A stretch of DNA of 64,000 nucleotides, taken from NCBI GenBank assembly GCA_002424635.1, contig DIKT01000029.1, positions 6,254 through 70,253 of the forward strand, in the 5' to 3' direction. The DNA is from Desulfobulbaceae bacterium UBA5611. Lineage in GTDB: Bacteria; Desulfobacterota; Desulfobulbia; Desulfobulbales; Desulfocapsaceae. The notes beneath the pieces were generated by a model, which worked only from the letters and a program-made list of their open reading frames with translations, made no database searches and was not told the DNA's origin. Below, one piece after another: positions 1-64,000 of this stretch. Each line of letters opens with the position of its first letter. Position 1 is the stretch's first letter. The translations under genes were made by a program, and so were the position numbers.

Positions 1-647
1 TAAAAGAAAAAGGCGCTGGTATGGGCTTGGTCATAGCTCGTGCCGGTCTGGGTAAGACCGCCATTCTGGTCCAGATTGCACTGGATTCAATGTTGTGGGG
101 CGATAAGGTGCTGCATGTCTCTATCGGTGAGAGCTTCGACAAGACCCGCGCCTGGTATGATGATATCCTTGATCTGATGGCCGCCGAAAAGAAAAATGAC
201 AACTTTCAGACTACTGTGACTGAGATCATGTCAAATCGAATGATCATGACCTTCAAGGAAAATTCTTTCAATCAGGCCAAGCTTGAAGAAAGACTGGATG
301 ATCTGGTGCAGCAGAATATTTATAAACCTGTGTGTCTGATTATTGATGGCTATGATTTTCAAAAAGGGGATCGTGCCGCCCTGCAGGAATTCAAGGAATT
401 CATGGTTCGACGCGGCCTGAAAATGATCTGGTTCTCTGCGACGACTCATCGCGATGATGAGCGCAAGAGCCCTGTTGGCGTGCCTGCCCCCTGTCATGAT
501 ATTGATGATCTTTTTGATGTGGCCCTGTTGATTGCCCCGAAGGAAGATGCTATTGATCTGAAAATTCTTAAATGTGTCGGTGGCGTGATAGATAGTGGTA
601 CCTCCTTGACGCTTGATCCTTCAACCATGCTGATCAGAAAGGCCTAG
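1..647 (+). CDS. RecA-superfamily (KaiC/DnaB-C-like) P-loop ATPase, N-terminus probably outside the window
   Basis: ORF 21..647, with the frame open back to base 3. Walker A-like ARAGLGKTA lies right at the start and a Walker B-like hydrophobic strand (CLIIDGYD) follows. A strong terminator comes after the stop. Confidence 0.5.
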   Translation, partial: KEKGAGMGLVIARAGLGKTAILVQIALDSMLWGDKVLHVSIGESFDKTRAWYDDILDLMAAEKKNDNFQTTVTEIMSNRMIMTFKENSFNQAKLEERLDDLVQQNIYKPVCLIIDGYDFQKGDRAALQEFKEFMVRRGLKMIWFSATTHRDDERKSPVGVPAPCHDIDDLFDVALLIAPKEDAIDLKILKCVGGVIDSGTSLTLDPSTMLIRKA

Positions 648-720
648 CCGAAAAAAAGCGGGCTGGCCTGTGATGTCGCCGAAATATTTGTGGGTTTATT
701 AGTTCAAACACAGAGTGCAA

Positions 721-757
721 AGCGGGTACCTCCTACAGGAGATACCCGCTTTTTTTG
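721..757 (+). terminator. Rho-independent terminator
   Basis: AGCGGGTACCTCCT-ac-AGGAGATACCCGCT hairpin followed by TTTTTTT. Confidence 0.8.
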
Positions 758-783
758 TCTAAGCCAAGTCCAGGCAGGAAATT

Positions 784-1575
784 ATGAAATTTCGACCTTG
801 TATCGATCTGCATGACGGTCAGGTAAAACAGATTATTGGCTCAACATTAAACGATGAGCGACCTGAACAGTTACGGACCAATTTTACCGCCAGTCACCCG
901 TCTTCCTGGTTTGCCGAGCTCTACCGGCGTGACGATCTCACCGGTGGCCATATAATTAAACTGGGCCCAGGCAATGATGAGGCTGCCTTGGAAGCACTTG
1001 CTGCCTGGCCGGGCGGCATGCAGCTTGGCGGCTCAATAACGGCTGAGAATGGTGGTTTCTGGCTGGATCACGGGGCCTCCCATGTTATTGTCACCTCTTA
1101 TGTGTTTCGGGACGGCCTGATTGATGAAGATAACCTGCGCCGGTTGGTGCAGGCAGTTGGCCGGGAACGGTTGGTGCTGGATCTGAGTTGTAGAAGACGA
1201 GGCGATGATTATTTTATCGTCACTGATCGTTGGCAGCGTTTTACCAAGATTACAATCAGCGCCGAGGTTCTGGCCCATTTGGCCGGCTCATGTGCCGAGT
1301 TTCTCATCCATGCTGCTGATGTCGAAGGCAAGTGTCAAGGGGTGGAGCTGGACTTGATTGGGAAACTGGCCGCCTGGTCGCCTTTGCCGGCGACTTACGC
1401 CGGAGGAGTTCGTCATATTGCTGATCTGGAACTGATCAGAGACCTTGGCCAGGGCCGACTTGATGCCACGGTCGGCAGCGCACTCGATATCTTTGGCGGC
1501 ACAGAAATGACTTATGCTCAGGCCGTGTCTTTTCATCAGCAGGGTAAAATTGCAACGCCCGCCGGCAAAAGATGA
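784..1575 (+). CDS. hisA: ProFAR isomerase HisA, eukaryote (HIS6)-type
   Basis: MKFRPCIDLHDGQVKQIIGSTL, HPSSWFAELY, IIKLGPGND, LVLDLSCRR, EFLIHAADVEG and SALDIFGG align along the whole length with yeast His6. AGGAAA RBS. Confidence 0.85.
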   Translation: MKFRPCIDLHDGQVKQIIGSTLNDERPEQLRTNFTASHPSSWFAELYRRDDLTGGHIIKLGPGNDEAALEALAAWPGGMQLGGSITAENGGFWLDHGASHVIVTSYVFRDGLIDEDNLRRLVQAVGRERLVLDLSCRRRGDDYFIVTDRWQRFTKITISAEVLAHLAGSCAEFLIHAADVEGKCQGVELDLIGKLAAWSPLPATYAGGVRHIADLELIRDLGQGRLDATVGSALDIFGGTEMTYAQAVSFHQQGKIATPAGKR

Positions 1576-1754
1576 GCGAAAAGCCGGCTGCCACTGATCA
1601 ACCTCTTCTTGTTGAGTTGAAGCTGCAAATTCCGCAGGAGCTTGTTAGCGCTTACCAGCGTTGTTCCTGGCTTATTATCCATGAAACCGGCAGGAAACCA
1701 GTCGAAGTGATGGCTGAGATGGTGCATGATTTTCTGATCAAACACGGTTGTTGA
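1572..1754 (+). CDS. Small hypothetical protein (60 aa)
   Basis: ATGA start/stop overlap with hisA. No family recognised. Confidence 0.3.
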   Translation: MSEKPAATDQPLLVELKLQIPQELVSAYQRCSWLIIHETGRKPVEVMAEMVHDFLIKHGC

Positions 1755-1871
1755 AGTTACCGGAGTCTTTCCTTCCTGGAAGATAGATGTCTCCTTGACC
1801 TCCGGCCAGACTTTAGATACAGTGATTTTTTTTAAGCCGTTTTCAGGTATTGGTGCAATTGGTGCGGCTAA

Positions 1872-2768
1872 TTGTTTGTTTTTAAGTTTTTTCTGGTGTC
1901 GGCAGTGAACTGTGATAGGGAAGGCCAGCTTAAAAAAATAGCAAGATTTATCGAGAGGATGCCCAGCCTGTCAACAACGGTCGGTAAGGTCCTCGAAATC
2001 TGCAGCCGAACGGATGCTTCACCCAACGAGCTGAACAAGGTTATTTCCCTTGACCCTGTGTTGACCGGTCATGTGTTGAAACTGATTAATTCGGCTTATT
2101 ATTCGATGGTGTGCAAGGTCACCTCACTTACCCGGGCCATCACTATGCTGGGGATGAACACGGTCAAGAATATGGCCCTCAGCACTGCTATTATTCAAAC
2201 GGTGGCCGGCTCCAGTCATGCGAAACAGCCTTTGCCGACCGTGCAATTCTGGGCCCATTCAATCGGGGTCGGGGTGAGCGCTAAGTTGCTGGCGAAGGCA
2301 AGTGGCATTGCAGTGCAGGAGTTAGAAGAGTTTTTTATTGCTGGGCTGTTGCATGATCTTGGTAAAATCCCTTTTGGCGATGACTACAGGAAGGTTTTGA
2401 TGGTGGCCCGTGAGCAACAAAGGCCGCTGCTCGAGGTGGAGCAGCAATTTTTTGGCATTGATCATCAGGAAGTCGGCGACATGATTGCCGCTAAATGGAA
2501 TCTGCGGGGCTTCTTGGCAAATTGTCTGTCCGGTCATCATAGCGTTGAGCTGCTGGCAGATGAAGAGCGGGTCAAGATGGCCATCGTCGCGCTGGCCAAT
2601 ATGTATATTAATATCCATGATATAGGTTATGCCGGCGATCCTTTTCCGGCCTACCGGAATGCTGAAAAACTGCTTGAACTGACGCGCCTGGATTGGCCTG
2701 ATCTCGCTGCGATCGGTGGGGTGGTTGATATCGAGATCCAGAAAGCCCAGATCTTTTTACAGGTATGA
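1872..2768 (+). CDS. HDOD domain signalling protein
   Basis: MPSLSTTVGKVLEI..SPNELNKVISLDPVLTGHVLKLINSAYYS plus GLLHDLGK is typical HDOD. The start is uncertain: TTG 1872 or GTG 1905. Confidence 0.75.
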   Translation: MFVFKFFLVSAVNCDREGQLKKIARFIERMPSLSTTVGKVLEICSRTDASPNELNKVISLDPVLTGHVLKLINSAYYSMVCKVTSLTRAITMLGMNTVKNMALSTAIIQTVAGSSHAKQPLPTVQFWAHSIGVGVSAKLLAKASGIAVQELEEFFIAGLLHDLGKIPFGDDYRKVLMVAREQQRPLLEVEQQFFGIDHQEVGDMIAAKWNLRGFLANCLSGHHSVELLADEERVKMAIVALANMYINIHDIGYAGDPFPAYRNAEKLLELTRLDWPDLAAIGGVVDIEIQKAQIFLQV

Positions 2769-3694
2769 GGCCAACTATGAAAGTTCGTTTTTGGGGAGTG
2801 AGAGGCTCGATTCCTTGTCCTGGTCCTGTGACCCACAAATATGGAGGGAATGGCGCCTGTATAGAATTGAGAATCGGCCCCGATAACAGGCTGGTGATTA
2901 TTGATGCCGGCTCCGGCATCAGGGAGCTTGGCAATCACTTGATGCAGCATGATCTGCCCAAGGGACCGATCCAGGCCGATATTTTCCTTACGCATACTCA
3001 CTGGGACCACATTATGGGTTATCCCTATTTTGTTCCCATTTATGTGCCCGGCAGCCGATTGAAGGTTTACGGACCGGTCACCTTTGAGGATGAGACCCTG
3101 GAAGAAGTTGTGGGCGGGCACATGAAATATCGGTATTTCCCGATCAATATGGGTGAGTTGCGATCGGATATTGAATATATCCGCTTAAAAGAGGAAGCAG
3201 CTAAGGATTACGGCCAGGGGCTGGTCCTCACGACTAAAATCCTGAATCATCCTATAACGGCCCTGGGCTATCGTTTTGACTATCAGGGCAAGTCCTTCTG
3301 CACCTGTTATGATTTTGAACCATTCCGCAACCTCTTTATTACCGATCCTGCTCATCCTGATTATGATGAAGCGATGGCCCTTGAAGGCGAGGAGGTGGCC
3401 AGGGAACAGAATCTGGCGGTAGAGAATTTTTTTTCCGGGGCTGATCTGTTGGTCCATGACAGCCAGTATACTGATGCCGAGTTTCACAACCGCATCGATT
3501 GGGGCCATTCCACCTGTGAGTATGCCATTGCCGCCGCTAATCGAGCCGGCGTGAAAAAGCTGGCCCTCTTTCATCATGACCCGGATCGGACTGATCAGCA
3601 GATAGATGAGATGGCCGCTACTTATTGCCAGCCTGGACGCTATGGCAATACTGAGGTCTTCTTTGCCAGAGAAGGGCAGTTGGTAGAACTGTGA
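2765..3694 (+). CDS. MBL-fold metallo-hydrolase
   Basis: FWGVRGSIP N-terminus, HTHWDH metal motif, and C-terminal LFHHDP. Start overlaps the HDOD stop. Confidence 0.8.
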   Translation: MRPTMKVRFWGVRGSIPCPGPVTHKYGGNGACIELRIGPDNRLVIIDAGSGIRELGNHLMQHDLPKGPIQADIFLTHTHWDHIMGYPYFVPIYVPGSRLKVYGPVTFEDETLEEVVGGHMKYRYFPINMGELRSDIEYIRLKEEAAKDYGQGLVLTTKILNHPITALGYRFDYQGKSFCTCYDFEPFRNLFITDPAHPDYDEAMALEGEEVAREQNLAVENFFSGADLLVHDSQYTDAEFHNRIDWGHSTCEYAIAAANRAGVKKLALFHHDPDRTDQQIDEMAATYCQPGRYGNTEVFFAREGQLVEL

Positions 3695-3704
3695 AGCAGT
3701 TGTC

Positions 3705-5348
3705 ATGAAGATTGCCCTGGTGCAGATTAATCCGGTGATTGGTGATTTTGCCGCCAATTGCCTGGCCATCAAGACTGCCGCCGAACAGGCGCTGGCAAAG
3801 GGCTGCAGCCTGGCGGTTTTTCCCGAAATGGTTGTGTCCGGTTATCCGCCCCAGGATCTTTTGGAGCGCCGCTCTTTTCTGGATGATCATGATCGCGCCA
3901 TGGCCCAACTGGTGCGGGAACTGCCGCCTCTGGCCGTACTGTTCGGCTGCCTGGAACGGCGTCAGGGTCAGGGTAAAGCCTTATATAATGCGGCGGTAGT
4001 GGCGATGGGCGGCCGGATTATCCATCGGGTCCGCAAGCAGCTGCTGCCATCGTATGACGTCTTTGATGAAAACCGTTATTTTGAGCCTGGTCCTCCAGCT
4101 ACGTTGTTTACGCTGGGCGATCTGAACTTTGCCATCACCATCTGTGAAGATATCTGGCATCAGGAGGCCGGCTGTTATCGCGGTGATCCGGTGGCCGCCC
4201 TGTTTGCCGACGCTCATGAGCAGGGAGAGCGGATCGATTGTCTGATTAATGTCTCAGCCTCTCCTTTCCAGCGTGATAAGGAGTTGACCCGTCATGCTCT
4301 CTTTCAATCCATCTGTTTGCGTTATCAGGTCCCCTTTTTATATGTCAACCAGGTGGGAGGTCAGGACTCCCTGCTCTTTGACGGCCGCAGTCTGGCCATG
4401 AATGCCGACGCCGAAATCGTAGCCACCGGTGCCGGTTTTGCCCCTGATCTGGTGATAGTTGATACCGACAGCTGGCAAGGCGAGATGCATGGCGAGATAC
4501 AGGCGGAACCGGTAGCTGCCGTCTATGCGGCCTTAGTTATGGGGGTGCGTGATTATGTCCATAAATGCGGCTTCCATTCGGCCGTCCTTGGTCTGTCCGG
4601 TGGTATTGATTCGGCCCTGACCGCCGCCATTGCCGTGGACGCCCTGGGCGCGGACAATGTTCTCGGTCTGGCCTTGCCCTCGCCATATAGCTCTTCCGAA
4701 TCCATGATTGATGCCGAGATGCTGGCGGCCAATCTGGGCTGCACTTTCAAGGTGATCCCCATCACTCCTGTGTTCTCAGCCTTTCAAGCCTCCCTGCAGC
4801 CGTTTTTTGCCGGGCTGGCTGCTGATCTGAGCGAACAGAACCTGCAGGCCCGGATCCGGGGGACGTTGCTCATGGCCCTGTCGAATAAGTTCGGTCATCT
4901 GCTGTTGTCTACCGGCAATAAAAGCGAGTTGGCGGTCGGCTATTGCACCCTTTATGGTGATATGAGCGGCGGCCTGGCGGTGATCTCGGATGTGCCCAAA
5001 CAGATGGTGTATGAGCTGGCCCGCTATATAAACCGTGAGCGGATACGCATCCCCGAGAGAACCCTGACCAAGGCGCCCACCGCTGAGCTTAAAGAGAATC
5101 AGTATGATCAGGATGATCTGCCCCCCTATGCCATTTTGGACCAGATTCTGGAGAGACATCTGGAGCAGGGACAGGGTCTGACTGAACTGGTGCAGGCTGG
5201 TTTTGATGAGCATATGGTCCGTGATGTCCTGCGCAGGATCCGCCTCAATGAGTATAAACGCAAGCAGGCGCCTATGGGTTTAAAGGTGACCAGCAAGGCC
5301 TTCGGCTATGGTCGGCGCTATCCTAACGTCCAGAATTATCAGCAATAA
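3705..5348 (+). CDS. nadE: Glutamine-dependent NAD+ synthetase (nitrilase domain + NAD synthase domain)
   Basis: N-terminal CN-hydrolase (ICEDIW), SGGIDS PP-loop, 547 aa, typical NadE architecture. Confidence 0.9.
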   Translation: MKIALVQINPVIGDFAANCLAIKTAAEQALAKGCSLAVFPEMVVSGYPPQDLLERRSFLDDHDRAMAQLVRELPPLAVLFGCLERRQGQGKALYNAAVVAMGGRIIHRVRKQLLPSYDVFDENRYFEPGPPATLFTLGDLNFAITICEDIWHQEAGCYRGDPVAALFADAHEQGERIDCLINVSASPFQRDKELTRHALFQSICLRYQVPFLYVNQVGGQDSLLFDGRSLAMNADAEIVATGAGFAPDLVIVDTDSWQGEMHGEIQAEPVAAVYAALVMGVRDYVHKCGFHSAVLGLSGGIDSALTAAIAVDALGADNVLGLALPSPYSSSESMIDAEMLAANLGCTFKVIPITPVFSAFQASLQPFFAGLAADLSEQNLQARIRGTLLMALSNKFGHLLLSTGNKSELAVGYCTLYGDMSGGLAVISDVPKQMVYELARYINRERIRIPERTLTKAPTAELKENQYDQDDLPPYAILDQILERHLEQGQGLTELVQAGFDEHMVRDVLRRIRLNEYKRKQAPMGLKVTSKAFGYGRRYPNVQNYQQ

Positions 5349-5419
5349 CAGCAAATAACACTCTAGTGACCGGTTACAGGTGCTGAGCCTGAAAGGCGGG
5401 CCATCTTTATAAGGAACTG

Positions 5420-7201
5420 ATGTCGATAGTAGAAGAAAAAGGGGCAAGGCGTAAGCTTTCCCGGTTGTGGCAACAGTTGGGCCTGCTGCTGGTCCTGGTG
5501 GTTGTAGTCCTGCTGGTAATCCGGGAGCTGCAAACGAAGCGCTCGGATCAGGTTTATATTACCACCAGCGGTCGGATCGATATGTGCCTGTTCTGTCACA
5601 AGGAAGAAAAGCTGGATCCGGCCCATGATCCCCGGGTAATCGGCTGCGCCTCCTGTCATCTTGGTGATGCCATGGCCATTGACAAGGCAAAGGCCCATGC
5701 CGGGATGGTGATTAATCCCGGAGATCTGCGGGTAGTAGAGCAGACCTGCGGTGTGGAAGGCTGTCATCCCACTGATGTCCACAAGGTCAAAAATTCCCTG
5801 ATGGCAACTAACCGGGGCATTATCGGCACACTGCTTTTTTACTGGGGCGAATCGGCCAGCCAGGACACCGATCTTACCGTGGAAAAACTACTGGCCGGCC
5901 AGGATAACTCGCTGGCCCTTGATTATTACCGCAAGCTCTGCGCCACTTGTCATCTGTGGAAACAGAAAAATGATCTGCCCGGAGCCCCTGATTTTTTTAA
6001 TGAGAAGGGCGGCGGCTGTACGGCCTGTCATTTTGTCATGCCGGAAGGCATAGTCCGTAAAGGAGTGACCGAATTTGATGATGCGGCCAGGAGTGAAAAA
6101 GCCAAGGTCCATCCCCTGATCATCAAAAAGGTACAGGATGTCAATTGTATCCGTTGTCATAATCGCTCCGGCCGGATCGGCATCTCTTACACCGGCGTTT
6201 TTGAATCGGAAGGCTATGGTACGCCCTATGAAAAAGGAGGTTTGAGCTCCAAGCAACTGCCGGGCGCCCGTTTTTATCTGGAGATCGCCGAAGATATCCA
6301 TCATAGCAAAGGACTGGCCTGTATTGATTGTCATACCCGTAATGAAATCATGGGCGATGGCGTCAGTTATGCCCATTATGAGGACCAGCTGGAGATCTCC
6401 TGCGAGATGTGCCATTCGGCCGCGCCTGGTATGACCCGCAAGGGCAAACCAGTGGCGACGATTGGCCAAAAAGCGGGGCAATGGCAGATGACCGCCAAGT
6501 TGAGCGACAAAGTCCATCCCCTGCGGCCGCCAAAGCAGGGGGTGTGCGATTTTCCCGGCCATAAACGGGTCAGTTGCGAGGCCTGCCATTCCACCTGGGT
6601 GCCGCAGTGTTATGGTTGCCACGCCAAACGGGATGCCTCCCAGACCCATCTCGACAAGTTGACTCTTAAAGAGACGTCCGGCCTGTGGGAAGAAGGCCGA
6701 TCCTATATCCGCTATGAGAAACCGATGCTGGGCGTCTGGCAGGATGAGGTAGTCATCATTACCCCCGGCTGTCAGGATATCGTCACTCTGGTCAATGCCG
6801 AAGGGGAGATGGAAGGTGGTTTTAACCGTTTCACGATGGCCGCGATTAATCCCCATACCACCCAGGCGCAAGGTCGCAGCTGTGCTGAATGCCATACCTC
6901 AAGCAAGGTAGTGGGCTTAGGCGAGGGAACAGTGACCGAAAAAGACGGACAATGGTCTTTTGTTCCTCTTGATCAGGGGATAACTACCTTTGCCGGTCAG
7001 ACCGTGGCCTTTGATGCCTTTGTCACCATTGACGGCCAGCAGCTGCAGCATGGTTCCCGAGCCGATCTACGTTCCTTTAACGGGGAGGAGTTGCGCAAGA
7101 TTCTGCGGGTCGGACTCTGTGTTGAGTGTCACGTTGACTATAGTGATCCGGCGTGGAAAAATTATAGTGCGGCCACTAAGTGTCCCGAACAGGAGCATTA
7201 A
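5420..7201 (+). CDS. Membrane-anchored multihaem c-type cytochrome (11 CxxCH + 1 CX4CH)
   Basis: N-terminal TM helix. Haem motifs: CLFCH, CASCH, CGVEGCH, CATCH, CTACH, CIRCH, CIDCH, CEMCH, CEACH, CYGCH, CAECH, CVECH. AAGGAA RBS. Confidence 0.85.
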   Translation: MSIVEEKGARRKLSRLWQQLGLLLVLVVVVLLVIRELQTKRSDQVYITTSGRIDMCLFCHKEEKLDPAHDPRVIGCASCHLGDAMAIDKAKAHAGMVINPGDLRVVEQTCGVEGCHPTDVHKVKNSLMATNRGIIGTLLFYWGESASQDTDLTVEKLLAGQDNSLALDYYRKLCATCHLWKQKNDLPGAPDFFNEKGGGCTACHFVMPEGIVRKGVTEFDDAARSEKAKVHPLIIKKVQDVNCIRCHNRSGRIGISYTGVFESEGYGTPYEKGGLSSKQLPGARFYLEIAEDIHHSKGLACIDCHTRNEIMGDGVSYAHYEDQLEISCEMCHSAAPGMTRKGKPVATIGQKAGQWQMTAKLSDKVHPLRPPKQGVCDFPGHKRVSCEACHSTWVPQCYGCHAKRDASQTHLDKLTLKETSGLWEEGRSYIRYEKPMLGVWQDEVVIITPGCQDIVTLVNAEGEMEGGFNRFTMAAINPHTTQAQGRSCAECHTSSKVVGLGEGTVTEKDGQWSFVPLDQGITTFAGQTVAFDAFVTIDGQQLQHGSRADLRSFNGEELRKILRVGLCVECHVDYSDPAWKNYSAATKCPEQEH

Positions 7202-7309
7202 TAGCAGATAGCAGTTTTTTGGTTGAGTCGCAGGTGAGCAATTTTTTGATGAAGATCCTGATCCGCCGCACATCAGGGGCGCCAACTATTAGCTCATGAT
7301 CCCAACATT

Positions 7310-8353
7310 TTATTGGTGCTGATCGAAGATTTCGGCAAAAACCGGGGCGATGTTCTTGAAGGTTTCGAGGATGGCCGGATCAAAATGGTGGGGCATGGTC
7401 CTGCCGTCACCCTCGGTAATAATCCGGCAGACCTTGTCGTGTGCAAAAGCAGGCTTGTAGGGTCTTGTACTGCGGAGCGCGTCATACTGATCGACGAGCA
7501 TGGTGATCCTGCCCTCCAGGGGTATGGCTGCTCCTTTGAGTCCCTGCGGATAGCCGCTCCCGTCCCACCGTTCATGATGCGACCAGGCAATAGAGGCAGC
7601 CATCCGGATCCTGGGGTATTGCGATCCGGAGAGGATATTCTCGCCCATAGTAGGATGCGTCTTCATGATGGTAAATTCTTCATTGCTCAGAGGGCCCGGT
7701 TTTAACAGGATAGTGTCCGAAATGCCGATCTTGCCGATGTCATGCAGTGGGCTGGCAAAGGTTATCATTTCGACAAAGTCCATCGGCAGACACATCGCCT
7801 CCGCCATTTTATTGGCATAAAAGCCAATCCTGGCAATATGAGCCCCGGTGTCCGTATCACGAAATTCGGCGGCCGCTGTTAATCTCCGCATCATTTCGTT
7901 GCTCATCTCCCTGAGATCCTGCGTTCTCTCCCGCACCTCCTGTTCCAGTATCTGATTATGCTTGAGCACAAAGTCTTCGTATTTCTTGATCTTGAGAAGG
8001 TTCTTGACCCGGATGATTAATTCAGCCTGATCGATGGGTTTGGACAGAAAATCATTGGCCGAGACCGACAGCCCTTTTAATCTCGAGTCTCTATCGTTAA
8101 GCGCCGTCACTATAATGATTGGAATATTCTTGGTCTCCGGGGCCGCCTTTATAATTTCGCAGGCATCATAGCCATCCATGACCGGCATCATGATGTCAAG
8201 GATGATCAGGTCAGGTAGGCTCTCCCTGGCCTGCCGCACCGCACCTTCCCCGTTGACGGCCAGTTCCACTTCATAGCCCAACGGAATGAGCCATTGGGTG
8301 AGCAGCCTGAGATTGGCATCCTCATCATCAACCAGCAATATTTTTTCACTCAT
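7310..8353 (-). CDS. Response regulator with HD-GYP c-di-GMP phosphodiesterase domain (RpfG-like)
   Basis: REC domain ([18 protein letters not shown]), then HDIGKIGI and [15 protein letters not shown] overlap with the upstream kinase. Confidence 0.9.
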
Positions 8354-11300
8354 CTATCCAGCACCTCCCGTACTTTTGCTAACAGGTTCTTCGATTGGAA
8401 CGGTTTCTGGATAAAGTCAAAACTACCCTCTGTTAACTGCGGGTTCATGATCGTGTCCATGGTATAGCCGCTCACAAAAAGTGTTTTCATGCCGGGACTG
8501 ACGTTGTTGATCATCGTACTGACCTCTTGCCCGTTTTTCTTCGGCATAATCATGTCGAGCATGACGAGATTGATGCGGTCCCTGTTGGTCATGAATTTGC
8601 TGATGGCATCTTCTCCGTCTCTGGCGGTAATAACCTGATAGCCGAAAGACTCCAGCACTATTCCTGTCAATTTCCGCAAAGAATCGTCGTCTTCGGCCAC
8701 CAGGATGGTCTCATCGCCGCCCTTGACGGCAATTATCTTCTCCGTCTTCATGTCCGCGGAGGCCGTTTCCGTCCCGAGAGGCAGATAAATTTTGAAGACC
8801 GTGCCCTGCCCGGGCTCGCTGTAGACCTTGATGTAGCCGCCATGCTGCTGGATTATGCCATAAGAGATGGCCAGGCCCAGCCCTGTTCCTTCACCCACAC
8901 CTTTGGTGGTGAAAAAAGGTTCGAATATTCTTTTTTGCGTTTCCGCATCCATGCCATGACCGGTATCGGCAATGGTGATCAGGGCATAGCTGCCAGGCTG
9001 GCCATAACCGTACGCGGCAATATATCCTTCGTCCATTTCCTCAATGCCGGTGCTGATTATTAACCGTCCGCCCTCCGGTATGGCGTCCCTGGCATTTAAG
9101 GCCAGATTGATCAGGACTTGTTCGATCTGGCCGGCATCAGCCTGCACGATCAAGGGCCCGGTCATAAGATCCAGCTGAAAGTCAATATTCTCTCTGATAA
9201 TACGAGCCAGCATTTTCTGCAAGCCCAGAATAAGTTCGTTGATATTAACGGACCTGACTTCCACCATCGATTTGCGGCTGAAGACCAGCAGTCTTTTGGT
9301 TAGATCAGCCGCCTTTTCAGCACCAAGGAGCACCTCTTGCATATCATTTTTGGTCTGACTGCCGGTGGCTAAGCTGTCCATGACCATAGCGCCATAGCCC
9401 AGGATCACATTAAGAATATTGTTGAAATCGTGCGCAATTCCTCCAGCCAGCGTACCGATGGCCTCCATCTTCTGGGCCTGCAGGAGTAGGGCCTCCAGTT
9501 TTTTTTGCTCACTGACATCCCTTATGACTTCTATCACCCCCACAGTATGTCCTTGCATATCCTTTAAAGACGAGGCGGTAACGTCAAGATATTTTATCTC
9601 TCCACCGCTGGTTATAGTCCGCGCTACCTTATGGGTGCGGCCATCTTTATAAGCCATCGCCACCGGGCATCCGTCGCAGGTCTTATCTTGATTCTCATAA
9701 GCCCGATAGCAGTGCTCGCCTATGTGATCTCCCACTAAATCTTTCATGGCCTGATTTTGGTAGGTAATGATAAAGTCTGCGTTCTGGACACTCAGTCCTT
9801 CTCCCATGGAGGCCATGATCGCTTCCAACCGGTGTTCTCCTTCATAGGCTTTGTCGAGGGCCGCCCGTAAATCATGCTCGGCCTGCTTGCGCTCGGTGAT
9901 GTCACGGGCCACCCCGGTAATACCCACGGCCATGCCGAAGGCATTACGCAGCAGGGCGGCGCTGACTTCATAAGGGATTTTTCTGCCATCCTTGGTACGG
10001 AGCAGGACCGCGAAGGTAGCACTGCCTTCCCGGGCTACCTGCTGCAAAGAGTCGCTAATTGTTTTTATATCATCATGGCTGACCAAATCTTGAGGACTCA
10101 TCAGGCCAATTTCGCGATCGCTATAGCCGGTAACAGTCTTTAAGGTCTTATTCCATCTGAGAAATTTACCTTTTAAGTCAAAAACCAGGAATATGTCATG
10201 CAGAGTATTGAGGGCATTTTCAATAAATACTTTTTCTTCCTGCAGGGCCTCCGCCGCCTGCTGCCGTGCCGAAACATCGCGGATATTGCATTGGGCCAGA
10301 TGAGCCCTGTCGACCATATAGATATCTGCCGGTATGTCTTGGCCGGATTTAGTGGTCACCGGGACATCTTCATAATTCAGGACACCTTTCGTGGCCAGGT
10401 CCCGCATAATTCCCGGGAAATTAGAGGTATCAAGCGCGACTCCGATATCCTCCAGTTTCCTGCCGATATAATCGGCTTCCCCATAACCCAGCATCTGTTC
10501 GACGGCAGGATTAGCCTGCACGATATGACCATTTGATTTTTCGAGCAGGACTATGCCGTCACTGGCGGTCTCAAAAACACGGCGGTAACGGAATTCAGAT
10601 TCAGTCAGCAGTTCCTCCAGACGCTTGCGCTCGGTGATATCTTCAACGGCCAGCAAGATGATCTGTTCTTTATGCCGACCCCTTTTAATCTGGCGGGCAT
10701 TCAGCAGCATGGTGCGTCGGCCGATGGTGGCAAACTCGTGTTCGACCTCATAGTTATCAAAGCTGCTCTTTTCAGGCAGGATGGTTTCCAGCAGCTCCCG
10801 CAATCGGGGAATATCCCACTGCTTGTTGCCCAGATCATAGATAAGTTGGCCGATGGTGTCTGCCGGCTTTACCTTAAAGAATTCATAGAAGGACCGGCTG
10901 GCGGTGACCACCCTGAGGTCTTGATCCAGAGAGACCAGAGGCTCACGTACCGTGTTGATGATGCTGTCGGCAAATTCATGGGCTTCATCGGATAATTCTT
11001 TAATAACGGCCAGTTCTTGACGGGTCATTTCCAGCCCGCTTTCTATTTCCTTACGTGCTGTGATATCCTCAATCGCCAGCAGGATGATGCGTTCCTTGCC
11101 CTTTTGCCGGGTAATCTGGCGGGCATTCAGCAGCATGGTGCGCCGGCCGATGGTGGCAAACTCGTGTTCGACCTCATAGTTATCAAAGCTGCTCTTTTCA
11201 GGCAGGATGGTTTCCAGCAGCTCCCGCAATTGGGGAATATCCCACTGCTTGTTGCCCAGATCATAGATAAGCTGGCCGATGGTGTCTGCCGGCTTTACCT

Positions 11301-11436
11301 TAAAGAATTCATAGAAGGACCGGCTGGCGGTGACCACCCTGAGGTCTTGATCCAGAACGATCAGGGGTTCGCGCACGGTGTTGATGACGCTCTCGGCGAA
11401 TTCCATGGATCTGGTGACGATTTCTTCCTTGGCCAT
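8350..11436 (-). CDS. Hybrid sensor histidine kinase: 5 PAS + HisKA + HATPase_c + REC
   Basis: 1028 aa. H-box [13 protein letters not shown] boxes ([23 protein letters not shown]), C-terminal receiver ([14 protein letters not shown]). AGGAG RBS. Confidence 0.9.
10687..10929 (-). repeat. PAS-coding repeat, copy 2 (kinase aa 170-250)
   Basis: 81 codons, 80/81 aa identical to copy 1 (11113..11355). Looser similarity extends over about 120 codons, with a 142-codon period. Confidence 0.9.
11113..11355 (-). repeat. PAS-coding repeat, copy 1 (kinase aa 28-108)
   Basis: [81 protein letters not shown]. Confidence 0.9.
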
Positions 11437-11503
11437 TTACTGTCTCCTTGCTTGTGGTGCTGCCTTATACTGTAGTCCTGATCAAGATTACATAAGCGAT
11501 AAT

Positions 11504-11599
11504 TCAGGATTCTCCAAATCCCCTAAAGGGGATAAACCACCGGGTGAGCAGCCTGGGATTGCTCTCCTCATCGTCGACGATCAGTATCTTTTTACTCAT
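11504..11599 (-). pseudogene. 31-codon stub of an HD-GYP response regulator gene (duplication remnant)
   Basis: MSKKILIVDDEESNPRLLTRWFIP matches [24 protein letters not shown] of 7310..8353. It has the same ATGA overlap with the preceding kinase stop, then diverges and stops after 31 codons. Confidence 0.8.
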
Positions 11600-13909
11600 C
11601 TGTCCAGCACCTCCCGCACCTTTGCCAACAGGTCTTTCGACTGAAAAGGCTTCTGGATGAAGTCAAAACCGGCCTCCGTCAACTCTTTGTTGGCGACAAT
11701 CTCCATGCTATATCCGCTCATGAAGACTATTTTTATGCCGGGACAGACCTTCCTGATCGCCTCACCGACCTCTTTCCCGCTTTTCCTGGGCATGATCATG
11801 TCCAGCAGGACGAGGCCGATACGTTCCCTGTTCGCCATGAATCTGGCGATCGCCTCTTCGCCATCCTCGGCGGCGATAACCGTGTAACCGAAGGACTCCA
11901 GCACGATCCTTGACAAGTTCCTCAGGGCAGCGTCGTCCTCGGCCACCAGGACAGTCTCATCTCCGCCCTTGACAGGGACAACCCCCTCCGTTTCCTTGTC
12001 CAGAGGGACCGCTTCTTCACTGAGAGGCAGGTAAATTTTAAATATCGAGCCTTCGCCTGGTTCGCTGTAGACCTTGATGAAACCGTTATGCTGTTTTATT
12101 ATGCCGTAGGAAATTGCCAGGCCGAGCCCGGTCCCTTCGTCAACAGCTTTTGTGGTAAAAAAAGGCTCGAATATCTTCTGCTGCGTTTCCGCATCCATGC
12201 CCAGCCCTGTATCGGCAACCGTGAGCAGCGCATACCTCCCAGGCCTGCCATATCCATACGCTGCCACATATTCTTCATTCAGTTCCACCAGTTCGGTGCC
12301 GATCGTCAGTCGTCCGCCCTCGGGCATGGCGTCCCTGGCATTGGTGGCCAGGTTTATCAGCACCTGCTCGATCTGGCCGGCATCGGCCAGCACGATCAAG
12401 GACCTGTCCGCAATCTCCAGATTACATTCGATACTCTCTTGGATGATCCGGACCAGGCATTTTCTGCAGGCCAAGGATAAGCTCATTGATATTAACCGGC
12501 TGCACGTCAACGGCCTGTTTTCGGCTGAAAACGAGCAGCTTTTTGGTGAGACCCGCGGCCTTGTCGGCTGCACTGAGCACCTCACGCATATCATCCTTGG
12601 GCTGACTACCGGCGGCCAAGGTGTCCATGACCATGGTGCCATAGCCCAGGATCACATTGAGGATATTATTGAAATCGTGCGCAATCCCCCCGGCCAGCGT
12701 GCCGACGGCCTCCATCTTCTGGGCCTGCAGGAGCTGGGCCTCGAGTTTCTTTTTTTCTGTAATATCATTAATAATCTCTATGGCCGATACGACCTTGCCG
12801 GATTCATCTTTCAGCGGATAGGATTTCACCTCCACATAAAAAGGTGCTCCTGTGTCGTCATAATGCGTATGGAGAGAAGAGGAATGTTTTTCCGTTTGAA
12901 AAGTACGGGCGACAGGACAGACGAAGTTTCCTTCCTCCCAGCAGGGTGTATCCACATGATGAGAAACTACATAGCAATGCTTGCCTATCACCTCTGCCAA
13001 CGGCTTGCCGACAGACTCAAGATAGGCCCTGTTGGCAGTAATGATCCTGTACTCAGGGTCTATCACAACAAACCCTTCATCAACAGTCTGGAGGATGCTT
13101 CTGGTGAATTTTTCTGATTTCTTTAACTTGTCCTCGACCAGCTTCCGGGCACTGACATCGCGGATATTGCATTGGACCAGTTGCGTCCTGTCGACCAGAT
13201 ATATATCCGTGGTGATATATATTTCCGTGGTGACACCCGGCCCGGACTTGGTTTTCACCGGCACATCCGCGTAATTAAGGATGCCACTCTTTTCCAGATC
13301 TTGCATGATCGCCGGGAAATCACTCATGTCGAGGGGAATGCCGATATCCTGCAGCTTTTTCCCGATATACTCCGCTGCGGAATATCCCAACATCTTCTCG
13401 ACCGCCTCATTCCCATGGATTATACGTCCTTCATCTTTTTCGAGCAGCACGATCCCGTCGCTGGCGGTCTCAAAGATACGCCGGTAGTGGACTTCGGACT
13501 CTTTGAGCAAGTCCTCCAGGCGCTTGCGCTCGGTGATATCCTCGATGGCCAGCAGGATAATCCGCTCCTTGCCCAACGCATGTTCAATCTGGCGGGCATT
13601 CAGCAGCATGGTGCGTCGGCCGATGGTGGCAAACTTGTGTTCGACCTCATAGTTATCAAAGCTGGTCTTTTCAGGCAGGATGGTTTCCAGCAGCTCCCGC
13701 AATTGGGGAATATCCCACTGCTTGTTGCCCAGATCATAGATAAGCTGGCCGACGGTGTCTTCCGGTTTTACCTGAAAAAAGTCATAGAAGGACCGGCTGG
13801 CGGTGACCACTCTGAGGTCTTGATCCAGAACGATCAGGGCATCGCGCACCGTGTTGATGACGCTCTCAGCAAATTCAATGGATCTTGTCTCTATTTTTTT
13901 TCTGCCCAT
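11596..13909 (-). pseudogene. Paralogous hybrid histidine kinase (3 PAS + HisKA + HATPase + REC) split by a +1 nt frameshift
   Basis: ORFs 12422..13909 and 11596..12642 are the N- and C-terminal halves of a homologue of 8350..11436. Paralog alignment places one extra G at 12456/12457 (gaccaGGcatttt versus gagccaGcatttt). Removing it restores LQKMLVRIIQESIE. Confidence 0.8.
13586..13828 (-). repeat. PAS-coding repeat, copy 3 (in the frameshifted paralog)
   Basis: Same 81-aa block, 75/81 aa identical to copy 1 in the intact kinase. Confidence 0.85.
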
Positions 13910-14313
13910 TTCATGTCTCCTTTGTCTGGGGATGAGGCCTGATGCGGTCTCATCCCCTACCGTGCCGCATGGTGGGTTTGCAGCCTACCGGACCCATAGA
14001 AAGATTTATCAAAAATCCTATTATATTAGATATATCAGAAAAAAATGTGGAACTCCAATGTTTCATTTGACAAATGGTCATTGGTCTGTATTCCAGCCAG
14101 AGACTTCCTCGGCCAGTCATGACAGTGGCAGGTAAAGTGCAGGAAGTAAGCAGTCCTGAATAGGCAGAACGGGCAGGTATCTTGATTCTTGATTATCACT
14201 GCAGAATATTAGCAATGGCAGCGAACGGAGGTGTATATTTGTCTCCTTGTTGAGGCCGGGAGGCCGGGATGGGACAACGTGGGATTTTTTGCTCTTAGCC
14301 GCTAGTGTAATCT

Positions 14314-17300
14314 TCAAGCAACGTCTTGCCGGTCCCCCATCCTGACGATAATATTATGGGTTATCAATCCTTTTTCCAGAGGGATGAAGCCGTCGGCCAG
14401 ACGTTGGCCATCCATCTCCACCCAGGCCACTCCGCAGACACAGTGGTCCGGATTCTCCACCTCGATCTGATAGAGGGTCCCCTCATGCCGATAGCGGAGG
14501 CTGAAGCCCTCCCAGGCGGCGGGAATCACCGGCTTGATCTGCATCCGGTCGTGGTCTATATGGAGGCCGAGAACTTCTTCGACCCAGACCCGATACATCC
14601 AGGCGGCCGAGCCGGTATACCACGTCCAGCCCCCCTGGCCGATCCGTCCCGGCAACCGGTAGACATCAGCCGCTACTACATAGGGCTCAACCCCATAGTG
14701 CCAGACCGCGGTGGCATCGCGGGCGTTCTCAATAGGATTGAGGATGCGCAATAACTGCACCGCGCGCTCGCCATCTCCTTTCCGGGCCATGGCCATGGCC
14801 ATCCACAGACCGGCATGGGTATACTGACCGCCATTTTCCCGCACTCCCGGCGGATAGCTTCTGATATAGCCGGGTGAAGGTTCTGATTTATCAAAGGGCG
14901 GGGTAAAGAGCAGCACCAGCCTTTCATCCTGGCAAACGAGATGCTGCCAGGCTGATTCCAATCCCTGCTCCGCCCGTTGCGGATCAGCAGCCCCGCACAG
15001 CCAAGCCCATGATTGGGGCAGGGAATCGATCCTGGCCTCGGTGTTGCCGGCAGAACCAAGCGGCGAGCCATCATCAAAGGTACCGCGTAGATACCATTCG
15101 CCGTCCCAGCCGGCTTTTTCAATACGCTCGATCAGGGCTGATCTTTCCTCTTGATAAGACAGACTCATCTCAGGCTGCTGCAGGAGACGCGACATTTCAA
15201 CCATCCCTTGCAGCAATTCACAGAGGAACCAGCCCAGCCAGACGCTTTCCCCCTTGCCCTCAGCTCCTACCAGATTCAGGCCGTCATTCCAATCGCCAGT
15301 GCCGATCAAGGGCAGGCCATGAGGGCCGATGGTCAGACCGCGGCTGACCGCCCGCCGGCAGTGTTCAAAGAGAGTAGCCCGTTCGAGAGTGACCTCGGGA
15401 ATGGAGAAGACCTCGTGCTGCTCATCTGTCAGCAGTGGCGCCTTGAGGAAAGGTAGCTCGGTCTGCAGAATCTGCAGATCGCCGGTGGTCCGCACATAAT
15501 GGCCAACGACATATGGCAGCCAGAGCAGATCATCACTAAAACGTGAGCGGATACCGGCGCCGGTCGGTTCATGCCACCAATGCTGGACATCACCCTCCTG
15601 GAATTGGCGGCTGGCAGCCAGCAGGATCTGGTCGCGGGCCAGTTGCGGCCGGGAGTAAAGAAAGGCCAGAACATCCTGCAGCTGATCGCGGAAACCGAAG
15701 GCGCCGCCGGACTGGTAAAAAGCGGAACGGGCCCAGAGGCGACAGCTTAAGGACTGATACTGCAACCAGCGGTTGATCAGCAGATCAGCGGCCAGATCGG
15801 GAGTATGGACCTCAACGGTGCCAAGCAGACTATCCCACCAGGACTTGGTCTGAGCAAGGGTTTCGTCAAAGGCCAGATCTGCCTGGAAGCGCAGCACCAG
15901 TTGCCGGGCCTGGTCCACTGACTCGGCTTGACCCAGCATGCAGATGATCTCCCGGCGCTCGCCCGGAGCCAGGTCAACGTAGATCCGCAGGGCGGCACAG
16001 GGGTCAAGTCCGGCGCCGGTCCGTTCTGACAGTCGGGTCAACCCCATGGCGGCCGGGTTAGCCAGCGAGCGGTTGCGGCCGATGAAGGCAGTGCGATCGC
16101 CTCCGTAGGAGTCAGCCGAAGGTGTTAAGGCGACGAAAGCCACCCGTTCCGGATATTCGGAGTGGTAAAGATTTTGGGCCAGCAGGGTCCGGGTTTCATC
16201 GTCCCAGCTGGTGATGACATGCATCTGCGAGGTCTCGCGATTCTCACCCAGAATTAATTCCACATAATAAGTCAGCGACAGGCGGCGCCTTCTGGAGGAG
16301 GCATTGATAAGCCGCAATTGTTGCAGTTTGATGGGTTGGCCGCCATCGTCATCAACGGGGACAAAGACGGTCAGCTCCTGTTCGATGCCGTTACTGTTAT
16401 GCTCAAAAACCGAATAACCGGCCCCATGTCGGGCCCGATAGGCTGTGTCCTCCCGGATCGGAGCGGCCGTCGGTGACCAGAACAGGCCGCTTTCTTCATC
16501 ACGGAGATAGAGGGCTTCCGAAGCCGGATCCAGCACCGGATCATTTGACCAGCCGGTCAGACGATTACGCTGGCTGTTGCCATACCAGGTGAAACCGGTC
16601 CCGGTTTCACTGACCATAGTGCCGAAGCTCGGATTGGCGATGACGTTGACCCAAGGGGCCGGAGTGTTGGTCTCGGGGCCGAGATAGATGGCATATTCCC
16701 GTCCATCCGGAGTAAAACCGCCCAGGCTGTTAAAATAGTGCAGCTCCATGAAAGGTAGAGGGGCAGAAGGTTCACCGGCAACACGTTTCAGAGCCACTTT
16801 CTCCCGCAGGGCATGAACTTCCACCGGTATCCCCAATTGCCGGGGTAAAGTACCACGGGCGGCGACCAGCACGATACTGGCGGCAAATTTAAGAAGCTTC
16901 AGGTCTTCCTCCGGAATGACCGCCGCATTACGCAGAAATACGCCGCCCGGTTGATCGTTGCGATTAAAGACGGCATTAGCCTGGATCAGGCGCTCCAGGC
17001 GTTCCATCAGTGGCCGCTCATAGCCGCCTGCCTCTTCATTAAGAATCACCAGATCGGTGGGCAAGCCGTGCATGCGCCAATAGGTATGGGCCTGGAGCAT
17101 CTGGCGGGCCAGGCTGATATCCCAGGTTTTGCCTATAGTAACCAGAGTGATGGGCAGATCACCTGAAATGCCGTAAGGCCACAAGCCGGCCTGGCCCTTA
17201 CGATTTTCAGCCAGACGGTGACCGGGAGCCCGGAAATTGGAATTGGGAAAGAGCAAATGACTGGCCAGCTTTTGAAAACGCCGTGCTTCATCAGGTTGGA

Positions 17301-20300
17301 TGTGCAGCATCTGTAATTCCTGCTGAGCTGAACCCCAGGCAAAATCCATGGCTCGGGTAACAGCCTGTGGTTCGCAGTATTTAGCCATCAGCAGCATAAC
17401 CTGTTCCCGACTGGAACCAGCGGCGAGCAGCAGGGACAGCTGCAGACGTTGGCCTGGTTCCAGGGTAATATTGTGGCGCAGACTTAAGCATGGTTCGAGA
17501 ACAAATCCCTGATTGTTGCCGAGATCCTGCATGGCCCCCATGGGATTGGCCATTGTCCGGCCGCGTCCGATGAAACGGCGGCGATCGGTTTCAAATTGCC
17601 AGTCTTCTTCAGGGGGGCAATTATCGCCATTAGTATGCTGCAGGATCAAGCGGTGGCCGACAAACAGCGGCGGTTCATTGTCACTGCGTGGTCGTCGAAA
17701 GGCCAGCAGCGCTTGCTGTTCAGTAAGGGCCTCGGTCTGGATGAACAGCTTATTGAATGCCGGATGCTGGCGGTCGGCATTGTGGGGGGCCATAGAGAGT
17801 TCAACATAAGTAGTAAGAGCTAATCGCCGGACCTGGGCGGAATGATTGATCAGGGTAATGCGCCGCACCTCGACATCGTCTTCCGGCGAGACGATGACTT
17901 CTGTTTCGGTATGCACACCGTTATCATCACGGCGGAAGACGGCCCGGTCCCTGGTAAAATCCACGGCATACTGGGTAACTTTGCCACCGACTGGATGATA
18001 GGTGGTGGACCAGAGATGATTCTGCGCCGCCTCATAAAGGTAGCAGAAGGAGCCCATGGCATCACAGGTCGGATCTGAGCGCCAGCGGGTCAATTCCTGG
18101 CCGGTCCATTGGCTGTAGCCGCCCCCGCTGTTGGTAACCATCAAGTCGTAGCGGCCGTTGCTGAGCAGCAGTGTCTTGGGGGTAGCGGTATGCGGGGTAG
18201 TAAAGGTACTGCCGGTCGGGGTGATCAATTCTCCGGTATGGAGTACCGGCTCACTCTGCCGCGTCGAGCTGATGTGCAAGGTCGGCAGAATCGGGATGCG
18301 CTCCTGCAGGAGGAGCTCAAAGGCCCGGACCCGGGTATCGCTATGAAAACGGCGGGGGAAGGGATTATCATGGAGAAAGTTGATCAAGGCCAGAAAAGCC
18401 ATGCCGTGATGGTGGGCCATATAGGCTTTGATGATGACGCCGTGCTTGCCCTGACGCTGTGTCTGGCGGCTGAAATCCATGGCCTCGAAATAACCGTAAT
18501 CACCGAGCATCCCCAACCCGGCCAGTAGTTTCAGATTTTTCATAGTTTCTTGCGGCGCCACATTCAAGGCCAGCAGAGTGGCATAGGGCGCGATGACCAG
18601 CTGCTCCTCAAGCCCGCGTTTCAAGCCGAGCGCCGGGACGCCGAAGGCCTTGTACTGATAGGTTTTATTGAGATCCATATTGGCAAAGGCGGACTCGGAA
18701 ATACCCCAGGGGACATGGCGTTTGCGGCCATAAGCGATCTGGGCTGTTACTGCTTCGCGGGCCGCTTTATCCAGCAGCGAGTTGTCATATGAACGCTGAA
18801 ACAACAGCGGCATCAGGTACTCGAACATGGTCCCGGCCCAGCTCAGCAGTACTCGCCGGTTGCCGAGAGCACCGTAGGGACGGTTCATGGAGAACCAGTG
18901 TTCGATAGGCACATCGCCTCGGGCAATGGCGATGAAACTGCCGAACCGGGCCTCACTGGCCAGCAGGTCATAACTGGAGTCGTCAAGAAGGTCTGTAGAG
19001 ACATTAAAACCGATAGCAAACAGCTTGCGCTTGGCATCATAGAGAAAACGCATGTCTAATGCTGCTGACAATTCACGGATTCTGTCAATCAAGCGTTCGG
19101 CCTGCCCCAGAGTTTCCCCGGCCAGCCATTGGGCATTAACGAAGGCGGCCCGCACCCGGTCGATCCAGGCGGAGATCACAGGGGCCACCAGCGAATTTTC
19201 CTCCCTGATGGCAGTAAGGATCAGGATGGAGTTGATCTGGTTCCGGGCCAGATCATGCAACGAAGGCGGGCACGACAGATCCTTTTTGATGGCAAGCTGA
19301 GCCACCGGTCCCAGGATGGCCAGTTCCTCTTCAGTTTTTTCGGCGAGAATTTCGATCCAGCTCAGATAGCTGTCTCTGTTGTGCGCCCAGGCCGCTGCCT
19401 GTTGTTTAAGCTCAGCCGCCCAGGGGATGACGCCGGCGGCAGCAATCACCGACTTGACATTAACCTCAGTCCGCCGTTGCAGGTGCAGAAGATCGCTAAT
19501 GGTAGTGGGAGCAGCATTCCATTCCGTCAGAAGTTGATCCAGACTGCGGCGATCAAGGATAGTAATGCCTTCAAGGGCCACATGCTTTTTCAGGATCTCG
19601 CCGGTGTCAGCCAGGCCGGCAAAGGCCTTACCGTCGAGGAGTGGTCCGTGCATAAGTTCGTCGAGCCCCTTTTCCAGGGTCCACAAGGCTCCCAGCAGGT
19701 TGCCGCTGTCAACGGCCGAGACATAACGGGGTTCCAGGGGCACCAGGGTCTGAATATCATACCAGTTCAACAGATGCCCTTTATAGCGCTCCAGGCGGTT
19801 GATTGTGTCCATGGTGCTGGTCAGTAAGGCAATAACCTGGTCAATGGTCAGATAGCCGGCATCATGGGCACCAAGCGTGCTGGTCATCCACAGGCCGATG
19901 TTGGTTGGACTGGTGCGCATGGCCAGCCGGTCTTGATGAGCAACCTGATAATTATCGGGCGGCAGCCACAAGGTGTCGGCACTGACAAAGGTGGAGAAGT
20001 AGCGCCACGTCCGCCGGGCGATCTGTCTGAGAAAGCGGCGGTCAATTTCCGGCAGGGCTTGTGTCTGCTGCTGCCTCACGGGCTGCAGATTCAGGATCCA
20101 TACCAGCAGCGGGGAGAGCAACCATAAGATGAGCCAAGGGGCAGCCTGCGGTAAATTGTCCGGCCTGATCTGCCGGATTGACCAGCCGACCATCAGGCTG
20201 AAGATACTGCCGATGGCCATGCTGGCCACGAAGAGCGGTTGCCGGCGGGAAACGTTCCACCAATGACTGGTTTGGGCCGTCCATTCCAGTAAGAGATGCT

Positions 20301-23300
20301 TGGAGAATATACTCCGGTAACAGGCGCGGATAATGGCATCGAGTGTTAACAAGGCCTGGTGAGGCAACAAGGCAGCATCGGCGCAGGCTCTCAGCAGATC
20401 GTGTAACAGTTTCGCCGGGGAAAAATATTTGAGACTCTCGGATGTGGTCGCTATAGTCAAGGGCTGGGTTAAGGGCTGAAAGAACAGTTGCAGGCCCACC
20501 ACCAGCGAGGCTATGGCCCCTGCCCGGGAAGAGAGAAGCCAGGCGGCAAACAAAAGGGCCAGACTGGCGGCCGGCAAAAGACTGCGCCGCAGATTGTCCA
20601 AAATTTTCCAGCGGTTGAGTAGAGAGAGCGGGTTGACCTCAGAGGTGCCGGCTGGTTGGGGGACACGAGGTAACAGCCAGCCGGCAATCTGCCAGTCGCC
20701 GCGAATCCAGCGATGGGCCCGGCTATTATATTTTTGATATTCCAGGGGAAAATCATCGTAGAGTTCAATATCGCTTGCCAGCGCTACCCGGACATAGGAC
20801 CCTTCGAGAAGATCATGGCTCAGCACCCGCTCGGCAGGTAAGCGGCCGGTAAGCAAACGGCTGAAGGCACGGACATCATATATGCCTTTGCCATGATATG
20901 AACCTTCGCCGCTTAAATCCTGATAGACATCAGAGACCAACTGGGTATAGGGATCGACTCCGACCGCATCGCTGAACAGGCGGGAAAAGATCGAGCCGTT
21001 CGTGCTCGGCAGGGTCGGGCTCACCCGTGGCTGGACGATGGTATAGCCGGATATGATTTTACCGGCCTCATCAAAACATGGCTGATTCAGGGGGTGGGCC
21101 AGGGTCTCAACCATCCGGCGGGCGGAAGCGTGTGGTAAGTGGGTATCACTATCGAGCGTGATTAAAAAACGGATATCAGCCAACCGATCCTGATCGCCGA
21201 CATAGACCAGGGAAGGAGCGGTTTCCGGACGGGTGCCGTCGATTAAACGGTTCAATTCCTCCAGCTTGCCCCGTTTGCGTTCCCAACCGATGAACTTTTG
21301 TTCGGAGTCACTCCAGCTGCGTTCCCGATGAAAGAGAAAAAAACGCTCGCCCTCATGCTGATGATTTAATTCTTCAATACAGGTAACGGCCGTCTGCAGC
21401 AGCCAGCTGTCTTCTTCCCGAACAGAGGTGTCGGAATCTGTATAGTCACTGAACAGGCTGAAGAAAAGATTGTCATCCCTGTTGGCCAGGTAGCGGATCT
21501 CCAGCTTCTCAGCCTCCGCCCGAATCGTTTCAGTATTCTCCAGCAGCATCGGCACTACCACCAGGGTGCGGAAGGCATCAGGAATACCTGTATCCTCAAA
21601 ATCCATCTTCGGCAGAGGGATGGGCGGCAGCAGTCGGGTGATCAGATAATTGACCAGCTGAATTGCTAATTGACTGACCGGAATCAGCAGGAAAAAAACC
21701 AGTACAACGAAGACGGCCGGCAGCGATCCGGTCTGGCCTGCAAGCGGTCTCATGCCAAAAATGACCAGGAAAATAAAAAAAGCGGTAAAACCGGCGATGC
21801 CAAGAGTGTAAATGGCGGTATGATTGCGATAGATCCAGGCCAAGGTCCGATGGCGCCTCGACTCCCGGCAGGCGAACTGGCGGGCGAGCTCCGCCCGCCC
21901 GCTGCCAATCAGCCACGTGCCGACATGTCTTAGCTTGTCATCATTTATTGCTTCCTGCTGGGTCGTGGTTGCCAGTTTAACGACGCGTTCGGCCAGATAT
22001 TCCTCAGTCACGTCTGCAAGGCGGGCCAGTTCTTCAATTGCCCGGCGACAACGATCACGGGTTATGAAATCCATTTGCGGATAGATCCCGGCTGGATCAT
22101 GGCGCAGTACCTGCTCCACTCGGCTAAGCTGCTCGAAGATGTCCCGCCAATCCAGCATGGCCAGCTGACGCAGACTGGTGAAGGCATTGCCGCTGGCTAA
22201 CTGTTCTCTGGTCTGCCGGTTCATTTCGTAGCGATGAAGGTCGGGCAACAGTACTTTCAAAGTCCGTTCAAGCCAGTTTTTGATCGGCGCCAAGGCCGCG
22301 GCTTCATCGTAGAGTAAACCTACCAGCTGTGCCCCGAAATAAGGGGTAGGGTGTGGCTCTGCTTTGGCAAGTTCCGACAGGATCGTGAAGAGCTGGTTGG
22401 AATCGCGGCGATTGGCCGCAATTAAGCGATTAGCCCAGAAATCAGCCAACTGATGTTCTCTTAGATCAGCCAACGCGGTAACGGCCAGGCTCTGAATGCT
22501 TTCAATAAGGGCAAAGCGCAGCATCTGGGGAATAGCCCAGAGCTCGCCGATCGTCAGCGGGCGCACTGACTGGTAGGCCTCGATATAGGCCAGGATATTA
22601 TCCCGGTTCAGACACATTTCGGTATGCGACACCAGATCCTTGGCCAGACCGTAGATACAGGGCATCCCCCGATAGGGCTCAGAAGCCAGGATGGGCAGCT
22701 GCTGGTAATAGCGGCGGGGCAGATTCGACAGAACCGCGCGGGCGTTGCCTTCCAGGATATACTCATTATCGAGAATCCAATCGGCAGCCGGTGTCGATTT
22801 CTGTTCCAGGCGGCTGGCTGCCGCCAGCTGGGCACAGATGTGACGAACCCAATCCCGGGATTTTTTAAAACGCTTGAGCAGTTCGGTATTGCGTTGCGGC
22901 CGTAGCTTCTCTACCTTCTGCTCGCGGGCATGACGCTGAGCATGTTCCAGCACCTGGGCCGGTAACAGTTTTACCTCAGGTCGCCGCGCCTCGGCTCGTC
23001 GTTCCTGTCTGGGATGCATGACAAACAGGACCGGTGATATATCGCCGCTTTCCCGCAGCAGAGCCAGCGGACGGGCTAAAGATTCACAGGGTGCCTGGAG
23101 AATAAGAAGGGATTCCCCGCTCATGAGCGAGCGGCTGTAATTATTGATTACTGCAGGTCCAACATGGTATCGGAAATGTCGAAACCAGAACAATGCGGCC
23201 AGAACACTGCTGCTGATACAGCCAATAATTAATATTGGCAGTAGTAGAGCCTGTTGCCACCCCGGCATCACATGCCGCCATTGCAGGAACAAAATGATAC

Positions 23301-23496
23301 TGATAGCCAGCAGAATGGCAAGTAGTGTTACCCAGAGAGCTCGCCGCCAGAGCCAGGGACCCGGACTATGAATGTCGCCGTTGTCATCCTTGTAAACCAG
23401 GACCGTGCGGCTGAAGCCCTGGCGGGCTAAGCCCCGGAGAGCTTTTCGCGCTTCATCTTGTGTTGCAAAGTAAGCAATAAGAACGCCAATATCCAT
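14314..23496 (-). CDS. Giant (3060 aa) cyclic beta-1,2-glucan synthase-like protein (Cgs/NdvB type: membrane GT84-like + central glucoamylase-like region + GH94 phosphorylase-like C-terminus)
   Basis: Single 9.2-kb ORF with multiple TM clusters. GT motifs ITLDSDTHLP and RWIRGDWQ. Central SPTNIGLW/VDSGNLLGALW. C-terminal GTGDWNDGLN and GGQYTHAG, as in GH94 domains. Confidence 0.75.
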   Translation of the reverse strand: MDIGVLIAYFATQDEARKALRGLARQGFSRTVLVYKDDNGDIHSPGPWLWRRALWVTLLAILLAISIILFLQWRHVMPGWQQALLLPILIIGCISSSVLAALFWFRHFRYHVGPAVINNYSRSLMSGESLLILQAPCESLARPLALLRESGDISPVLFVMHPRQERRAEARRPEVKLLPAQVLEHAQRHAREQKVEKLRPQRNTELLKRFKKSRDWVRHICAQLAAASRLEQKSTPAADWILDNEYILEGNARAVLSNLPRRYYQQLPILASEPYRGMPCIYGLAKDLVSHTEMCLNRDNILAYIEAYQSVRPLTIGELWAIPQMLRFALIESIQSLAVTALADLREHQLADFWANRLIAANRRDSNQLFTILSELAKAEPHPTPYFGAQLVGLLYDEAAALAPIKNWLERTLKVLLPDLHRYEMNRQTREQLASGNAFTSLRQLAMLDWRDIFEQLSRVEQVLRHDPAGIYPQMDFITRDRCRRAIEELARLADVTEEYLAERVVKLATTTQQEAINDDKLRHVGTWLIGSGRAELARQFACRESRRHRTLAWIYRNHTAIYTLGIAGFTAFFIFLVIFGMRPLAGQTGSLPAVFVVLVFFLLIPVSQLAIQLVNYLITRLLPPIPLPKMDFEDTGIPDAFRTLVVVPMLLENTETIRAEAEKLEIRYLANRDDNLFFSLFSDYTDSDTSVREEDSWLLQTAVTCIEELNHQHEGERFFLFHRERSWSDSEQKFIGWERKRGKLEELNRLIDGTRPETAPSLVYVGDQDRLADIRFLITLDSDTHLPHASARRMVETLAHPLNQPCFDEAGKIISGYTIVQPRVSPTLPSTNGSIFSRLFSDAVGVDPYTQLVSDVYQDLSGEGSYHGKGIYDVRAFSRLLTGRLPAERVLSHDLLEGSYVRVALASDIELYDDFPLEYQKYNSRAHRWIRGDWQIAGWLLPRVPQPAGTSEVNPLSLLNRWKILDNLRRSLLPAASLALLFAAWLLSSRAGAIASLVVGLQLFFQPLTQPLTIATTSESLKYFSPAKLLHDLLRACADAALLPHQALLTLDAIIRACYRSIFSKHLLLEWTAQTSHWWNVSRRQPLFVASMAIGSIFSLMVGWSIRQIRPDNLPQAAPWLILWLLSPLLVWILNLQPVRQQQTQALPEIDRRFLRQIARRTWRYFSTFVSADTLWLPPDNYQVAHQDRLAMRTSPTNIGLWMTSTLGAHDAGYLTIDQVIALLTSTMDTINRLERYKGHLLNWYDIQTLVPLEPRYVSAVDSGNLLGALWTLEKGLDELMHGPLLDGKAFAGLADTGEILKKHVALEGITILDRRSLDQLLTEWNAAPTTISDLLHLQRRTEVNVKSVIAAAGVIPWAAELKQQAAAWAHNRDSYLSWIEILAEKTEEELAILGPVAQLAIKKDLSCPPSLHDLARNQINSILILTAIREENSLVAPVISAWIDRVRAAFVNAQWLAGETLGQAERLIDRIRELSAALDMRFLYDAKRKLFAIGFNVSTDLLDDSSYDLLASEARFGSFIAIARGDVPIEHWFSMNRPYGALGNRRVLLSWAGTMFEYLMPLLFQRSYDNSLLDKAAREAVTAQIAYGRKRHVPWGISESAFANMDLNKTYQYKAFGVPALGLKRGLEEQLVIAPYATLLALNVAPQETMKNLKLLAGLGMLGDYGYFEAMDFSRQTQRQGKHGVIIKAYMAHHHGMAFLALINFLHDNPFPRRFHSDTRVRAFELLLQERIPILPTLHISSTRQSEPVLHTGELITPTGSTFTTPHTATPKTLLLSNGRYDLMVTNSGGGYSQWTGQELTRWRSDPTCDAMGSFCYLYEAAQNHLWSTTYHPVGGKVTQYAVDFTRDRAVFRRDDNGVHTETEVIVSPEDDVEVRRITLINHSAQVRRLALTTYVELSMAPHNADRQHPAFNKLFIQTEALTEQQALLAFRRPRSDNEPPLFVGHRLILQHTNGDNCPPEEDWQFETDRRRFIGRGRTMANPMGAMQDLGNNQGFVLEPCLSLRHNITLEPGQRLQLSLLLAAGSSREQVMLLMAKYCEPQAVTRAMDFAWGSAQQELQMLHIQPDEARRFQKLASHLLFPNSNFRAPGHRLAENRKGQAGLWPYGISGDLPITLVTIGKTWDISLARQMLQAHTYWRMHGLPTDLVILNEEAGGYERPLMERLERLIQANAVFNRNDQPGGVFLRNAAVIPEEDLKLLKFAASIVLVAARGTLPRQLGIPVEVHALREKVALKRVAGEPSAPLPFMELHYFNSLGGFTPDGREYAIYLGPETNTPAPWVNVIANPSFGTMVSETGTGFTWYGNSQRNRLTGWSNDPVLDPASEALYLRDEESGLFWSPTAAPIREDTAYRARHGAGYSVFEHNSNGIEQELTVFVPVDDDGGQPIKLQQLRLINASSRRRRLSLTYYVELILGENRETSQMHVITSWDDETRTLLAQNLYHSEYPERVAFVALTPSADSYGGDRTAFIGRNRSLANPAAMGLTRLSERTGAGLDPCAALRIYVDLAPGERREIICMLGQAESVDQARQLVLRFQADLAFDETLAQTKSWWDSLLGTVEVHTPDLAADLLINRWLQYQSLSCRLWARSAFYQSGGAFGFRDQLQDVLAFLYSRPQLARDQILLAASRQFQEGDVQHWWHEPTGAGIRSRFSDDLLWLPYVVGHYVRTTGDLQILQTELPFLKAPLLTDEQHEVFSIPEVTLERATLFEHCRRAVSRGLTIGPHGLPLIGTGDWNDGLNLVGAEGKGESVWLGWFLCELLQGMVEMSRLLQQPEMSLSYQEERSALIERIEKAGWDGEWYLRGTFDDGSPLGSAGNTEARIDSLPQSWAWLCGAADPQRAEQGLESAWQHLVCQDERLVLLFTPPFDKSEPSPGYIRSYPPGVRENGGQYTHAGLWMAMAMARKGDGERAVQLLRILNPIENARDATAVWHYGVEPYVVAADVYRLPGRIGQGGWTWYTGSAAWMYRVWVEEVLGLHIDHDRMQIKPVIPAAWEGFSLRYRHEGTLYQIEVENPDHCVCGVAWVEMDGQRLADGFIPLEKGLITHNIIVRMGDRQDVA

Positions 23497-23606
23497 GTTT
23501 CCTTTTCACGCTGGGAGCGGTATCAAAATGGTGAATAATTTCACAGATTACAGCTTGGTTTGCCGGCTTGCTATGGCTGGCTATTAATCAATAGCCAATC
23601 TTTTTC

Positions 23607-25199
23607 TTAAGACTGTGGCTGCTGGTTCACCTCCTGTTCGAAACCGGGGAGGATGGCCTGAAAAAAGGCATTGCGAATCAGATTGACGATAATTTGCAGG
23701 ATGCTGGTATCCGGATCATCCAGTGGCCCCGAGATATCAGTTTGAGTGGCCACTTGCTGGTGAGGGCGATTTGTCAGTAATTCGGTAAAGACTTTCACGG
23801 CCCCCACATAGAGTTTATGAAAGATACCCTTCTCTTCAGGGGTACGCATATCAGTGACTTCCATATTCTGGAAGATGGGCTTGACATAACCCTGCACCTC
23901 ATTGTTGCGAATCGTCATCTCGGAAAAGAATGAAAAATCTCCTTTTTTGATATCAAATTTACCGTAAGCCTGAAAAATATTGCTCATCGCTCGCATATCT
24001 GTATTTTCGATAGCTATTTTCAGGTCCAGATGCGGGCTCCTGCTTTCCGGTCGGAAGGTGCCGGTAATCTCAGTGGCGCCGGAGCCTAAAAAACGTCCAT
24101 GCAGCTGGAATGCCGAGGAACCCTCAGCAAGCTGGTTACTGAAATCCTTAACGGTCGCCTCGATATGATCGGCATATATACGGATCTTCGGATCAGTGGT
24201 CTGATTGAAATAGCCCAGTGTGCCTTTGGTAATTTTCATCAGATCAACCCGGATGATAGCGCCAGGCGCATTACTCATCTCCCTGGCGGCCTTGGTGGCC
24301 TGTTGCACCTGTTGCTGCTGCTTGGCTTCGGTCTCAGGGCGCAGGTCATAATCAGCATCAAGCCCCGTGAGCTCAATGGTCTCTAAGTGGATCTCGCTTT
24401 TTTTCGCTGCCAATTCCATCTTGCCGGTGGCGGACAATGCTCCCTGACGAATGGCCAGGTTCTGGCGCTGCATGATCGGTTTGAAATAACCAAGATCGAT
24501 GTCTTTAAGGTCCGCCTGGCCTTTAAAGCCAAGACGTGGTTTCTGGAGAAAATTGGCATGACCGTCCAGGTGAAGCTGCCCCTGGTCAAAGATGACGGCG
24601 CTGGCTATAACCGGTGAGGGATAGGTCTGATCGGGCGTGAAAATATTGCGGATATTGGTGGCCTCAAGCAATATTGCGCTGGCGTGCAGCGGTGGATTAG
24701 GACCTTCGTCTAGATAAGTCAGCTCACCATTATTAACCTTCAAAACATCGATTTGCAGCGGGTAAACCGCCAGGAGAGCGTCCTGCCACCCTTTCCGGGC
24801 CAAATTGGTGTCACTGGTTACCTCTTTTCTGGCCTGCTGCAGATTGATATAGAGTTTGGGCCGGTCAATTAACAGATCACCGACCAGACTGCCTTTGATA
24901 AGGGCCCGCCAATGAATACTGGCATGCAGACGTTCGATCTTGGCGACCGGCGGCTCCGGAATGTCATTCTGGATGAGGACGAGATTGTCTAAGGTCAAAG
25001 ACATCCCGATCGGATGAAAAAAAGCCTTGCCGACCCTGACCGTATAGTCCGTCAGGCTCTGATTCATCTGCCGTTCGGCATACTGACGTAAGGCCTTGAT
25101 GTTTATTAGATAGGAAAAGACGGTGAGCAGAAAAAAGAACCCGCCAATCACCAGGGTCCATTTCCAGACCCGGCTTTTAGGGAAGCGAACATTGACCAT
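23607..25199 (-). CDS. DUF748/AsmA-like membrane-anchored protein
   Basis: N-terminal TM (WTLVIGGFFFLLTVF), then a long beta-rich repetitive body resembling DUF748 proteins. GGAG RBS. Lies 110 nt upstream of the glucan synthase-like gene. Confidence 0.5.
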   Translation of the reverse strand: MVNVRFPKSRVWKWTLVIGGFFFLLTVFSYLINIKALRQYAERQMNQSLTDYTVRVGKAFFHPIGMSLTLDNLVLIQNDIPEPPVAKIERLHASIHWRALIKGSLVGDLLIDRPKLYINLQQARKEVTSDTNLARKGWQDALLAVYPLQIDVLKVNNGELTYLDEGPNPPLHASAILLEATNIRNIFTPDQTYPSPVIASAVIFDQGQLHLDGHANFLQKPRLGFKGQADLKDIDLGYFKPIMQRQNLAIRQGALSATGKMELAAKKSEIHLETIELTGLDADYDLRPETEAKQQQQVQQATKAAREMSNAPGAIIRVDLMKITKGTLGYFNQTTDPKIRIYADHIEATVKDFSNQLAEGSSAFQLHGRFLGSGATEITGTFRPESRSPHLDLKIAIENTDMRAMSNIFQAYGKFDIKKGDFSFFSEMTIRNNEVQGYVKPIFQNMEVTDMRTPEEKGIFHKLYVGAVKVFTELLTNRPHQQVATQTDISGPLDDPDTSILQIIVNLIRNAFFQAILPGFEQEVNQQPQS

Positions 25200-25241
25200 A
25201 AAGTCTCCGAAAGTATCTTTTTTTGACCGTACGAATTAAAA

Positions 25242-25427
25242 TTAACCGGTAATCACTGACCGGCCGGCCCGGGCCAGCAGATAGGCCGTGGTCATGCCGG
25301 CTATCCCGGCCCCGACAATACAGACATCGGCATGCATATCCTTGCTGAGTGGCGATGCTTCCGGCACTTCAGCTGTGGCCATCCAAATCGATGTGGTTTG
25401 TCCCGCATTGTTATCCATGGCTGTCAT
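25242..25427 (-). pseudogene. 61-codon N-terminal fragment of an FAD-dependent oxidoreductase
   Basis: DVCIVGAGIAGMTTAYLLARAGRSV is a complete dinucleotide-binding GxGxxG motif, but the ORF stops 4 codons later. Confidence 0.55.
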
Positions 25428-25554
25428 CCCTTGTCAATTCTTATTGGATCTTTTTGATGGGAATGCTGCAAGCGGTCTTCAGCAAGAAGAGGCGGCAGAG
25501 AAAAGAACCTCAGCCACCTCTTTGCCCTGCCACTATGTAAGTAAATACAGATAT

Positions 25555-26079
25555 TTATTTCATGTCCGAGCGATCAACATTATACCGCCTGTCGAGATCT
25601 GTCCGGTAGGTCTCATTGTCCAGATCAGGCCAGTTATTGGCATCAAAACCTGGTTCATCTTTTAACTGTTCCTTGGAAACATTAAGAATCAACTCGGTAT
25701 CATCGAAAAACATATCTTTATCTCGTTTGAACTGAAAGGCCGACAATGGCACGGCATGCATCTTGTCACCGACCCCGAGAAAACCGCCATAAGCAACGGC
25801 GACATAGCGGACCTTACCCTTGGAATCAAGCATGATGTCTTTAACTTCGCCGATGTCTTCCCCTTGAGTGTTTTTAACATTCTTGCCAATTAAGTTGGAG
25901 CCCAGAATGGCAAAACCGCCCCTCATGGTGCTGGCACTCTTAGTCATATCGCCACTTTGCATTGTGGTAGTGGTTTGGGTGCTTCTGGTATCGTCTGCTG
26001 CAAAACCGGGCGCAGTGGCAAACAGAGCGGTAACAACAAAAACGCTGAGTCCGTAATACATCCTGGAATATTTTTTCAT
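25555..26079 (-). CDS. Secreted PRC-barrel domain protein
   Basis: Start MKKYSRMYYGLSVFVVTALFATAPGFA (signal peptide) behind an AGGAGG RBS. PRC-barrel core LIGKNVKNTQGEDIGEVKDIMLD..VRYVAVAYGGFLGVG. Confidence 0.75.
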   Translation of the reverse strand: MKKYSRMYYGLSVFVVTALFATAPGFAADDTRSTQTTTTMQSGDMTKSASTMRGGFAILGSNLIGKNVKNTQGEDIGEVKDIMLDSKGKVRYVAVAYGGFLGVGDKMHAVPLSAFQFKRDKDMFFDDTELILNVSKEQLKDEPGFDANNWPDLDNETYRTDLDRRYNVDRSDMK

Positions 26080-26241
26080 AACTATCCTCCTGGGTATGTT
26101 AAATATGAAAGTATGTATCGCCATTACTGACATCGGGACAGGGCATAGTTCTTACCTCGCCAGTATAAACTGAGCAGGCAGACAAGTGACAGTCAGATTA
26201 ATTAATGCCTTACAGAAAGGCACTTATCCCGTTCATCGGGG

Positions 26242-26442
26242 TTATTGATATCTGTTTTCAAAATCAGAAACCTGTCTTTCGGCCTCCTCTTTTTCAATAC
26301 CATAACGTTCCTGTATCTTACCGATCAGCTCTTCGCGCTTGCCGTCGATGACATCGAGGTCATCATCTGTGAGCTTGCCCCATTGTTGTTGGGCTTGTCC
26401 TTTGGCTTGTTTCCACATCCCTTTGATTTGATCCCAATTCAT
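26242..26442 (-). CDS. csbD: CsbD-family general stress protein
   Basis: MNWDQIKGMWKQAKGQAQQQWGKLTDDDLDVIDGKREELIGKIQERYG is canonical CsbD. AGGAG RBS. Confidence 0.85.
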   Translation of the reverse strand: MNWDQIKGMWKQAKGQAQQQWGKLTDDDLDVIDGKREELIGKIQERYGIEKEEAERQVSDFENRYQ

Positions 26443-26605
26443 GATATTGCTCCTTGTTATTGTTGAGCTTCGATAATCCACTCCATGTGGATATCAGAAA
26501 AAAACCGTCAGCAGGGCCAATAGCATTTACATAAGTAAGGAAAGATGACGGCTGACCTGCTTTAGGCGCGAGCAACTCTTGCAAACGCACTTCACTAAGA
26601 AATAA

Positions 26606-26621
26606 TGCAAGCCTTGTGCCG
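26606..26621 (-). promoter_or_regulatory. Candidate sigma54 promoter upstream of csbD
   Basis: Minus strand reads CGGCACAAGGCTTGCA. GG and TTGC have the exact -24/-12 spacing. About 165 nt upstream of the csbD ATG. Confidence 0.5.
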
Positions 26622-26719
26622 AGTTTTTATCTGTCATAATACCCACCCCATCTTCCTGAATTGTGATAATTTCTTAAAGTCATTACCAGGCGGGCGGTTA
26701 GCAAGAGCTGGATGTTAAA

Positions 26720-26750
26720 GGTTATATATAACCAGTGGCCATATATGACC
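26720..26750. promoter_or_regulatory. Two adjacent 14-bp palindromes (candidate activator sites)
   Basis: GGTTATATATAACC (perfect, 26720-26733) and GGCCATATATGACC (26737-26750). They lie 100-130 bp upstream of the -24 element. Confidence 0.4.
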
Positions 26751-26769
26751 CTGCTGTGCTCTGTCGTCA

Positions 26770-27354
26770 TCAAGTATTGAAGTATTCTATCAACACGAGC
26801 AGGGCCAGAAGTGCCAAGGCAAAACCACAGACAAACCAGCCACGTGATAAGGGTAGCAGATCCGAAAGCTGCATCTTACCGATATCGCCCCAGGTATCGA
26901 TCGTGCGCTTGGTCCAGCCCGAGAGCTCTGCAAAAATCCACGAGCCGGCGATAAGCCCGGCCATACCGAACAGCGCATCCCAGTTTCCCTGGCCGAGGGC
27001 GGTTGTGGCTGTGCCCGGGCAGTAGCCCAGCAGGGCAAAACCGGCGCCGAACAGCAAACCGCCGATAATGTTAGAACCGATACGCGTTGGTGTAAGGTGC
27101 AGGTTCACTTTGGCAAAACGGTGCAGAGTAAATATGCCGCTCATGCCCACTATTATGGCTGTGAGCATGATCTTTACCACGGTCCAATCCTGGAACAATA
27201 GTTGGCCAATCAGGATATGATATTTGCCGACCCCGCCTTTTTGTAACAGAAAGCCAAAGATCAAACCAAATATCAGACCGGAAAGCAGTGGGGCTGCCTT
27301 GGGCGAACTGGACGCCAGCGGTGATGGTGAAACGGTGCTGTCGGCTTTAGTCAT
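26770..27354 (-). CDS. YeeE/YedE-family sulfur-compound transporter half (DUF6691-like)
   Basis: Polytopic membrane protein with the LLGYCPG conserved-Cys motif. Lies immediately downstream of a gene that ends in the complementary YeeE half. Confidence 0.7.
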   Translation of the reverse strand: MTKADSTVSPSPLASSSPKAAPLLSGLIFGLIFGFLLQKGGVGKYHILIGQLLFQDWTVVKIMLTAIIVGMSGIFTLHRFAKVNLHLTPTRIGSNIIGGLLFGAGFALLGYCPGTATTALGQGNWDALFGMAGLIAGSWIFAELSGWTKRTIDTWGDIGKMQLSDLLPLSRGWFVCGFALALLALLVLIEYFNT

Positions 27355-27361
27355 AATTTTC

Positions 27362-29407
27362 TCATAGTGTGAAGAGCAGTCTGGCGATTGTGATCCCGCC
27401 GATGAAAAAGCAGATCACGGCGATCCAGGAGGCCAGGTTGAGCTGCAGGGTCCCACTGATGCCGTGACCGCTGGTACAGCCTCCGGCCAGGCGGGCGCCG
27501 AAGGCCATGAGCAGGCCGCCGGCAAAAGCTACCAGCGCCCGCAGCAGAGTGCTGTCGCCGAAACGGGCCGTCCACATGGATGGCAGCCATTGATTGACGA
27601 ATTCGCCACCAGTGAGCGCGGCAATGGTCCCGCCGCCAATGGTGGCGACAACAAAGACGAACTTCCAGTCCACCTGAGGCGGATTGTCGATGAAATAGGT
27701 AAGAGATGCCGTATGGCGGGGGGCGATCAGTTTGCCGAGAAAACCGGCCAGCTGGGCATAAAAAGAGGAGACCCCGATCGGTTTGTCGGCAAAATAAAAG
27801 GTCAGCCATGACAGCACACCGATACCCGTCCCGACTACATAAGGTGACCAGGCCGCTCGTGAATAATCACCCGCCTCCATACCAGTTGCTGCTTCGGCAA
27901 TTGTATAAAGGATACACAGCAGGGCAAAACAGCCGATAAAGAATGCCGAATGTTTAAACACTAACTGGTCATCAGCAGGCAGCTGGCGTTGTGGGCTAGT
28001 TTCTTCTGCTGCTGGTTCCCGGGCCACAGGGAACCCGGCAGCGACCCACGCCTGCCAGCTGCCGGGGACGTTACAGACACAGCCGAACCCTTCTTTCTGC
28101 AGAATGCTCGTGGCCAGGCTGGCCCGATAGCCGTTGTCGCAATAGACCGCCGTCGGCCTGGTTTTATCCAGGCTGTCTAAATGCTCAGGCAATTGGCCCA
28201 GAAAAATATGGCGGGCCTGGGGAATGTGGCCTTCTTGCCACTCGCTAGGCGTGCGTACATCAAGGAGCTGTAGATTTCCTCCGGCATTTCTGATGGCCTG
28301 GACCGTCATCTGGCCGATCTGAGCCAGCGGTAGTCCGGCATTATCCCAAGCCTGCATACCGCCGACCAGATAACCGGCGAACTTGCTGTAACCGGTGCGC
28401 AGCAGCAGGCGGATAATTTTTTCGAGCCGGTCATCGGCTTCCAGCACCAGCAGGAGGGGCCGGGCAGGATCAAGCAGCCAGCCAGCCCAGAGGGAGAGCA
28501 GAGGTGAGCCGCCGATGTTGAGGGCGCCATGGATATGGCCGCCGCCAAAGGCCAGCATCATCCGGGTATCAATGAGAATATTGTCCTCGTTGGCAAGGGC
28601 CTGCTGGAATAAGGGGGCGGGAAGAGCGCGTATTGCCGGCAGTCGGCCCAGGACTGCCGGCCCGTTGGTGTTCAGCTGCTTCAGCCTCGGATAATAGGCA
28701 GGCATTGGCGGGGCGGTAGAGAGGACATAATCAATAAAACCATCTTCCTCATCAAACTGCAGTAAAGGATTGAAACGACGTTCATAACCAATGGTGCTGT
28801 GGCGCCGGTCACCAATGTTGACCCCACAGGGTGAGCCTTGACCATGGGCTGGATAAATAATTACATAATCAGCGAGTTTAAGATAAAAATCATGAATGGT
28901 ATGGAACAGTTGCCCGGCCAATATTTTATCATGCTCACTACCGAGAAGATCAGGCCGGCCGACGGAATTGACAAACAGCGAATCGCCGGTGAGCACCCCC
29001 CAGGGATAGTAACGGCGCTTGTCATCAGCCAGCAGAAAAGCCACCAGCTCCGGGGTATGGCCGGGCGCATGCTTGACGGTAAGCAGCAGGGAACCGAATC
29101 TGAAGATGTCGCCATCTTTAATCACTTCATGGTCGAAGCCGTACTGGGCGCCGCCCTCATGACTGAGAAATATTTTCGCTGACTCGGCTCGGGCACCAAG
29201 CTCGCGCGCCCCACTGACGAAATCGACATGGATATGTGTTTCAAAGATGTGGGTGATCGCCAGCTGCTTCGCCCGGGCGAGCTGCAGGTAACAGTCGACA
29301 TCGGGACGTGGATCGAACACGGCAGCCACACCTTCGGCAGTATCGCCGAGCAGATAGGACAGCGCAGCAATACCTTCAGTTTGAATACATTCAAAAATAA
29401 GTGCCAT
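27362..29407 (-). CDS. Fusion protein: persulfide dioxygenase-type MBL hydrolase + 2 rhodanese domains + YeeE/YedE membrane half
   Basis: THIHVDFVSG metal motif (Blh/CstB-like). Rhodanese 1 has no catalytic Cys. Rhodanese 2 has AVYCDNGYRAS. C-terminal ~185 aa are TM helices with GGCTSGHGISG. Confidence 0.8.
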   Translation of the reverse strand: MALIFECIQTEGIAALSYLLGDTAEGVAAVFDPRPDVDCYLQLARAKQLAITHIFETHIHVDFVSGARELGARAESAKIFLSHEGGAQYGFDHEVIKDGDIFRFGSLLLTVKHAPGHTPELVAFLLADDKRRYYPWGVLTGDSLFVNSVGRPDLLGSEHDKILAGQLFHTIHDFYLKLADYVIIYPAHGQGSPCGVNIGDRRHSTIGYERRFNPLLQFDEEDGFIDYVLSTAPPMPAYYPRLKQLNTNGPAVLGRLPAIRALPAPLFQQALANEDNILIDTRMMLAFGGGHIHGALNIGGSPLLSLWAGWLLDPARPLLLVLEADDRLEKIIRLLLRTGYSKFAGYLVGGMQAWDNAGLPLAQIGQMTVQAIRNAGGNLQLLDVRTPSEWQEGHIPQARHIFLGQLPEHLDSLDKTRPTAVYCDNGYRASLATSILQKEGFGCVCNVPGSWQAWVAAGFPVAREPAAEETSPQRQLPADDQLVFKHSAFFIGCFALLCILYTIAEAATGMEAGDYSRAAWSPYVVGTGIGVLSWLTFYFADKPIGVSSFYAQLAGFLGKLIAPRHTASLTYFIDNPPQVDWKFVFVVATIGGGTIAALTGGEFVNQWLPSMWTARFGDSTLLRALVAFAGGLLMAFGARLAGGCTSGHGISGTLQLNLASWIAVICFFIGGITIARLLFTL

Positions 29408-29474
29408 CAGGATGCCTCATTTTCTTATTGTTCCCTTTTATGAAGATTGGTGCGCTGTACCTTTTGCTACCGGC

Positions 29475-30299
29475 TCAGCCCTGAATAAATGTCAGCAAAT
29501 CGACGTTAAGTTCATCCTTGTGCGTCTGAGCAAGACCATGGGGGGCACCAGGATAGATCTTCAGGATGGCACCCTTGACCAATTTGGCTGAGCGCAGGGC
29601 GGCGGCGCCGATCGGGACGATCTGATCATCATCACCATGAATGATCAGGGTCGGGATATCGAACTTCTTGAGGTCTTCACTGAAATCAGTCTCGGAGAAG
29701 GCCTTGATGCAATCAAAGGTATTCTTGTGGCCACCCTGCATGCCCTGCAGCCAGAAGGAATCGATGGTTCCCGTCGAGACTTTGGCTCCCGGCCTGTTGG
29801 CCCCGAAGAACGGACCGCCGGCTATATCTTTATAGAGTTGCGAGCGATCGGCGATAGAACCTTGACGGATCTCCTCGAATTTGGCGATCGGCAAGCCGCC
29901 GGGATTAGCTGCTGTTTGCAGCATCAACGGCGGCACCGCCGCGATCAGCGCGGCCTTGGCCACCCGGCTGGTGCCATGGCGGCCGATGTAACGGGCTACT
30001 TCACCGCCTCCGGCCGAAAAACCGATGAGGACGGTCTGCTGTAGATCGAGTGCCTCGATGAGCTCGGCGAGGTCGTCGGCGTAGGTGTCCATATCATTGC
30101 CGGTCCAAGGCTGACTCGAGCGGCCATGGCCACGACGGTCATGGGCAATGCAGCGATAGCCGCTGGAGGCCAGAAACAGCATCTGGGCCTCCCAGCTGTC
30201 GGCACTGAGGGGCCAACCGTGGCTGAACAGCACTGGCTGGCCTGTGCCCCAGTCTTTATAGTAAATCCGGGTGTCATCTCTTGTGGTAATAATGCCCAT
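29475..30299 (-). CDS. Alpha/beta hydrolase, non-haem haloperoxidase/perhydrolase family
   Basis: [36 protein letters not shown] nucleophile elbow, C-terminal GAPHG. Confidence 0.85.
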
Positions 30300-30386
30300 T
30301 ATTGGTTCCCCTTTGTCATAAGGAGTTATCGATCTGGTCGATTAGACCTGATCCTTCCGGTTGAGTTGGTCTGGTACCACCGGCCC

Positions 30387-31253
30387 TTAGCGCTGTTCTT
30401 TTCGGGCTGCTTTCGAGCCATAGGTATTGGCATAAACCCAGGTAAATTCAGCGCCGAGCAGAAAGATCTGTGCGGAAAAATAAACCCACAGCAATAAAAT
30501 GACCAGCGACCCGGCGGCGCCGAAACCTGAGGCGACACTGGCTTTGCCCAGATAGAGACCGATGAGCAATTTGCCGACGGCGAACAGGCAAGCGGTTACT
30601 GCCGCGCCAATCCATACATCGCGCCAGGCGATGGTAGCCCACGGCATAAATTTATAGATCAATGCAAACAGGACAGTCGTAATAGCAAATGAGATACTCA
30701 GTTCCAAGGCCTGCAGAACTACTTGCCAACCTGTGAACAGGCTACTGAGCCATTTGCCGAAGGCGGCGATGGCAGCACTGATTATGAGCGAAATCAGCAA
30801 TAGAAAGCCTACGCCCAACACCATACCGAAAGAGAGCAGGCGTGTGCGCAACATATGCCATAAACCGCTCTCTTGGTCCGAAACGGGGACACGCCAGATA
30901 CGGTTAAGATCGCTTTGTAATTCCCCGAACACCGTGGTGGCCCCGATTATCAGGGTAATGACGCTGCCCGCTATGGCCAGCATGCTATGAGCGGGCTCAT
31001 TGGCATTTTTCAGCAGACCCTGCACGGCGCTTGCTCCTTCCTGCCCGATGAGGCCCTGGATCTGGCCGATGATTTCGCCCCGCGCTGCTTCCTGGCCAAA
31101 AACAAGGCCGGCCACTGCGATAGCGATTATCAGCAGCGGCGTAATTGAAAACAGGGTGTAGTAGGCAATGGCGGCCCCCATACTCGGGGCATAATCGTCC
31201 ACCCAGGCCGTTACGGAATTTTTGCTCAGGTCCAAGATCTGTTTGAGGTGCAT
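30387..31253 (-). CDS. YihY/BrkB family membrane protein
   Basis: AAIAYYTLFSITPLLII start, 6 TM segments, LLWVYFSAQIFLLGAEF C-terminal motif. Confidence 0.8.
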   Translation of the reverse strand: MHLKQILDLSKNSVTAWVDDYAPSMGAAIAYYTLFSITPLLIIAIAVAGLVFGQEAARGEIIGQIQGLIGQEGASAVQGLLKNANEPAHSMLAIAGSVITLIIGATTVFGELQSDLNRIWRVPVSDQESGLWHMLRTRLLSFGMVLGVGFLLLISLIISAAIAAFGKWLSSLFTGWQVVLQALELSISFAITTVLFALIYKFMPWATIAWRDVWIGAAVTACLFAVGKLLIGLYLGKASVASGFGAAGSLVILLLWVYFSAQIFLLGAEFTWVYANTYGSKAARKEQR

Positions 31254-31341
31254 GCTGATCTCCTGTAAAAGCGGTTTTGCCAGCCATATCTTGCAACTGC
31301 CGGTTGTGGCTTCTTCCTGCTGTTAAGGCCGATGGCGAGAT

Positions 31342-31845
31342 TTAAAGTTGCAGCTGTTTCATGACCTCACGCATGAAGGCGGGCAGATCGGCCGGTTTCC
31401 GGGAGGTGATCAGCTTGCCGTCAACTACTACCTCCTGATCTTCATAGAGGGCGCCGGCCTCTTGTAACTCCTCAGCTACCTTCTCATAGCAGGTGGCCCG
31501 TTTTCCCTGCATTACCCCGGCACTGATCAGGATTTGCGGGCCATGGCAGATAGCAGCAACCGGTTTATCGGCGGCAAAAAAATGGCGGGCAATCTCGAGT
31601 GCCATTGGCTCTTGTCTGATCTTAGATGGGGCCGCGCCCCCCGGCAGGACCAGGAGGGCATAGTCATCAGGTTTTATCTCCTCCAGGGTCTTGTCGACGG
31701 GTACCTCGTAGCCATGCTTGCCGGTGATAATCTCCCGGTCCATGGAGGCCACGATCACTTGCAGGCCCGCCTCCTGTAGCCGGTAATAGGGCACCAGCAG
31801 CTCCGAGTCTTCAAAATGATCCGCACTGATAATTAAGACCTTCAT
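31342..31845 (-). CDS. DJ-1/PfpI family protein (YhbO / YfkM GSP18-like)
   Basis: 167 aa, AAICHGP nucleophile elbow, GGAG RBS. Confidence 0.85.
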   Translation of the reverse strand: MKVLIISADHFEDSELLVPYYRLQEAGLQVIVASMDREIITGKHGYEVPVDKTLEEIKPDDYALLVLPGGAAPSKIRQEPMALEIARHFFAADKPVAAICHGPQILISAGVMQGKRATCYEKVAEELQEAGALYEDQEVVVDGKLITSRKPADLPAFMREVMKQLQL

Positions 31846-31879
31846 ATGTGTCCTCCTTTAAGAAAGGTTGGCTTACCGT

Positions 31880-32470
31880 TTACGGCTTCGTTTGGCTGAG
31901 CCGGGACTGCACCGCCTGCCAGTCAATATTTTTGAAATAGGCCTCGATATAATCGGCCCTTTTCAGCCCGTAATCGAGCATGAAGGCATGTTCGAAGACA
32001 TCCATGATTAATATCGGCCGGCATCCGGCAGGGTGGCCGCTATCATGCTCATTGATCCAGCAGTTAAAGAGCTTGCCGTTGTTATTATCCTGGTAGAGCA
32101 CGGCCCAGCCGATGCCGCGCATGGCCCCGACCGCCTTGAAATCCTTTAACCAGCCATCAATGCTGCCAAAATCGGCAATCTTCTGCTGGGCCAGGCGGCT
32201 GTTGCTGTCGACTACTCCATCACCGCCCAGGGCATCAAAGTAATATTCATGCAGCCGCATGCCGTTGAATTCCCAGCTGAGCCGCCGCTTTAATTCGCCA
32301 AACTCGGGGCCGGTCGCCTTGTCTTCTTGTACCATCCGGGTCAGCGTCTCCAGCAATTTATTGGTATTGGTCACATACCCTTCATAGAGGGTAAAGTGGT
32401 TTTTCAGCAGCGCCTCACTGAATCCTGCCATGCCGATAAGCCTTGAATAATCTTTTGCCGTGTACGCCAT
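31880..32470 (-). CDS. Fe/Mn superoxide dismutase family protein (divergent N-terminal motif)
   Basis: Ligand positions are retained (KNH.., RLHEYYF, DVFEHAFMLDYG), but the usual HHxKHH is replaced by HFTLYEGY. AGGAG RBS. Confidence 0.7.
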   Translation of the reverse strand: MAYTAKDYSRLIGMAGFSEALLKNHFTLYEGYVTNTNKLLETLTRMVQEDKATGPEFGELKRRLSWEFNGMRLHEYYFDALGGDGVVDSNSRLAQQKIADFGSIDGWLKDFKAVGAMRGIGWAVLYQDNNNGKLFNCWINEHDSGHPAGCRPILIMDVFEHAFMLDYGLKRADYIEAYFKNIDWQAVQSRLSQTKP

Positions 32471-32640
32471 GATAGCTCCTCCTTTTGCTGGTCGATGTGA
32501 GTTAAGGGAACGGCCTGGTACATCAAATAGACAGCCAGTCCCACGGATTTCAGCCGGTAAATTGGTACATTGTGGTAGATCCTGCGACTTTGCTTGTCGA
32601 TCTCGGCCATATCAGTTGTCTCCTGCAATAATCAGGCGTT

Positions 32641-34284
32641 CTATATGAAGAACTGCCAAAGGGAAAATAGAATTACCAATATGAAAACGGAATCAATAAG
32701 ATGAGGCGCTTTCAGGGCATATAAACCGTCATCAATTTTCGCTGAAATTCTGAGCCACCAAGGTTTGTATTGCTCTAATACCTGCACGCGGTCATCAATG
32801 GCCTTGGCCGCTCTTCTCCCACTTTCGACGGCCCCCTCAATACTCCAGACCTGGGCCTGGGTCTGCGTATGGGCGCCGGCTAAAAAAAGATTAGCCACCG
32901 GAGTCTTCTGGGCAGGAATATAGGCCTGGGTATTGGTGGTCGTGACCCATTTGGGCTGCGGATGTTTAAGGCCGTCGCGGCCAAATTCCCATTCATGCCA
33001 AACTTCAACATTGAGCAGGGTAAATTCGTGTAAGCCTTTACCACTATTTGCTTGTCGAATTAAGTCATTGAGGGCGCCACAGCTCAGGATTTGCGCTTTT
33101 ACCTCTGCAATAAATTCTTCTCTGCTGCAATTATTGACCGGCTTATGATAAAGGCGGCCCGGCACACTGCTGATACATGAGGTGCCGGTCCACAGCGATT
33201 TAATATTATGGCCGAGATCTACGGTCTGATCCCACACCTGTTCCTGGGCGAAAAGGGTTAAATTAAATTCGGAATCACTAACCACCACAGCCGTGCGCTG
33301 CCGGGGGAATTTAATGGCCTCAGCAAAGGCCAATCTGAAAGAGACCTGCGCATGAGGCCCATCCTGGGTAAGCGGTTTAAACAGTCTTAATTCTTCCTGG
33401 CGCTCAAGCTCCGGAGTGACGCTTAGGATCTCAGCCGTCATGAACGGATTAATGGCCAGCAGATAAATGTCGCCTACTATCTGTTCATTGCCGCAATAAG
33501 CGGCGCTGATCCTGCTGCCATCAAATTCTAAGCGGCTGAGGCCTTTGCCCCAGCAGAACTGGACCCCTTGCTCCTGCAGATGCCTGACCCAGGGGTCAAA
33601 CCAGTATTCACTGCTCGGTCCTTTGAGTAACAGCCAGCCGTCCCCGGCCCCTTGCGACCAGGCGGGACCATCATGATCGGCTTTATGCTCATGAGTCGGT
33701 TGGGTGATCAGCTGTTTTCTGAAAAAGTCACCGGTGATGTGCAAGGATACCTTCGACCAGTCGGAGCCAATCCAGGGGCCGAAACAAGAACGCCAGGTTT
33801 TGTAGGCCACCTCGCTCATTAACGGTTGCCAGGCCTCAGCGGCGTTAAGTCTGGCATAGGTCATCTGACTGCGTTTATTTGCCGTCCAGGACTTCAGCAT
33901 CAGGTAAGTCGATTTCGTAAAATCCCATTTGTCCATCCTGAACATTTTATGAATACTTTTCAGGCCTTCATCATAGAATTGCGCTTTCGCCTTATCAGGG
34001 AAAATACCGAAGGCAATAGAGCGCGACAGGGCCAGATCATAGATAGTGCCCTGCTCATTAAAGGGAATCTGCTGCATGATATCGAACGTATTATGATACC
34101 AGGGGCCCATGCCGTGCCAGGAATATTCCGTGGGCATGTTGTTGTGGCTCAGCCTTGAACTGCGGAAAAATCCACCGGCCTGGTCATTAACTTCATAGAC
34201 GGCCACATTGTATCCTAAGCGGGCTAATTCATGGGCTGCGCTTAAGCCGGCAATGCCAGCCCCAAAAATGATAATTTTTTGCAT
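32641..34284 (-). CDS. FAD-dependent oxidoreductase (amine oxidase/CrtI-like) with C-terminal TM helix
   Basis: KIIIFGAGIAGLSAAHELARLGYNVAVYEVNDQAGG Rossmann start. Hydrophobic tail VFILVILFSLWQFF. Confidence 0.7.
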   Translation of the reverse strand: MQKIIIFGAGIAGLSAAHELARLGYNVAVYEVNDQAGGFFRSSRLSHNNMPTEYSWHGMGPWYHNTFDIMQQIPFNEQGTIYDLALSRSIAFGIFPDKAKAQFYDEGLKSIHKMFRMDKWDFTKSTYLMLKSWTANKRSQMTYARLNAAEAWQPLMSEVAYKTWRSCFGPWIGSDWSKVSLHITGDFFRKQLITQPTHEHKADHDGPAWSQGAGDGWLLLKGPSSEYWFDPWVRHLQEQGVQFCWGKGLSRLEFDGSRISAAYCGNEQIVGDIYLLAINPFMTAEILSVTPELERQEELRLFKPLTQDGPHAQVSFRLAFAEAIKFPRQRTAVVVSDSEFNLTLFAQEQVWDQTVDLGHNIKSLWTGTSCISSVPGRLYHKPVNNCSREEFIAEVKAQILSCGALNDLIRQANSGKGLHEFTLLNVEVWHEWEFGRDGLKHPQPKWVTTTNTQAYIPAQKTPVANLFLAGAHTQTQAQVWSIEGAVESGRRAAKAIDDRVQVLEQYKPWWLRISAKIDDGLYALKAPHLIDSVFILVILFSLWQFFI

Positions 34285-34517
34285 TTAGTTAACCTGTGCC
34301 ATAAAACTGCTGCTGAGATTTTTGTTGACTGTCATTCTCATGCTCCATCATAATTTTACTGTCCGCAAACGCAAGGCGTTGCTGATGACCGAGACGGAAC
34401 TGAGACTCATTGCCACGGCATACATGGGCATGACCGGCACTACCTTCTGACCGGCTGGCAGCAATTTCGGGAGAAAGGTTTTCATATATGCAGTCGGGGT
34501 CCGGATTGTTAATGGCT

Positions 34518-34973
34518 TTATGGGGCATCTTCAGATTTTTTATCCATATCCCCCATCATCGGACAATGAGACATGGAGCCCATACCCATCTTCATATGCT
34601 GCATCATATGTGGCATCATCTGTTCTTCCATCCTGGCCTTACGGTCCTGCATGGCGATCCGCTGCTCCACCATTTGCGTGACCACGGCTGCCAGCAGATC
34701 CAGCTTTTCGTCCTGCGATGCGCTGTTCATTTTGGTAACCTGGGCCTTGAGTTCGGCATCCTGGGCTTTTATCTCAGCCCTTATTTTTTGCTTCTCGGTC
34801 ATCATGGCCTGGCAGCGGGCCATCATATCGGTCTCTGCCTTGTTTTGCGCCTCGGTGGTTACCGTAGTTTGAGAATTGTCATCAACAGCCAACGAAAGAT
34901 CAGCATGGACGAGGATCAAAACCAAAGCAAGGCAGCAACTGCTGAAGAGGTTGGAATGCGTTAGTTTTTTCAT
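34518..34973 (-). CDS. Secreted coiled-coil protein with Met/His-rich C-terminus (probable Cu-binding, CpxP/ZraP-like)
   Basis: Signal peptide, then MMPHMMQHMKMGMGSMSHCPMMGDM at the C-terminus. Adjacent to YHS and multicopper oxidase genes. AGGAG RBS. Confidence 0.6.
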   Translation of the reverse strand: MKKLTHSNLFSSCCLALVLILVHADLSLAVDDNSQTTVTTEAQNKAETDMMARCQAMMTEKQKIRAEIKAQDAELKAQVTKMNSASQDEKLDLLAAVVTQMVEQRIAMQDRKARMEEQMMPHMMQHMKMGMGSMSHCPMMGDMDKKSEDAP

Positions 34974-35098
34974 TTACTTCTCCTTTCTGTGGTGATGTTT
35001 TGTGATGCTCTTAATGACTTCTTGCATGGCCGCGCCCAATCCCGCCTCTGCAGAATAAAAGCTGACTATGGCCGGAAAGGCCGCGGCTGGGTACTCTC

Positions 35099-35320
35099 TT
35101 ATGCGCCTGCTTTTGTACCACCACAATCGCATCCCGGCTTGTCCTCCGATCCCGGCTTGTCCTCCATTTTGGCAGCAGCAGGGGTGGACATGAACTTCTC
35201 CCGGCATTGGTCGCTGCAAAAATAAAAAGTCTTGCCATCTCGTTCGCCTTTAAGGGCAGTTGCTTCATCCACAGTCATGCCGCAGATAGGGTCTTTGGTC
35301 GCGTATGTTGATTCTTGCAT
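35099..35320 (-). CDS. YHS (TRASH-type) metal-binding domain protein
   Basis: Start MQESTYATKDPICGMTVDE...FYFCSDQCREKF behind a GGAG RBS. The longer ORF reaching 35509 overlaps the upstream gene and has no RBS. Confidence 0.7.
   Translation of the reverse strand: MQESTYATKDPICGMTVDEATALKGERDGKTFYFCSDQCREKFMSTPAAAKMEDKPGSEDKPGCDCGGTKAGA
35132..35165 (-). repeat. Tandem 18-nt duplication inside the YHS gene
   Basis: tcccggcttgtcctcc occurs twice with an 18-nt period, encoding EDKPGS-EDKPGC. Confidence 0.8.
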
Positions 35321-35400
35321 AGTCCGTCTCCTTTCATAGTGGTTATTGTTATGGATCAGGTTTTTTGGGCCACCTGATCCCCTTGTTGAGAACGATATTG

Positions 35401-35682
35401 TTAGAATAGCCAGCGCAGGCCACCTCCCCAGCCGAACCGGGAATGCCATTGGCCGATCAGCGCCAAGTTTTTGGACAATACATAGTTCAACCCCGCCCGG
35501 CTTTCCCATTTTTCGCCGCTGTCATATTCGACTTTGGCAACAACAGCCAGTCGGGGAGTGGCTGCCTGCTGGAGATCAAGGCTGACTTGGACGTCACCTG
35601 CGGTATCCACCCACAGGCGCGATTCGATATTGAAGGGCAGCAGGTAGCGCAGGCCGGCAATAGCTCTTTTTTGTCCAGCTGA
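35401..35682 (-). pseudogene. CopB-like outer-membrane barrel C-terminus in the alternative frame (continuation of the oxidase ORF if A6 at 35667-35672 were A7)
   Basis: Frame-shifted translation AIAGLRYLLPFNIESRLWVDTAGDVQVSLDLQ...GQWHSRFGWGGGLRWLF ends in an aromatic residue like CopB (..GVRLWF). One added A joins it in frame after ..SDQLDKK. Confidence 0.65.
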
Positions 35683-37775
35683 TCACTGATCCCGTTCAGA
35701 TCGACTCCGGCCAGGATCCTGGTAAAACGGTTCAGATAATAATCATAAGTAGGCGTTAGCTCCCAATGCACCTCATCAACGCGTTGCCAACCGGCCTGCC
35801 AGTCAGCGGAGAAGATATGGCGCCTATTGGCATAAACCAGCGCGCCTTGAGCCATCTGTGATAAGACATCGACCTGACCAAACAGATAATAAGGGTCATG
35901 GTAGAGACCGGGGCGGACGGCGGCGGTGGCGGCATCGGGGGTGAAACCCTGATAATGCACCACCTGCTCCATGCCGCTTTCCATATGATAGAGCAGATGG
36001 CAGTGAAATAACCAGTCGCCGAACTCTTCTGCCGCAAGCTCAATGACCGTGGTCGTCATCGGCGGGACATTTACGGTATGCTTGAGCGGTGAAAAGTCGC
36101 CCTGGCTATTGATAACGCGGGAAAAATGGCCGTGCAGATGTATGGGATGATGCATCATGGTGCGGTTGATCATAATAAAGCGCACGACTTCATCCTGTTT
36201 GATCTCAATGTGATCGGCTGCAGATAAGGGTTTATTGTTCAGAAACCAGACGAGCCGCTCCATGTCACCGTCGAGCGTGAGCCGGATTTCCCGGACCGGC
36301 CGGGCGGCGGCAAAGGCCGTGGCCTGCAAGGCGCGCAGTTGCTCGTATGGCGGCCACGGCCGGTCGGGGCTCATGCCATCAATGGCCACTGAGGCTTGGG
36401 CACTCACATCCTCTGCTAGCAAGCCCAGCCATGTGCTGCCGGGGGCCATCACCGCTGTTTGCTGATCAGGTGCTGCCATGTCATGGCCGGCATGATCTGT
36501 CGGGGATGGAGGGGGTGCCGGTGCATCATGCGCCATTGTGTCGCTGTGCTGTCTAATCTTATGGTGATCCATCTCCTCCATGCCATTCATGCCGTGCATG
36601 CCCGGTTGGTCTAATTTGCCGGCCTTCACATCCTGCTCGGCCATGCCCATCGAGCCGGCTGGCGTTAAGGCCAGCACCCGTTGCAGAGAGAGACTGTCCA
36701 TATTGGAGTAGAGATCAGGTCGCGGGATGTCCGGCGCCGCGTGCCGTGCTCCGCTGCCAAGCCACAGCAAGCTGTGCCCTGAGCCATCCTGAGAAGTGGC
36801 GCGAAATTCATAGCTGCCGTCGGCCGGTATCGTAATGATCACGTCATACGTTTCAGCGACGGCAATCAGCAGCCGTGATGCGGCAAATGGTTGCACCGGC
36901 AGCCCGTCGGCCGCTATAATCTGCAGCGGGCCGCCGGCAAACTGCACATAAAAAGAAGTGCTGGCCGAACCAGCGATCACCCGTAAACGGATTTTTTCAC
37001 CGGGCTGCACGGCCAGAGACTGCTCGGCGGCCCCATTGATGAGAAAGCGCTCATAGTAGACATCGGCAATGTCCATAGGGGGCATCCGCTGAATTTCACG
37101 GGCGAAGTAATCGCCCAACATGCCCAGCCGCGTCGCTCCCAGGATACTCTGGCCACTGCCCTTGCGTAAGGAATACCATTCGTTACCGCGTTTGAGGGTG
37201 CGCAGGACTGAGTCGGCATCCTCATCGGTCCAGTCGGAGAGCATAACCACGTACTCACGGAGATGATCAACAGGATCCTCCTTCTTCGGCTTGATGACCA
37301 GCGCGCCAAAGAGGCCACGTTGCTCCTGTAACCCGGAATGGCTGTGATACCAATAGGTGCCTGCTTGTCGTAAGTCAAACTCGTAAGTAAAAGTCGTGCC
37401 GGGCGCAATGGGCGCAAAGGTCAGGAAAGGCACGCCGTCCATGTTATTGGGCAGTAAAATCCCATGCCAGTGTATCGAGGTGGCGACAGACAGGTGATTA
37501 TGGACGCGGATCACCGCATGGTCCCCTTCGGTGAAATAGAGGATCGGCCCCGGCAGTTGTCCGTTGATGGCGATGGCCTCGACCGGCTGGCCGGTGAAGT
37601 TCATCTTCTGGAGGGCAATAGTGAGGTCGTATGCCACCGTGGCTGCCGCCAGATTTGTGCCCGGCAGCAACAGCGCCAAGCTGCACCACAATATTGCCGC
37701 CAGTTTGCTCAGCATCATCCGCATCCGGCGCTTGACTGGTTGCGGTAACCGGGATTTTTCATTTATCGGCTCCAT
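35487..37775 (-). CDS. Multicopper oxidase (CopA/PcoA-like) with C-terminal CopB-like extension, as-read frame
   Basis: HWHG, YWYHSHSG, HPIHLHGH, HCHLLYHMESGM copper motifs and a Met/His-rich insert. After the last Cu motif the protein continues into beta-strand-like sequence. The final ~40 codons look like out-of-frame read-through. Confidence 0.85.
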   Translation of the reverse strand: MEPINEKSRLPQPVKRRMRMMLSKLAAILWCSLALLLPGTNLAAATVAYDLTIALQKMNFTGQPVEAIAINGQLPGPILYFTEGDHAVIRVHNHLSVATSIHWHGILLPNNMDGVPFLTFAPIAPGTTFTYEFDLRQAGTYWYHSHSGLQEQRGLFGALVIKPKKEDPVDHLREYVVMLSDWTDEDADSVLRTLKRGNEWYSLRKGSGQSILGATRLGMLGDYFAREIQRMPPMDIADVYYERFLINGAAEQSLAVQPGEKIRLRVIAGSASTSFYVQFAGGPLQIIAADGLPVQPFAASRLLIAVAETYDVIITIPADGSYEFRATSQDGSGHSLLWLGSGARHAAPDIPRPDLYSNMDSLSLQRVLALTPAGSMGMAEQDVKAGKLDQPGMHGMNGMEEMDHHKIRQHSDTMAHDAPAPPPSPTDHAGHDMAAPDQQTAVMAPGSTWLGLLAEDVSAQASVAIDGMSPDRPWPPYEQLRALQATAFAAARPVREIRLTLDGDMERLVWFLNNKPLSAADHIEIKQDEVVRFIMINRTMMHHPIHLHGHFSRVINSQGDFSPLKHTVNVPPMTTTVIELAAEEFGDWLFHCHLLYHMESGMEQVVHYQGFTPDAATAAVRPGLYHDPYYLFGQVDVLSQMAQGALVYANRRHIFSADWQAGWQRVDEVHWELTPTYDYYLNRFTRILAGVDLNGISDQLDKKELLPACATCCPSISNRACGWIPQVTSKSALISSRQPLPDWLLLPKSNMTAAKNGKAGRG

Positions 37776-37824
37776 TCATTGGCCTTGAAACTGCAAAAAT
37801 TACGGTCAACTTTTTCTTAAAAAG

Positions 37825-38676
37825 CTAGCTTGTAATAAAATCGCCGCCATTGATATGAATTATCTGGCCGACCACATAAGAGGCATCGTCACTGGCCAGA
37901 TAAACAAAGGCGGGTGCTACCTCGCTCGGCTGGCCGGCTCTGCCCATGGGAGTATCCTGGCCGAATTTCTGGACTTGCTCTTCATCAAAGGTCGCCGGTA
38001 TTAATGGTGTCCAGATAGGACCGGGGGCCACGCCATTGACCCTGATTTGTTTGGGCACCAGATTCTGGCTTAACGATCTGGTGAAGGACACAATAGCGCC
38101 TTTGGTCGAGGAATAATCAAGAAGACGACTGCTGCCGCGGTAGGCCGTAATGCTGGTGGTATTAATGATCGAGTCGCCTGCAGATAAATACTGTAGAGCT
38201 GCTTTGGTGATATAAAACATGGAAAAAATATTGGTCCTGAAAGTAGCTTCCATCTTCTCCAGATCAAGCTCCTCCAGATCTTTGGCTACATGCTGTTCGG
38301 CGGCATTATTAACAATAATATTTATCCGGCCGAATTCGGCCGCAGTTTTTTCAACGGCCGTGCGGCAAAAGGCTTTATCGCCAATATCGCCGGCAATGAT
38401 CAGACATTTGCGCCCTTCTTTTTGGACAAGTTCCAGAGTCTGTCGGGCATCTTCATCCTCTTGAAGATAGATGATGGAGATGTCTGCTCCTTCCCGGGCA
38501 AAATGCACGGCCACGGCCCGGCCAATCCCGGAATCACCGCCAGTGATGAGGGCCACTTTATTTTTCAATTTTTCACTGCCGCGATAAGTATCCTTGATAA
38601 ATTCCGGTTGAGGACGCATTTTATATTCATAGCCCGGCTGCGATTGCCGCTGTTTGGGAAATTCTTTTGGTTGCAT
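37825..38676 (-). CDS. SDR-family oxidoreductase (YdaD/GSP39-like)
   Basis: ALITGGDSGIGRA, NNAA, YSSTKGA motifs. Start MQPKEF behind an AGGAG RBS. Confidence 0.85.
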   Translation of the reverse strand: MQPKEFPKQRQSQPGYEYKMRPQPEFIKDTYRGSEKLKNKVALITGGDSGIGRAVAVHFAREGADISIIYLQEDEDARQTLELVQKEGRKCLIIAGDIGDKAFCRTAVEKTAAEFGRINIIVNNAAEQHVAKDLEELDLEKMEATFRTNIFSMFYITKAALQYLSAGDSIINTTSITAYRGSSRLLDYSSTKGAIVSFTRSLSQNLVPKQIRVNGVAPGPIWTPLIPATFDEEQVQKFGQDTPMGRAGQPSEVAPAFVYLASDDASYVVGQIIHINGGDFITS

Positions 38677-38771
38677 TCTTTCTCCTTTAATCAAGATTTT
38701 AGAAGAGCAGAACTTATTGAAATGGCCAGTCAAAGTGTGGCCCTGCTGCCATAAAAAACTGTCTTGAACTG

Positions 38772-39569
38772 CTAGCCGGTCATCCGGGCCTTTTTCTGTT
38801 CTTCAGCCTGTTCGATGCTGGCTTTGAGGCGGGCCACGATATCAATCATATTAGTCGGCTGGATCTTTACTTCCTCCGCCTCAAATTCGACACCCTCTGC
38901 TTTGGCGCGGATCATCGCCAGCATTTCTTCCCGGTAGCTGTCATGAAATTCTGTGGGCTCAAACTCGCCGCTCATGCTTTTAACGAGCAGATCGGCCATT
39001 TCTACCTCGCGTTGGCCCAGCTTCACGGCGGTTGTCGGCAGCCCGATCCCTTCTGGTTTGCGGATCTCATCCGGATAATGCATCATGTTCATGACCAGCA
39101 TCTGCTCAGTCGGGCGGATGAGAGCGAGAGTTTCCTTGTCGCGCATGACCATTTTTGCCACTCCGACTTTTTGGGCCCGCTTGAGCGCATCCACCAGCAA
39201 GGCATAGGGCATGGCCCCGCCTTCATTGGGGCCAAGATAATAGGCTGTATTGAGATAGATAGGATCGATGGCTGCAGCATCGACAAATTCCTGAATCTCG
39301 ATTGCCCGGGTGGCACTGCGGGCGAATTTAGCGAATTCATCATCGGACAGGGTCACATAGCGGCCTTTTTCCAACTCGTATCCGCGAATGATCTCTTCGG
39401 CCTCGAGATTCTTGCCGCAGACCTTGCAGATTTTTTGGTAACCGATGCGGCCGCCATCATCTTTATGGAGTTGATTAAAATGCAGCTGTTTTTCCTCAAT
39501 GGCGGGGAAAAGCGCTACCGGTATATTAACCAGCCCGAAGCTGATGATCCCTTTCCACATCGCCCGCAT
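38772..39569 (-). CDS. ku: Ku protein (NHEJ)
   Basis: MRAMWKGIISFGLVNIPVAL canonical Ku start, 265 aa, directly downstream of ligD. Confidence 0.9.
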   Translation of the reverse strand: MRAMWKGIISFGLVNIPVALFPAIEEKQLHFNQLHKDDGGRIGYQKICKVCGKNLEAEEIIRGYELEKGRYVTLSDDEFAKFARSATRAIEIQEFVDAAAIDPIYLNTAYYLGPNEGGAMPYALLVDALKRAQKVGVAKMVMRDKETLALIRPTEQMLVMNMMHYPDEIRKPEGIGLPTTAVKLGQREVEMADLLVKSMSGEFEPTEFHDSYREEMLAMIRAKAEGVEFEAEEVKIQPTNMIDIVARLKASIEQAEEQKKARMTG

Positions 39570-39571
39570 AG

Positions 39572-42175
39572 TTAAGACTCCATCCTCAGCTCAGCTTTTG
39601 ATGAATTGCCATGCAATATTGTCACTGCCTGTTTCAGCCTCTGTTTAAGCTCCAGCACCGGCAGAAACAGATCTCCGACCTGATCGATTCTGGCGTCCAT
39701 GGTCTTGATGGTAAACTGGGTCGGCTGCAGACATTGTTCCACCTCAGGCCAGGTCAAGGGCGCCGAGACGGTTGCTCCTTCTCTGGCCCTGACTGTATAG
39801 ACGCCCGCCAGTGTTTTACTCAATCCGTTCTGCAGATAATCAAGATAGACGGTTTCAGCCGGGCGCTTTTTGGTCATCCGCTCAATGGTTGTTTCCTCGG
39901 GGCTGCGGTCATGGGTGAGGCGGGCCATCACCTCGGCAAAAGCGGTGACCTGCTCATGGCCGTAAATGGCCTCTACCGGAATAAAGATATGGAGGCCGCG
40001 GCTGCCGGAGGTCTTGGGGCAGGATTGTAAACCGGCATCGGCCAGCAGATCCCGGATCAGCAGCGCCACTTTACAGATCTTCGAATATTTGGTGTCCGGG
40101 CCGGGATCAAGATCGAGAACCACATAATCCGGATGTTGGGTAGTCAGATATCTGGAGTGCCAGGGGCTGATCTGCACGGCGCCGAGGTTGGCCAGATAGA
40201 CTAAGGTCGCTCTGTTGTTGCACAGGGCGTACACAATCTGCTCGCCTTTATCGTTGGCAGGTGAAGTCCATGTCTTGATAAATGGTGGGGCCCCCTCGAG
40301 ATTGTGTTGATAGAAGGCCTGGGCCTTAATACCGTTAGGGTATCTCTTGAGCACCAGTGGCCGGTCCTGGAGGTGGGGCAGAATAGTCGCGGCAATCTGG
40401 TAATAATAACGGACGAAGTCGCCTTTGGTAAAACCACTGTCGGGCCAGTAGATTTTCTCCAGATTGGTGAGGGCGAGTTCCTGGCCATCAACTATTACCC
40501 GGTGGTTGCCGTGCAGTGTTTCTGCCGCAAAAAAATCCGCGGCCTGCAGGGCAGTCTTCGCGCCAACGGCTGAGTGTTTTTTAAGCTTCGGGTGGCCGGC
40601 AGGCGTCTTTTCTACCTCAACAATTTCCTGGGCTTCCAGCGTACAGGTCCGTGGATCTTTATCATCTCTTAGCCGCAGGAAAATGGGGTGACGGAGTTTG
40701 CCGTCGCCGGTTTTCTCCGTATAACGGACTTCACAGACCAGCTCAGGCCGTAGCCACTGCGCCGGCTGGTCTGTCTTGACCGCTGTCGCAAAAGGGGAAT
40801 TGTCTGTTCGCCGTGAGCTCATCAGCTCAAAGATCTGTTTCAGGCTATTTTCGCTGAAGCCGCCACCGACGTTGCCGATGTAGCGCAGTTGGTCCTTATC
40901 ATAAAGGCCGAGGATCAAAGCGCCGAAGGATGAACGGCTGCCGCGGCCTTTGGTGTAACCGCCGATGACGGCGTCCATGGTCTGCGCGGTCTTGATCTTC
41001 AACCATTTTTTACTGCGCCGCTGCTCATATTTACTGTGGCTGTCCTTGGCCACGACACCTTCCATCTGCTGCGCGCGGATCTGCTCAAAAAGCAGGGTAC
41101 CCTTCTCCTTGACATGATCGCTGAGCCGGATGCTGCCTTGATTATCTATGAGTTGAGATAGAAGATGTTTACGGTCGAGTAAGGGTTCATTGCTGAGATC
41201 ATGGCCATTACAGTAGATCAGATCGAAGACATAATAGACCAGAACCGGTTTGTCGGTACTGCTCGGTTTGGCACGAAAGCCGGCGGCGTTCTGCATCAAT
41301 TGAAAATCCGGCTTCCCCTCGGCATTGAGGGCCACGATTTCACCATCAATGACAGCCGTTCGGGCCGATATCTCAAAGCGGGCCGCGACCAGCTCAGGGA
41401 ACTTGTCGCCGAGATCGATATGATTCCTGGAGACAAAGCGAATCCGGTCGTCCTCCACATAACAGATGCTGCGGTAGCCGTCCCATTTAATCTCGAAAAG
41501 CCAATCGGCATCATCGAATGGTTGGTTGACCAGAGTGGCCAGCATCGGCTCAACTTGGGCAGGAAAGGGGCCGGGTTTACCTATTTTAACCTCGACGATG
41601 TGCTTCTCGGTACCGTTCACCACGACGGTTGCCGCTTCGGCCAGGGGGCGGCTTTTGCTGTCAGAGGCCAGGACGGGTTCAAGCGTCCACCCTGGAATAG
41701 CGCACTCATCTGCCTTTTTCATGAGCAGCCAGGAGTCTTGCGCCTGCCTGGTGCGCACCAGATGAAACTCGCCGCATAGCCGCCGGCCCTTAAGCCTGAA
41801 GCTGAGCTTGCCATTGTGGAGGCCCTGCTCAGGATTGGGCGGATCAATGATCTCATAGCTGCCGATGTCCCAGACAGCCACCTCACCTGCGCCATAGTTG
41901 CCTTGAGGGATGGTGCCTTCGAAGGTGAGGTATTCCAGGGGATGATCTTCAGTCTGGACGGCCAGACGCTTTTCGTGGGGATCAAGGGAGGGACCTTTGG
42001 GGATGGCCCAGCTTTTCAGGACGCCATTGATCTCCAGCCGCAGATCAAAATGCAAATGGCGGGCATGGTGCTCCTGGATGACGAAACTTTGCCCGGAACC
42101 ATAATCACTGACTCCGCCAGCTGGCTCCGGCGTTTTGTCGAGCTGTCGTTTGCTCCTATACTTATCAAGCGACAT
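39572..42175 (-). CDS. ligD: DNA ligase D (phosphoesterase + ATP-ligase + polymerase/primase domains)
   Basis: PE domain FVIQEHHARHLHFDLRLE, ligase KxDG (FEIKWDGYR), Pol domain VVLDLDP and SGSRGLHIFIP. The ATG at 42175 has a GGGAGA RBS. The ORF is open to 42211. Confidence 0.9.
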   Translation of the reverse strand: MSLDKYRSKRQLDKTPEPAGGVSDYGSGQSFVIQEHHARHLHFDLRLEINGVLKSWAIPKGPSLDPHEKRLAVQTEDHPLEYLTFEGTIPQGNYGAGEVAVWDIGSYEIIDPPNPEQGLHNGKLSFRLKGRRLCGEFHLVRTRQAQDSWLLMKKADECAIPGWTLEPVLASDSKSRPLAEAATVVVNGTEKHIVEVKIGKPGPFPAQVEPMLATLVNQPFDDADWLFEIKWDGYRSICYVEDDRIRFVSRNHIDLGDKFPELVAARFEISARTAVIDGEIVALNAEGKPDFQLMQNAAGFRAKPSSTDKPVLVYYVFDLIYCNGHDLSNEPLLDRKHLLSQLIDNQGSIRLSDHVKEKGTLLFEQIRAQQMEGVVAKDSHSKYEQRRSKKWLKIKTAQTMDAVIGGYTKGRGSRSSFGALILGLYDKDQLRYIGNVGGGFSENSLKQIFELMSSRRTDNSPFATAVKTDQPAQWLRPELVCEVRYTEKTGDGKLRHPIFLRLRDDKDPRTCTLEAQEIVEVEKTPAGHPKLKKHSAVGAKTALQAADFFAAETLHGNHRVIVDGQELALTNLEKIYWPDSGFTKGDFVRYYYQIAATILPHLQDRPLVLKRYPNGIKAQAFYQHNLEGAPPFIKTWTSPANDKGEQIVYALCNNRATLVYLANLGAVQISPWHSRYLTTQHPDYVVLDLDPGPDTKYSKICKVALLIRDLLADAGLQSCPKTSGSRGLHIFIPVEAIYGHEQVTAFAEVMARLTHDRSPEETTIERMTKKRPAETVYLDYLQNGLSKTLAGVYTVRAREGATVSAPLTWPEVEQCLQPTQFTIKTMDARIDQVGDLFLPVLELKQRLKQAVTILHGNSSKAELRMES

Positions 42176-42249
42176 CGGCCAGTCTCCCATGTTATAATTT
42201 CGCTCAAACAAAGTATTATCCAGATCATTATTTGACCTTTATTGCCGGC

Positions 42250-42306
42250 CAAAAAAAAAGGGAAGAGAAAAGACGGCCCTGCTAAGGGGATGCGGCTCTT
42301 CTCCTC
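42250..42306 (-). terminator. Probable terminator after the hemerythrin gene
   Basis: Imperfect GC-rich hairpin (GAAGAG..CCCTgctaAGGG..CTCTTC) followed by T9 on the minus strand. Confidence 0.4.
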
Positions 42307-42320
42307 CCTGCGGTTCTTGG

Positions 42321-42779
42321 TTATCTCAGATTTTTTCGGATTTTTTGTTTTTCCTGCTCAAACTTGGTCATGATAGTGTGGAGCTCGTCCCGGTCGAAAG
42401 CTTTTTTAGCACTTTTGAATATGTTGCTCTCTTCGTCTTTGATATGGTGATCAACCAGCTCTTTAAACACCCTCATCTTGGCGGCCCATTTATCATCGCC
42501 CTTCGGCATTTTGTCCAGTTCCTTTAAAACCAACTCACTCACATGATGTTCCTCCATGCCTTCCAGCGCATCTTCACGAGCCTCCTCCTTTTCCATTAAA
42601 GGTGTATAAAAAACGCCTTCCTCGGCTTTCATATGAGGTACCAGTTCTTCTTTCAGCTGTTGAAATAATTGTTCCCGCTTCTTCATTGTGGCGCCATTTT
42701 CACTGGTTTCATCAAGCTGTTCCAGGATGTCCTTTACTTCCATATGATCCTGCTTGAGCAATTTAAAGAATTCATTCAT
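42321..42779 (-). CDS. Hemerythrin-like (HHE cation-binding) domain protein
   Basis: H/E-rich four-helix pattern (DHMEVK, VPHMKAEE, EEHHVSE, DHHIKDEE). AGGAG RBS. Confidence 0.75.
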   Translation of the reverse strand: MNEFFKLLKQDHMEVKDILEQLDETSENGATMKKREQLFQQLKEELVPHMKAEEGVFYTPLMEKEEAREDALEGMEEHHVSELVLKELDKMPKGDDKWAAKMRVFKELVDHHIKDEESNIFKSAKKAFDRDELHTIMTKFEQEKQKIRKNLR

Positions 42780-42803
42780 GTTTTTTTTCTCCTTGTCTTC
42801 GCT

Positions 42804-42908
42804 TTAAGTGCATCCACGCAATAGGTAAAATAATATTAAGATGGGAATTGGCACTCCCAATGCCCACAGCAAAATCCAGCCTATCTTTCCATTTTGATTG
42901 TTAAGCAT
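42804..42908 (-). CDS. Possible 34-aa single-TM micro-protein
   Basis: MLNNQNGKIGWILLWALGVPIPILILFYLLRGCT. It fills the gap between two operon genes, but the RBS is weak. Confidence 0.3.
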   Translation of the reverse strand: MLNNQNGKIGWILLWALGVPIPILILFYLLRGCT

Positions 42909-42984
42909 AGAGAGCCTCGATTCGGTCAATTTAATTTTAGGATATCACTATTCTTTACAATAGCTTTACCGGCTCATAGATGGC

Positions 42985-43320
42985 TTAACGGAAAAACTCT
43001 GATGCAATATCGGAAAGGGCATTGACTACTGGTCGGGCGATACGGTTGGTCCGCGGGCGATGGTTAGTAGTATTGGCCAGGAGAAGACCTATGCCAACTC
43101 CTATGCCTAAGGCAACAAGAATAGTCGTGCCGGGATTTTCCTGGTTATAAACTTTGGCCTTTTCGTAGGTTTCATTCAACTTTCTGGTTGTTTTATTATA
43201 CATTTCACTTGCCGTTTTCTCAGCCTCTTCATAGGCCTCGGCGCCTTCTTCAATGATATTGGCAGTTGGGCTACCGGTCGCGCCCTGCTGTCTGGGGGCC
43301 TCGAATCTATTTGTCTCCAT
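42985..43320 (-). CDS. DUF883/ElaB/YqjD-like tail-anchored stress protein
   Basis: Start METNRF behind an AGGAGG RBS. Charged helical N-terminus, then ENPGTTILVALGIGVGIGLLLA TM. Confidence 0.6.
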   Translation of the reverse strand: METNRFEAPRQQGATGSPTANIIEEGAEAYEEAEKTASEMYNKTTRKLNETYEKAKVYNQENPGTTILVALGIGVGIGLLLANTTNHRPRTNRIARPVVNALSDIASEFFR

Positions 43321-43390
43321 GATATATCCTCCTGAATAAAGATGAGTTTTGATACTTCTGGAAATCTTAAAGGATCTTAAGGCTAAATTA

Positions 43391-43795
43391 TTATATGTTA
43401 TGGCCGCGCCCACTACCGGCAGTTTTGGCAGGTAAGGTTGCATATTTGATCCAATCGGTGGCCGCCTTTGTCACTATGGCCATCAGTGTTACTCTGAACA
43501 AGCCGGGCTTAGCGGCAGCGGCATTCAGGCCATTGAGTGAGTCGTGAACTTCCTCGGTTAAGGAGTCCAGGAAGCGTTCCAAAGGCGGGCGGCGTGTCTT
43601 TATTCTCTTGGCGGCAAGATAGCCAAGACCACCAGCAACGCCAAGCGCCCAATAGGGCGAATCCCTTACATAGACCCGCCAATCAAGTTTCTCTTTGAGG
43701 CGCTCTCCGATTTGTTCGGCTGTCTGCGAAAGTTGCTGTTCCTCTCGAGCTATATCCTGCATGATATCTTCGGTAGTACGTTCTTTGTCAGCCAT
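43391..43795 (-). CDS. Membrane protein with DUF3618-like charged N-terminal helix
   Basis: MADKERTTEDIMQDIAREEQQLSQTAEQIGERLKEKLD, then YWALGVAGGLGYLAA TM. AGGAGG RBS. Confidence 0.5.
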   Translation of the reverse strand: MADKERTTEDIMQDIAREEQQLSQTAEQIGERLKEKLDWRVYVRDSPYWALGVAGGLGYLAAKRIKTRRPPLERFLDSLTEEVHDSLNGLNAAAAKPGLFRVTLMAIVTKAATDWIKYATLPAKTAGSGRGHNI

Positions 43796-43832
43796 TCAGG
43801 ATCCTCCTTTCCTTAATATCTTTGATTAAAAA

Positions 43833-44174
43833 TCATTTTTGTAATTGCTTGGAGCCAATGAGAGCTAGAATGATCCCGACGACAGCAAAAACTACGCCAA
43901 TGATCAAGGCAGCAAGGGCGGGAGAGGTATATGAGGTAAGTCCGATGATCAAGGCCGCGCCAAAAGACAACAAGGCAGCAAAACCGATAGCTGCTCCTGT
44001 CGCGATCAATATGGCTGCCTGTTGAATAGTGCTCAACTTGTCGCGAAACCGTTGTATGACGAGCTCAATCTCATCGTGAATCACGGCGGCTGAGCCCTTA
44101 GCAAGCTGCCCCAGCAATTCAGGCAAGGATCCCGGTTCGGTAACGCCGGTATTATTTTCCACTTTATTATTCAT
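43833..44174 (-). CDS. YqjE/holin-X-like (DUF1469) two-TM protein
   Basis: Start MNNKVE behind a GGAGG RBS. Amphipathic N-terminus plus two long Gly/Ala-rich TM helices, ending in SKQLQK. Confidence 0.6.
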   Translation of the reverse strand: MNNKVENNTGVTEPGSLPELLGQLAKGSAAVIHDEIELVIQRFRDKLSTIQQAAILIATGAAIGFAALLSFGAALIIGLTSYTSPALAALIIGVVFAVVGIILALIGSKQLQK

Positions 44175-44188
44175 CGGGGGAGGCCTCC

Positions 44189-44458
44189 TTACCGGTGCCG
44201 GCACATCGCTCCGATAACCAGGCCGACGGCGCCTGCTATCAAAAGGCTGCGTCCCGGACTCTCTCTGACGTATTCCCGAACTCTGGCATCGGCCTCTTGA
44301 TAATCAAATTGGCGGATATATTCGGCTGATTGGTCCAGCCATTCGGATGCTTTGATGCCATATTGCGCCATCTTCTCGTTTGGAACGTCCGGGTCGATCG
44401 CTTTTTCGCACAAAACCTCAGCCGCTTGATGGAGCTTGTCGGCAATGATATTTTTCAT
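44189..44458 (-). CDS. DUF883/ElaB/YqjD-like tail-anchored protein
   Basis: C-terminal RESPGRSLLIAGAVGLVIGAMCRHR. The start is uncertain, because the ORF is open to 44602. Confidence 0.55.
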   Translation of the reverse strand: MKNIIADKLHQAAEVLCEKAIDPDVPNEKMAQYGIKASEWLDQSAEYIRQFDYQEADARVREYVRESPGRSLLIAGAVGLVIGAMCRHR

Positions 44459-44648
44459 GTTCCCCAGGCCGCAGCAGCATGATCTATCCGACCCTGGGAT
44501 CCCTGCCGTGGTCTCTCCGGTTGGGTCTATATCACAATTAGTTATTCCCATAGTTCGCCTCATAAAGGAGTCATGGTTGAGAACAGCCTGAACATTTTGC
44601 AATGATGAAAATATGATGACTATCTGTTCATGACCCGTTTGCTATAAC

Positions 44649-45317
44649 TTATAGCTTATCACGTAGAGGAGCTCTGGTACTGGAAGTAGTAGTGGCGGTG
44701 GTCCTTGGCTTGGACTCGCCTGCTGTTGGATAATCAGGATTATAATCACGGCGTGGAGGGACATCAGAGCCGGGTTTATCGCTGATATCATAGTCGGCAC
44801 TGGCTTCTGCTTTATAGGCCACATCTTCCGCCCCGGTCCGTTCTAAAATGTCTTTAGCCTTATTCTTCCAGTCCCGATTGTCGGCATGGACAGAGAGTAA
44901 AATTCCGCCTTCTTTGATACGCCCTTCATAGCGGTTGGCCTCATACTCGGGAATACCCATACCGATCAGTGCTCCGGCTATACCTCCGACTAAGCCACCG
45001 GCGCCGACCCCGGCTAAAGCAGCCACGATGGGTCCAGCTGCAACAAAAGGACCAATACCCGGGATGGTTATTAAGCCAATGCCGGCCAGCCAGCCTAAAG
45101 CTCCACCAATGACGGCCCCGCTGCTGGCCCCTGTCGCTGTTCCTTCCGGGGCCTTGGTTTCTTTCTCGATAGCGAAATCTTTGGTGCCGCCGCTTTCAGG
45201 AAACAAGACCGAGATGTCGGCACTGCGGAAGCCGGCTTCTTTTAATTCATCGACTGCTTTTTCAACGATCAGGCGGCTCGGATAGATGCCGTAAACTGCG
45301 ATGTTTTTAGATGCCAT
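44649..45317 (-). CDS. YflT (GSP17M)-like general stress protein with central glycine-zipper membrane region
   Basis: NIAVYGIYPSRLIVEKAVDELKEAGFRSADISVLF, then a ~70-aa G/A-rich hydrophobic segment, then IPEYEANRYEGRIKEGGILLSVH. GGAG RBS before ATG 45317. Confidence 0.6.
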   Translation of the reverse strand: MASKNIAVYGIYPSRLIVEKAVDELKEAGFRSADISVLFPESGGTKDFAIEKETKAPEGTATGASSGAVIGGALGWLAGIGLITIPGIGPFVAAGPIVAALAGVGAGGLVGGIAGALIGMGIPEYEANRYEGRIKEGGILLSVHADNRDWKNKAKDILERTGAEDVAYKAEASADYDISDKPGSDVPPRRDYNPDYPTAGESKPRTTATTTSSTRAPLRDKL

Positions 45318-45341
45318 CACCTTGTCTCCTTTCTTCAGAAT

Positions 45342-45731
45342 TTAGGGTTTGATAGTAATCTCGCTATTAATCCTATTGTTTCCTGCTGCCTGGGAGGCCT
45401 TCTGTTCAACCATTGTTTTTTCCTGCTCAGTTCTGACGTGCCCTTTTAATGTTACTACGCCACGCTCGGTAGTGATCGCCACATTCCTCTGAATCTCTTT
45501 GGGTAGTGTCTGGTCATCCTCGATGGCCTGCCAGATTTTTCCTGTGATCTCACGTTCTTCTTTGGTGCCGACTGTTTGCTTTTCAGCAAGCGGACCAGCT
45601 ACACCTACGGTTTTGTCCTGAGGGGGAGTTATTGTTTCCGGTTTATGGACCGCCAAACATGCTCCCGGGAAGTTGCCAAGCAAAAAGCCCGCTACCAACA
45701 AAGTCATAAAAAGTGTTTTATTTTTAGACAT
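45342..45731 (-). CDS. Secreted single-BON-domain protein (OsmY-like)
   Basis: Signal peptide. BON core VAITTERGVVTLKGHVRTEQEKTMVEQKA. AGGAG RBS. Confidence 0.8.
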   Translation of the reverse strand: MSKNKTLFMTLLVAGFLLGNFPGACLAVHKPETITPPQDKTVGVAGPLAEKQTVGTKEEREITGKIWQAIEDDQTLPKEIQRNVAITTERGVVTLKGHVRTEQEKTMVEQKASQAAGNNRINSEITIKP

Positions 45732-45864
45732 TTCATTTCTCCTTTTGTTATTACATGCTGAGTAATTCTGTTGCGTTAAGGCCCCTTGTCTTCATGTTTT
45801 ATGGACCACCTCCTTTTTTTATATCTATAAAAGTATGACTTGAGAATTTGTCATACTTTATATA

Positions 45865-45880
45865 AGCAATTTTAGTGCCA
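45865..45880 (-). promoter_or_regulatory. Sigma54 promoter of the BON/tail-anchored protein operon
   Basis: Minus strand reads TGGCACTAAAATTGCT, an exact TGGCAC-N5-TTGC. About 135 nt upstream of the ATG at 45731. Confidence 0.75.
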
Positions 45881-45929
45881 AGGAAATAAAATCAGTGATT
45901 ACAAAGGTATGAGATGACAAATAGTTGAA

Positions 45930-45985
45930 GCTGCTTGTGCGCTAAAACTTTTTCCCGAAATACGGAAACGAAAAAACGGAAATTT
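45930..45985. promoter_or_regulatory. Conserved upstream element A (candidate enhancer/UAS)
   Basis: GCTGCT..CGCTA..CTTTTTCCCGAAATACGGAAACGAAAAAACGGAAA lies 50-105 bp upstream of the -24 element. The core recurs at 50528-50580. Confidence 0.6.
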
Positions 45986-46032
45986 GAATTGAGCAAATTG
46001 TTTTAAGAGAAGACAGCTTTAGAAGAGAAAGA

Positions 46033-46395
46033 TTATTTATTGATAAATAAGATGGTGGTCCACCAGGCTATAAAGAGAAATTCAGCAAGCGCATCAAGCA
46101 GATAAATTGCTGCAATGATGCGCTTTTTAAAATAAATGATGTCGACTCCGGCCAGAACTACCGCACTACCGATGGCGAGCACTGCAGTTGATAACATTGG
46201 TTCCTGCCGCATTCCTGCAATTATCAAGGTAGTGCCGATGACAAAAAGAATAGCTCCCACAGTTTTCACAAGCCACAGGTCATGTTTCGGGCCGGTGACC
46301 TGCTGGAAGCTCTCGATGCTCACAATAGGCCAGATGCCGGTCAGGGCATAAAAGATGCCTTGGGTCAGAGCAGTAAGAAAAAAATTTTCTATCAA
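46033..46395 (-). CDS. Four-TM membrane protein, unknown function
   Basis: 120 aa, four hydrophobic helices, TTG start. Lies 19 nt downstream of the Cys-rich protein gene. Confidence 0.5.
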   Translation of the reverse strand: MIENFFLTALTQGIFYALTGIWPIVSIESFQQVTGPKHDLWLVKTVGAILFVIGTTLIIAGMRQEPMLSTAVLAIGSAVVLAGVDIIYFKKRIIAAIYLLDALAEFLFIAWWTTILFINK

Positions 46396-46414
46396 AGCCT
46401 ATACCCTATTCAAC

Positions 46415-46741
46415 TTAGGCCATTTTACGGCATTCATCTGCACATCTATAGCAGGCTTGAGCGCATTGCTGACAATGCTCCATCGTATGTTTGTTGCATT
46501 CATCACCGCATTCCTGGCAAACCTGAGCGCATAAGTCGCAGATTTTGGCAATATATTTGGAGCCACGGGCCATGAAACGGGCTGCCAGGTTGCAAATATC
46601 GGCGCAATCTTGATCGAGTTCGATGCAACGAACCATTATTTTAATATCATCTTCCAGCAAGCAGGCAGACAGGCAATGTTCGCAGGCTGTGACGCACTCA
46701 TTGCAGGCCTTGATACAGGTTTCATATTGTGTATGGGACAT
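46415..46741 (-). CDS. Cys-rich four-helix-bundle metal (copper)-binding protein (DUF326 family)
   Basis: 19 Cys in 108 aa, arranged as repeated CxxxCxxC/CxxCxxxC heptads (CIKACNECVTACEHCLSAC ... CQQCAQACYRCADEC). GGGAGG RBS. Confidence 0.8.
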   Translation of the reverse strand: MSHTQYETCIKACNECVTACEHCLSACLLEDDIKIMVRCIELDQDCADICNLAARFMARGSKYIAKICDLCAQVCQECGDECNKHTMEHCQQCAQACYRCADECRKMA

Positions 46742-46801
46742 AATTTCCTCCCGTTAATGATTAAAAGTCTTGACTGTCAAATGGCGTCCTTGGGTTACAA
46801 G

Positions 46802-46850
46802 CAAAAAAAGCGGGCGGAACGCTCTTGATAATAAATAAGAGCGTCCGCCA
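46802..46850 (-). terminator. Rho-independent terminator after the KGG-repeat gene
   Basis: GGCGGACGCTCTT / AAGAGCG(T)TCCGCC hairpin followed by T7 on the minus strand. Confidence 0.75.
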
Positions 46851-46918
46851 CCTTTAATAAGTACAGGCCGGCATTTTGAGCCTGACCTCGTGCCGGGTTT
46901 TATCTATGATGGCTGAGA

Positions 46919-47323
46919 TTATCTGTTTTTATGGCTTTGGCGGCCGGCCTTGGCATGCTGTTCCGGTGTGCCGCCGCGGGCTGATTTGCCTGAACTTTTA
47001 CTGCTGCTGCTGGAACTGCGGCTGCTCGAACCACGGCTGCTCTCGCCCCCTTTGGCGCCAATGTCTGCCATGTGAGAACGATCCCGGCTGGTCGACTCGC
47101 CGCCTTTACGGCCAATATCAGCCATATGCTCACGGTCCTGACTGACGGTTTCTCCACCTTTCTGACCGGCGCGGCGCGCCTCTTCAGATGTGAATTCATG
47201 GGCGGTGCCTTTTTCATGGGCTGCCTTGCCGCCCTGGCTTGCTATCTCTCGTTGTCGCTTTTCATCCATGGATGCAAAGCCGCGCTTACTCTGGCTTCCT
47301 ACATCTTTTCTATGACTAGGCAT
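46919..47323 (-). CDS. KGG-repeat general stress protein (GsiB/YciG-like)
   Basis: Repeated QGGKAAHEKG / QKGGETVSQDREHMADIGRKGGE / IGAKGGES. Ser-rich tail. Start MPSHRK behind an AGGAG RBS. Confidence 0.8.
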   Translation of the reverse strand: MPSHRKDVGSQSKRGFASMDEKRQREIASQGGKAAHEKGTAHEFTSEEARRAGQKGGETVSQDREHMADIGRKGGESTSRDRSHMADIGAKGGESSRGSSSRSSSSSSKSSGKSARGGTPEQHAKAGRQSHKNR

Positions 47324-47614
47324 GATCGTCTCCTTTAAGCTTAAATTTGCTGCAATCAAAGCAATGGTTAAGATTGCAGATAAGGGGGAGTCAACAACTT
47401 TGGGGCCATTGATGACCCCAGGCACTTCCAGAGATTAAAAAATACTTAATCATAGGAAATACATCATGGTTCTCATCATCGGCTATGCCTCCATCAAGTG
47501 ATGCCGCTGTCAACGGCAATGAGAGATAATAAGGATGAAGTTGCTGTTCATCCTGCCTGTGCATGGTTGCATGACTCGTTGTCATCTCATGATGGCCGGA
47601 TCGGGCAATTGTTT

Positions 47615-49705
47615 TTATGCTAAGACCCGCACGTACTGCTCCCGGTCCCATTGACGTGTCTTGGCCGCGGTAATAAAAGCATCATGGTCATTGATGTCGA
47701 CTATGCCGGCATCCAGCCCGACATTGGCTATATCCAAGAGGGCCTGGCCGCCATTGTCAACGGCAATGGCCTTGAGATGAGAGAAGGCATCCTGGACAAA
47801 CTGGATGGCGGCGCTGTCCATCGACAGCATCTCGGCCCCTTCGTCAGAGAGGATGATGGCCACGGCATCAAAAAGAACCGAAGGGGCACCGGCTAGCTGC
47901 TTGTCTGCCGGCAGCATTGAACCATCAGCCAGCATCGCCCCGCCTACTTTCGGGGCGATGATCTTTACGCCGGCGCCGGTATCAGTGATGGCCTTTTTTA
48001 TCTTATTGATGACTTTACCGTCGGACCCATCGGCAATCAGGATGCCGATATCGCGGCCCATAAGGGTGTCTTTCATTTTGCCGATGATCTGCAGGGCAGG
48101 GGAAGGCGGCAGATCCTGGACAGGGGCGGCCGCCACCGGCGCAGCGGGCATTTTTTCCAGGCCAAGACCCGTGGCCACCCGTTGGGCGAGGTCCTCTGCA
48201 ATATGTCGCAGATGACCAACCATGGCCTCCCGGACATGATTGGTAACTCGGGAAAGCTCAAAGACCAGGGCTGAAGCCAGATGGGCCTGCTCATATGCGG
48301 TCTGGCTGATATAGAACTGCCGGGCCTGGCTGTAATGGTCGGCGAAGCTCTCGGCCCGGATGCGGCCTTTGCCGCCAGTTTCAGTTATGGCGGCGCTATG
48401 AAAGCCATGAGGAGTTTCCCGCGGCGAGATTTTCGATAAGGAGTTGGGTTCATAAGCAACCTGGCCCGCCTGTGGAGCCATTTGCATATGACCATCACGC
48501 TGCTGATTGCCAAATGGACATTTTGGCGAGTTGATGGGGATCTGCTGGAAATTGGGCGAGCCCAGGCGCGACAGCTGGGTATCGAGATAGGAGAACAGGC
48601 GGCCCTGCAGCAAGGGGTCATTGGAAAAATCAAGGCCCGGCACGATATTGGCTGGACAGTAGGCGACCTGTTCCGTCTCGGCAAAGAAATTGCTGGGCCA
48701 TCTATCCAGGACCATGCGGCCGATAACCTTTAAAGGCACCAGCTCTTCCGGAATCAGCTTGGTCGGATCGAGATGATCGAACGGAAATTCGGCCGCCTCC
48801 TCTTCCGTAAAAAGCTGGACCGCGAATTCCCATTCCGGAAAATTACCGGAAGTGACGGCCTCAAACATATCACGCCGGTGATAGTCCTGATCGGCCCCGG
48901 CAATCTTGACGGTCTCGTCCCAAATGGTAGACTGCAAGCCGAGTTTGGGGCGCCAGTGAAATTTGACAAAGGTTGATTCACCATTGTCATTAAGCAGGCG
49001 GAAACTATGGACGCCAAAACCTTCAATCATGCGCAGCGACCGCGGAATAGTGCGATCGGACATGATCCACATGATCATATGCATGGATTCCGGCGAATGG
49101 TTGATAAAGTCCCAGAAGGTGTCGTGCGCTGTTGACGACTGCGGAAAGCCGCGGTCGGGCTCCATTTTGACGGCATGAATGATATCGGGAAATTTGATGG
49201 CATCCTGAATAAAGAAGACTGGGATATTATTGCCGACCAGATCCCAATTACCTTCCTTGGTATAAAACTTGACGGCAAAGCCGCGGACATCGCGCGGCGT
49301 ATCAATCGAGCCAGCGCCGCCGGCTACGGTTGACAACCGGGTAAAGACCGGGGTTTTTTCCCCAACCTCAGTGAGTATCCTGGCGGTGGTATACTGCGCC
49401 AATGAGTCGGTCAATTCAAAGAAGCCGTGGACGCCTGTGCCGCGGGCATGAACGACCCGTTCAGGAATGCGCTCGTGATCGAAATGGGTAATTTTTTCCC
49501 GCAGCATGAAATCTTCCAGCAGGGTCGGGCCTTTGGCATTAGCCCTTAGGGAGTTTTGATTATCGGCAATGGCAACCCCCTGATTGGTAGTCAGCGGTGG
49601 GTGCTCCCCCTCGACGCTTTGGTGTATTTCGCCGCCGGCAGCATGTTGTAAGGCTCCTTTACCCATCGCACTTTTCTCTTGTTTGCTTTTTTTAGAATTT
49701 GTCAT
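47615..49705 (-). CDS. katE: Large-subunit catalase (HPII type) with C-terminal DJ-1/PfpI-like domain
   Basis: 696 aa. [22 protein letters not shown]-type core, VRFSTV-like RLSTVAGG. C-terminal glutamine-amidotransferase-like domain. Confidence 0.9.
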
Positions 49706-49764
49706 TTTTGCCTCATAGTCAGAATGGTGAGTAAAAAATGTTCTTGTTAAGTTTTGTCTTGTAT

Positions 49765-50205
49765 TTAGGCCTTGACCGCCTCTAAGGCCGATTCGACCCG
49801 AGGTAGCATTTTGGTATTGTCAAAGTCGCCCCGTAAGACTTTCAAGGCATATCTCTCACGATCTATCTCCTGCTGGGTGCGAACCCCCAGCCTGCGGAAG
49901 ATGGGGACAGGCGGGCACCAGCCCTGTACTGCATGTTCGAATAAAAATGGTAATACTATGCCCGGTACCAGCAGCCATTTCCGATTATAGGTCAGACCGA
50001 GCACCAGTCCGGTGAAGGCCAGAGCGGAGGCATTAGTTTCAAGCATGCGCTCCATGTCCCATTCCCGGTCGAGCTCATTGAGACGGCAATTGATATCAGC
50101 AGTGCTTTTCTGGGCATATGCGCGGACCCGAGCATCAATGTTTTGATCAATCTGGCTGTTGATTTTTGCTGAAGTATGAGCCCGGACCCTGTCTGTTTTA
50201 GCCAT
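49765..50205 (-). CDS. DUF2892 (YgaP-like) membrane protein
   Basis: Start MAKTDR behind a GGGAGGA RBS. Two TM segments and the QGWCPP motif. Confidence 0.65.
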   Translation of the reverse strand: MAKTDRVRAHTSAKINSQIDQNIDARVRAYAQKSTADINCRLNELDREWDMERMLETNASALAFTGLVLGLTYNRKWLLVPGIVLPFLFEHAVQGWCPPVPIFRRLGVRTQQEIDRERYALKVLRGDFDNTKMLPRVESALEAVKA

Positions 50206-50450
50206 AATTTTTCCTCCCTGGGAGTTAAATTCAAGTCTTATAGATCTTAGGATCAGGATCCCTTTTTTGATTCTTTGGAATAAGAGAAAGATCGCGACGA
50301 GGGTTGGGTAGCCACGACTTTTCTCCTCATTCAAGTCATTGAGCCACTTATTTTTAAGATGAAAAGAAGATATACTGTTGAGGTAGTGAGTAAATTGGTT
50401 TTTTGCTCCAATGAGTCTGCACGCTTAAAATATAGCTTATTTTACTGAAC

Positions 50451-50466
50451 AGCAATATTTATGCCA
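50451..50466 (-). promoter_or_regulatory. Sigma54 promoter of the DUF2892-katE unit
   Basis: Minus strand reads TGGCATAAATATTGCT, with exact -24/-12 spacing. About 245 nt upstream of the ATG at 50205. Confidence 0.7.
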
Positions 50467-50527
50467 GTATTGCTTGGTCTGTTTTTAAGTAATTATTATT
50501 AGGACTTCATGTCAGTTTGACGATTTC

Positions 50528-50580
50528 GCTGCTATTTTTCGCTACGCTTTCCCGAAAAACGGACCGAAAAAACGGACTTA
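50528..50580. promoter_or_regulatory. Conserved upstream element B (candidate enhancer/UAS)
   Basis: GCTGCT..CGCTA..CTTTCCCGAAAAACGGACCGAAAAAACGGAC lies 62-114 bp upstream of the -24 element. Cores CCCGAAAnACGGA and CGAAAAAACGGA are identical to element A. Confidence 0.6.
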
Positions 50581-50692
50581 TCCTTATCAGGTAGGAAGCA
50601 TAACCGATTGTATGAGATCATCACCAAAAGTCTTGCCTGTTATTTAATTAACCCGGTAATCCGCTTAGACATGGACTCTAAAGATAGATGCA

Positions 50693-50721
50693 TTGACAAT
50701 CAGTCCGGAACGATGCAATAT
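50693..50721 (+). promoter_or_regulatory. Candidate sigma70 promoter for the GGDEF gene
   Basis: TTGACA, 17 nt, CAATAT. About 80 nt upstream of the ATG at 50800. Confidence 0.4.
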
Positions 50722-50799
50722 TTCTTGTAAAGATTTAAATATTCCAATGGCGTTAATGATCTGAAGAAATAAGTGAGATTATCTTCATTCAGAGGTCAT

Positions 50800-52512
50800 A
50801 TGCACATCAAACTATCTACATCCCGAAAAGAGGCCCTCCGGATAGCTCTACCTCCCCTGGTAGCTGTTGTTCTGTTTGTCTCCGTTGTTTTCGGCTTGCT
50901 TCTGCCGGGCTATCATAATGCTGTGCTGGAACGAAAAAAGGAGATGATCCGCGAATTAACCACTACCGCCTGGAATATTCTGCAGTATTATCATACCAGG
51001 ACCGGCCATGGTGAGCTGACCCGGTTGGAGGCTCAAACCATGGCGGCGGAGGAGATCGGCAGACTTCGTTATGGGCCTGATAATAAAGATTATTTTTGGA
51101 TAAATGACATGCGGCCGGTGCTGATCATGCATCCCTATCGGCCGGATTTGGAAGGTCAGGATGTGTCTGATTTTGCCGATCCCAGCGGCCAGCGGCTGTT
51201 TGTGTCCTTTGTTGATAAGGTCCAGCAGGAGGGCTCCGGTTTTGTCCCTTACCTCTGGCAGTGGCAGGATGATGCCAGTCAAATAGTGGCCAAATTATCC
51301 TATGTCAAAGGATTCCAACCCTGGGGCTGGATCGTCGGTACTGGTATCTATCTGAATGATGTAGAACAGGAAACGGCCTTGGTCACGACCAGACTGGCTA
51401 TGATCTCCCTGGCCATTCTGCTTTGTATTGCCGCCCTTTCAGCCCATAGCATACGACAGGGTATCCGGGCGGTGCGCCAGCGTCGGCAGGCCTTGGAACT
51501 GCTGAGTCAGCATCGCGATCAGCTGGCTGAGGATGTCAACGAACGGACCCGGGAATTGCAGGAAAGTAACGAGCTCCTGCGTTCAGAAGTAGAGGAACAT
51601 GCCAGTGCCGAAAAGCATATCACCGGCCAGCATGCCTTCCTGGAAAGCGTCTTAGAGTCGCTGCCGTTTCCTTTTTATGTAGTGAATGCCGATAATTATT
51701 TGATTGAGATGGCCAATTCTGCGGCCAAGAAAGAAGGTTGGGTTGGAGGTGCTTGTCATCTTCTGACCCATGGCAGCCCAGTGCCATGCGGTGGTGAGGG
51801 CCATTCTTGCCCCCTGGATGAGGTGAAAAGAACAGGCTTGCCGGTAACCTTAGAGCATCAGCATTATGATCATGAGCACGGAGCCTGTCGTTTTTATGAG
51901 GTACACGGCTTCCCTATCTTTGATAAAGAAGGCCGGGTGGTCAAAATGATCGAAACCAGTCAGGATATCACCCAGCGCAAGGAACTGGAGGCTCAGCTTA
52001 TAGAAATCTCCAATACCGATCAGTTGACCGGTCTCTATAATCGACGCGGCTTTTTTATTATGGGCGAAAAACAGATGCAGGTGGCTGAGCGTCTGGGCAG
52101 CCGGCTGACTCTGCTTTTTGCTGATGTTGATAATCTCAAGCCGATCAATGATACCCTTGGCCATGAAGGGGGTGATGCTATTTTAAAGGCAGCGGCCACC
52201 GTCCTGATAGATACTTTTCGCCAGGCTGATATTGTCGGGCGCTTAGGTGGTGATGAATTTGCTGTCCTGTTGATAGAAGGCAGCGAGGAGGCTAATGACT
52301 TTACAATGCAGCAGCGTCTGCAGGAAAATATCGACCATCGTAACCGGGCCTTCCCTGCTTTTCCTCTGGAGTTGAGCACCGGTACTGCTCTGTTCGATCC
52401 CGCCAACCCCTGCTCCCTTGAGGATCTCATCGCCGAGGCGGACCGACATATGTATGAGGACAAGCAGGCCAAGAAAGCCGTAATTGTTCTTAAGCCTGCA
52501 GAGACAGCATAG
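50800..52512 (+). CDS. Diguanylate cyclase: periplasmic sCache sensor + TM + coiled coil + Cys-motif PAS + GGDEF
   Basis: YFWINDMRPVLIMHPYRPDLEG Cache signature, RLGGDEFAVLL active site. The ATG at 50800 has an AGAGG RBS. The ORF is open to GTG 50773. Confidence 0.85.
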   Translation: MHIKLSTSRKEALRIALPPLVAVVLFVSVVFGLLLPGYHNAVLERKKEMIRELTTTAWNILQYYHTRTGHGELTRLEAQTMAAEEIGRLRYGPDNKDYFWINDMRPVLIMHPYRPDLEGQDVSDFADPSGQRLFVSFVDKVQQEGSGFVPYLWQWQDDASQIVAKLSYVKGFQPWGWIVGTGIYLNDVEQETALVTTRLAMISLAILLCIAALSAHSIRQGIRAVRQRRQALELLSQHRDQLAEDVNERTRELQESNELLRSEVEEHASAEKHITGQHAFLESVLESLPFPFYVVNADNYLIEMANSAAKKEGWVGGACHLLTHGSPVPCGGEGHSCPLDEVKRTGLPVTLEHQHYDHEHGACRFYEVHGFPIFDKEGRVVKMIETSQDITQRKELEAQLIEISNTDQLTGLYNRRGFFIMGEKQMQVAERLGSRLTLLFADVDNLKPINDTLGHEGGDAILKAAATVLIDTFRQADIVGRLGGDEFAVLLIEGSEEANDFTMQQRLQENIDHRNRAFPAFPLELSTGTALFDPANPCSLEDLIAEADRHMYEDKQAKKAVIVLKPAETA

Positions 52513-52556
52513 GTCCTGGCAGTGCATAATCAGATGAGGACGCAGATGGCACCCCT

Positions 52557-53810
52557 TTAGGGTGTCTCCTGATCGGTAGTCAGGCTGGGCACGATCATAT
52601 TGATGAGCCAGAAAAGGATAAAGGGTATGCTGACAACTGTCAGGGCGCCCAGCAGACCTTCCTTGAAAGTTTCTGCGCTATGGGGCAGCAGCGGCAGGTG
52701 GTAATGCATGAAACCGGCAAACGAGAGTGAGAAGGCCTGGCCGCCGATCACTACGTTCCACCGCATCATGAACACACCATATAAAATAAGAAGCAGGGCG
52801 ATAACGGTGCGGCGGATGGTGAGCCGGGGCAGAATCAACAGGATGAAGGGCAGCAGATTTCCGAGGCCGTACTGCAGGATAAAGATATTGACGAAGTCCT
52901 TTTGATAAAGGACAAAGCGCAGGATGTCCCATGACTTCATCGCCGTATAGCCGCGAAAGATGAGGTCAAGCAGCTCAAGGGCAATGGCAGCCACCAGAAA
53001 GCCGATCAGATAGCGGGAGGCCTTGGCGATGACCTCTTCCATCACTGTTATTCTGCTTACCTGCGCCACATCGGTGTCTTGGGCAGGAGTGGAACGCAAT
53101 TTTTTCCATTCCATGATGACAATATAGGTCAGCATACAAAGAGCAATGCCTGACACCACTGCGGACATGATGAAGATGACCGGCATGAGCGGTGACATCC
53201 ACAGGGCATTGGCTTTGACCGAACCGAAAATAAAACCGGCATAACCATGCAGAAAGCAGGCCACCGGGATGCCCGTGGCGGCCAGGATTTTAACTGCTTT
53301 TTTGTCTTTAACCAGGGCCGGGGCGCTGATATCGTAAGCCCCCAGAGTGAGTAGCTGATAAAGCCGGCGCTTTATTACCAGACCCGGGCCTGGCTGCCCC
53401 TGTAACGCCAGGGTCTGCTCGACAAAATACTGGCGATAGACAAACCAGATCTCACTTAAAACAATAGCCGCATAGGTGGAAAAAACAATGCCGAAGGCGG
53501 CAATGGCCGAGGTGAAATGGGGGGTCAGCATGACGTAAATCCCCCGCAGCGGCTGCTGGAGATGAAAGAGCAGCGGCAGCAGGGCCGTGGGCAGGAGCGC
53601 CAGCGAAAAGACCAGCGAAAAGCGGGCCAGTTCCTTGAGATCCTTCTGGCCGAAGACATGATACAGCGAGGACAGCACGAAAGCGCCGGCGACCAGTCCG
53701 GTCATATAGGGGTACATGACAATCTGGATGGACCAGTAAATATATTCGTTGGGATAGACGAAGAGTTCCTTGGTGGTCCATTCCAGGCCATGAACGATCA
53801 TAGATTCCAT
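52557..53810 (-). CDS. NrfD/PsrC-family integral membrane quinone-interacting subunit
   Basis: 417 aa, about 10 TM segments. Directly downstream of the Tat-FeS subunit gene. Confidence 0.8.
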   Translation of the reverse strand: MESMIVHGLEWTTKELFVYPNEYIYWSIQIVMYPYMTGLVAGAFVLSSLYHVFGQKDLKELARFSLVFSLALLPTALLPLLFHLQQPLRGIYVMLTPHFTSAIAAFGIVFSTYAAIVLSEIWFVYRQYFVEQTLALQGQPGPGLVIKRRLYQLLTLGAYDISAPALVKDKKAVKILAATGIPVACFLHGYAGFIFGSVKANALWMSPLMPVIFIMSAVVSGIALCMLTYIVIMEWKKLRSTPAQDTDVAQVSRITVMEEVIAKASRYLIGFLVAAIALELLDLIFRGYTAMKSWDILRFVLYQKDFVNIFILQYGLGNLLPFILLILPRLTIRRTVIALLLILYGVFMMRWNVVIGGQAFSLSFAGFMHYHLPLLPHSAETFKEGLLGALTVVSIPFILFWLINMIVPSLTTDQETP

Positions 53811-53814
53811 GTTG

Positions 53815-54585
53815 TCACCTCACATTCCTGTCCAGGCCGATATAGAAGACCTGCGGCTTGGTACCGTATTCGTCCTTGGTGACCGCCACTCTCTGGGTCA
53901 TAATGATCCGGGTGATGGGGTCGTTGGCATCCTTAAGATTACAAATCTCGCGGGCTCCAAAAGGGCAGGCCTGAACGCAGGCGGGCTTCAGGCCTTGGCT
54001 GATGCGGTGGTAACAGAAGTTGCATTTCTCGGCCACCTTGTGGACTGGATGGAAGAAACGTACCCCATATGGACAGGCCATAATACAGTAACCGCAGCCG
54101 ATACACCACTTACGGTCTATAAGGACCACCCCGTCTAAGGTCTGGTAGGTGGCGCCGACCGGGCAGACCTGCACACAGGGTGGGCTGTCGCATTGGTTGC
54201 ACAGTTTGGGCACGAAAAAGCTCTTGGTGACCTCAGCTGGATCGAAGGCCTCGCCTCGAATCCTGGGATCGGTAAAACCGTCCCGGGCGGCCCGGGGCGA
54301 ATCGATATGAGTCTGATCATCTTTGGTGATAATATAGCGTTCAACCCAGGTGCGAGTGACGGGGGCATCGTAAGGGGTTTCGTTTTCCAGTTTGCAGGCC
54401 TTAACGCAGAGTCCACAACCCACGCATTTTTCGGTATCCACCAGAAAGCCCCAGCGTAAGGCAGGATCTGCCAGCGCCACCTTAACTTCTGCCTGGCTCA
54501 GAAAGCGGAAGGCCGTAACTGGTAAAATGGCAGCCGCTGTGGTGGTGAGGGCCATGGCCAATAAATCCCGGCGGGAGCATCTCAT
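53815..54585 (-). CDS. Periplasmic (Tat) 4x[4Fe-4S] ferredoxin subunit (NrfC/PsrB/DsrO-like)
   Basis: SRRDLL twin-arginine signal. CVGCGLCVKAC, CNQCDSPPCVQVCP, CIGCGYCIMACP, CNFC..C..CP clusters. Confidence 0.85.
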   Translation of the reverse strand: MRCSRRDLLAMALTTTAAAILPVTAFRFLSQAEVKVALADPALRWGFLVDTEKCVGCGLCVKACKLENETPYDAPVTRTWVERYIITKDDQTHIDSPRAARDGFTDPRIRGEAFDPAEVTKSFFVPKLCNQCDSPPCVQVCPVGATYQTLDGVVLIDRKWCIGCGYCIMACPYGVRFFHPVHKVAEKCNFCYHRISQGLKPACVQACPFGAREICNLKDANDPITRIIMTQRVAVTKDEYGTKPQVFYIGLDRNVR

Positions 54586-55055
54586 TGCATGTCCTCCAGA
54601 TCAGGTTTATGAGGATTGTGGCAATCGCTGCAGGGTATTGCCGGGTTGTGGGTATCCGGGTCAATGCCCTTGATCAGAGAGCGCTGGCTGCTGGGAGTAT
54701 GCAGAGCGGCATGGCAACGTAAACAAAGGTCCCGGCTGGTATCGAGAATAAGCTTTTCCGGGGCTTCCGGGTGATCAAAGGCCGGGCCGTGACAGTTTTC
54801 GCACTGGATGGCAGCGTGTTTGGACGAGGCGTTAGCGGCTGCATTGTCAGGATGGCATTCATTGCAGAATTCCCGACCGCGGTATTTGATCGGCACAGCC
54901 TGCCAGTCGTTAATATCCCCAGCCCGGTGGTAACCATAGGTAAAATTTACCCCATGAACGCCGAAATCCTGGGGAACAAGAAAGTATCTAAGCACCAGGA
55001 AAAAAGCAATGATTACCAAGACCACATAGAGTGGTCGCCATATATGATTGTTCAT
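54582..55055 (-). CDS. Membrane-anchored tetrahaem cytochrome c
   Basis: The ATG at 55055 has a GGAAGGA RBS (TTG alternative at 55073). N-terminal TM. CNECH, CENCH, CLRCH, CSDCH. 4-nt overlap with the FeS gene. Confidence 0.8.
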   Translation of the reverse strand: MNNHIWRPLYVVLVIIAFFLVLRYFLVPQDFGVHGVNFTYGYHRAGDINDWQAVPIKYRGREFCNECHPDNAAANASSKHAAIQCENCHGPAFDHPEAPEKLILDTSRDLCLRCHAALHTPSSQRSLIKGIDPDTHNPAIPCSDCHNPHKPDLEDMQ

Positions 55056-55547
55056 AGAAGTCCTTCCTGGCAATCTGGCTCATGCGTTTAAATTATTAAC
55101 CAATAGTTATGAACTTTGTAATTTAAATAATATCACAGCGGGCTCAGAAATCATAATACGATAAACAATGATGAGATTGCTTCGGCACCTGGATCGAAAA
55201 TTGCATAAATTATGGGGCCTTTGTATGTGAAATCATAAATTTATATGACAGCAATAACATGATGACCGAGCAAGCCAATATAAATTTTTGCTGGTTGTCT
55301 CCGAATCTGGAGAGCAGAAGTAAATGGGGTGCCGGCTTTGAAATTGACAAAAATTATAGTTGTCATAACTTGCTTCTTAATTTTTCTCCCTGTATGCTAA
55401 AAATGGTATTTTCTGATGAAAAGAACTTTGGTTATGTCAAGGTGTAGAATATAAGATATTCTCATCTAAAAAAATCAGCCAGGCAAGGCTTCTGATCATC
55501 ATTAGTAAAAAAACTAACCTTCAAATTGTGTTGAAAGGCGTCTGATC

Positions 55548-57893
55548 TTGCGTAAGAAAAAAAGAATAATTCCCAAAAAGCCCCGGCGTCTCAAAAGCAG
55601 GTCACGATGGTCAACTATAGTTAAGAGTGCGATACCGGTTGTGTTGCTTGTCTTCGTTGTCTTGGGTTTGTATGTCGTGTCTCTGGACAAAATTATCCGG
55701 CAGAAATTTGATGGAAAACGCTGGGCCTTGCCCGCTCTGGTCTATGCTCGGCCCCTGGAATTATATCCGGATCTGGCTTTCACGATGGAAATGTTGACGG
55801 AGGAATTGCAGCTCGGCGGCTATCGACGGGACAAAGCGGTCAAAGATCCCGGCGGTTATGATCTTACCGGCAATGTCATGCACCTGGTGACTAGAGATTT
55901 TACTTTTCCCGACGGTCTCGAAAAATCGGTCGCAATTACAGTGGAATTTGCCGGTCCTGTAGTTAAAAAGATATCACGGACTGATACTGGTGAGGAACTG
56001 GCCCTGGCCAGGCTTGATCCGGCCCGAATCGGCAGCTTCCATCCCCTGGACAATGAAGACCGGATTGTCTACAGCCGGGAGAATATTCCTGATGTGCTGA
56101 TCAAGACCCTGCTGGCAGTAGAGGATCGACAATTTTATTCTCATATTGGAGTGGATCCCCTGGGCATCCTGCGGGCTATGATTGCCAATGTCCGGGCCGG
56201 CAAGACGGTGCAGGGCGGCAGCACTTTGACCCAGCAGCTGGTGAAGAATTTTTTTCTTAACAATGAGCGCACCCTGCATCGTAAATTCAATGAAGTTATT
56301 ATGGCCCTGCTGCTGGAGGCCCATTACAGTAAAGACGAGATTCTGACGGCCTATGTTAATGAAATCTTTCTAGGCCAAGACCGGGGGCGGGCTGTTCATG
56401 GTTTCGGTCTGGCCAGTCAGTTTTATTTCCGCCGGGAATTGAAGGATCTTTCTGCCGCCCAGATCGCCATGTTGGTGGGGATGATCAAAGGGCCATCTTA
56501 TTATGATCCGCGTCGTTATGGTGAGCGTTGCCAGCAGCGCCGGCAGGTAGTACTCGATGTCATGCAGTCCGAAAAGGTGATCACGGCTGAGACCTATGCC
56601 TTGGCTAAAGCCGCCGGATTGGATACCAATGAGGTAATACAAAGCGCCTTTAACCGTTATCCAGCCTTTCTTGATCTGGTACGGCGCCAGCTTGGGGAGG
56701 ATTATCATGAGGAAGATCTCACCTCTAATGGTCTGAAGATTTTGACCACGCTTGATCCCCAAGTCCAGATCCAGGTAGAGAGACATCTCGGGGAAACGCT
56801 GTCAGCCTTGGAAAAACGGACCGGCACCAGCGGGCTGGAAGGGGCAGTAATTATCAGCAGCCGAGAGGGTGGGGAGATCCTGGCCGTGGCTGGTGGTCGC
56901 AATGCCTTGCAGCCTGGTTTTAATCGAGCCCTTGATGCCCGGCGGCCGATTGGCTCGCTTATTAAGCCGATAGTATATTTGACGGCTCTGGCGAACGGTT
57001 ACACCCTGGCCAGTCCGGTGCAGGATGTGTCGATGACTATTAAGGCGGCCGGATCCAAAGCCTGGCAGCCGGCTAATTATGATAAAAAAGAACATGGGGT
57101 GGTGCCTTTTCATGAGGCCTTGGCCAATTCCTATAATTTGGCCACCATCAGTATCGGTATGGATATCGGGGTGGAAAAGGTGATTGCCAATGTCAAGCGG
57201 GCCGGGATAAACCAGGAATTTCAACCTTATCCTTCTTTTTTACTGGGCACGGCTGCTCTAGCGCCTCTCGAGGTGGCCCAGATGTATCAGCTCTTTGCCA
57301 CTGGTGGCTTTTATCAGCCACAGCGGGTAATAGGCAGTGTGCTGACTCTGGACAATAAAGTTGTTCAGCGCTTTGGCTTGACAGTGGAGCAGCGTTTTCC
57401 ACCAGAGGATATCTATCTGCTCAATACGGCCTTGCAGCGGGTGGTGGCCCATGGGACAGCCAGATCGCTTGTGAATTATCTTCCGCAAGCGGCCCAGGCT
57501 GCTGGTAAAACAGGGACCACAGATGAACTGCGGGATAGCTGGTTTGCCGGTTTTACCGGAGACCGGCTGGCTGTGGTCTGGATTGGCCGTGACGATAACA
57601 AACCGACCGTACTCACCGGTTCAAGCGGTGCTCTGGTAGTATGGGGAAAGATCATGCAGGCCCTTCATCCTCAGCCGCTTGAGTTGGTCGAACCGGAGGG
57701 GCTGGAGTGGGCAAGAATAGATGCTGCCAACTATGGCCGCTCCTCTGGTGCTGTTCGGGATAATGTCTTGTTGCCTTTTATGGCCGGAACGCTACCGGCC
57801 GGGGCGGAACTGACGACGTCCTCATCATCTCCTGCCGGTACTGAAGACCGGAATGGCTCCGGTATTTTCGATAAGATCCGGGGTTGGTTTTAA
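55548..57893 (+). CDS. mrcB: Penicillin-binding protein 1B (bifunctional glycosyltransferase/transpeptidase)
   Basis: N-terminal TM and a UB2H-like insert. GT51 motifs EDRQFYSHIG and RKFNE. TP motifs SLIKP, SYN, KTGTT. TTG start. Confidence 0.85.
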   Translation: MRKKKRIIPKKPRRLKSRSRWSTIVKSAIPVVLLVFVVLGLYVVSLDKIIRQKFDGKRWALPALVYARPLELYPDLAFTMEMLTEELQLGGYRRDKAVKDPGGYDLTGNVMHLVTRDFTFPDGLEKSVAITVEFAGPVVKKISRTDTGEELALARLDPARIGSFHPLDNEDRIVYSRENIPDVLIKTLLAVEDRQFYSHIGVDPLGILRAMIANVRAGKTVQGGSTLTQQLVKNFFLNNERTLHRKFNEVIMALLLEAHYSKDEILTAYVNEIFLGQDRGRAVHGFGLASQFYFRRELKDLSAAQIAMLVGMIKGPSYYDPRRYGERCQQRRQVVLDVMQSEKVITAETYALAKAAGLDTNEVIQSAFNRYPAFLDLVRRQLGEDYHEEDLTSNGLKILTTLDPQVQIQVERHLGETLSALEKRTGTSGLEGAVIISSREGGEILAVAGGRNALQPGFNRALDARRPIGSLIKPIVYLTALANGYTLASPVQDVSMTIKAAGSKAWQPANYDKKEHGVVPFHEALANSYNLATISIGMDIGVEKVIANVKRAGINQEFQPYPSFLLGTAALAPLEVAQMYQLFATGGFYQPQRVIGSVLTLDNKVVQRFGLTVEQRFPPEDIYLLNTALQRVVAHGTARSLVNYLPQAAQAAGKTGTTDELRDSWFAGFTGDRLAVVWIGRDDNKPTVLTGSSGALVVWGKIMQALHPQPLELVEPEGLEWARIDAANYGRSSGAVRDNVLLPFMAGTLPAGAELTTSSSSPAGTEDRNGSGIFDKIRGWF

Positions 57894-57941
57894 ATAATGC
57901 AGAACTGGTCAAGGAATGAAGATCCAGAAGGAAAGAGAACA

Positions 57942-58502
57942 ATGAAGCGAAGGGGATATGACCATTTATGGCAAAGGGCCGGGAGTATCGGCTTGTTCAT
58001 GATGCTTACCATAGTCCTGCATGGCTGCGCCGTAAAACATCCGGTAAGTATACCGGCCGAACCAGAACCTATTTCACGGCCGGCCCCTGTGGTTCGTCCG
58101 GAGTCGGCTCCGCTTCCTCCGCCTCCACCAGTTCCTCTTCCTGGTCAGGATGTCCGTCCCAGCCGCGATTTTGTGCCTGTGCCGGAAGAAGGGAAGGCGG
58201 CCGGGACCTTGCTGGCCAGTGCCCGGCAAAGTTTACGCTCCGGCCAATTCAATCAGGCCGAAATGATGCTGGAGCGGGCCCTTCGTGTTGAACCGCGTAA
58301 TGCCAGGCTTTGGCATGAAATGGCGCAGGTAAAATATAGCCTGCAGGATTATGATCAAGTGATCCAGTTATGTAAGAAGTCAAATAGTCTGGCTGGGAAG
58401 GATTATGGCTTGATTCAGCAGAATTGGCAGTTGATGGAAAAGGCCTATCTCGAAAAAGGACAACCGGAGCAGGCGCAACGGGCCAGAATTAAATCTGGGT
58501 GA
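57942..58502 (+). CDS. Lipoprotein with Pro-rich linker and C-terminal TPR domain (LpoP-like candidate PBP1B activator)
   Basis: Signal/lipobox ..TIVLHGCA, then PEPISRPAPVVRPESAPLPPPPPVPLP linker, then TPR-like helices. Starts 49 nt after mrcB. Confidence 0.6.
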   Translation: MKRRGYDHLWQRAGSIGLFMMLTIVLHGCAVKHPVSIPAEPEPISRPAPVVRPESAPLPPPPPVPLPGQDVRPSRDFVPVPEEGKAAGTLLASARQSLRSGQFNQAEMMLERALRVEPRNARLWHEMAQVKYSLQDYDQVIQLCKKSNSLAGKDYGLIQQNWQLMEKAYLEKGQPEQAQRARIKSG

Positions 58503-58566
58503 TGATATGAATTCAATAAATTTGTGATATAACTGGTAAGCAACTGTAAAATAACTTTTGAAAAAT

Positions 58567-60447
58567 ATGGGATATTTGGAAACACGTGATTCAGTAACAG
58601 CCCTGGTGAAGGAGCAGGCTGATATCGTTCAGATCATCGGCGAGACTGTCGAGCTGAAAAGAGCGGGGGCGCGCTTTCTGGGACGTTGTCCGTTTCATGG
58701 TGAAAAAACGCCCTCTTTTTCCGTTCATCCGGGACAGCAGTTTTATCACTGTTTTGGTTGTGGTGAGTCCGGTGATGTCTTCTCATTTATGATGAAATAT
58801 CATAACCTGGATTTTCCCACCGCTCTGCAGGAGCTGGCCCGGCGTTATAAGATCGAACTGCCGGAAAAGCATTATTCGCCGGCAGAACAGGAAAAAGAGC
58901 AGCTGCGTAAGGCCATGTTTGATATCAATGACAAGGCCGCCCGCCTGTTCAGAGAATATCTGCTGCATGCCCAGGGGGCGGCACAGGCACGCAACTATCT
59001 TGAGCGCCGTGGTATTCCACTGGCAATTCAGGAAAAGTTCCAGCTTGGATATGCTCCTTCGGTAGACAGTGCCGGCTGGAATTTCCTTGGTTCCAGTCTG
59101 CAGGGTGACCAGAGCACGACCGCCGAGGCGGTGGGCCTGCTGGTGAGAAATGACAAGGGCGGGACCTACGATCGCTTCCGGGACCGGATCCTCTTTCCTA
59201 TTTTTGATCCCAAAGGGCGGATCAGCGGTTTTGGCGGCCGTATTGTCGGTGACGGTCAACCCAAGTATATGAATTCCCCTGAGAGCCCGGTCTTTGATAA
59301 AAGCCGCAGTCTGCTTGGTCTTTTTCAACAGGCCGGCGATATTCGTTCAAGACAGCGGGTTGTGCTGGTAGAGGGCAATTTCGACATGATTTCGCTGGTG
59401 GTGCATGGTTGTCCTAATGTGGTGGCACCATTAGGCACCGCCTTGACCAGGCCGCAGTTAAAGCTGCTGCGCCATTACACGGACAACGCCATCCTTCTTT
59501 TCGATGGCGATGCAGCCGGAATCAAGGCTGCGGTTCGGGCTGTTCCTCTGTTTCTGGCCGAGCAGATGAGTGCGAAAGTGGCACTGCTGCCGTCTGGCCA
59601 TGATCCTGACACCTTTATTCGTGACAAAGGTCTGGAAGAGATGGAGCGGCTGTTGAATTCGGCGGCGCCGCTGGCCGAGTTTGCCCTGGCCAAATTAATT
59701 GAAGAACATGGCCTGACCCTGGATGGCAAAAACAGAATTGTACAAGAGCTGCGTCCCCTGGTGCAGGCGGCTGCCTCTCCCTTGCAGCGCTCGGTAGTAA
59801 TTGCCCATTTCAGTGAAAAATTAGGTCTGCCGGCCCAGCAGTTGAGTGAGCTTCTCTCTGAGCAGCATTCGCCGGACGCGGCACCGGCGCTCGCCCTGCA
59901 GGGTAGAACGATAATTGATTCCAGACCGCCATACCCCATGGCTCTGCCTACAAAAAAAGCAAGTTTTGTGGGCCGGAAAGGGCAAAATCGGATCGAGCTT
60001 AATATGGCCCAGAAGCGCCTTGTTGCCCATATGGTGCTCTATCCATCCCATTTCATGCGGCTGGAACAAGTGGGGCTGAGACAACGGCTGGCCTTTGGGG
60101 TGGGCGAGGTCTTGTTTCTTCAACTCCAGGCCCTGCATGCCAAAGGCCGGGAGTTTGAGCCGGAAGAATTGCTTGCCGCTTTGCCTGAAGGTGAGGAACG
60201 GGCCCTGGTGGCAGAAATCCTACTGGCCGCCTCCACCACTGAGGGCGGGAGTCTGCAGTGTTCCGGGACTGAAGAAGAGCTGGCTGAGTTGGTCCTGTGG
60301 CTCAAAAGGGAGGAATTGATGGAGATATCAAAATCCTTGATCTTAGAAATTGGCAGGATCCAACGGGATGAGCATGAGCTGGACACGCTTTCCCACTTGC
60401 TTCAGGAAAAACAGAAGATAGATAAAGAGCTGCGGGCCATGGAGTAG
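58567..60447 (+). CDS. dnaG: DNA primase
   Basis: Zinc ribbon CPFHGEKTPSFSV..YHCFGCGESGD, TOPRIM EGNFDMISL / LFDGDAAG. Alternative TTG start at 58558. Confidence 0.9.
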   Translation: MGYLETRDSVTALVKEQADIVQIIGETVELKRAGARFLGRCPFHGEKTPSFSVHPGQQFYHCFGCGESGDVFSFMMKYHNLDFPTALQELARRYKIELPEKHYSPAEQEKEQLRKAMFDINDKAARLFREYLLHAQGAAQARNYLERRGIPLAIQEKFQLGYAPSVDSAGWNFLGSSLQGDQSTTAEAVGLLVRNDKGGTYDRFRDRILFPIFDPKGRISGFGGRIVGDGQPKYMNSPESPVFDKSRSLLGLFQQAGDIRSRQRVVLVEGNFDMISLVVHGCPNVVAPLGTALTRPQLKLLRHYTDNAILLFDGDAAGIKAAVRAVPLFLAEQMSAKVALLPSGHDPDTFIRDKGLEEMERLLNSAAPLAEFALAKLIEEHGLTLDGKNRIVQELRPLVQAAASPLQRSVVIAHFSEKLGLPAQQLSELLSEQHSPDAAPALALQGRTIIDSRPPYPMALPTKKASFVGRKGQNRIELNMAQKRLVAHMVLYPSHFMRLEQVGLRQRLAFGVGEVLFLQLQALHAKGREFEPEELLAALPEGEERALVAEILLAASTTEGGSLQCSGTEEELAELVLWLKREELMEISKSLILEIGRIQRDEHELDTLSHLLQEKQKIDKELRAME

Positions 60448-60577
60448 ATCGATTATTTAGCAAACAGATTTAGCGACTTCTTGCTATAACTAAGATAGTG
60501 GACGCCGGTCTCTGTTCTGGCGCTAGATCTGCCAGAATGCATGCTTGGTTCTTATTTTGCCTATTTTCAAACACTTA

Positions 60578-60605
60578 TTGATTTTAAGTTTTTTGTTGAT
60601 ATAGT
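60578..60605 (+). promoter_or_regulatory. Candidate sigma70 promoter for rpoD
   Basis: TTGATT, 16 nt, TATAGT. About 80 nt upstream of the ATG at 60687. Confidence 0.45.
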
Positions 60606-60686
60606 GCGCAGTGATAAAGTAATTAACTTTGTTAAAGGTAGCCTGTCCTTTATTTTTTGAAGACGTGGTATCTTGAGGGAGGAACT

Positions 60687-62336
60687 ATGGTCGGGGATGA
60701 GAAATTTGATCAGGATGAAGCAATACCACTAAACGGTGAGAATCTGCTTGAAAATGATGTTTTTGATATTACCGAAGTTACCAGTGGCCTTACTCTTGAA
60801 GGTAATACGCTTGCCGTTGATTGGTCCGAAGATGTGGTCGACATCCCGCATGTAATGGATGAAGAAGATGATAGTGATGATCTCGCTATCGATCCGGAAG
60901 AAAACGACCTGTGTCAGGTCTCCAGAGGTGGAGGACAGAGCAGTCATGCTGTCGATCCCATGAATATCTATTTGCGGGAAATGGGCACCCTGACTCTTCT
61001 TAGCCATGAAGAGGAACTGGAGCTCTCCCGGGTGATGGAAGAAGGACTATATCGAATCCAGCGGACTGTGCTGTCATCTCCTTTAGCCATTCCGGCCCTG
61101 CAGGCGATAGTGCAGGAACTTGAATCGGGTCGGGTAAAAATCTTTCAAATCTTGAAAGGGATCCCTGATGATCAACCTGATGTCGTTGCCTGCGCCCATA
61201 ATGAATTTATCGCTCGGGTTGATCGGGCGCTAGAGCTTGATCAGAAAAGAGAAGACTTGTGGCAGCGCGTTCTGGATTGTCCTGCAGGGTCCGATGATGA
61301 AACGCAGCTATATGCACAGATCCTGGCTATATCTGCGAAGATAGCAGATATTTTTCAGGACAGACTTATCTGTTCCCGTAATATTAATGATATTGCCGCT
61401 GGCCTAAAAGAACTATCCAAAAGCAGCGCCAAGATAAGTACTCAGATAAAACAGTACTATAAACTGAATGATATTGGCCAGACTGATCAGCAGATCGATG
61501 TGCAGGAGCTGGAAAGAAGAGTCGGCCGGGAGCTGGGTGCAGGGCTGGGCTGGGGTTGTCGAATCTTGAGCGCCATGCTTCATGAACTGGAGTCAGCGCG
61601 GGATATCGTCAGACATGCCAAAGAGTCGCTGGTAAGGGCTAATTTGCGGCTGGTGGTATCAGTGGCCAAAAAATTTGCCAATCGTGGTCTGCAATTTCCT
61701 GACCTTATTCAGGAAGGCAATATCGGCTTGATGAAGGCCGTGGAGAAGTTTGATTATCATCGAGGCTATAAATTCAGCACCTATGCCACCTGGTGGATTC
61801 GCCAGTCCATTACCCGCGGGATTGCCGATCAAGGCCGGACAATCCGCCTGCCGGTGCATATGATTGAGACGATTAACCGTCTATTGCGGGTGACCAGAGA
61901 TTTTATCCGGACCGATAACCGGGAGCCAAGTCCGGAAGAGATGGCGGAGCAGCTTGGCCTCAGTGTGGCAAAAATTAAAGCGGCCTTGAAAACAGCCAAG
62001 GATGCCATCTCTCTGGATACCCCGGTGGGTAGTGATGAAGAGTCGTTTCTCTCGGATTTTATTGAAGATTGTAGCGGTATTGGACCTGATGACTCCTCCA
62101 TGGTGGACAGTTTGAAAGAATGTCTCTGCCGGGTGATGTCTTCTCTTTCTGCCCGTGAATGTAAGGTGCTGCAAATGCGCTATGGTATTGATGTCAGTTG
62201 TGATCACACCCTTGAGGAGGTCGGCAAGTGTTTTGCCGTAACCAGGGAGAGGATCCGACAGATTGAGGCCCAGGCCATACAAAAGCTGAAGCATCCGTCG
62301 CGTATTGAGGAATTACGAGTCTTTATGACAGATTGA
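60687..62336 (+). CDS. rpoD: Primary sigma factor RpoD (sigma70)
   Basis: Acidic region 1. Regions 2-4 intact ([48 protein letters not shown]). GGGAGG RBS before ATG 60687. Confidence 0.9.
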
Positions 62337-62432
62337 TATTTGTTGATAACGGTCGGCAGGCGTCAAGTCAGCAAATAATATTCTCCGTCTCCTCGGTAAC
62401 CGGGTTGGCAATTCACTTAACAAGGAGTGGGC

Positions 62433-63545
62433 ATGGCTGATATCCTTGATTGGGTGAGTTTGACTCTTGTGACGGGGCTGGGGCTGGCAGGCCAGAGGCG
62501 CCTTATGGAATGCTGTGGCGGTCCTGACGGCGTCTTGCGCAGTTCTGCTCAGGACAGATCAAGGGTCTCCGGTATCCGACCGGAAGCCCTGTTGGCCTTA
62601 TCGGATGTCGATGCCGTTCGGCTCCGGGGTAAAAACGAGCTGGAGCGGCTGGCTGGCTTAGGTGCCCAAGCCCTTTGTCTCGATGATCACAATTATCCTG
62701 CCCTGCTGCGTCAAATTAATGCCCCTCCACCGGTAATTTATATTCAAGGCCCAAGCGAGCTGCTGGATACTTGTTGCCTGGCGATCGTCGGCTCTCGAGC
62801 GGCTACCAGCTATGGTCACCGTATTGCTTCAACCTTGGCCCGGGATCTGGCGGCCCGAGGAGTGACCATCGTCTCGGGTCTGGCCCTGGGCATTGATGCC
62901 AGCGCCCATGCCGGAGCCTTATCCGTATCAGGAAAAACGGTGGCAGTATTGGGTTGCGGTCTTGATGTGGTCTATCCCCAGCAAAATTACAAATTGTATG
63001 AACAGATCCGGCAAAGTGGTGTTTTGGTCACGGAATATCCCCTTGGCACCCGTCCGGAAGCATTTCGTTTTCCGGCACGTAATCGGATTATTGCCGGCAT
63101 GAGTTATGGCGTTGTGGTTGTTGAGGCGGCCAGAAAGTCCGGCTCCTTGATTACGGCCGAATTTGCGCTCGAAGAAGGCCGCGATGTTTTTGCCGTACCT
63201 GGGCAGGCGGATTCGTTTAAAAGTGCCGGGGCGCACTGGCTGTTGCAGCAAGGGGCTAAACTGGTTATTACCGCCGATGATATTATTGAGGAACTCCCTT
63301 TATCCCGGAATATACAACAAGGGCCACTGGCAGCGAGCGAGTCTATCCTCCATCCTTTAATACTGGAACCGGAGATCCTGGCTCTGCTGCACACAATTGA
63401 CCCTTATTCCATGAAGCGGGATACGCTAATCGCCGGCTCAGGTTTAAGCCCGGGACGGGTTGCCGAATTCCTGCTTATTCTGGAACTGGAGGGGCTGGTG
63501 GAGATGTTGCCCGGTGATGAAGTACGCCGGCTTGACCAGAGCTGA
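62433..63545 (+). CDS. dprA: DNA-processing protein DprA (Smf)
   Basis: AIVGSRAATSYG, SGLALGIDASAHAGAL, FPARNRIIAG. AAGGAG RBS before ATG 62433. Confidence 0.85.
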   Translation: MADILDWVSLTLVTGLGLAGQRRLMECCGGPDGVLRSSAQDRSRVSGIRPEALLALSDVDAVRLRGKNELERLAGLGAQALCLDDHNYPALLRQINAPPPVIYIQGPSELLDTCCLAIVGSRAATSYGHRIASTLARDLAARGVTIVSGLALGIDASAHAGALSVSGKTVAVLGCGLDVVYPQQNYKLYEQIRQSGVLVTEYPLGTRPEAFRFPARNRIIAGMSYGVVVVEAARKSGSLITAEFALEEGRDVFAVPGQADSFKSAGAHWLLQQGAKLVITADDIIEELPLSRNIQQGPLAASESILHPLILEPEILALLHTIDPYSMKRDTLIAGSGLSPGRVAEFLLILELEGLVEMLPGDEVRRLDQS

Positions 63546-63603
63546 GGACAGGGAAAAGTAGGGACTAATTATCAAATATTTAACTAAGATAAAAGAGGAA
63601 GGA

Positions 63604-64000
63604 ATGCAGGAAATTCAATTTGCGCCATCAATATTATCCGCCGATTTTGCCCGTTTAGGAGAGGAAATTCAGGCGGTTGATCAGGCCGGGGCTGAGATTA
63701 TCCATGTGGACGTTATGGATGGTCATTTTGTGCCTAATATCACCATCGGCCCATTAGTGGTCAAGGCGGTTCGTCAAGTAACGGCCAAGATCATTGATGT
63801 CCACCTGATGATTTCAAATGCGGATCAATATCTGGAAGCCTTTGCTGAGGCTGGAGCAGACTGGATCACCGTCCATGTAGAGGCCTGTCCTCATTTGCAT
63901 CGCACTGTTACCCATATTCGAGAGTTGGGGAAAAAAGCAGGTGTCGTTCTTAATCCGGCCACTTCCTTGGAAACGCTTGATTATGTTCTGGAAGAGATAG
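63604..64000 (+). CDS. rpe: Ribulose-phosphate 3-epimerase, 3' end outside the window
   Basis: My own translation gives [51 protein letters not shown]. No stop before base 64000. Confidence 0.85.

Follow-up and report, generated by a model that had tools for sequence, protein, structure and literature searches.

A predicted sigma-54-dependent operon with a conserved YqjD/YqjE-like core within an island of catalase, DNA-end-joining and other stress genes in an anaerobic Desulfobulbaceae bacterium

Eight minus-strand genes, running from position 45731 to position 42321 of the 64-kb stretch of DNA analysed here (the window), appear to constitute a single sigma-54-dependent transcription unit within a larger stress island. 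Our preferred reading, in which we place about even confidence, is that this is a dormancy or oxygen-stress operon organised round a YqjD/YqjE-like inner-membrane complex that would silence ribosomes. The eight ORFs (g1 to g8; all coordinates below are minus strand) were confirmed with these limits. As an earlier note on this DNA had described, they are tightly packed behind strong ribosome-binding sites: a GGAG-type Shine-Dalgarno sequence lies 5-10 nt 5' of each gene, the intergenic gaps are 14-97 nt, and an intrinsic terminator at about 42250..42309 (nine U preceded by a hairpin of 14 bp or more, with a predicted folding energy of -33 kcal/mol, z = -3.1) ends the operon ahead of LigD. Since every product, including the 34-aa product of g7, has conserved homologues elsewhere, none of the eight ORFs is there by chance.

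The conserved unit consists of the four genes g3-g6, not of all eight. The order g3-g4-g5-g6 was kept in 44 of the 45 related loci where the contig allows it to be followed, with gaps of about 15-50 nt; the BON, YflT, micro-protein and hemerythrin genes are variable. The first gene of this invariant core, g3 (44189..44551), encodes a YqjD-like tail-anchored protein with the C-terminal end REYVRESPGRSLLIAGAVGLVIGAMCRHR; its start was set at ATG 44551 by alignment with 48 relatives, which gives a product of 120 aa with a conserved N-terminus. The second, g4 (43833..44174; start taken as ATG 44174), encodes a YqjE-like protein of 113 aa with two hydrophobic segments, predicted to be membrane helices, and scores 54.1 bits (cutoff 28.4) against Pfam Phage_holin_3_6 (PF07332), the family that E. 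coli YqjE also matches. The third, g5 (43391..43795), encodes a helical protein of 134 aa in which a central YVRDSPYW and a glycine-zipper helix are followed by a 70-aa C-terminal extension, and the fourth, g6 (42985..43320), a second YqjD-like protein of 111 aa in which ENPG and a glycine-zipper helix precede a 30-aa tail. The YqjD-type 'YVRxxP' motif and a glycine-zipper membrane helix are thus common to g3, g5 and g6, the greater part of each being predicted cytoplasmic helix and not membrane. When aligned to E. coli YqjD by hhalign, g3 gave a probability of 94-95% over its last 34 residues, g6 92% over 59-64 columns and g5 60%. None of the three reached the Pfam DUF883 cutoffs (DUF883_C gave 21.1 bits on g3, below the cutoff of 27, and 16.3 bits on g6, likewise below cutoff), and no match to the DUF883 N-terminal domain, the ribosome-binding part of YqjD, was detected in any of them. 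The proposal of a YqjD/ElaB-YqjE-type module at the centre of the operon is therefore well founded, with g4 and YqjE in one Pfam family and g3 and g6 aligning to YqjD at 92-95%; the DUF883-like calls fall below the Pfam cutoffs, and tail anchoring applies strictly to g3 alone, not to g5 or g6.

The assignment of g5 is looser. It occupies the position that yqjK has in the E. coli gene order; g5 shows no similarity to YqjK, which no member of the g5 family matches. The family comprises 212 homologues and 369 representative clusters, and among 20 aligned members a weak DUF883_C match was found in all 20 and a weak DUF3618 match in six, which reduces the 'DUF3618-like' label given to it earlier to a weak match in a minority of these members. 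Homologues of g5 are named at JGI 'ElaB/YqjD/DUF883 family membrane-anchored ribosome-binding protein'. The 'membrane' helix of g5 is weakly hydrophobic, and its AlphaFold model is all-helical at low confidence (pLDDT 49).

The genes flanking the core are recurrent but optional, and are also found elsewhere without it. The first, g1 (45342..45731), encodes an exported BON-domain protein of 129 aa (44 bits against Pfam BON, cutoff 27) whose N-terminus carries a hydrophobic, signal-like segment at residues 5-28, and g2 (44649..45320) a YflT/ActD-like protein of 222-223 aa (31 bits against YflT, cutoff 26.2; 26 bits against ActD, cutoff 25.7) in which a glycine-rich hydrophobic core of ~60 aa (stretch 66-123) lies between two soluble halves. 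The BON-YflT pair adjoins the core in L006, L010, L026 and L028, and g2 homologues do so in L005, L006, L010, L026, L028, L058 and L067; all eight genes stand in this very order in one further lineage, L028, whose g5 is only 56% identical. The possible micro-protein noticed earlier, g7 (42804..42908), is a real gene for a 34-aa single-helix product with an invariant RGCT at its end: it has at least 210 homologues, mostly of 34 aa, no Pfam or NCBIfam model matches it, and it was kept after g6 in nine genome loci and found elsewhere in four more, with homologues also lying beside catalase, Ku or BON genes without the core. The last gene, g8 (42321..42779), encodes a hemerythrin-like di-iron protein of 152 aa that scores 61.9 bits against Pfam Hemerythrin, and, as for BON, YflT and Phage_holin_3_6, the Pfam assignment made from the bare sequence is upheld by a score above the curated cutoff. 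Its alignment to the NCBIfam model for PA2171, a hemerythrin-like 'ribosome-binding persister protein' of P. aeruginosa, is also full-length and scores 92.8 bits; because the cutoff there is 190, g8 ranks as a relative and not an equivalog. Its clade shows no variation in the His/Glu metal ligands, and in 18 of 22 close loci (82%) the hemerythrin gene of this clade directly follows g6 or g7; these genes are often followed by LigD-Ku, with LigD often starting 10-15 nt after them. In Desulfonatronum lacustre the hemerythrin occurs with CsbD, catalase and SOD and without the core.

The single sigma-54 promoter postulated ahead of the operon was found just outside the interval first described. The -24/-12 element TGGCACtaaaaTTGCT (45865..45880) is an exact consensus 134 nt 5' of the g1 ATG and the sole exact match in the window, where 0.14 would be expected. 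Relatives carry more sigma-54-like elements ahead of the module than expected (10 against 2.4, P = 2e-4), and a recognisable one is present in 10 of 46 related loci; sigma-54 control is thus not universal in the family. In 10 of 26 loci there is a PAS-type sigma-54 activator no more than 5 kb away, and the large ORFs scanned in the window yielded no activator gene. The sigma-54 element is preceded, at a distance of about 70 nt, by a 30-nt element, TCCGTTTTTTCGTTTCCGTATTTCGGGAAA (45951..45980), a candidate upstream activator site, of which a near-identical copy lies ~81 nt upstream of a second sigma-54-like promoter, at ~50548-50576, that precedes the catalase gene. The 16-nt core of the element has just two occurrences in the window (0.09 expected), and the element is absent from related loci. 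That it is common to both promoters suggests one activator for the operon and the catalase promoter, and it may be the site that this activator binds.

The host is an anaerobe, and the operon forms part of an island of catalase, DNA-end-joining and other stress genes. Read along the minus strand, this island comprises, in order, a DUF2892-like gene with catalase HPII, a KGG protein, a Csp1-like Cys-rich protein, a 4-TM protein, the eight-gene operon, LigD, Ku and a YdaD-type SDR of the PRK06701 subfamily. Stress genes were neighbours in every lineage examined, and those of this locus and its relatives include catalase, KGG, Ku/LigD, CsbD, SOD, BON, PRC-barrel, DUF5670 and DUF3309; AI-2E-type permeases, BON lipoproteins and the DUF5670 and DUF3309 membrane peptides recur. 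The dormancy or oxidative-stress role suggested in the earlier note fits this company. The window is chromosomal, with DnaG, RpoD and PBP1; no phage genes, lysins or integrases were found nearby, and PADLOC gave no meaningful defence match.

From these relations we infer how the operon may work. Its g3, g5 and g6 products would be three divergent YqjD/DUF883-type proteins, each with a helical cytoplasmic N-domain, a proline kink and a glycine-zipper membrane helix, and the g3-g6 products would assemble via their glycine-zipper helices into an inner-membrane complex. In E. coli, both YqjD and ElaB block translation and bind the 50S subunit at its tunnel exit; the N-terminus, membrane-helix dimerisation and the proline are needed for this (bioRxiv 10.1101/2024.08.16.608256). 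By analogy, the cytoplasmic N-domains of the complex probably hold and silence ribosomes at the membrane, on growth arrest or an encounter with oxygen. PA2171 represses translation and has both ribosomes and FtsZ as binding partners (PMC13041383), and the PA2171-like hemerythrin after the module could be an iron- or oxygen-sensitive brake or sensor. The exported BON product of g1, the glycine-zipper product of the YflT-type g2 and the 34-aa membrane peptide of g7 would be add-on envelope stress proteins, and one enhancer-binding activator would turn on this and the catalase operon together via their common upstream element. Several observations sit awkwardly with ribosome silencing: PA3040 and PA3041, the P. 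aeruginosa homologues of YqjD and YqjE, behave as envelope-stress genes and did not inhibit growth on overexpression (PMC11302039), the DUF883 N-terminal domain was not detected and g8 falls below the PA2171 cutoff. The accessory genes vary and occur without the core, and g5, with its low-confidence model, and g6 are not strictly tail-anchored.

An envelope-protection role for g3-g6, in which they and the BON, YflT and micro-protein products stabilise or repair the inner membrane under oxidative, osmotic or envelope stress and do nothing to ribosomes, is possible but on balance rather unlikely. ElaB is reportedly an inner membrane protein that confers oxidative-stress resistance and is regulated by OxyR and RpoS. 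Envelope protection of this kind has been proposed for ElaB and for PA3040-3042, and the latter are induced by envelope stress and in stationary phase, their products not being growth-inhibitory (PMC11302039). BON, YflT and g7, with which g3-g6 share the operon, are proteins of the envelope or membrane, the permeases, lipoproteins and membrane peptides named above recur nearby, and the undetected N-terminal domain also agrees with this role. Against it, the best-studied homologues, YqjD and ElaB, inhibit translation directly in vitro, the family matched by the closely linked hemerythrin clade takes its name from ribosome binding, and g3, g5 and g6 are largely predicted cytoplasmic helix.

A mosaic without a joint mechanism, in which the eight are independent general-stress genes with only a promoter in common and each product acts alone, we consider improbable. 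The variable distribution of BON, YflT, g7 and hemerythrin, the occurrence of g7 beside catalase, Ku or BON and the D. lacustre locus would fit such a mosaic, as would the P. aeruginosa PA2134-PA2190 island, in which katE, KGG, PA2171 and ku are loosely linked (PMC9262955). However, g3-g6 were never split or reordered, the hemerythrin clade adjoins the module in most loci, and the eight-gene order in L028 has been kept despite the divergence of g5. To a holin-type, toxin or phage-derived membrane-permeabilising system we give hardly any credence: g4 does match Pfam 'Putative Actinobacterial Holin-X', and E. coli YqjE overexpression is reported to be toxic in work cited in PMC11302039, but the chromosomal setting, the lack of phage genes nearby or a meaningful PADLOC match, and the stress-gene neighbours in all lineages examined all argue against it.

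Overall, the operon is not a new system, since its core is related to E. coli YqjD/YqjE and lies within a stress island of the kind described above; its parts, too, have been described before, as published work already covers yqjD-yqjE-yqjK synteny, the PA3040-3042 envelope-stress operon, PA2171 and the PA2134-PA2190 island. With E. coli yqjC-yqjD-yqjE-yqjK it has in common a DUF883-type gene directly followed by a YqjE-type (PF07332) gene and then by one for a small helical protein of the membrane, the 'YVRENP' kink and glycine-zipper helix seen in the tail-anchored, ribosome-hibernating proteins YqjD/ElaB/YgaM, and a stationary-phase and stress character. Unlike E. coli, where three paralogues are dispersed, it holds three DUF883-like genes together, lacks YqjC (DUF1090) and a detected DUF883 N-terminal domain, has as third core gene the DUF883_C/DUF3618-like g5 with its extension in place of YqjK (PF13997), adds BON, YflT, micro-protein and hemerythrin genes, and has a promoter of sigma-54 type, E. 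coli yqjD being reported as RpoS-dependent. Synteny with yqjE and yqjK is conserved across the YqjD family (bioRxiv 10.1101/2024.08.16.608256). P. aeruginosa PA3040-PA3042 is likewise a tightly spaced unit of YqjD-like and YqjE-like genes with a third for a small domainless protein, induced in stationary phase and by envelope stress (PMC11302039); the lineage differs, sigma-54 is not known to take part in its regulation, and a second and third DUF883-like gene as well as hemerythrin, BON or YflT partners are absent. PA2171, whose NCBIfam model g8 follows from end to end, stands in an operon with PA2172 and PA2173, whereas g8 is in one with DUF883-like genes; the PA2134-PA2190 island and the present one both contain catalase KatE, a KGG protein and Ku/LigD. 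Actinobacterial 'Holin-X' shares PF07332 with g4, and the DUF3618 (PF12277) matches of the g5 family are below cutoff; PF07332 and DUF3618 families are neighbours in Actinobacteria. YflT, catalase HPII, KGG and the PRK06701 SDR, with CsbD in relatives, recall the sigma-B general stress proteins of Bacillus subtilis (YflT, CsbD, KatE, YdaD-type SDR and GsiB/KGG-like), whose genes are scattered and under a different regulator, whereas here the operon has a sigma-54 promoter.

Eight open reading frames, here called g1 to g8, were found on the minus strand between 45731 and 42321, as the earlier note had claimed. They encode a BON-domain protein (g1, 45342-45731), a YflT-like protein (g2, 44649-45320), a YqjD-like protein (g3, 44189-44551), a YqjE-like protein (g4, 43833-44174), the g5 product (43391-43795), a second YqjD-like protein (g6, 42985-43320), a micro-protein (g7, 42804-42908) and a hemerythrin (g8, 42321-42779). 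The tight packing and strong ribosome-binding sites attributed to this cluster were also evident: a GGAG-type site precedes every gene, the intergenic gaps are 14-97 nt, and a hairpin of -33 kcal/mol with nine U lies downstream of g8. An Rfam scan of 41800-50800 returned zero matches at E <= 1, and this region is therefore without a riboswitch or known leader; PADLOC gave no credible defence-system match.

A genome scan for the g5 family yielded 51 loci (numbered with the prefix L), mostly from Desulfobacterota MAGs, with a few from Acidobacteriota, Planctomycetes and Balneolales and one isolate, Desulfovibrio sp. DV. When these loci were searched as six-frame ORFs with the window proteins, g3-g4-g5-g6 were collinear on one strand in 44 loci, 6 loci were truncated by contig ends, and L024 was the sole locus without g3-g4; g4 (PF07332) lay directly downstream of g3 in 44 of 45 loci. 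Because the g3-g6 order is kept in 44 loci and lost only in L024, the invariant unit is one of four genes, henceforth referred to as the core. Conservation of the gene order, which the earlier note had put up for checking, is thereby borne out in part: g3 to g6 are invariant (44/45), but g1, g2, g7 and g8 are recurrent and optional. The complete order BON-YflT-g3-g4-g5-g6-g7-hemerythrin recurs in L028 at only 56% g5 identity, and the core is otherwise found within LigD-Ku-YflT-g3..g7-hemerythrin in the closest relative (L005; LigD-Ku are DNA end-joining genes), catalase-BON-YflT-g3..g6-hemerythrin in L010 and CsbD-g7-catalase-YflT-g3..g6-hemerythrin in L058 (Desulfomicrobium). Frequent neighbours, identified by clustering and Pfam, include BON lipoprotein, ABM, SOD, catalase and Ku, as well as an AI-2E-type permease, DUF5670, DUF3309, CsbD and PRC-barrel. 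The catalase-BON gap of L010 (1000-1200) contains three tandem ~50-nt units (…AAGGAGGTGAAGGTTTCAATCCTAACG…), each with a Shine-Dalgarno-like AAGGAGGTG.

The earlier note had described g3 as a tail-anchored DUF883-like protein and g6 as a second member of this family. Against PF19029 (DUF883_C, the glycine-zipper region; Pfam cutoff 27 bits), g3, g5 and g6 scored 21.1, 20.4 and 16.3 bits, all under the cutoff, compared with 57 bits for E. coli YqjD; DUF883_C was weakly matched by 20 of 20 g5-family members (best E = 1.5e-4). The hhalign probability against E. coli YqjD was 94-95% for g3, 92% for g6 and only 60% for g5. By profile comparison, a YVRENP-type kink and a glycine zipper are common to g3, g5 and g6, the motifs before the membrane helix being REYVRESPG, RVYVRDSPYW and KVYNQENPG, respectively, beside DEYVRENPW in YqjD. 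The profile comparison supports DUF883 kinship for all three sub-threshold proteins. For g3, both the anchor (a membrane helix at the extreme C-terminus with basic residues at its end, ...GAMCRHR) and the homology to the YqjD profile stand, as does the hhalign match for g6, but neither protein reaches the Pfam cutoff. PF05957, the N-terminal, ribosome-binding part of DUF883, gave no match to g3, g5 or g6 at E <= 0.1 (YqjD, 49.5 bits), and g6 could be aligned with YqjD residues 34-71 with low column confidence only. Following the membrane helix, which is only weakly hydrophobic in g5, there are 30 residues in g6 and 70 in g5. Alignment with 48 relatives places the start of g3 at ATG 44551, giving a protein of 120 aa with the conserved N-terminus 'MGINN..DKTGE..GSGKSTGF'. 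Within residues 1-31 (44459-44551, minus strand), the window's g3 has a cluster of Cys residues, SCCCGLGN, and L005 a similar one; in the other 46 relatives this place is taken by GSGKSTGF.

The label 'DUF3618-like' for g5 was not upheld, as the window protein has no PF12277 match and only 6 of 20 family members match weakly (best E = 7e-4, below the cutoff). YqjK, an E. coli neighbour of YqjD, was also rejected as an identity for g5 (hhalign probability 0.1%), and PF13997 was unmatched by any window protein or g5-family member. The g5 family, with 212 homologues and 369 out of 1.84 billion representative clusters, is small but real; no model exists for it. The structure predicted for g5 by AlphaFold from 20 sequences was all-helical, with a pLDDT of 49 that was too low to justify a fold search.

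The assignment of g4 as a YqjE-like protein with two transmembrane segments was confirmed by a PF07332 (Phage_holin_3_6) score of 54.1 bits (cutoff 28.4) and two hydrophobic segments; E. coli YqjE belongs to PF07332 too (75.8 bits). The g1 product is a BON protein as claimed (PF04972, 44 bits against a cutoff of 27), has a signal-like N-terminus and matches the NCBIfam equivalog models for OsmY and ArfA only weakly. The YflT assignment of g2 likewise held (PF11181, 31 bits, cutoff 26.2); its glycine-rich hydrophobic core is of ~60 aa. A match of g2 to ActD (PF11821) is borderline at 26 bits (cutoff 25.7), and no other Alternative Complex III subunit genes adjoin g2. Searches of g2 against the PDB by sequence matched only de novo TIM barrels, which we regard as spurious. 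A Pro/Ala-rich ORF of 116 aa (44935-45285, plus strand) overlaps the glycine-rich stretch of g2 in antisense orientation and is most likely an artefact of complemented GGN codons and no gene.

The possible 34-aa gene g7 proved to be real. Its product has the sequence M.N.E.GK(I/V)GWILLWALG(V/I)PIPIL....LRGCT, in which the C-terminus is invariant, and a search with a 41-aa ORF as query recovered at least 210 homologues, mostly called as 34-aa genes and all annotated 'hypothetical'. The family has no Pfam domain or NCBIfam model, and its assignment to DUF5670 or DUF3309 was rejected (hhalign probability <20%). Since g7 is also found without the core, beside catalase, Ku, or BON and an AI-2E permease (L060, L062, L063), it forms a stress-island building block in its own right.

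The product of g8 is a hemerythrin, as claimed (PF01814, 61.9 bits, above cutoff), and the di-iron ligands H12, H49, E53, H78/H79, H111/H112 and E116 are invariant in its clade. Residues 5-151 of 152 matched NF053874, the PA2171 family of ribosome-binding persister proteins, at 92.8 bits (E = 1.8e-26), below the NCBIfam equivalog cutoff of 190 bits; g8 is a relative and no equivalog. With the g8 clade as query, 80 loci were obtained from metagenomes. Of these, 22 combine at least ~63% identity with some sequence upstream of the gene; in them, the same-strand gene directly upstream within 201 nt was g6/g5 in 8 and g7 in 10, together 82%. In 8 of these 22 close loci LigD starts 10-145 nt past the hemerythrin, and in others Ku or catalase comes next. 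The LigD start lies only 10-15 nt past the hemerythrin stop in L066, L071, L073, L079, L080 and L135, a spacing seen in many relatives, and the two genes are therefore probably co-transcribed there. In the window, the interval between hemerythrin and LigD (42212-42320) contains a strong terminator hairpin that parts the two. The reverse link is absent, the majority of module loci being without hemerythrin, and family-specific profiles revealed no module link for distant hemerythrins (35-46% identity). Desulfonatronum lacustre (L057), in which the core is absent, has the hemerythrin with CsbD, catalase and SOD; just upstream of this cluster, genes for a BON-MscS fusion channel and a Ribosomal_S30AE hibernation factor occupy 2998-5344, which is another link between the stress gene set and ribosome hibernation.

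The operon is embedded in an island of minus-strand genes, in the order small ORF, catalase HPII (47615-49705), KGG protein (46919-47425), Csp1-like/DUF326 protein (46415-46741), a protein with four transmembrane segments (46033-46395), the operon, LigD (39572-42211), Ku (38772-39569) and an SDR of the PRK06701 subfamily (37825-38733). The Bacillus general stress protein YdaD belongs to PRK06701 as well, and the SDR adds to the likeness of the island to a sigma-B-type gene set. The Csp1-like protein is Cys-rich and of the four-helix-bundle type (DUF326; 45 bits, under the NCBIfam cutoff) and adjoins the four-segment protein (together 46033-46741); a homologue of the latter stands directly before LigD in L005, and it therefore travels with the island. 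Elsewhere the window is ordinary chromosome and encodes DnaG, RpoD and PBP1. Unrelated to the operon, a giant ORF of 3060 aa (14314-23496, minus strand) adjoins a DUF748 protein (23607-25199, minus strand).

The claimed sigma-54 promoter was found as the exact consensus TGGCACtaaaaTTGCT at 45880-45865, 134 nt before g1, with the -24 GG and -12 GC elements at the right spacing; it is the only exact consensus in the window (0.14 expected). Close to the consensus is a second element, TGGCATaaataTTGCT at 50466-50451 (region 50446-50577, minus strand), which precedes the small ORF (49765-50204, minus strand; start 50204) and then the catalase HPII gene, downstream of which is a terminator-like hairpin (47554-47532). 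The small ORF, of ~146 aa, carries a 'GWCP' motif, had no Pfam or NCBIfam match and is presumably DUF2892-like. A near-identical 30-nt element, TCCGTTTTTTCG.(T)TCCGTWTTTCGGGAAA, lies 70-81 nt upstream of both sigma-54 promoters; its 16-nt core has two sites only in the window (0.09 expected), and the element is a good candidate for a shared activator-binding site. It was not found in related loci, the promoter alignment with L005 was uninformative, and no activator gene was seen among the large ORFs scanned in the window. In the relatives, sigma-54-like elements (up to 2 mismatches, GG and GC fixed, up to 300 nt upstream of the first module gene) were present in 10 of 46 loci compared with 2.4 expected (P = 2e-4), and sigma-54 control is therefore recurrent, not universal. 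Among the 26 loci with long flanks, 10 have a PAS-type sigma-54 activator no more than 5 kb from the module.

We propose that the four core products would assemble into a glycine-zipper complex of the inner membrane that may hold and silence ribosomes in non-growing or oxygen-stressed cells, with the hemerythrin as a putative iron/oxygen-responsive partner and BON, YflT and g7 as possible envelope add-ons. As a whole, we give this reading about equal chances of being right and wrong, with higher confidence in the identity of the components and lower confidence in the mechanism. Its main rival, a purely membrane-protective role of the same proteins, is possible, if on the unlikely side. A YqjD/YqjE-like operon of Pseudomonas, PA3040-3042, encodes proteins that do not inhibit growth and reacts to both stationary phase and envelope stress (PMC11302039). 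That the locus is a mosaic of genes without a joint mechanism appears distinctly improbable: both the invariant core and the adjacency of the hemerythrin in 82% of its close loci speak against it. A holin or phage role for the module is very unlikely.

The ribosome-silencing reading may be taken further, into a proposal that we consider speculative and rather unlikely: that g3-g6 and a dedicated PA2171-like hemerythrin would form one membrane-anchored, oxygen/iron-sensitive, multi-subunit translation-silencing machine of anaerobes, uniting DUF883 proteins and a PA2171-type hemerythrin in a single complex and co-inherited with LigD-Ku and catalase as a dormancy cassette. If this is true, two separately discovered ribosome-silencing factors would act as one, previously unrecognised complex. 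YqjD-type proteins have only recently been shown to be ribosome-hibernation factors, and the locus family offers a natural experiment in the form of a four-gene version with genetic links to a PA2171-related hemerythrin, NHEJ repair and catalase. If functional, this link would tie membrane-anchored translation shutdown to oxygen/iron sensing and DNA-break repair in dormant anaerobes, and would provide a tractable hypothesis for the role of the YqjE-type partner; to our knowledge, no function is known for YqjE and YqjK, the constant partners of YqjD-type proteins.

In E. coli, translation is blocked by YqjD and ElaB, which attach to the 50S subunit where the tunnel exits; this requires the N-terminus, dimerisation through the membrane helix and a conserved proline. 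The proximity of yqjE-like and yqjK-like genes is conserved throughout the YqjD family (bioRxiv 10.1101/2024.08.16.608256). The module resembles this family in that a yqjE-like gene (g4) adjoins the YqjD-like g3, but differs in that the window has no yqjK-like gene and g5 is unlike YqjK. In P. aeruginosa, the hemerythrin-like PA2171 represses translation and binds ribosomes and FtsZ (PMC13041383), and the PA2134-PA2190 region gathers katE, a KGG protein, PA2171 and ku (PMC9262955). The view that the operon matches no described system is thus only partly sustained: its parts are of known kinds and the YqjD-YqjE pairing has been described, but its fixed four-gene form with three DUF883-like subunits is new, as are the g5 family and the RGCT micro-protein (both families without a model), the close linkage of one hemerythrin clade with both the module and LigD-Ku, and the wiring by sigma-54, in which two promoters share an upstream element.

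Follow-up and report, generated by a model that had tools for sequence, protein, structure and literature searches.

A 30-nt sequence block that recurs upstream of two co-oriented stress operons probably serves as the upstream activating sequence (UAS) of a sigma-54 enhancer-binding protein that would co-activate both of them. Each copy of the block, here referred to as the type A element, is accompanied by a predicted sigma-54 type promoter on the minus strand of the window (i.e., the whole 64-kb stretch of DNA that was analysed), one preceding an operon that starts with a BON gene and the other an operon that encodes a large-subunit catalase. The position of the block, its repeats, the two related and co-oriented operons, its conservation, helical phasing, and the recurrence of such an arrangement elsewhere all fit a conventional sigma-54 enhancer and make it the simplest account. 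The architecture is ordinary, the site is apparently undescribed, and the target gene set is unusual. RpoD homologues place the source organism near Desulfocapsaceae (72% identity; 67% for Desulfocapsa sulfexigens), and since no sequence closer than ~80% was found, it is regarded as an uncultured Desulfobulbales-like member of Thermodesulfobacteriota.

The two promoters and the two type A elements are as follows, with predicted transcription starts taken 12 nt past the GC element:

P1: 45865..45880 (read 45880 to 45865), minus strand; predicted sigma-54 type promoter, TGGCACTAAAATTGCT, with GG at -24 and GC at -12.
Type A element, site 1: 45950..45984, minus strand; core TCCGTTTTTTCGTTTCCGTATTTCGGGAAA at 45980 to 45951, ~-97 to -126 from the predicted start.
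P2: 50451..50466 (read 50466 to 50451), minus strand; predicted sigma-54 type promoter, TGGCATAAATATTGCT.
Type A element, site 2: 50548..50576 (read 50576 to 50548), minus strand; TCCGTTTTTTCGGTCCGTTTTTCGGGAAA, ~-108 to -136 from the predicted start.

In both promoters, the GG and GC doublets of TGGCAC-N5-TTGCW are separated by exactly 10 nt, and the PWM scores are 19.4 bits (P1) and 19.7 bits (P2). An earlier note on this DNA had described P1 as TGGCAC-N5-TTGC with perfect spacing ~135 nt before the BON start codon; it is indeed a perfect match (16/16 consensus positions), and the exact distance to the start codon (45731) is 134 nt, with a predicted transcription start at ~45854, i.e., 123 nt 5' of that codon. 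P2 agrees with the consensus at 15 of the 16 positions, lies 246 nt 5' of its start codon, and has a predicted start at ~50440, leaving a 235-nt leader to the ATG at 50205; the same note's claim of a second sigma-54 promoter with the same upstream element at 50451-50580 thus also held. On both strands of the window, exact TGGCA-N6-TTGC has only these two matches. As shuffled sequence is expected to contain 1.31 such matches anywhere on either strand, the weight rests on position and pairing and not on the count, both promoters being intergenic, gene-oriented, and each paired with a type A block. The promoters are conserved among the related loci L011, L016, L017, L018, and L021; P1 reads TGGCA[C/T]TAAAATTGCTTA in a five-sequence alignment, and P2 is invariant in comparison with L016. 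Promoter scans, including the PWM scan, found no further sigma-54 promoters within operon 1 or operon 2. A further sigma-54-like match, at 23488, was discarded on account of its position within the start of a 3060-aa ORF.

At both sites the block takes the form TCCGTTTTTTCG[TT/G]TCCGT[A/T]TTTCGGGAAA, and the sequence TCCGTTTTTTCG-N1-2-TCCGTNTTTCGGGAAA has exactly two copies in the window (sites 1 and 2) and none in 100 shuffles. The core consists of two tandem TCCG-(T/A)5-6-CG units, which repeat every 14 nt at site 1 and every 13 nt at site 2, in agreement with the direct repeat of 13-14 bp period that had been noticed earlier; the second unit is also a dyad (TTTCC-N8-GGAAA at site 1, TCC-N8-GGA at site 2). 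The distance from block to promoter is 70 nt at site 1 and 81 nt at site 2, and as this 11-nt difference equals one helical turn, the block stays on the same helical face. An enhancer would be anticipated ~80-150 nt upstream of the promoter, where the element is found at both sites, and would offer at least two repeated or dyad sites for oligomer assembly, which are present here in an atypical direct-repeat form. It would also have a motif common to sigma-54 promoters and absent elsewhere, and the two window copies are both located at predicted sigma-54 promoters. To our knowledge, the type A motif is unrelated to known activator motifs. Site 2 is located in the divergent intergenic region common to P2 and a Cache-PAS-GGDEF gene (50773-52512, plus strand), whose own promoter, at 50693-50722, is sigma-70-like. 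The DNA between the block and P1 or P2 was also inspected by eye for IHF-like sites, and only partial matches, inconsistent between the sites, were seen.

Pairwise alignment of the two upstream regions revealed likeness only in the block and the promoter, with scattered bases outside the ~30-nt core, which indicates an element of ~30 nt and not 55 nt. The shared element reported in the earlier note is therefore real, but its conserved length of ~55 nt is not: the constrained length is 30-35 nt, and the TAGCG...AGCAGC extension is lost at site 2 in L016. The same restriction of likeness to block and promoter argues for selection and against recent duplication. The block is rich in CG-flanked T5-T6 tracts, which would make the DNA bent or stiffer, and the two copies might in principle represent a bent structural element without a sequence-specific protein, or a recently duplicated promoter cassette. 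Such an origin is highly improbable, as the surroundings have diverged to background while 27/29 block positions are identical between the sites, the block is invariant across relatives and occupies the position of an enhancer instead of the middle of the loop, where a bend would help looping, and the 13-14 nt period of the T-tracts is out of phase for cumulative bending.

Scans of the window and of public sequence collections showed how restricted the block is. A single-unit search allowing <=3 mismatches returned the two sites and two chance matches only, and no intergenic tandem pair of TCCG-N5-6-CG beyond the two sites was present in any of the loci compared. The pattern TCCG-W6-CG-N1-2-TCCG-W5-CGGGA was scanned against 185,579 species genomes, a set that does not include the source lineage, and gave two hits, both due to chance (coding-like DNA of an unrelated MAG and a Streptomyces simple repeat). 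A slightly looser pattern gave 10 loci in JGI metagenomes, namely eight chance matches or unrelated repeats and two related loci from one sample, L011 and L016, which hold the orthologues of sites 1 and 2, respectively, from a close relative, each with its sigma-54 promoter intact at the same distance. Apart from chance matches, the scans thus yielded the block just at the counterparts of P1 and P2 in a single close relative, and a dispersed repeat can be dismissed. Frequent occurrence of the core without a link to sigma-54 promoters, by which the earlier note would have recognised such a repeat, did not arise in the window, the species genomes, or the JGI metagenomes, where, chance matches aside, only promoter-linked copies were encountered; likewise, REP- or MITE-like elements would have many copies without a promoter link, whereas the block has two copies in the window, both promoter-linked.

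Seven BON homologues, all at least 77% identical, were retrieved, and their contigs together with L011 provided four more copies of site 1; so few and such similar homologues give poor footprint resolution. In the resulting five-sequence alignment of the site 1 region, 73% of the columns are invariant. No invariant stretch upstream of BON is longer than the block itself (AATTTCCGTTTTTTCGTTTCCGTATTTCGGGAAAA, 35 nt; permutation p=0.0007), i.e., the block is more strongly conserved than the surrounding non-coding DNA, as an enhancer would be, with the footprint power limited by the closeness of the relatives that carry it (~73% invariant intergenic DNA). At site 2, a 32-nt block and the promoter are invariant in comparison with L016, and the flanks contain 28-nt and 70-nt indels. 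Overall, close relatives show no change in the -24/-12 elements or the block, whereas substitutions and indels occur in the flanks. In L023, the next more distant relative (YflT-like protein 87% identical, no BON gene), the sigma-54 promoter TGGCATAAAGATTGCT precedes the operon and no type A block is recognisable in the upstream region; a tentative resemblance in L023 (CCGTTTTT/TAGCG) was judged unconvincing.

The genes downstream of P1 and P2, delineated for operon 1 from Pfam hits, gene calls, and synteny, are all on the minus strand:

Operon 1: 42321..45731, minus strand; downstream of P1.
45731-45342, minus strand; BON gene, first gene of operon 1.
45317-44649, minus strand; YflT/DUF3341-like gene, second in order.
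44551-44189, 43795-43391, and 43320-42985, minus strand; DUF883-like tail-anchored proteins.
~44174-43833, minus strand; holin-X-like membrane protein.
42908-42804, minus strand; hydrophobic membrane peptide of 34 aa, MLNNQNGKIGWILLWALGVPIPILILFYLLRGCT, between the last DUF883-like gene and the hemerythrin gene.
42779-42321, minus strand; hemerythrin.
Operon 2: 46033..50205, minus strand; downstream of P2.
50205-49765, minus strand; 146-aa protein of unknown family, first gene of operon 2.
49705-47615, minus strand; large-subunit catalase.
47323-46919, minus strand; KGG-repeat stress protein.
46741-46415, minus strand; Cys-rich four-helix-bundle protein.
46395-46033, minus strand; 120-aa membrane protein.

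The 34-codon ORF at 42804-42908 is absent from public gene sets and resembles the DUF5670-like small membrane stress peptides of L025 and L031. A terminator scan found no convincing terminator between operon 2 and site 1, so that read-through from operon 2 into operon 1 is possible. The window has no Rfam match, and neither leader has a significant fold (z-scores of -0.64 for operon 1 and -0.07 for operon 2). With no Rfam hit, non-significant folds, and a block located upstream of the predicted starts, a reading as an RNA family (leader or riboswitch) was discarded. The leader of operon 1 (45732-45856, minus strand) contains a hairpin GTATGAC-N10-GTCATAC at the predicted +1, the strongly conserved blocks AAAAAAGGAGGT and GCAACAGAATTACT, and an upstream ORF of 14 codons, which L017 has lost. 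The leader of operon 2 (50206-50440, minus strand, 235 nt) contains a conserved stretch ATAAGTGGCTCAATGACTTGA...AGTCGTGGCTACCCAA and a 70-nt indel in comparison with L016.

Operons 1 and 2 form the upstream end of a minus-strand island of mostly stress and repair genes, which extends from ~23.6 to 50.3 kb (23607-50334, roughly 27 kb). Its other members encode Ku, LigD, a short-chain dehydrogenase (SDR), a multicopper oxidase, YHS, an amine oxidase, an Fe/Mn superoxide dismutase, DJ-1/PfpI, BrkB, a hydrolase, rhodanese and sulfur-transport proteins, CsbD, a PRC-barrel protein, and DUF748. Much of this gene set recurs in L023 and L030. Directly 3' of the DUF748 gene at the end of the island lies the 3060-aa ORF (14314-23496, minus strand), which has GH94 supersandwich and catalytic domains as well as a glucoamylase-like domain and resembles cyclic beta-1,2-glucan synthase. 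Elsewhere in the window, a REC-HD-GYP gene (7310-8353, minus strand), an adjacent hybrid PAS histidine kinase gene (8350-11436), and an HDOD gene (1872-2768, plus strand) are found. A cyclic-di-GMP link to the stress island is possible.

The same contig carries at least five putative sigma-54 promoters in front of stress-type genes, with two types of upstream element. Besides P1 and P2, these are P3, within the island, and two promoters in L031, a locus of the same contig that reaches 9.2 kb past position 1 of the window (subtracting 9217 from an L031 coordinate gives the window coordinate):

P3: 26606..26621 (read 26621 to 26606), minus strand; predicted sigma-54 type promoter, CGGCACAAGGCTTGCA, upstream of csbD-like and PRC-barrel genes.
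26442-26242, minus strand; csbD-like gene, downstream of P3.
26133-25555, minus strand; PRC-barrel gene, downstream of P3.
Type B element of P3: 26720..26747, minus strand; CATATATGGCCA followed by the palindrome GGTTATATATAACC, ~100-125 nt upstream of P3.
L031 200-1726: REC-AAA+(GAFTGS)-HTH_8 activator of 508 aa, 7.5-9 kb beyond window position 1.

The 16-mer of P3 is found in identical form upstream of the csbD-like gene in L023. The type B element has no sequence relationship to type A; elements of type B also accompany two L031 promoters, and a similar one is found in L030. In L031 (1-6700), a large PAS sensor kinase and the REC-AAA+(GAFTGS)-HTH_8 activator are located beside two minus-strand stress-type operons, with sigma-54 promoters at 6471 and 4931 (minus strand) before BON/DUF5670 small-protein and lipoprotein/DUF1207 genes. 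One operon has the promoter CGGCACAAACTTTGCT with a split GGTTATAT-N15-ATATAACC element, the other has the promoter TGGCATAACATCTGCA with the element GGTTATATACC and an inverted single unit, GACCGTTTTTCCGGAAT, that matches 14/17 bases of the type A unit; both promoters carry GGTTATAT-type elements.

Signatures of AAA+ sigma-54 activators (GAFTGA-type loop, Walker A, ESELFGH) are absent from all six frames of the 64-kb window, and to that extent the earlier note was right to state that the window holds no such gene, but the statement has to be amended for the contig, given the REC-AAA+-HTH_8 gene 7.5-9 kb beyond position 1. No rpoN gene was seen in ~73 kb of contig sequence; the presence of the activator gene on the contig suggests that the organism has sigma-54 activation machinery. 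The flanking activator is a candidate regulator of type A, but being ~53 kb away and located beside type B promoters, it may not be the cognate one. As type B resembles the element beside the related L030 activator, type A may belong to a paralogue encoded elsewhere in the genome. None of the candidate activators scores above the NCBIfam cut-offs of a named activator family.

The block could instead be the operator of another regulator (e.g., a repressor, an anti-activator, or a stress co-regulator) that modulates both promoters, the activator acting from elsewhere or from solution. This would suit the direct repeat with a 13-14 nt period, which is unusual for activator sites as most characterised ones are dyads, the lack of an activator gene adjoining either site, and the S5 promoter on the same contig, where an inverted type A-like unit (14/17 bases) beside a type B element fits a second factor. 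It is nevertheless unlikely, since the block is the only upstream sequence shared besides the promoter and thus leaves no alternative candidate enhancer, a position of -97 to -136 is typical of enhancers and far for a repressor, and in other lineages each promoter set has a single shared element, likewise at this position.

As the YflT/DUF3341-like protein is widespread, more distant loci could be sampled. Sigma-54-like promoters were defined as GG-N10-GC with <=2 mismatches to the consensus, of which a 300-nt upstream region is expected to contain ~0.015. Stress genes are preceded by two of them each in L023 and L025, by one in L027, and by three in L030; none were found before the stress genes in L028 (Desulfonatronum) and L029 (Syntrophorhabdaceae). 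Given the lack of such a promoter in L028, the phylum has no single mode of control for this gene set. In L028 (7300-7360), a hemerythrin and YflT-like gene pair has an upstream GGAAC motif that might be an ECF-type promoter. The promoters of L025 share a lineage-specific element TTGAGG...TTGAGG and those of L030 another one, CCATATATGG...GTTATGTCA...ACGGAT, in each case ~100-130 nt upstream. In both L025 (7652-13200) and L030 (1-15000), a PAS-AAA+-HTH_8 activator gene adjoins CheB or CheR genes and is adjacent to csbD, YflT-like, and BON genes. These two activators belong to the same subfamily as the one on the contig and are 50% identical to each other and 50-53% identical to the activator of the contig, including an unusual coiled-coil linker; for L030, the 53% identity covers the coiled-coil linker, AAA+, and HTH regions.

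The recurrence in four other lineages of homologous stress genes with GG-N10-GC promoters of <=2 mismatches also bears on the promoters themselves. If P1 and P2 were not sigma-54 dependent in vivo, their TGGCA-N6-TTGC matches would have arisen by chance or be relics, with the block serving a sigma-70 family promoter as an activator or UP-like site. Weak sigma-70-like hexamers (9/12 matches) do overlap or adjoin P2, and one or two exact sigma-54 consensus matches per 64 kb are expected by chance, but the two matches are both correctly placed and oriented, paired with the block, and invariant in relatives, which together with the recurrence makes this explanation very unlikely. That the geometry is as expected for an enhancer bound by a bacterial enhancer-binding protein, as the earlier note had proposed, is supported by the position at ~-97 to -136, the phasing, the conservation, and the recurrence elsewhere.

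With the block as a sigma-54 enhancer, the activator would bind the two tandem TCCG-(T/A)5-6-CG units at ~-100 to -135 and then oligomerise, the DNA would loop to bring it to the closed complex of RNA polymerase and sigma-54 at the TGGCA-N6-TTGC promoter, and ATP hydrolysis by the activator would open this complex. As both operons have the same block, one signal would switch both on. Of this scheme, the sequences themselves and their uniqueness, conservation, position, and phasing are observed, whereas dependence on RpoN, binding by a protein, the activator concerned, and the signal that induces the operons are inferences; judging from gene content, the signal would presumably be oxidative, osmotic, desiccation, or stationary-phase stress. 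More tentatively, Desulfobulbales- and Desulfuromonadales-like lineages might run their general stress and dormancy genes by sigma-54 and dedicated coiled-coil-AAA+-HTH_8 activators with swapped sensors (REC, PAS, or CheB/CheR-linked) instead of by a sigma factor of the RpoS/SigB/EcfG type, with sub-regulons set by modular upstream elements, of which type A would be one. The gene set under such control may, equally tentatively, comprise catalase, BON/OsmY, CsbD, YflT, ElaB-like, KGG, and hemerythrin proteins, and perhaps Ku/LigD. If the block is confirmed as an enhancer, the 30-mer becomes a probe for the activator of catalase and envelope/desiccation protection genes in an uncultured Desulfobulbales-like anaerobe. 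If the wider model is true, sigma-54 with modular activators would do the job of RpoS, SigB, or EcfG, which bears on how strict anaerobes face oxygen, drying, and starvation. For annotation, widespread clusters of 'hypothetical stress proteins' carry recognisable regulatory signatures.

In a literature search by topic, and not by the 30-nt sequence, no account of this gene set being under sigma-54 control came to light. The enhancers of the Myxococcus xanthus activator Nla28 are reportedly tandem short repeats, with a motif differing from type A. Nla28 is a sigma-54 activator of starvation and stress genes in a deltaproteobacterium-type lineage (PMC9765219), and its regulon differs from the present one in organism group and targets. 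The sigma-54 regulome of Desulfovibrio vulgaris is closer in that it belongs to the same phylum and has activator-specific motifs upstream of sigma-54 promoters; it comprises many activators, each with its own motif, and one regulon, that of the response regulator DVU3305, is labelled a general stress response (Kazakov et al. 2015, PMC4641369; Rajeev et al. 2011, PMC3333781). The targets of the latter differ, being UspA-type and membrane proteins as well as its own operon with a Lon-type response regulator (PMC4641369; PMC3333781). A text search of PMC4641369 did not find catalase, BON, CsbD, or hemerythrin named among the sigma-54 targets, and catalase, BON, and CsbD targets are likewise unmentioned in Desulfovibrio and Geobacter sigma-54 regulon papers and in a 2025 cross-phylum survey.

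Among well-characterised enhancers, NtrC-glnAp2 is alike in having a GG/GC promoter with exact spacing, two adjacent upstream sites (~-110 and -140 there, ~100-135 nt upstream here), preserved helical phasing, and an activator that is encoded elsewhere and can serve several promoters. It differs in that the NtrC sites are 17-bp dyads (TGCACC-N5-GGTGCA) whereas the type A sites are direct TCCG-(T/A)5-6-CG units 13-14 nt apart, and in that the targets here are stress-protection genes and not nitrogen genes. The enterobacterial PspF-pspA system likewise has a stress-protection operon with a sigma-54 promoter and two upstream sites at ~-80 to -130 (UAS I and II). However, PspF is encoded divergently beside its target and lacks a sensor domain, no activator is adjacent here, and the gene content and site sequence are unrelated. 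The general stress regulons of RpoS, SigB, and EcfG contain large catalase (katE), BON/OsmY, ElaB-like DUF883, KGG (YciG/GsiB), CsbD, YflT, Ku/LigD, SOD, and DJ-1 proteins, a gene content very similar to that described here. Those regulons are switched by alternative sigma-70 family factors via partner-switching or proteolysis, whereas the operons studied here have predicted sigma-54 promoters, which need an ATP-driven activator.

Follow-up and report, generated by a model that had tools for sequence, protein, structure and literature searches.

A predicted sigma-54 promoter with a conserved upstream element ahead of an HPII-type catalase gene in a Desulfobulbia-like bacterium

The textbook regulators of catalases and general-stress proteins are OxyR, PerR, RpoS and SigB. 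In model organisms, the genes for HPII catalase and for OsmY-, CsbD- and ElaB-type proteins depend on RpoS or SigB. To our knowledge, PexR (2025) is the only enhancer-binding protein shown to drive a catalase.

PexR of Myxococcus xanthus has been described as the first such activator to sense H2O2. It activates ahpC, which encodes a peroxiredoxin, and the catalase gene katB from sigma-54 promoters via three CACCG-N6-CGGTG sites (PMC12754779). In Burkholderia pseudomallei, KatE expression needs RpoN2, a sigma-54 paralog; this is a genetic dependence with no mapped promoter and could be indirect (PMC4745423). Among sulfate reducers, Desulfovibrio vulgaris has DVU3305, a three-component 'general stress' sigma-54 activator whose operons are induced by several stresses and by stationary phase (PMC3333781, PMC4641369). 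The Thermodesulfobacteriota are reported to be a phylum with very many sigma-54 activators (PMC12316311, PMC4641369).

The locus presented here has a predicted sigma-54 promoter, P_B, ahead of a gene for a 146-aa protein and a gene for an HPII-type catalase. We consider it probable (roughly 0.7) that P_B is a genuine, enhancer-dependent sigma-54 (RpoN) promoter and part of a sigma-54-wired general-stress island. A preliminary description of this DNA had proposed a sigma-54 promoter and an enhancer-like site that are shared by two operons. This outline is supported at the level of the sequence, while the label of the first gene and the 53-nt extent of the element are corrected, precedents are added and a broader island is described.

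The window, i.e. the whole 64-kb stretch of DNA that was analysed, lies on a contig from metagenomes (ENA ERZ27315067 and JGI 3300000558). The best named relatives of its RpoD belong to Desulfocapsaceae and Desulfocapsa (65-72% identity), and dsrAB-dsrD is found just outside the window on its 3' side. From this, the organism is classed as Desulfobulbia-like, either a sulfate reducer or a sulfur disproportionator. Its lineage is Thermodesulfobacteriota-like, and the many activators reported for that phylum were counted in favour of the P_B model. The features are listed in Table 1.

Table 1. Positions in the window of the promoters, upstream elements and genes discussed in the text
Feature	Position	Strand	Sequence or motif	Basis
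P_B, predicted sigma-54 promoter	50451-50466	minus	TGGCATAAATATTGCT (-24 GG, -12 GC)	motif match, conservation in relatives
UAS1-B, putative enhancer core	50545-50576	minus	TCCGTTTTTTCGGTCCGTTTTTCGGGAAAGCG; adjacent units TCCG-T6-CGG and TCCG-T5-CGGG	readout, alignment
Outer part of the 53-nt element	50528-50544	minus	TAGCG..AGCAGC	short-word match to element A
Predicted 5' untranslated region, ~235 nt	50206-50440	minus		promoter position and ATG at 50205
146-aa helical or membrane protein	49765-50205	minus	GWCPP motif	ORF, homologs
Large-subunit (HPII/KatE-type) catalase, 696 aa	47615-49705	minus		Pfam Catalase, Catalase-rel, Catalase_C
KGG-repeat stress protein, DUF326/Csp-like Cys-rich protein, 120-aa membrane protein	46033-47323	minus		Pfam, NCBIfam
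UAS1-A, putative enhancer core	45950-45984	minus	AATTTCCGTTTTTTCGTTTCCGTATTTCGGGAAAA	alignment of orthologous intergenic regions
P_A, predicted sigma-54 promoter	45865-45880	minus	TGGCACTAAAATTGCT	motif match, conservation in relatives
Operon A: BON/OsmY-like, YflT-like, DUF883 (ElaB/YqjD-like), YqjE-like holin-X family, DUF883, 111-152-aa protein	42985-45731	minus		Pfam, gene calls
Hemerythrin, after operon A	42321-42779	minus		
UAS2-C, putative enhancer of the second class	26720-26750	minus	GGTCATATATGGCCACTGGTTATATATAACC	alignment; ends 98 nt before P_C
P_C, sigma-54-like promoter	26606-26621	minus	CGGCACAAGGCTTGCA	relaxed motif scan
CsbD-like gene	26442-26242	minus		downstream of P_C
PRC-barrel gene	26133-25555	minus		PRC domain

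Sigma-54-type promoters

The preliminary description had placed a sigma-54 motif with exact spacing at P_B, and the letters of the minus strand confirm it: GG-N10-GC is exact and lies within TGGCAC-N5-TTGCW. It had also reported a second copy of the promoter. The pattern TGGCAYN5TTGCW occurs in the window only at P_B and P_A, i.e. twice, as opposed to 0.24 expected matches, and two matches were attained in just one of 100 shuffles. Both sites match the consensus strongly, are intergenic and are on the same strand as the genes downstream. P_B is located in the intergenic region 50206-50772, 245 nt 5' of the ATG at 50205, and its predicted transcription start is at ~50440.

Both promoters are conserved in relatives. 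The block of P_B is invariant over 17 nt in the closest relative (L004), and the promoter was also found in L003 and L039. P_A is kept as TGGCA(C/T)TAAAATTGCT in L036 and L040-L044. Among these, P_A varies only between C and T, both of which the consensus permits at that position.

Two further motifs are of a related kind. P_C is intergenic, ~165 nt before the CsbD-like gene. Extension of the contig by 9.2 kb on the 5' side of the window (L046) yielded a fourth motif, P_D (CGGCACAAACTTTGCT), ~140 nt before an operon of an OsmY-like BON gene, an lmo0937-family gene and a DUF1207 gene. Over 73 kb, there are four sigma-54-type motifs, all intergenic, in the correct orientation and 120-235 nt before stress-type genes.

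The relaxed pattern GGCAYN5TTGCW is only mildly above chance: there were three matches in the window vs 0.96 expected (6 of 100 shuffles reach three) and one vs 0.34 expected in L046. The case for four promoters is therefore carried by their placement and by the paired upstream elements. Such mild enrichment would also be compatible with -24/-12-like sequences that are not used at all. The stress genes would then be served by sigma-70 or RpoS-like/ECF promoters, for which leaders of 120-235 nt leave space, and the shared blocks would be sites of conventional regulators. It is general knowledge that genes of this set (HPII catalase, OsmY, CsbD, ElaB-type) are RpoS/SigB-dependent in model organisms. 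We nevertheless regard this reading as unlikely, as the four intergenic and oriented motifs each come with a paired element at a fixed distance, and the -24/-12 blocks are conserved with no change other than the consensus-compatible C/T. Moreover, sigma-70-like matches in the region are at chance level (7 vs 7.0 in shuffles, with none strong before the 146-aa gene, in a scan that is not RpoS/ECF-specific).

The conserved upstream elements

Upstream of the -24 T of P_B, at a distance of 62-114 nt, the preliminary description had found an element shared with P_A. The minus strand at 50577-50528 reads GTCCGTTTTTTCGGTCCGTTTTTCGGGAAAGCGTAGCGAAAAATAGCAGC, just as described. The part common to both loci is ~30 nt long, TCCG-T6-CG(G)..TCCG-W5-CGGGAAA, with the copies GTCCGTTTTTTCGGTCCGTTTTTCGGGAAA at locus B (50577-50548) and TTCCGTTTTTTCGTTTCCGTATTTCGGGAAA at locus A (45981-45951). 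The cores of UAS1-A and UAS1-B are identical at 27 of 30 positions with a single 1-nt indel. A local alignment of both upstream regions scored 26 vs 11.5 ± 1.85 (sd) for shuffled sequences, and none of 2000 shuffles reached 26. Together with the direct readout and the promoter counts, core identity and alignment score establish that the coordinates and sequences first reported were correct.

Besides this core, no further shared block was found upstream of P_A and P_B. Between core and promoter, as well as downstream of the promoter, loci A and B are essentially unrelated.

Measured start to start, core and promoter are separated by exactly 100 nt in each of the six A copies and by 110-111 nt in each of the four B copies. 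The spacing at locus B thus exceeds that at locus A by 10-11 nt, which is about one helical turn. Relative to the predicted start, the core is positioned at about -108 to -136, with its centre near -120, in the range that is usual for enhancers of sigma-54 systems (about 80-150 nt from the promoter). The spacer between UAS1 and promoter has an AT content of 64-66% vs 48% in the window. No IHF consensus was found in the spacers at ≤1 mismatch.

The core is also the part that has changed least in the five relatives compared. In the alignment of locus B between the window and L004 (687 columns), 32% of the columns vary, and the longest invariant run is the 32-nt enhancer core. At locus A (five orthologous intergenic regions), 26% of the columns vary, and the longest invariant run is the 35-nt enhancer core. 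The CCG..CGG dyads of UAS1 are invariant among the relatives, and so are the T-tracts. As the relatives with the element are close (protein identity of 77-91%, intergenic identity of 84-85%), this footprinting is supportive and of limited depth, and their leaders also hold other invariant blocks of 17-23 nt. The protein searches returned none but close relatives, one of the 146-aa protein at 88% identity and those of the BON protein at 77-91%. The gene order of the island is kept on the relatives' contigs (L004, L036, L039-L044).

The element had been proposed to be colinear over 53 nt. This holds for the core, whereas the outer words TAGCG..AGCAGC are changed to CAGTT..AACAGA in L004, and their matches to element A are short and variable in spacing. 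The visible constraint therefore covers ~30 nt, not 53, and the outer part is probably non-functional. A third degenerate unit in these outer words was considered and, since L004 does not conserve it, dismissed.

P_C and P_D have a different upstream site in common, UAS2 (GGTYATAT..CCACYGG..ATATAACC), and the copy at P_D is located at 6601-6571 of L046. The regions of UAS2-C and UAS2-D align with a single 1-nt gap, and in each case 98 nt separate the element from the promoter. By their upstream sites, the four predicted promoters form two classes (UAS1 and UAS2). The mini-regulon of two operons that had been suggested is supported at the sequence level by the shared conserved element and its fixed spacing; the regulon idea reaches further than suggested, with P_C and P_D carrying the second motif ahead of other general-stress genes.

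Beyond this lineage, the element was searched for with the pattern TCCGW6CGN{1,2}TCCGW5CGGG in 185,579 species genomes. The 28 matches were rejected as a regulon: 25 of them are an unrelated palindromic repeat, TCCGAAAAATCGATTCCGATTTTCGGG, carried by Rhizobium, Mesorhizobium, Agrobacterium, Chelativorans and related Alphaproteobacteria, and the remaining three look like chance. No sigma-54 promoter was found downstream of any of the 28 matches in this collection, which does not contain the source species. A stricter scan of JGI metagenomes with CCGTTTTTTCGN{1,3}CCGTNTTTCGG brought up, apart from three unrelated sequences, nothing but the orthologous A and B sites of a close relative (L036, L039). 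Distant homologs of the 146-aa protein (L005, and L006 from a Desulfurivibrionaceae MAG) have other neighbours, with neither a catalase gene nor a sigma-54 motif. From the two scans and these homologs, the UAS1/sigma-54 module is lineage-specific, and a regulon beyond operons A and B is unproven.

The units within UAS1 are 13-14 bp apart, which is tighter than in the classical NtrC or NorR arrays. This spacing raises the question of whether the TCCG-T-rich element binds some other factor (a repressor, a nucleoid-bending protein or a sigma-70-type regulator) next to a real sigma-54 promoter, with the enhancer elsewhere or the activator working from solution. The oriented T-tracts could then be bending DNA instead of a recognition site, all the more so as some bending element is needed if an IHF site is absent, and the cognate activator of UAS1 is only a candidate so far. 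However, it is not the T-tracts alone but also the CCG..CGG dyads that are invariant. The position (-100 to -136) and the spacing, which preserves the helical phase, are those of an enhancer, and the lack of a second shared block leaves UAS1 as the only common site upstream of P_A and P_B. At the class-2 promoters, moreover, this layout recurs with another dyad motif. We therefore consider a role for another factor improbable and read UAS1 as the putative enhancer of P_A and P_B.

That the similarity of A and B is an undiverged relic of a duplicated regulatory cassette, with an upstream element that is not under selection, is very improbable: the loci lie 4.6 kb from each other within a single island, and the outer words look like decaying similarity, but a relic would explain neither unrelated flanks around a near-identical core, nor a core that is the most conserved stretch within each locus across relatives, nor a spacing difference of one helical turn instead of an arbitrary one.

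Genes of the island and a candidate activator

The predicted leader of P_B comprises two conserved blocks, 50353-50331 and 50321-50304, both invariant with respect to L004. No significant RNA structure was detected in the leaders (no match in Rfam; fold z of -0.44 for the B leader, and of +0.52). A leader of 235 nt is long, and this was counted against the P_B model.

The first gene starts with the ATG at 50205 and is preceded by the ribosome-binding site GGAGG. A longer reading of this ORF (189 aa) is not conserved, as L004 carries a 70-nt insertion inside it; insertion and GGAGG site led us to prefer the 146-aa start. The protein belongs to a large and highly conserved family, with 4763 homologs that are ~70% identical across phyla. 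The label DUF2892 given earlier is unsupported: Pfam (PF11127 included) gave no match at E ≤ 0.1, and NCBIfam gave none. A sequence profile search of the PDB returned nothing significant, and Foldseek returned no match below E = 1, with an AlphaFold model of moderate quality (pLDDT 68.5) as the query. The resemblance to DUF2892 (YgaP-like) is confined to the GWCPP motif after a helical hairpin.

The second gene had been called a large katE/HPII catalase, and its domains agree with this. PF00199 was found at 1.9e-176 together with PF06628 and PF18011, so that the protein has the C-terminal flavodoxin-like domain of long catalases; the NCBIfam HPII model scored 902 bits, which is under its equivalog cutoff of 1102. 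A gap of 59 nt separates the 146-aa gene from the start of the catalase gene, and L004 has the same pair in synteny, with 53 nt in between. There is no terminator-like site in the 59-nt gap. Most probably, the two genes would be on one transcript from P_B. A weak sigma-70-like match (9/12) is located inside the 146-aa gene at 49845-49816, and there may be an extra katE promoter within this gene. Because of a 290-nt gap after katE, it is uncertain whether the KGG, DUF326 and 120-aa genes belong to the P_B transcript; a weak hairpin lies after katE at 47554-47532.

The synteny of operon A is kept in L040 and L041. The hemerythrin gene that follows it is in turn followed by genes for LigD, Ku, an SDR and a multicopper oxidase.

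A gene for an activator of the REC-AAA+-HTH_8 type (508 aa, with GETGTGKE as Walker A and GAFTGS) is present on the same contig, 9 kb outside the window on the 5' side (L046). Together with a gene for a 1459-aa multi-PAS kinase, it is convergent to the P_D operon. None of the frames of the window carries a GAFTGA or Walker-A signature, no activator was found on the 3' extension of the contig, and no rpoN was seen in the 84 kb examined. The REC-type protein is a candidate for either enhancer class and fits class 2 better, as its gene adjoins operon D. That the sole nearby activator adjoins a class-2 operon was also counted against the P_B model.

Proposed mechanism and relation to known systems

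From the sequence, we infer sigma-54 use, activator binding and cotranscription of the catalase gene. P_B would remain closed until a bacterial enhancer-binding protein (an AAA+ ATPase that carries a Fis-type HTH) acts on it. The activator would bind the ~30-nt element ~110 nt upstream (50576-50548), which consists of two adjacent TCCG-W5/6-CGG units. It would oligomerise, contact the sigma-54 holoenzyme by looping of the AT-rich spacer and open the promoter using ATP. The transcript from ~50440 would comprise the 235-nt leader, the gene of the 146-aa membrane protein and, most probably, the HPII-type catalase gene. P_A (45880-45865), at the head of the BON/YflT/DUF883/YqjE-like operon, would be co-regulated by the same activator. 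Both units would be part of a larger island with at least four sigma-54-type promoters before general-stress genes that are of the RpoS/SigB type in model bacteria. The gene set would be in keeping with induction by O2/peroxide, by stationary phase, or by osmotic or desiccation stress.

A broader reading is more tentative, and we think it is somewhat less likely to hold than to fail. The entire general stress response might be wired to sigma-54 via at least two dedicated enhancer-binding proteins, with sigma-54 replacing a factor of the RpoS/SigB type. The response would include the HPII catalase, OsmY-like BON, CsbD, ElaB/YqjD-YqjE, KGG and YflT-type proteins, and perhaps Ku/LigD. The two UAS classes, with two promoters each, would mark the two activators, and the multi-PAS kinase/REC pair would be one stress sensor. 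That rpoS is absent in sulfate reducers is an assumption of our own, for which we know of no supporting publication.

P_B appears to be a new member of the sigma-54 modules, with a standard mechanism and an unusual set of target genes. If true, it would be a second sigma-54 module, unrelated to the first, placed before an HPII catalase in a lineage of strict anaerobes, and the catalase would share its regulation with genes of the OsmY, ElaB and CsbD types. The all-or-none, ATP-dependent control by sigma-54 would then be recurrent for oxidative and general stress defence in activator-rich bacteria, and a defined DNA motif would be available to fish out the responsible sensor. As the mechanism is conventional, the finding adds a regulon and not a new principle. 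What makes it interesting is the choice of target genes, and that sigma-54 may carry the general stress response of this lineage.

With the NtrC-family modules (glnAp2-NtrC, norV-NorR), P_B has in common the exactly spaced -24 GG/-12 GC and dyad-type sites ~100-140 nt upstream, as well as multiple adjacent sites, a face-of-helix spacing and an AT-rich looping spacer. UAS1 differs from the NtrC-family sites: its doubled TCCG-W5/6-CGG unit, repeated at 13-14 bp, has no counterpart among the published activator sites compared.

The gene set is that of RpoS in E. coli and of SigB in Bacillus/Listeria: katE, osmY-like BON, csbD/yjbJ, elaB/yqjD (DUF883), yqjE, KGG-repeat genes (yciG/gsiB-like), yflT and the lmo0937 family. 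The promoters there are -35/-10 promoters of the sigma-70 family, whereas enhancer-dependent -24/-12 promoters are predicted here. Among the papers listed by a full-text literature search on osmY, csbD and BON genes under sigma-54, none was relevant. DVU3305 is, by its description, similar as a sigma-54 activator of the response-regulator type in a sulfate reducer, but it has other targets, namely UspA-type proteins, membrane proteins, kdp and a transporter, and no catalase, BON, CsbD or DUF883 genes.

The preliminary description had regarded an HPII catalase under sigma-54 control as unusual. The target set is indeed unusual, but there are partial precedents in PexR-katB (PMC12754779) and RpoN2-katE (PMC4745423). 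The latter, in B. pseudomallei, also combines a KatE-type catalase with a sigma-54 paralog, in an unrelated lineage.

PexR-katB is similar in that tandem interrupted dyads lie upstream of the sigma-54 promoter (a predicted one here) of a catalase gene, and the CCG-N6-CGG core is common to both. The sites themselves are different: PexR uses three repeats with 5-bp half-sites, and UAS1 is made of two units whose 4-bp half-sites flank T-tract spacers of N5/N6. Written out as GTCCG-T6-CGGTC and GTCCG-T5-CGGGA, the two units share only CCG..CGG with the three PexR sites. Neither a GAF-type (GAF-AAA+-HTH) pexR, a gene that is usually adjacent to ahpC, nor ahpC itself was found in the 84 kb, and the sole nearby activator is of the REC type. 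The catalase is of the large-subunit HPII type here, not KatB with AnkB, and the co-regulated genes encode general-stress proteins. The UAS1-catalase module is thus one that would work like PexR-katB but is outside the PexR regulon.

Further sigma-54-like promoters and the surrounding stress island

A third sigma-54-like promoter (CGGCACAAGGCTTGCA) was found within the window. It lies about 165 nt upstream of a CsbD-like gene (26442–26242) and a PRC-barrel gene. Instead of the TCCG element (the putative enhancer core common to the first two promoters), two tandem palindromes, GGTCATATATGGCC-ACT-GGTTATATATAACC, were present upstream.

A fourth sigma-54-like promoter was located outside the window on its 5' side, in the contig extension L046 (L046 position = window position + 9217). 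The third and fourth promoters have the upstream element GGTTATAT..ATATAACC in common, and its distance of 98 nt is identical in both. The operon headed by the fourth promoter includes OsmY-like BON, lmo0937-family and DUF1207 genes. A multi-PAS kinase of 1459 aa and a REC-AAA+(GAFTGS)-HTH_8 activator are encoded convergently to this operon.

Further genes of the stress island encode LigD, Ku, an SDR, a YHS-domain protein and a multicopper oxidase. About 4 kb past the 3' end of the window, dsrAB-dsrD follow dnaG-rpoD-dprA.

Coordinates of the features in the window and in its 5' (L046) and 3' (L048) contig extensions
Feature	Position	Strand	Remark
Third sigma-54-like promoter and upstream element	window 26606–26750	minus	
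Stress island continuation and 3' flank	window 35487–42211; L048 15606–18399		
146-aa protein gene	window 49765–50205	minus	
Leader blocks AAATAAGTGGCTCAATGACTTGA and AAAGTCGTGGCTACCCAA	window 50304–50353	minus	invariant compared with L004
Fourth promoter, its operon and convergent genes	L046 200–6601		5.9–9.0 kb past window 5' end
Fourth sigma-54-like promoter	L046 6471–6456	minus	

Leader, first gene and divergent neighbour of the putative catalase promoter

Both conserved blocks of the predicted 235-nt leader contain the word GTGGCT, and neither an RNA structure nor an ORF accounts for them. The 146-aa protein encoded downstream had no match in Pfam, NCBIfam or PDB. Its family is very large (4763 matches), with ~70% identity across Acidobacteriota, Gammaproteobacteria and Desulfobulbia and the invariant motifs W-D-x-E-R and Q-G-W-C-P-P.

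When L004 (orthologous contig of a close relative) 5290–5460 was compared with window 50620–50810, the divergent Cache-PAS-GGDEF gene (window 50800–52512) was absent from L004, while its promoter-proximal DNA was retained. Judging from this comparison, the diguanylate cyclase gene next to the putative enhancer appears to reflect a recent event, either its loss from the relative or its gain in the window lineage.

Other sequences matching the search patterns

The degenerate pattern matched a conserved repeat, GCGCATCGTGCTTTCCGAAAAATCGATTCCGATTTTCGGGCCGATGCG, found in many rhizobial genomes (L007–L034 except L013, L019 and L025; Rhizobium, Mesorhizobium, Agrobacterium, Chelativorans and related Alphaproteobacteria). 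This repeat resembles a palindromic repeat element and has no relation to the sigma-54 enhancer finding. Several copies of AATGCTCCGTTTT, tens of nucleotides apart, form an iteron-like array on two metagenome contigs (L035 3184–3400; L038 4529–4750, minus strand); one copy was a chance match to the metagenome search pattern.
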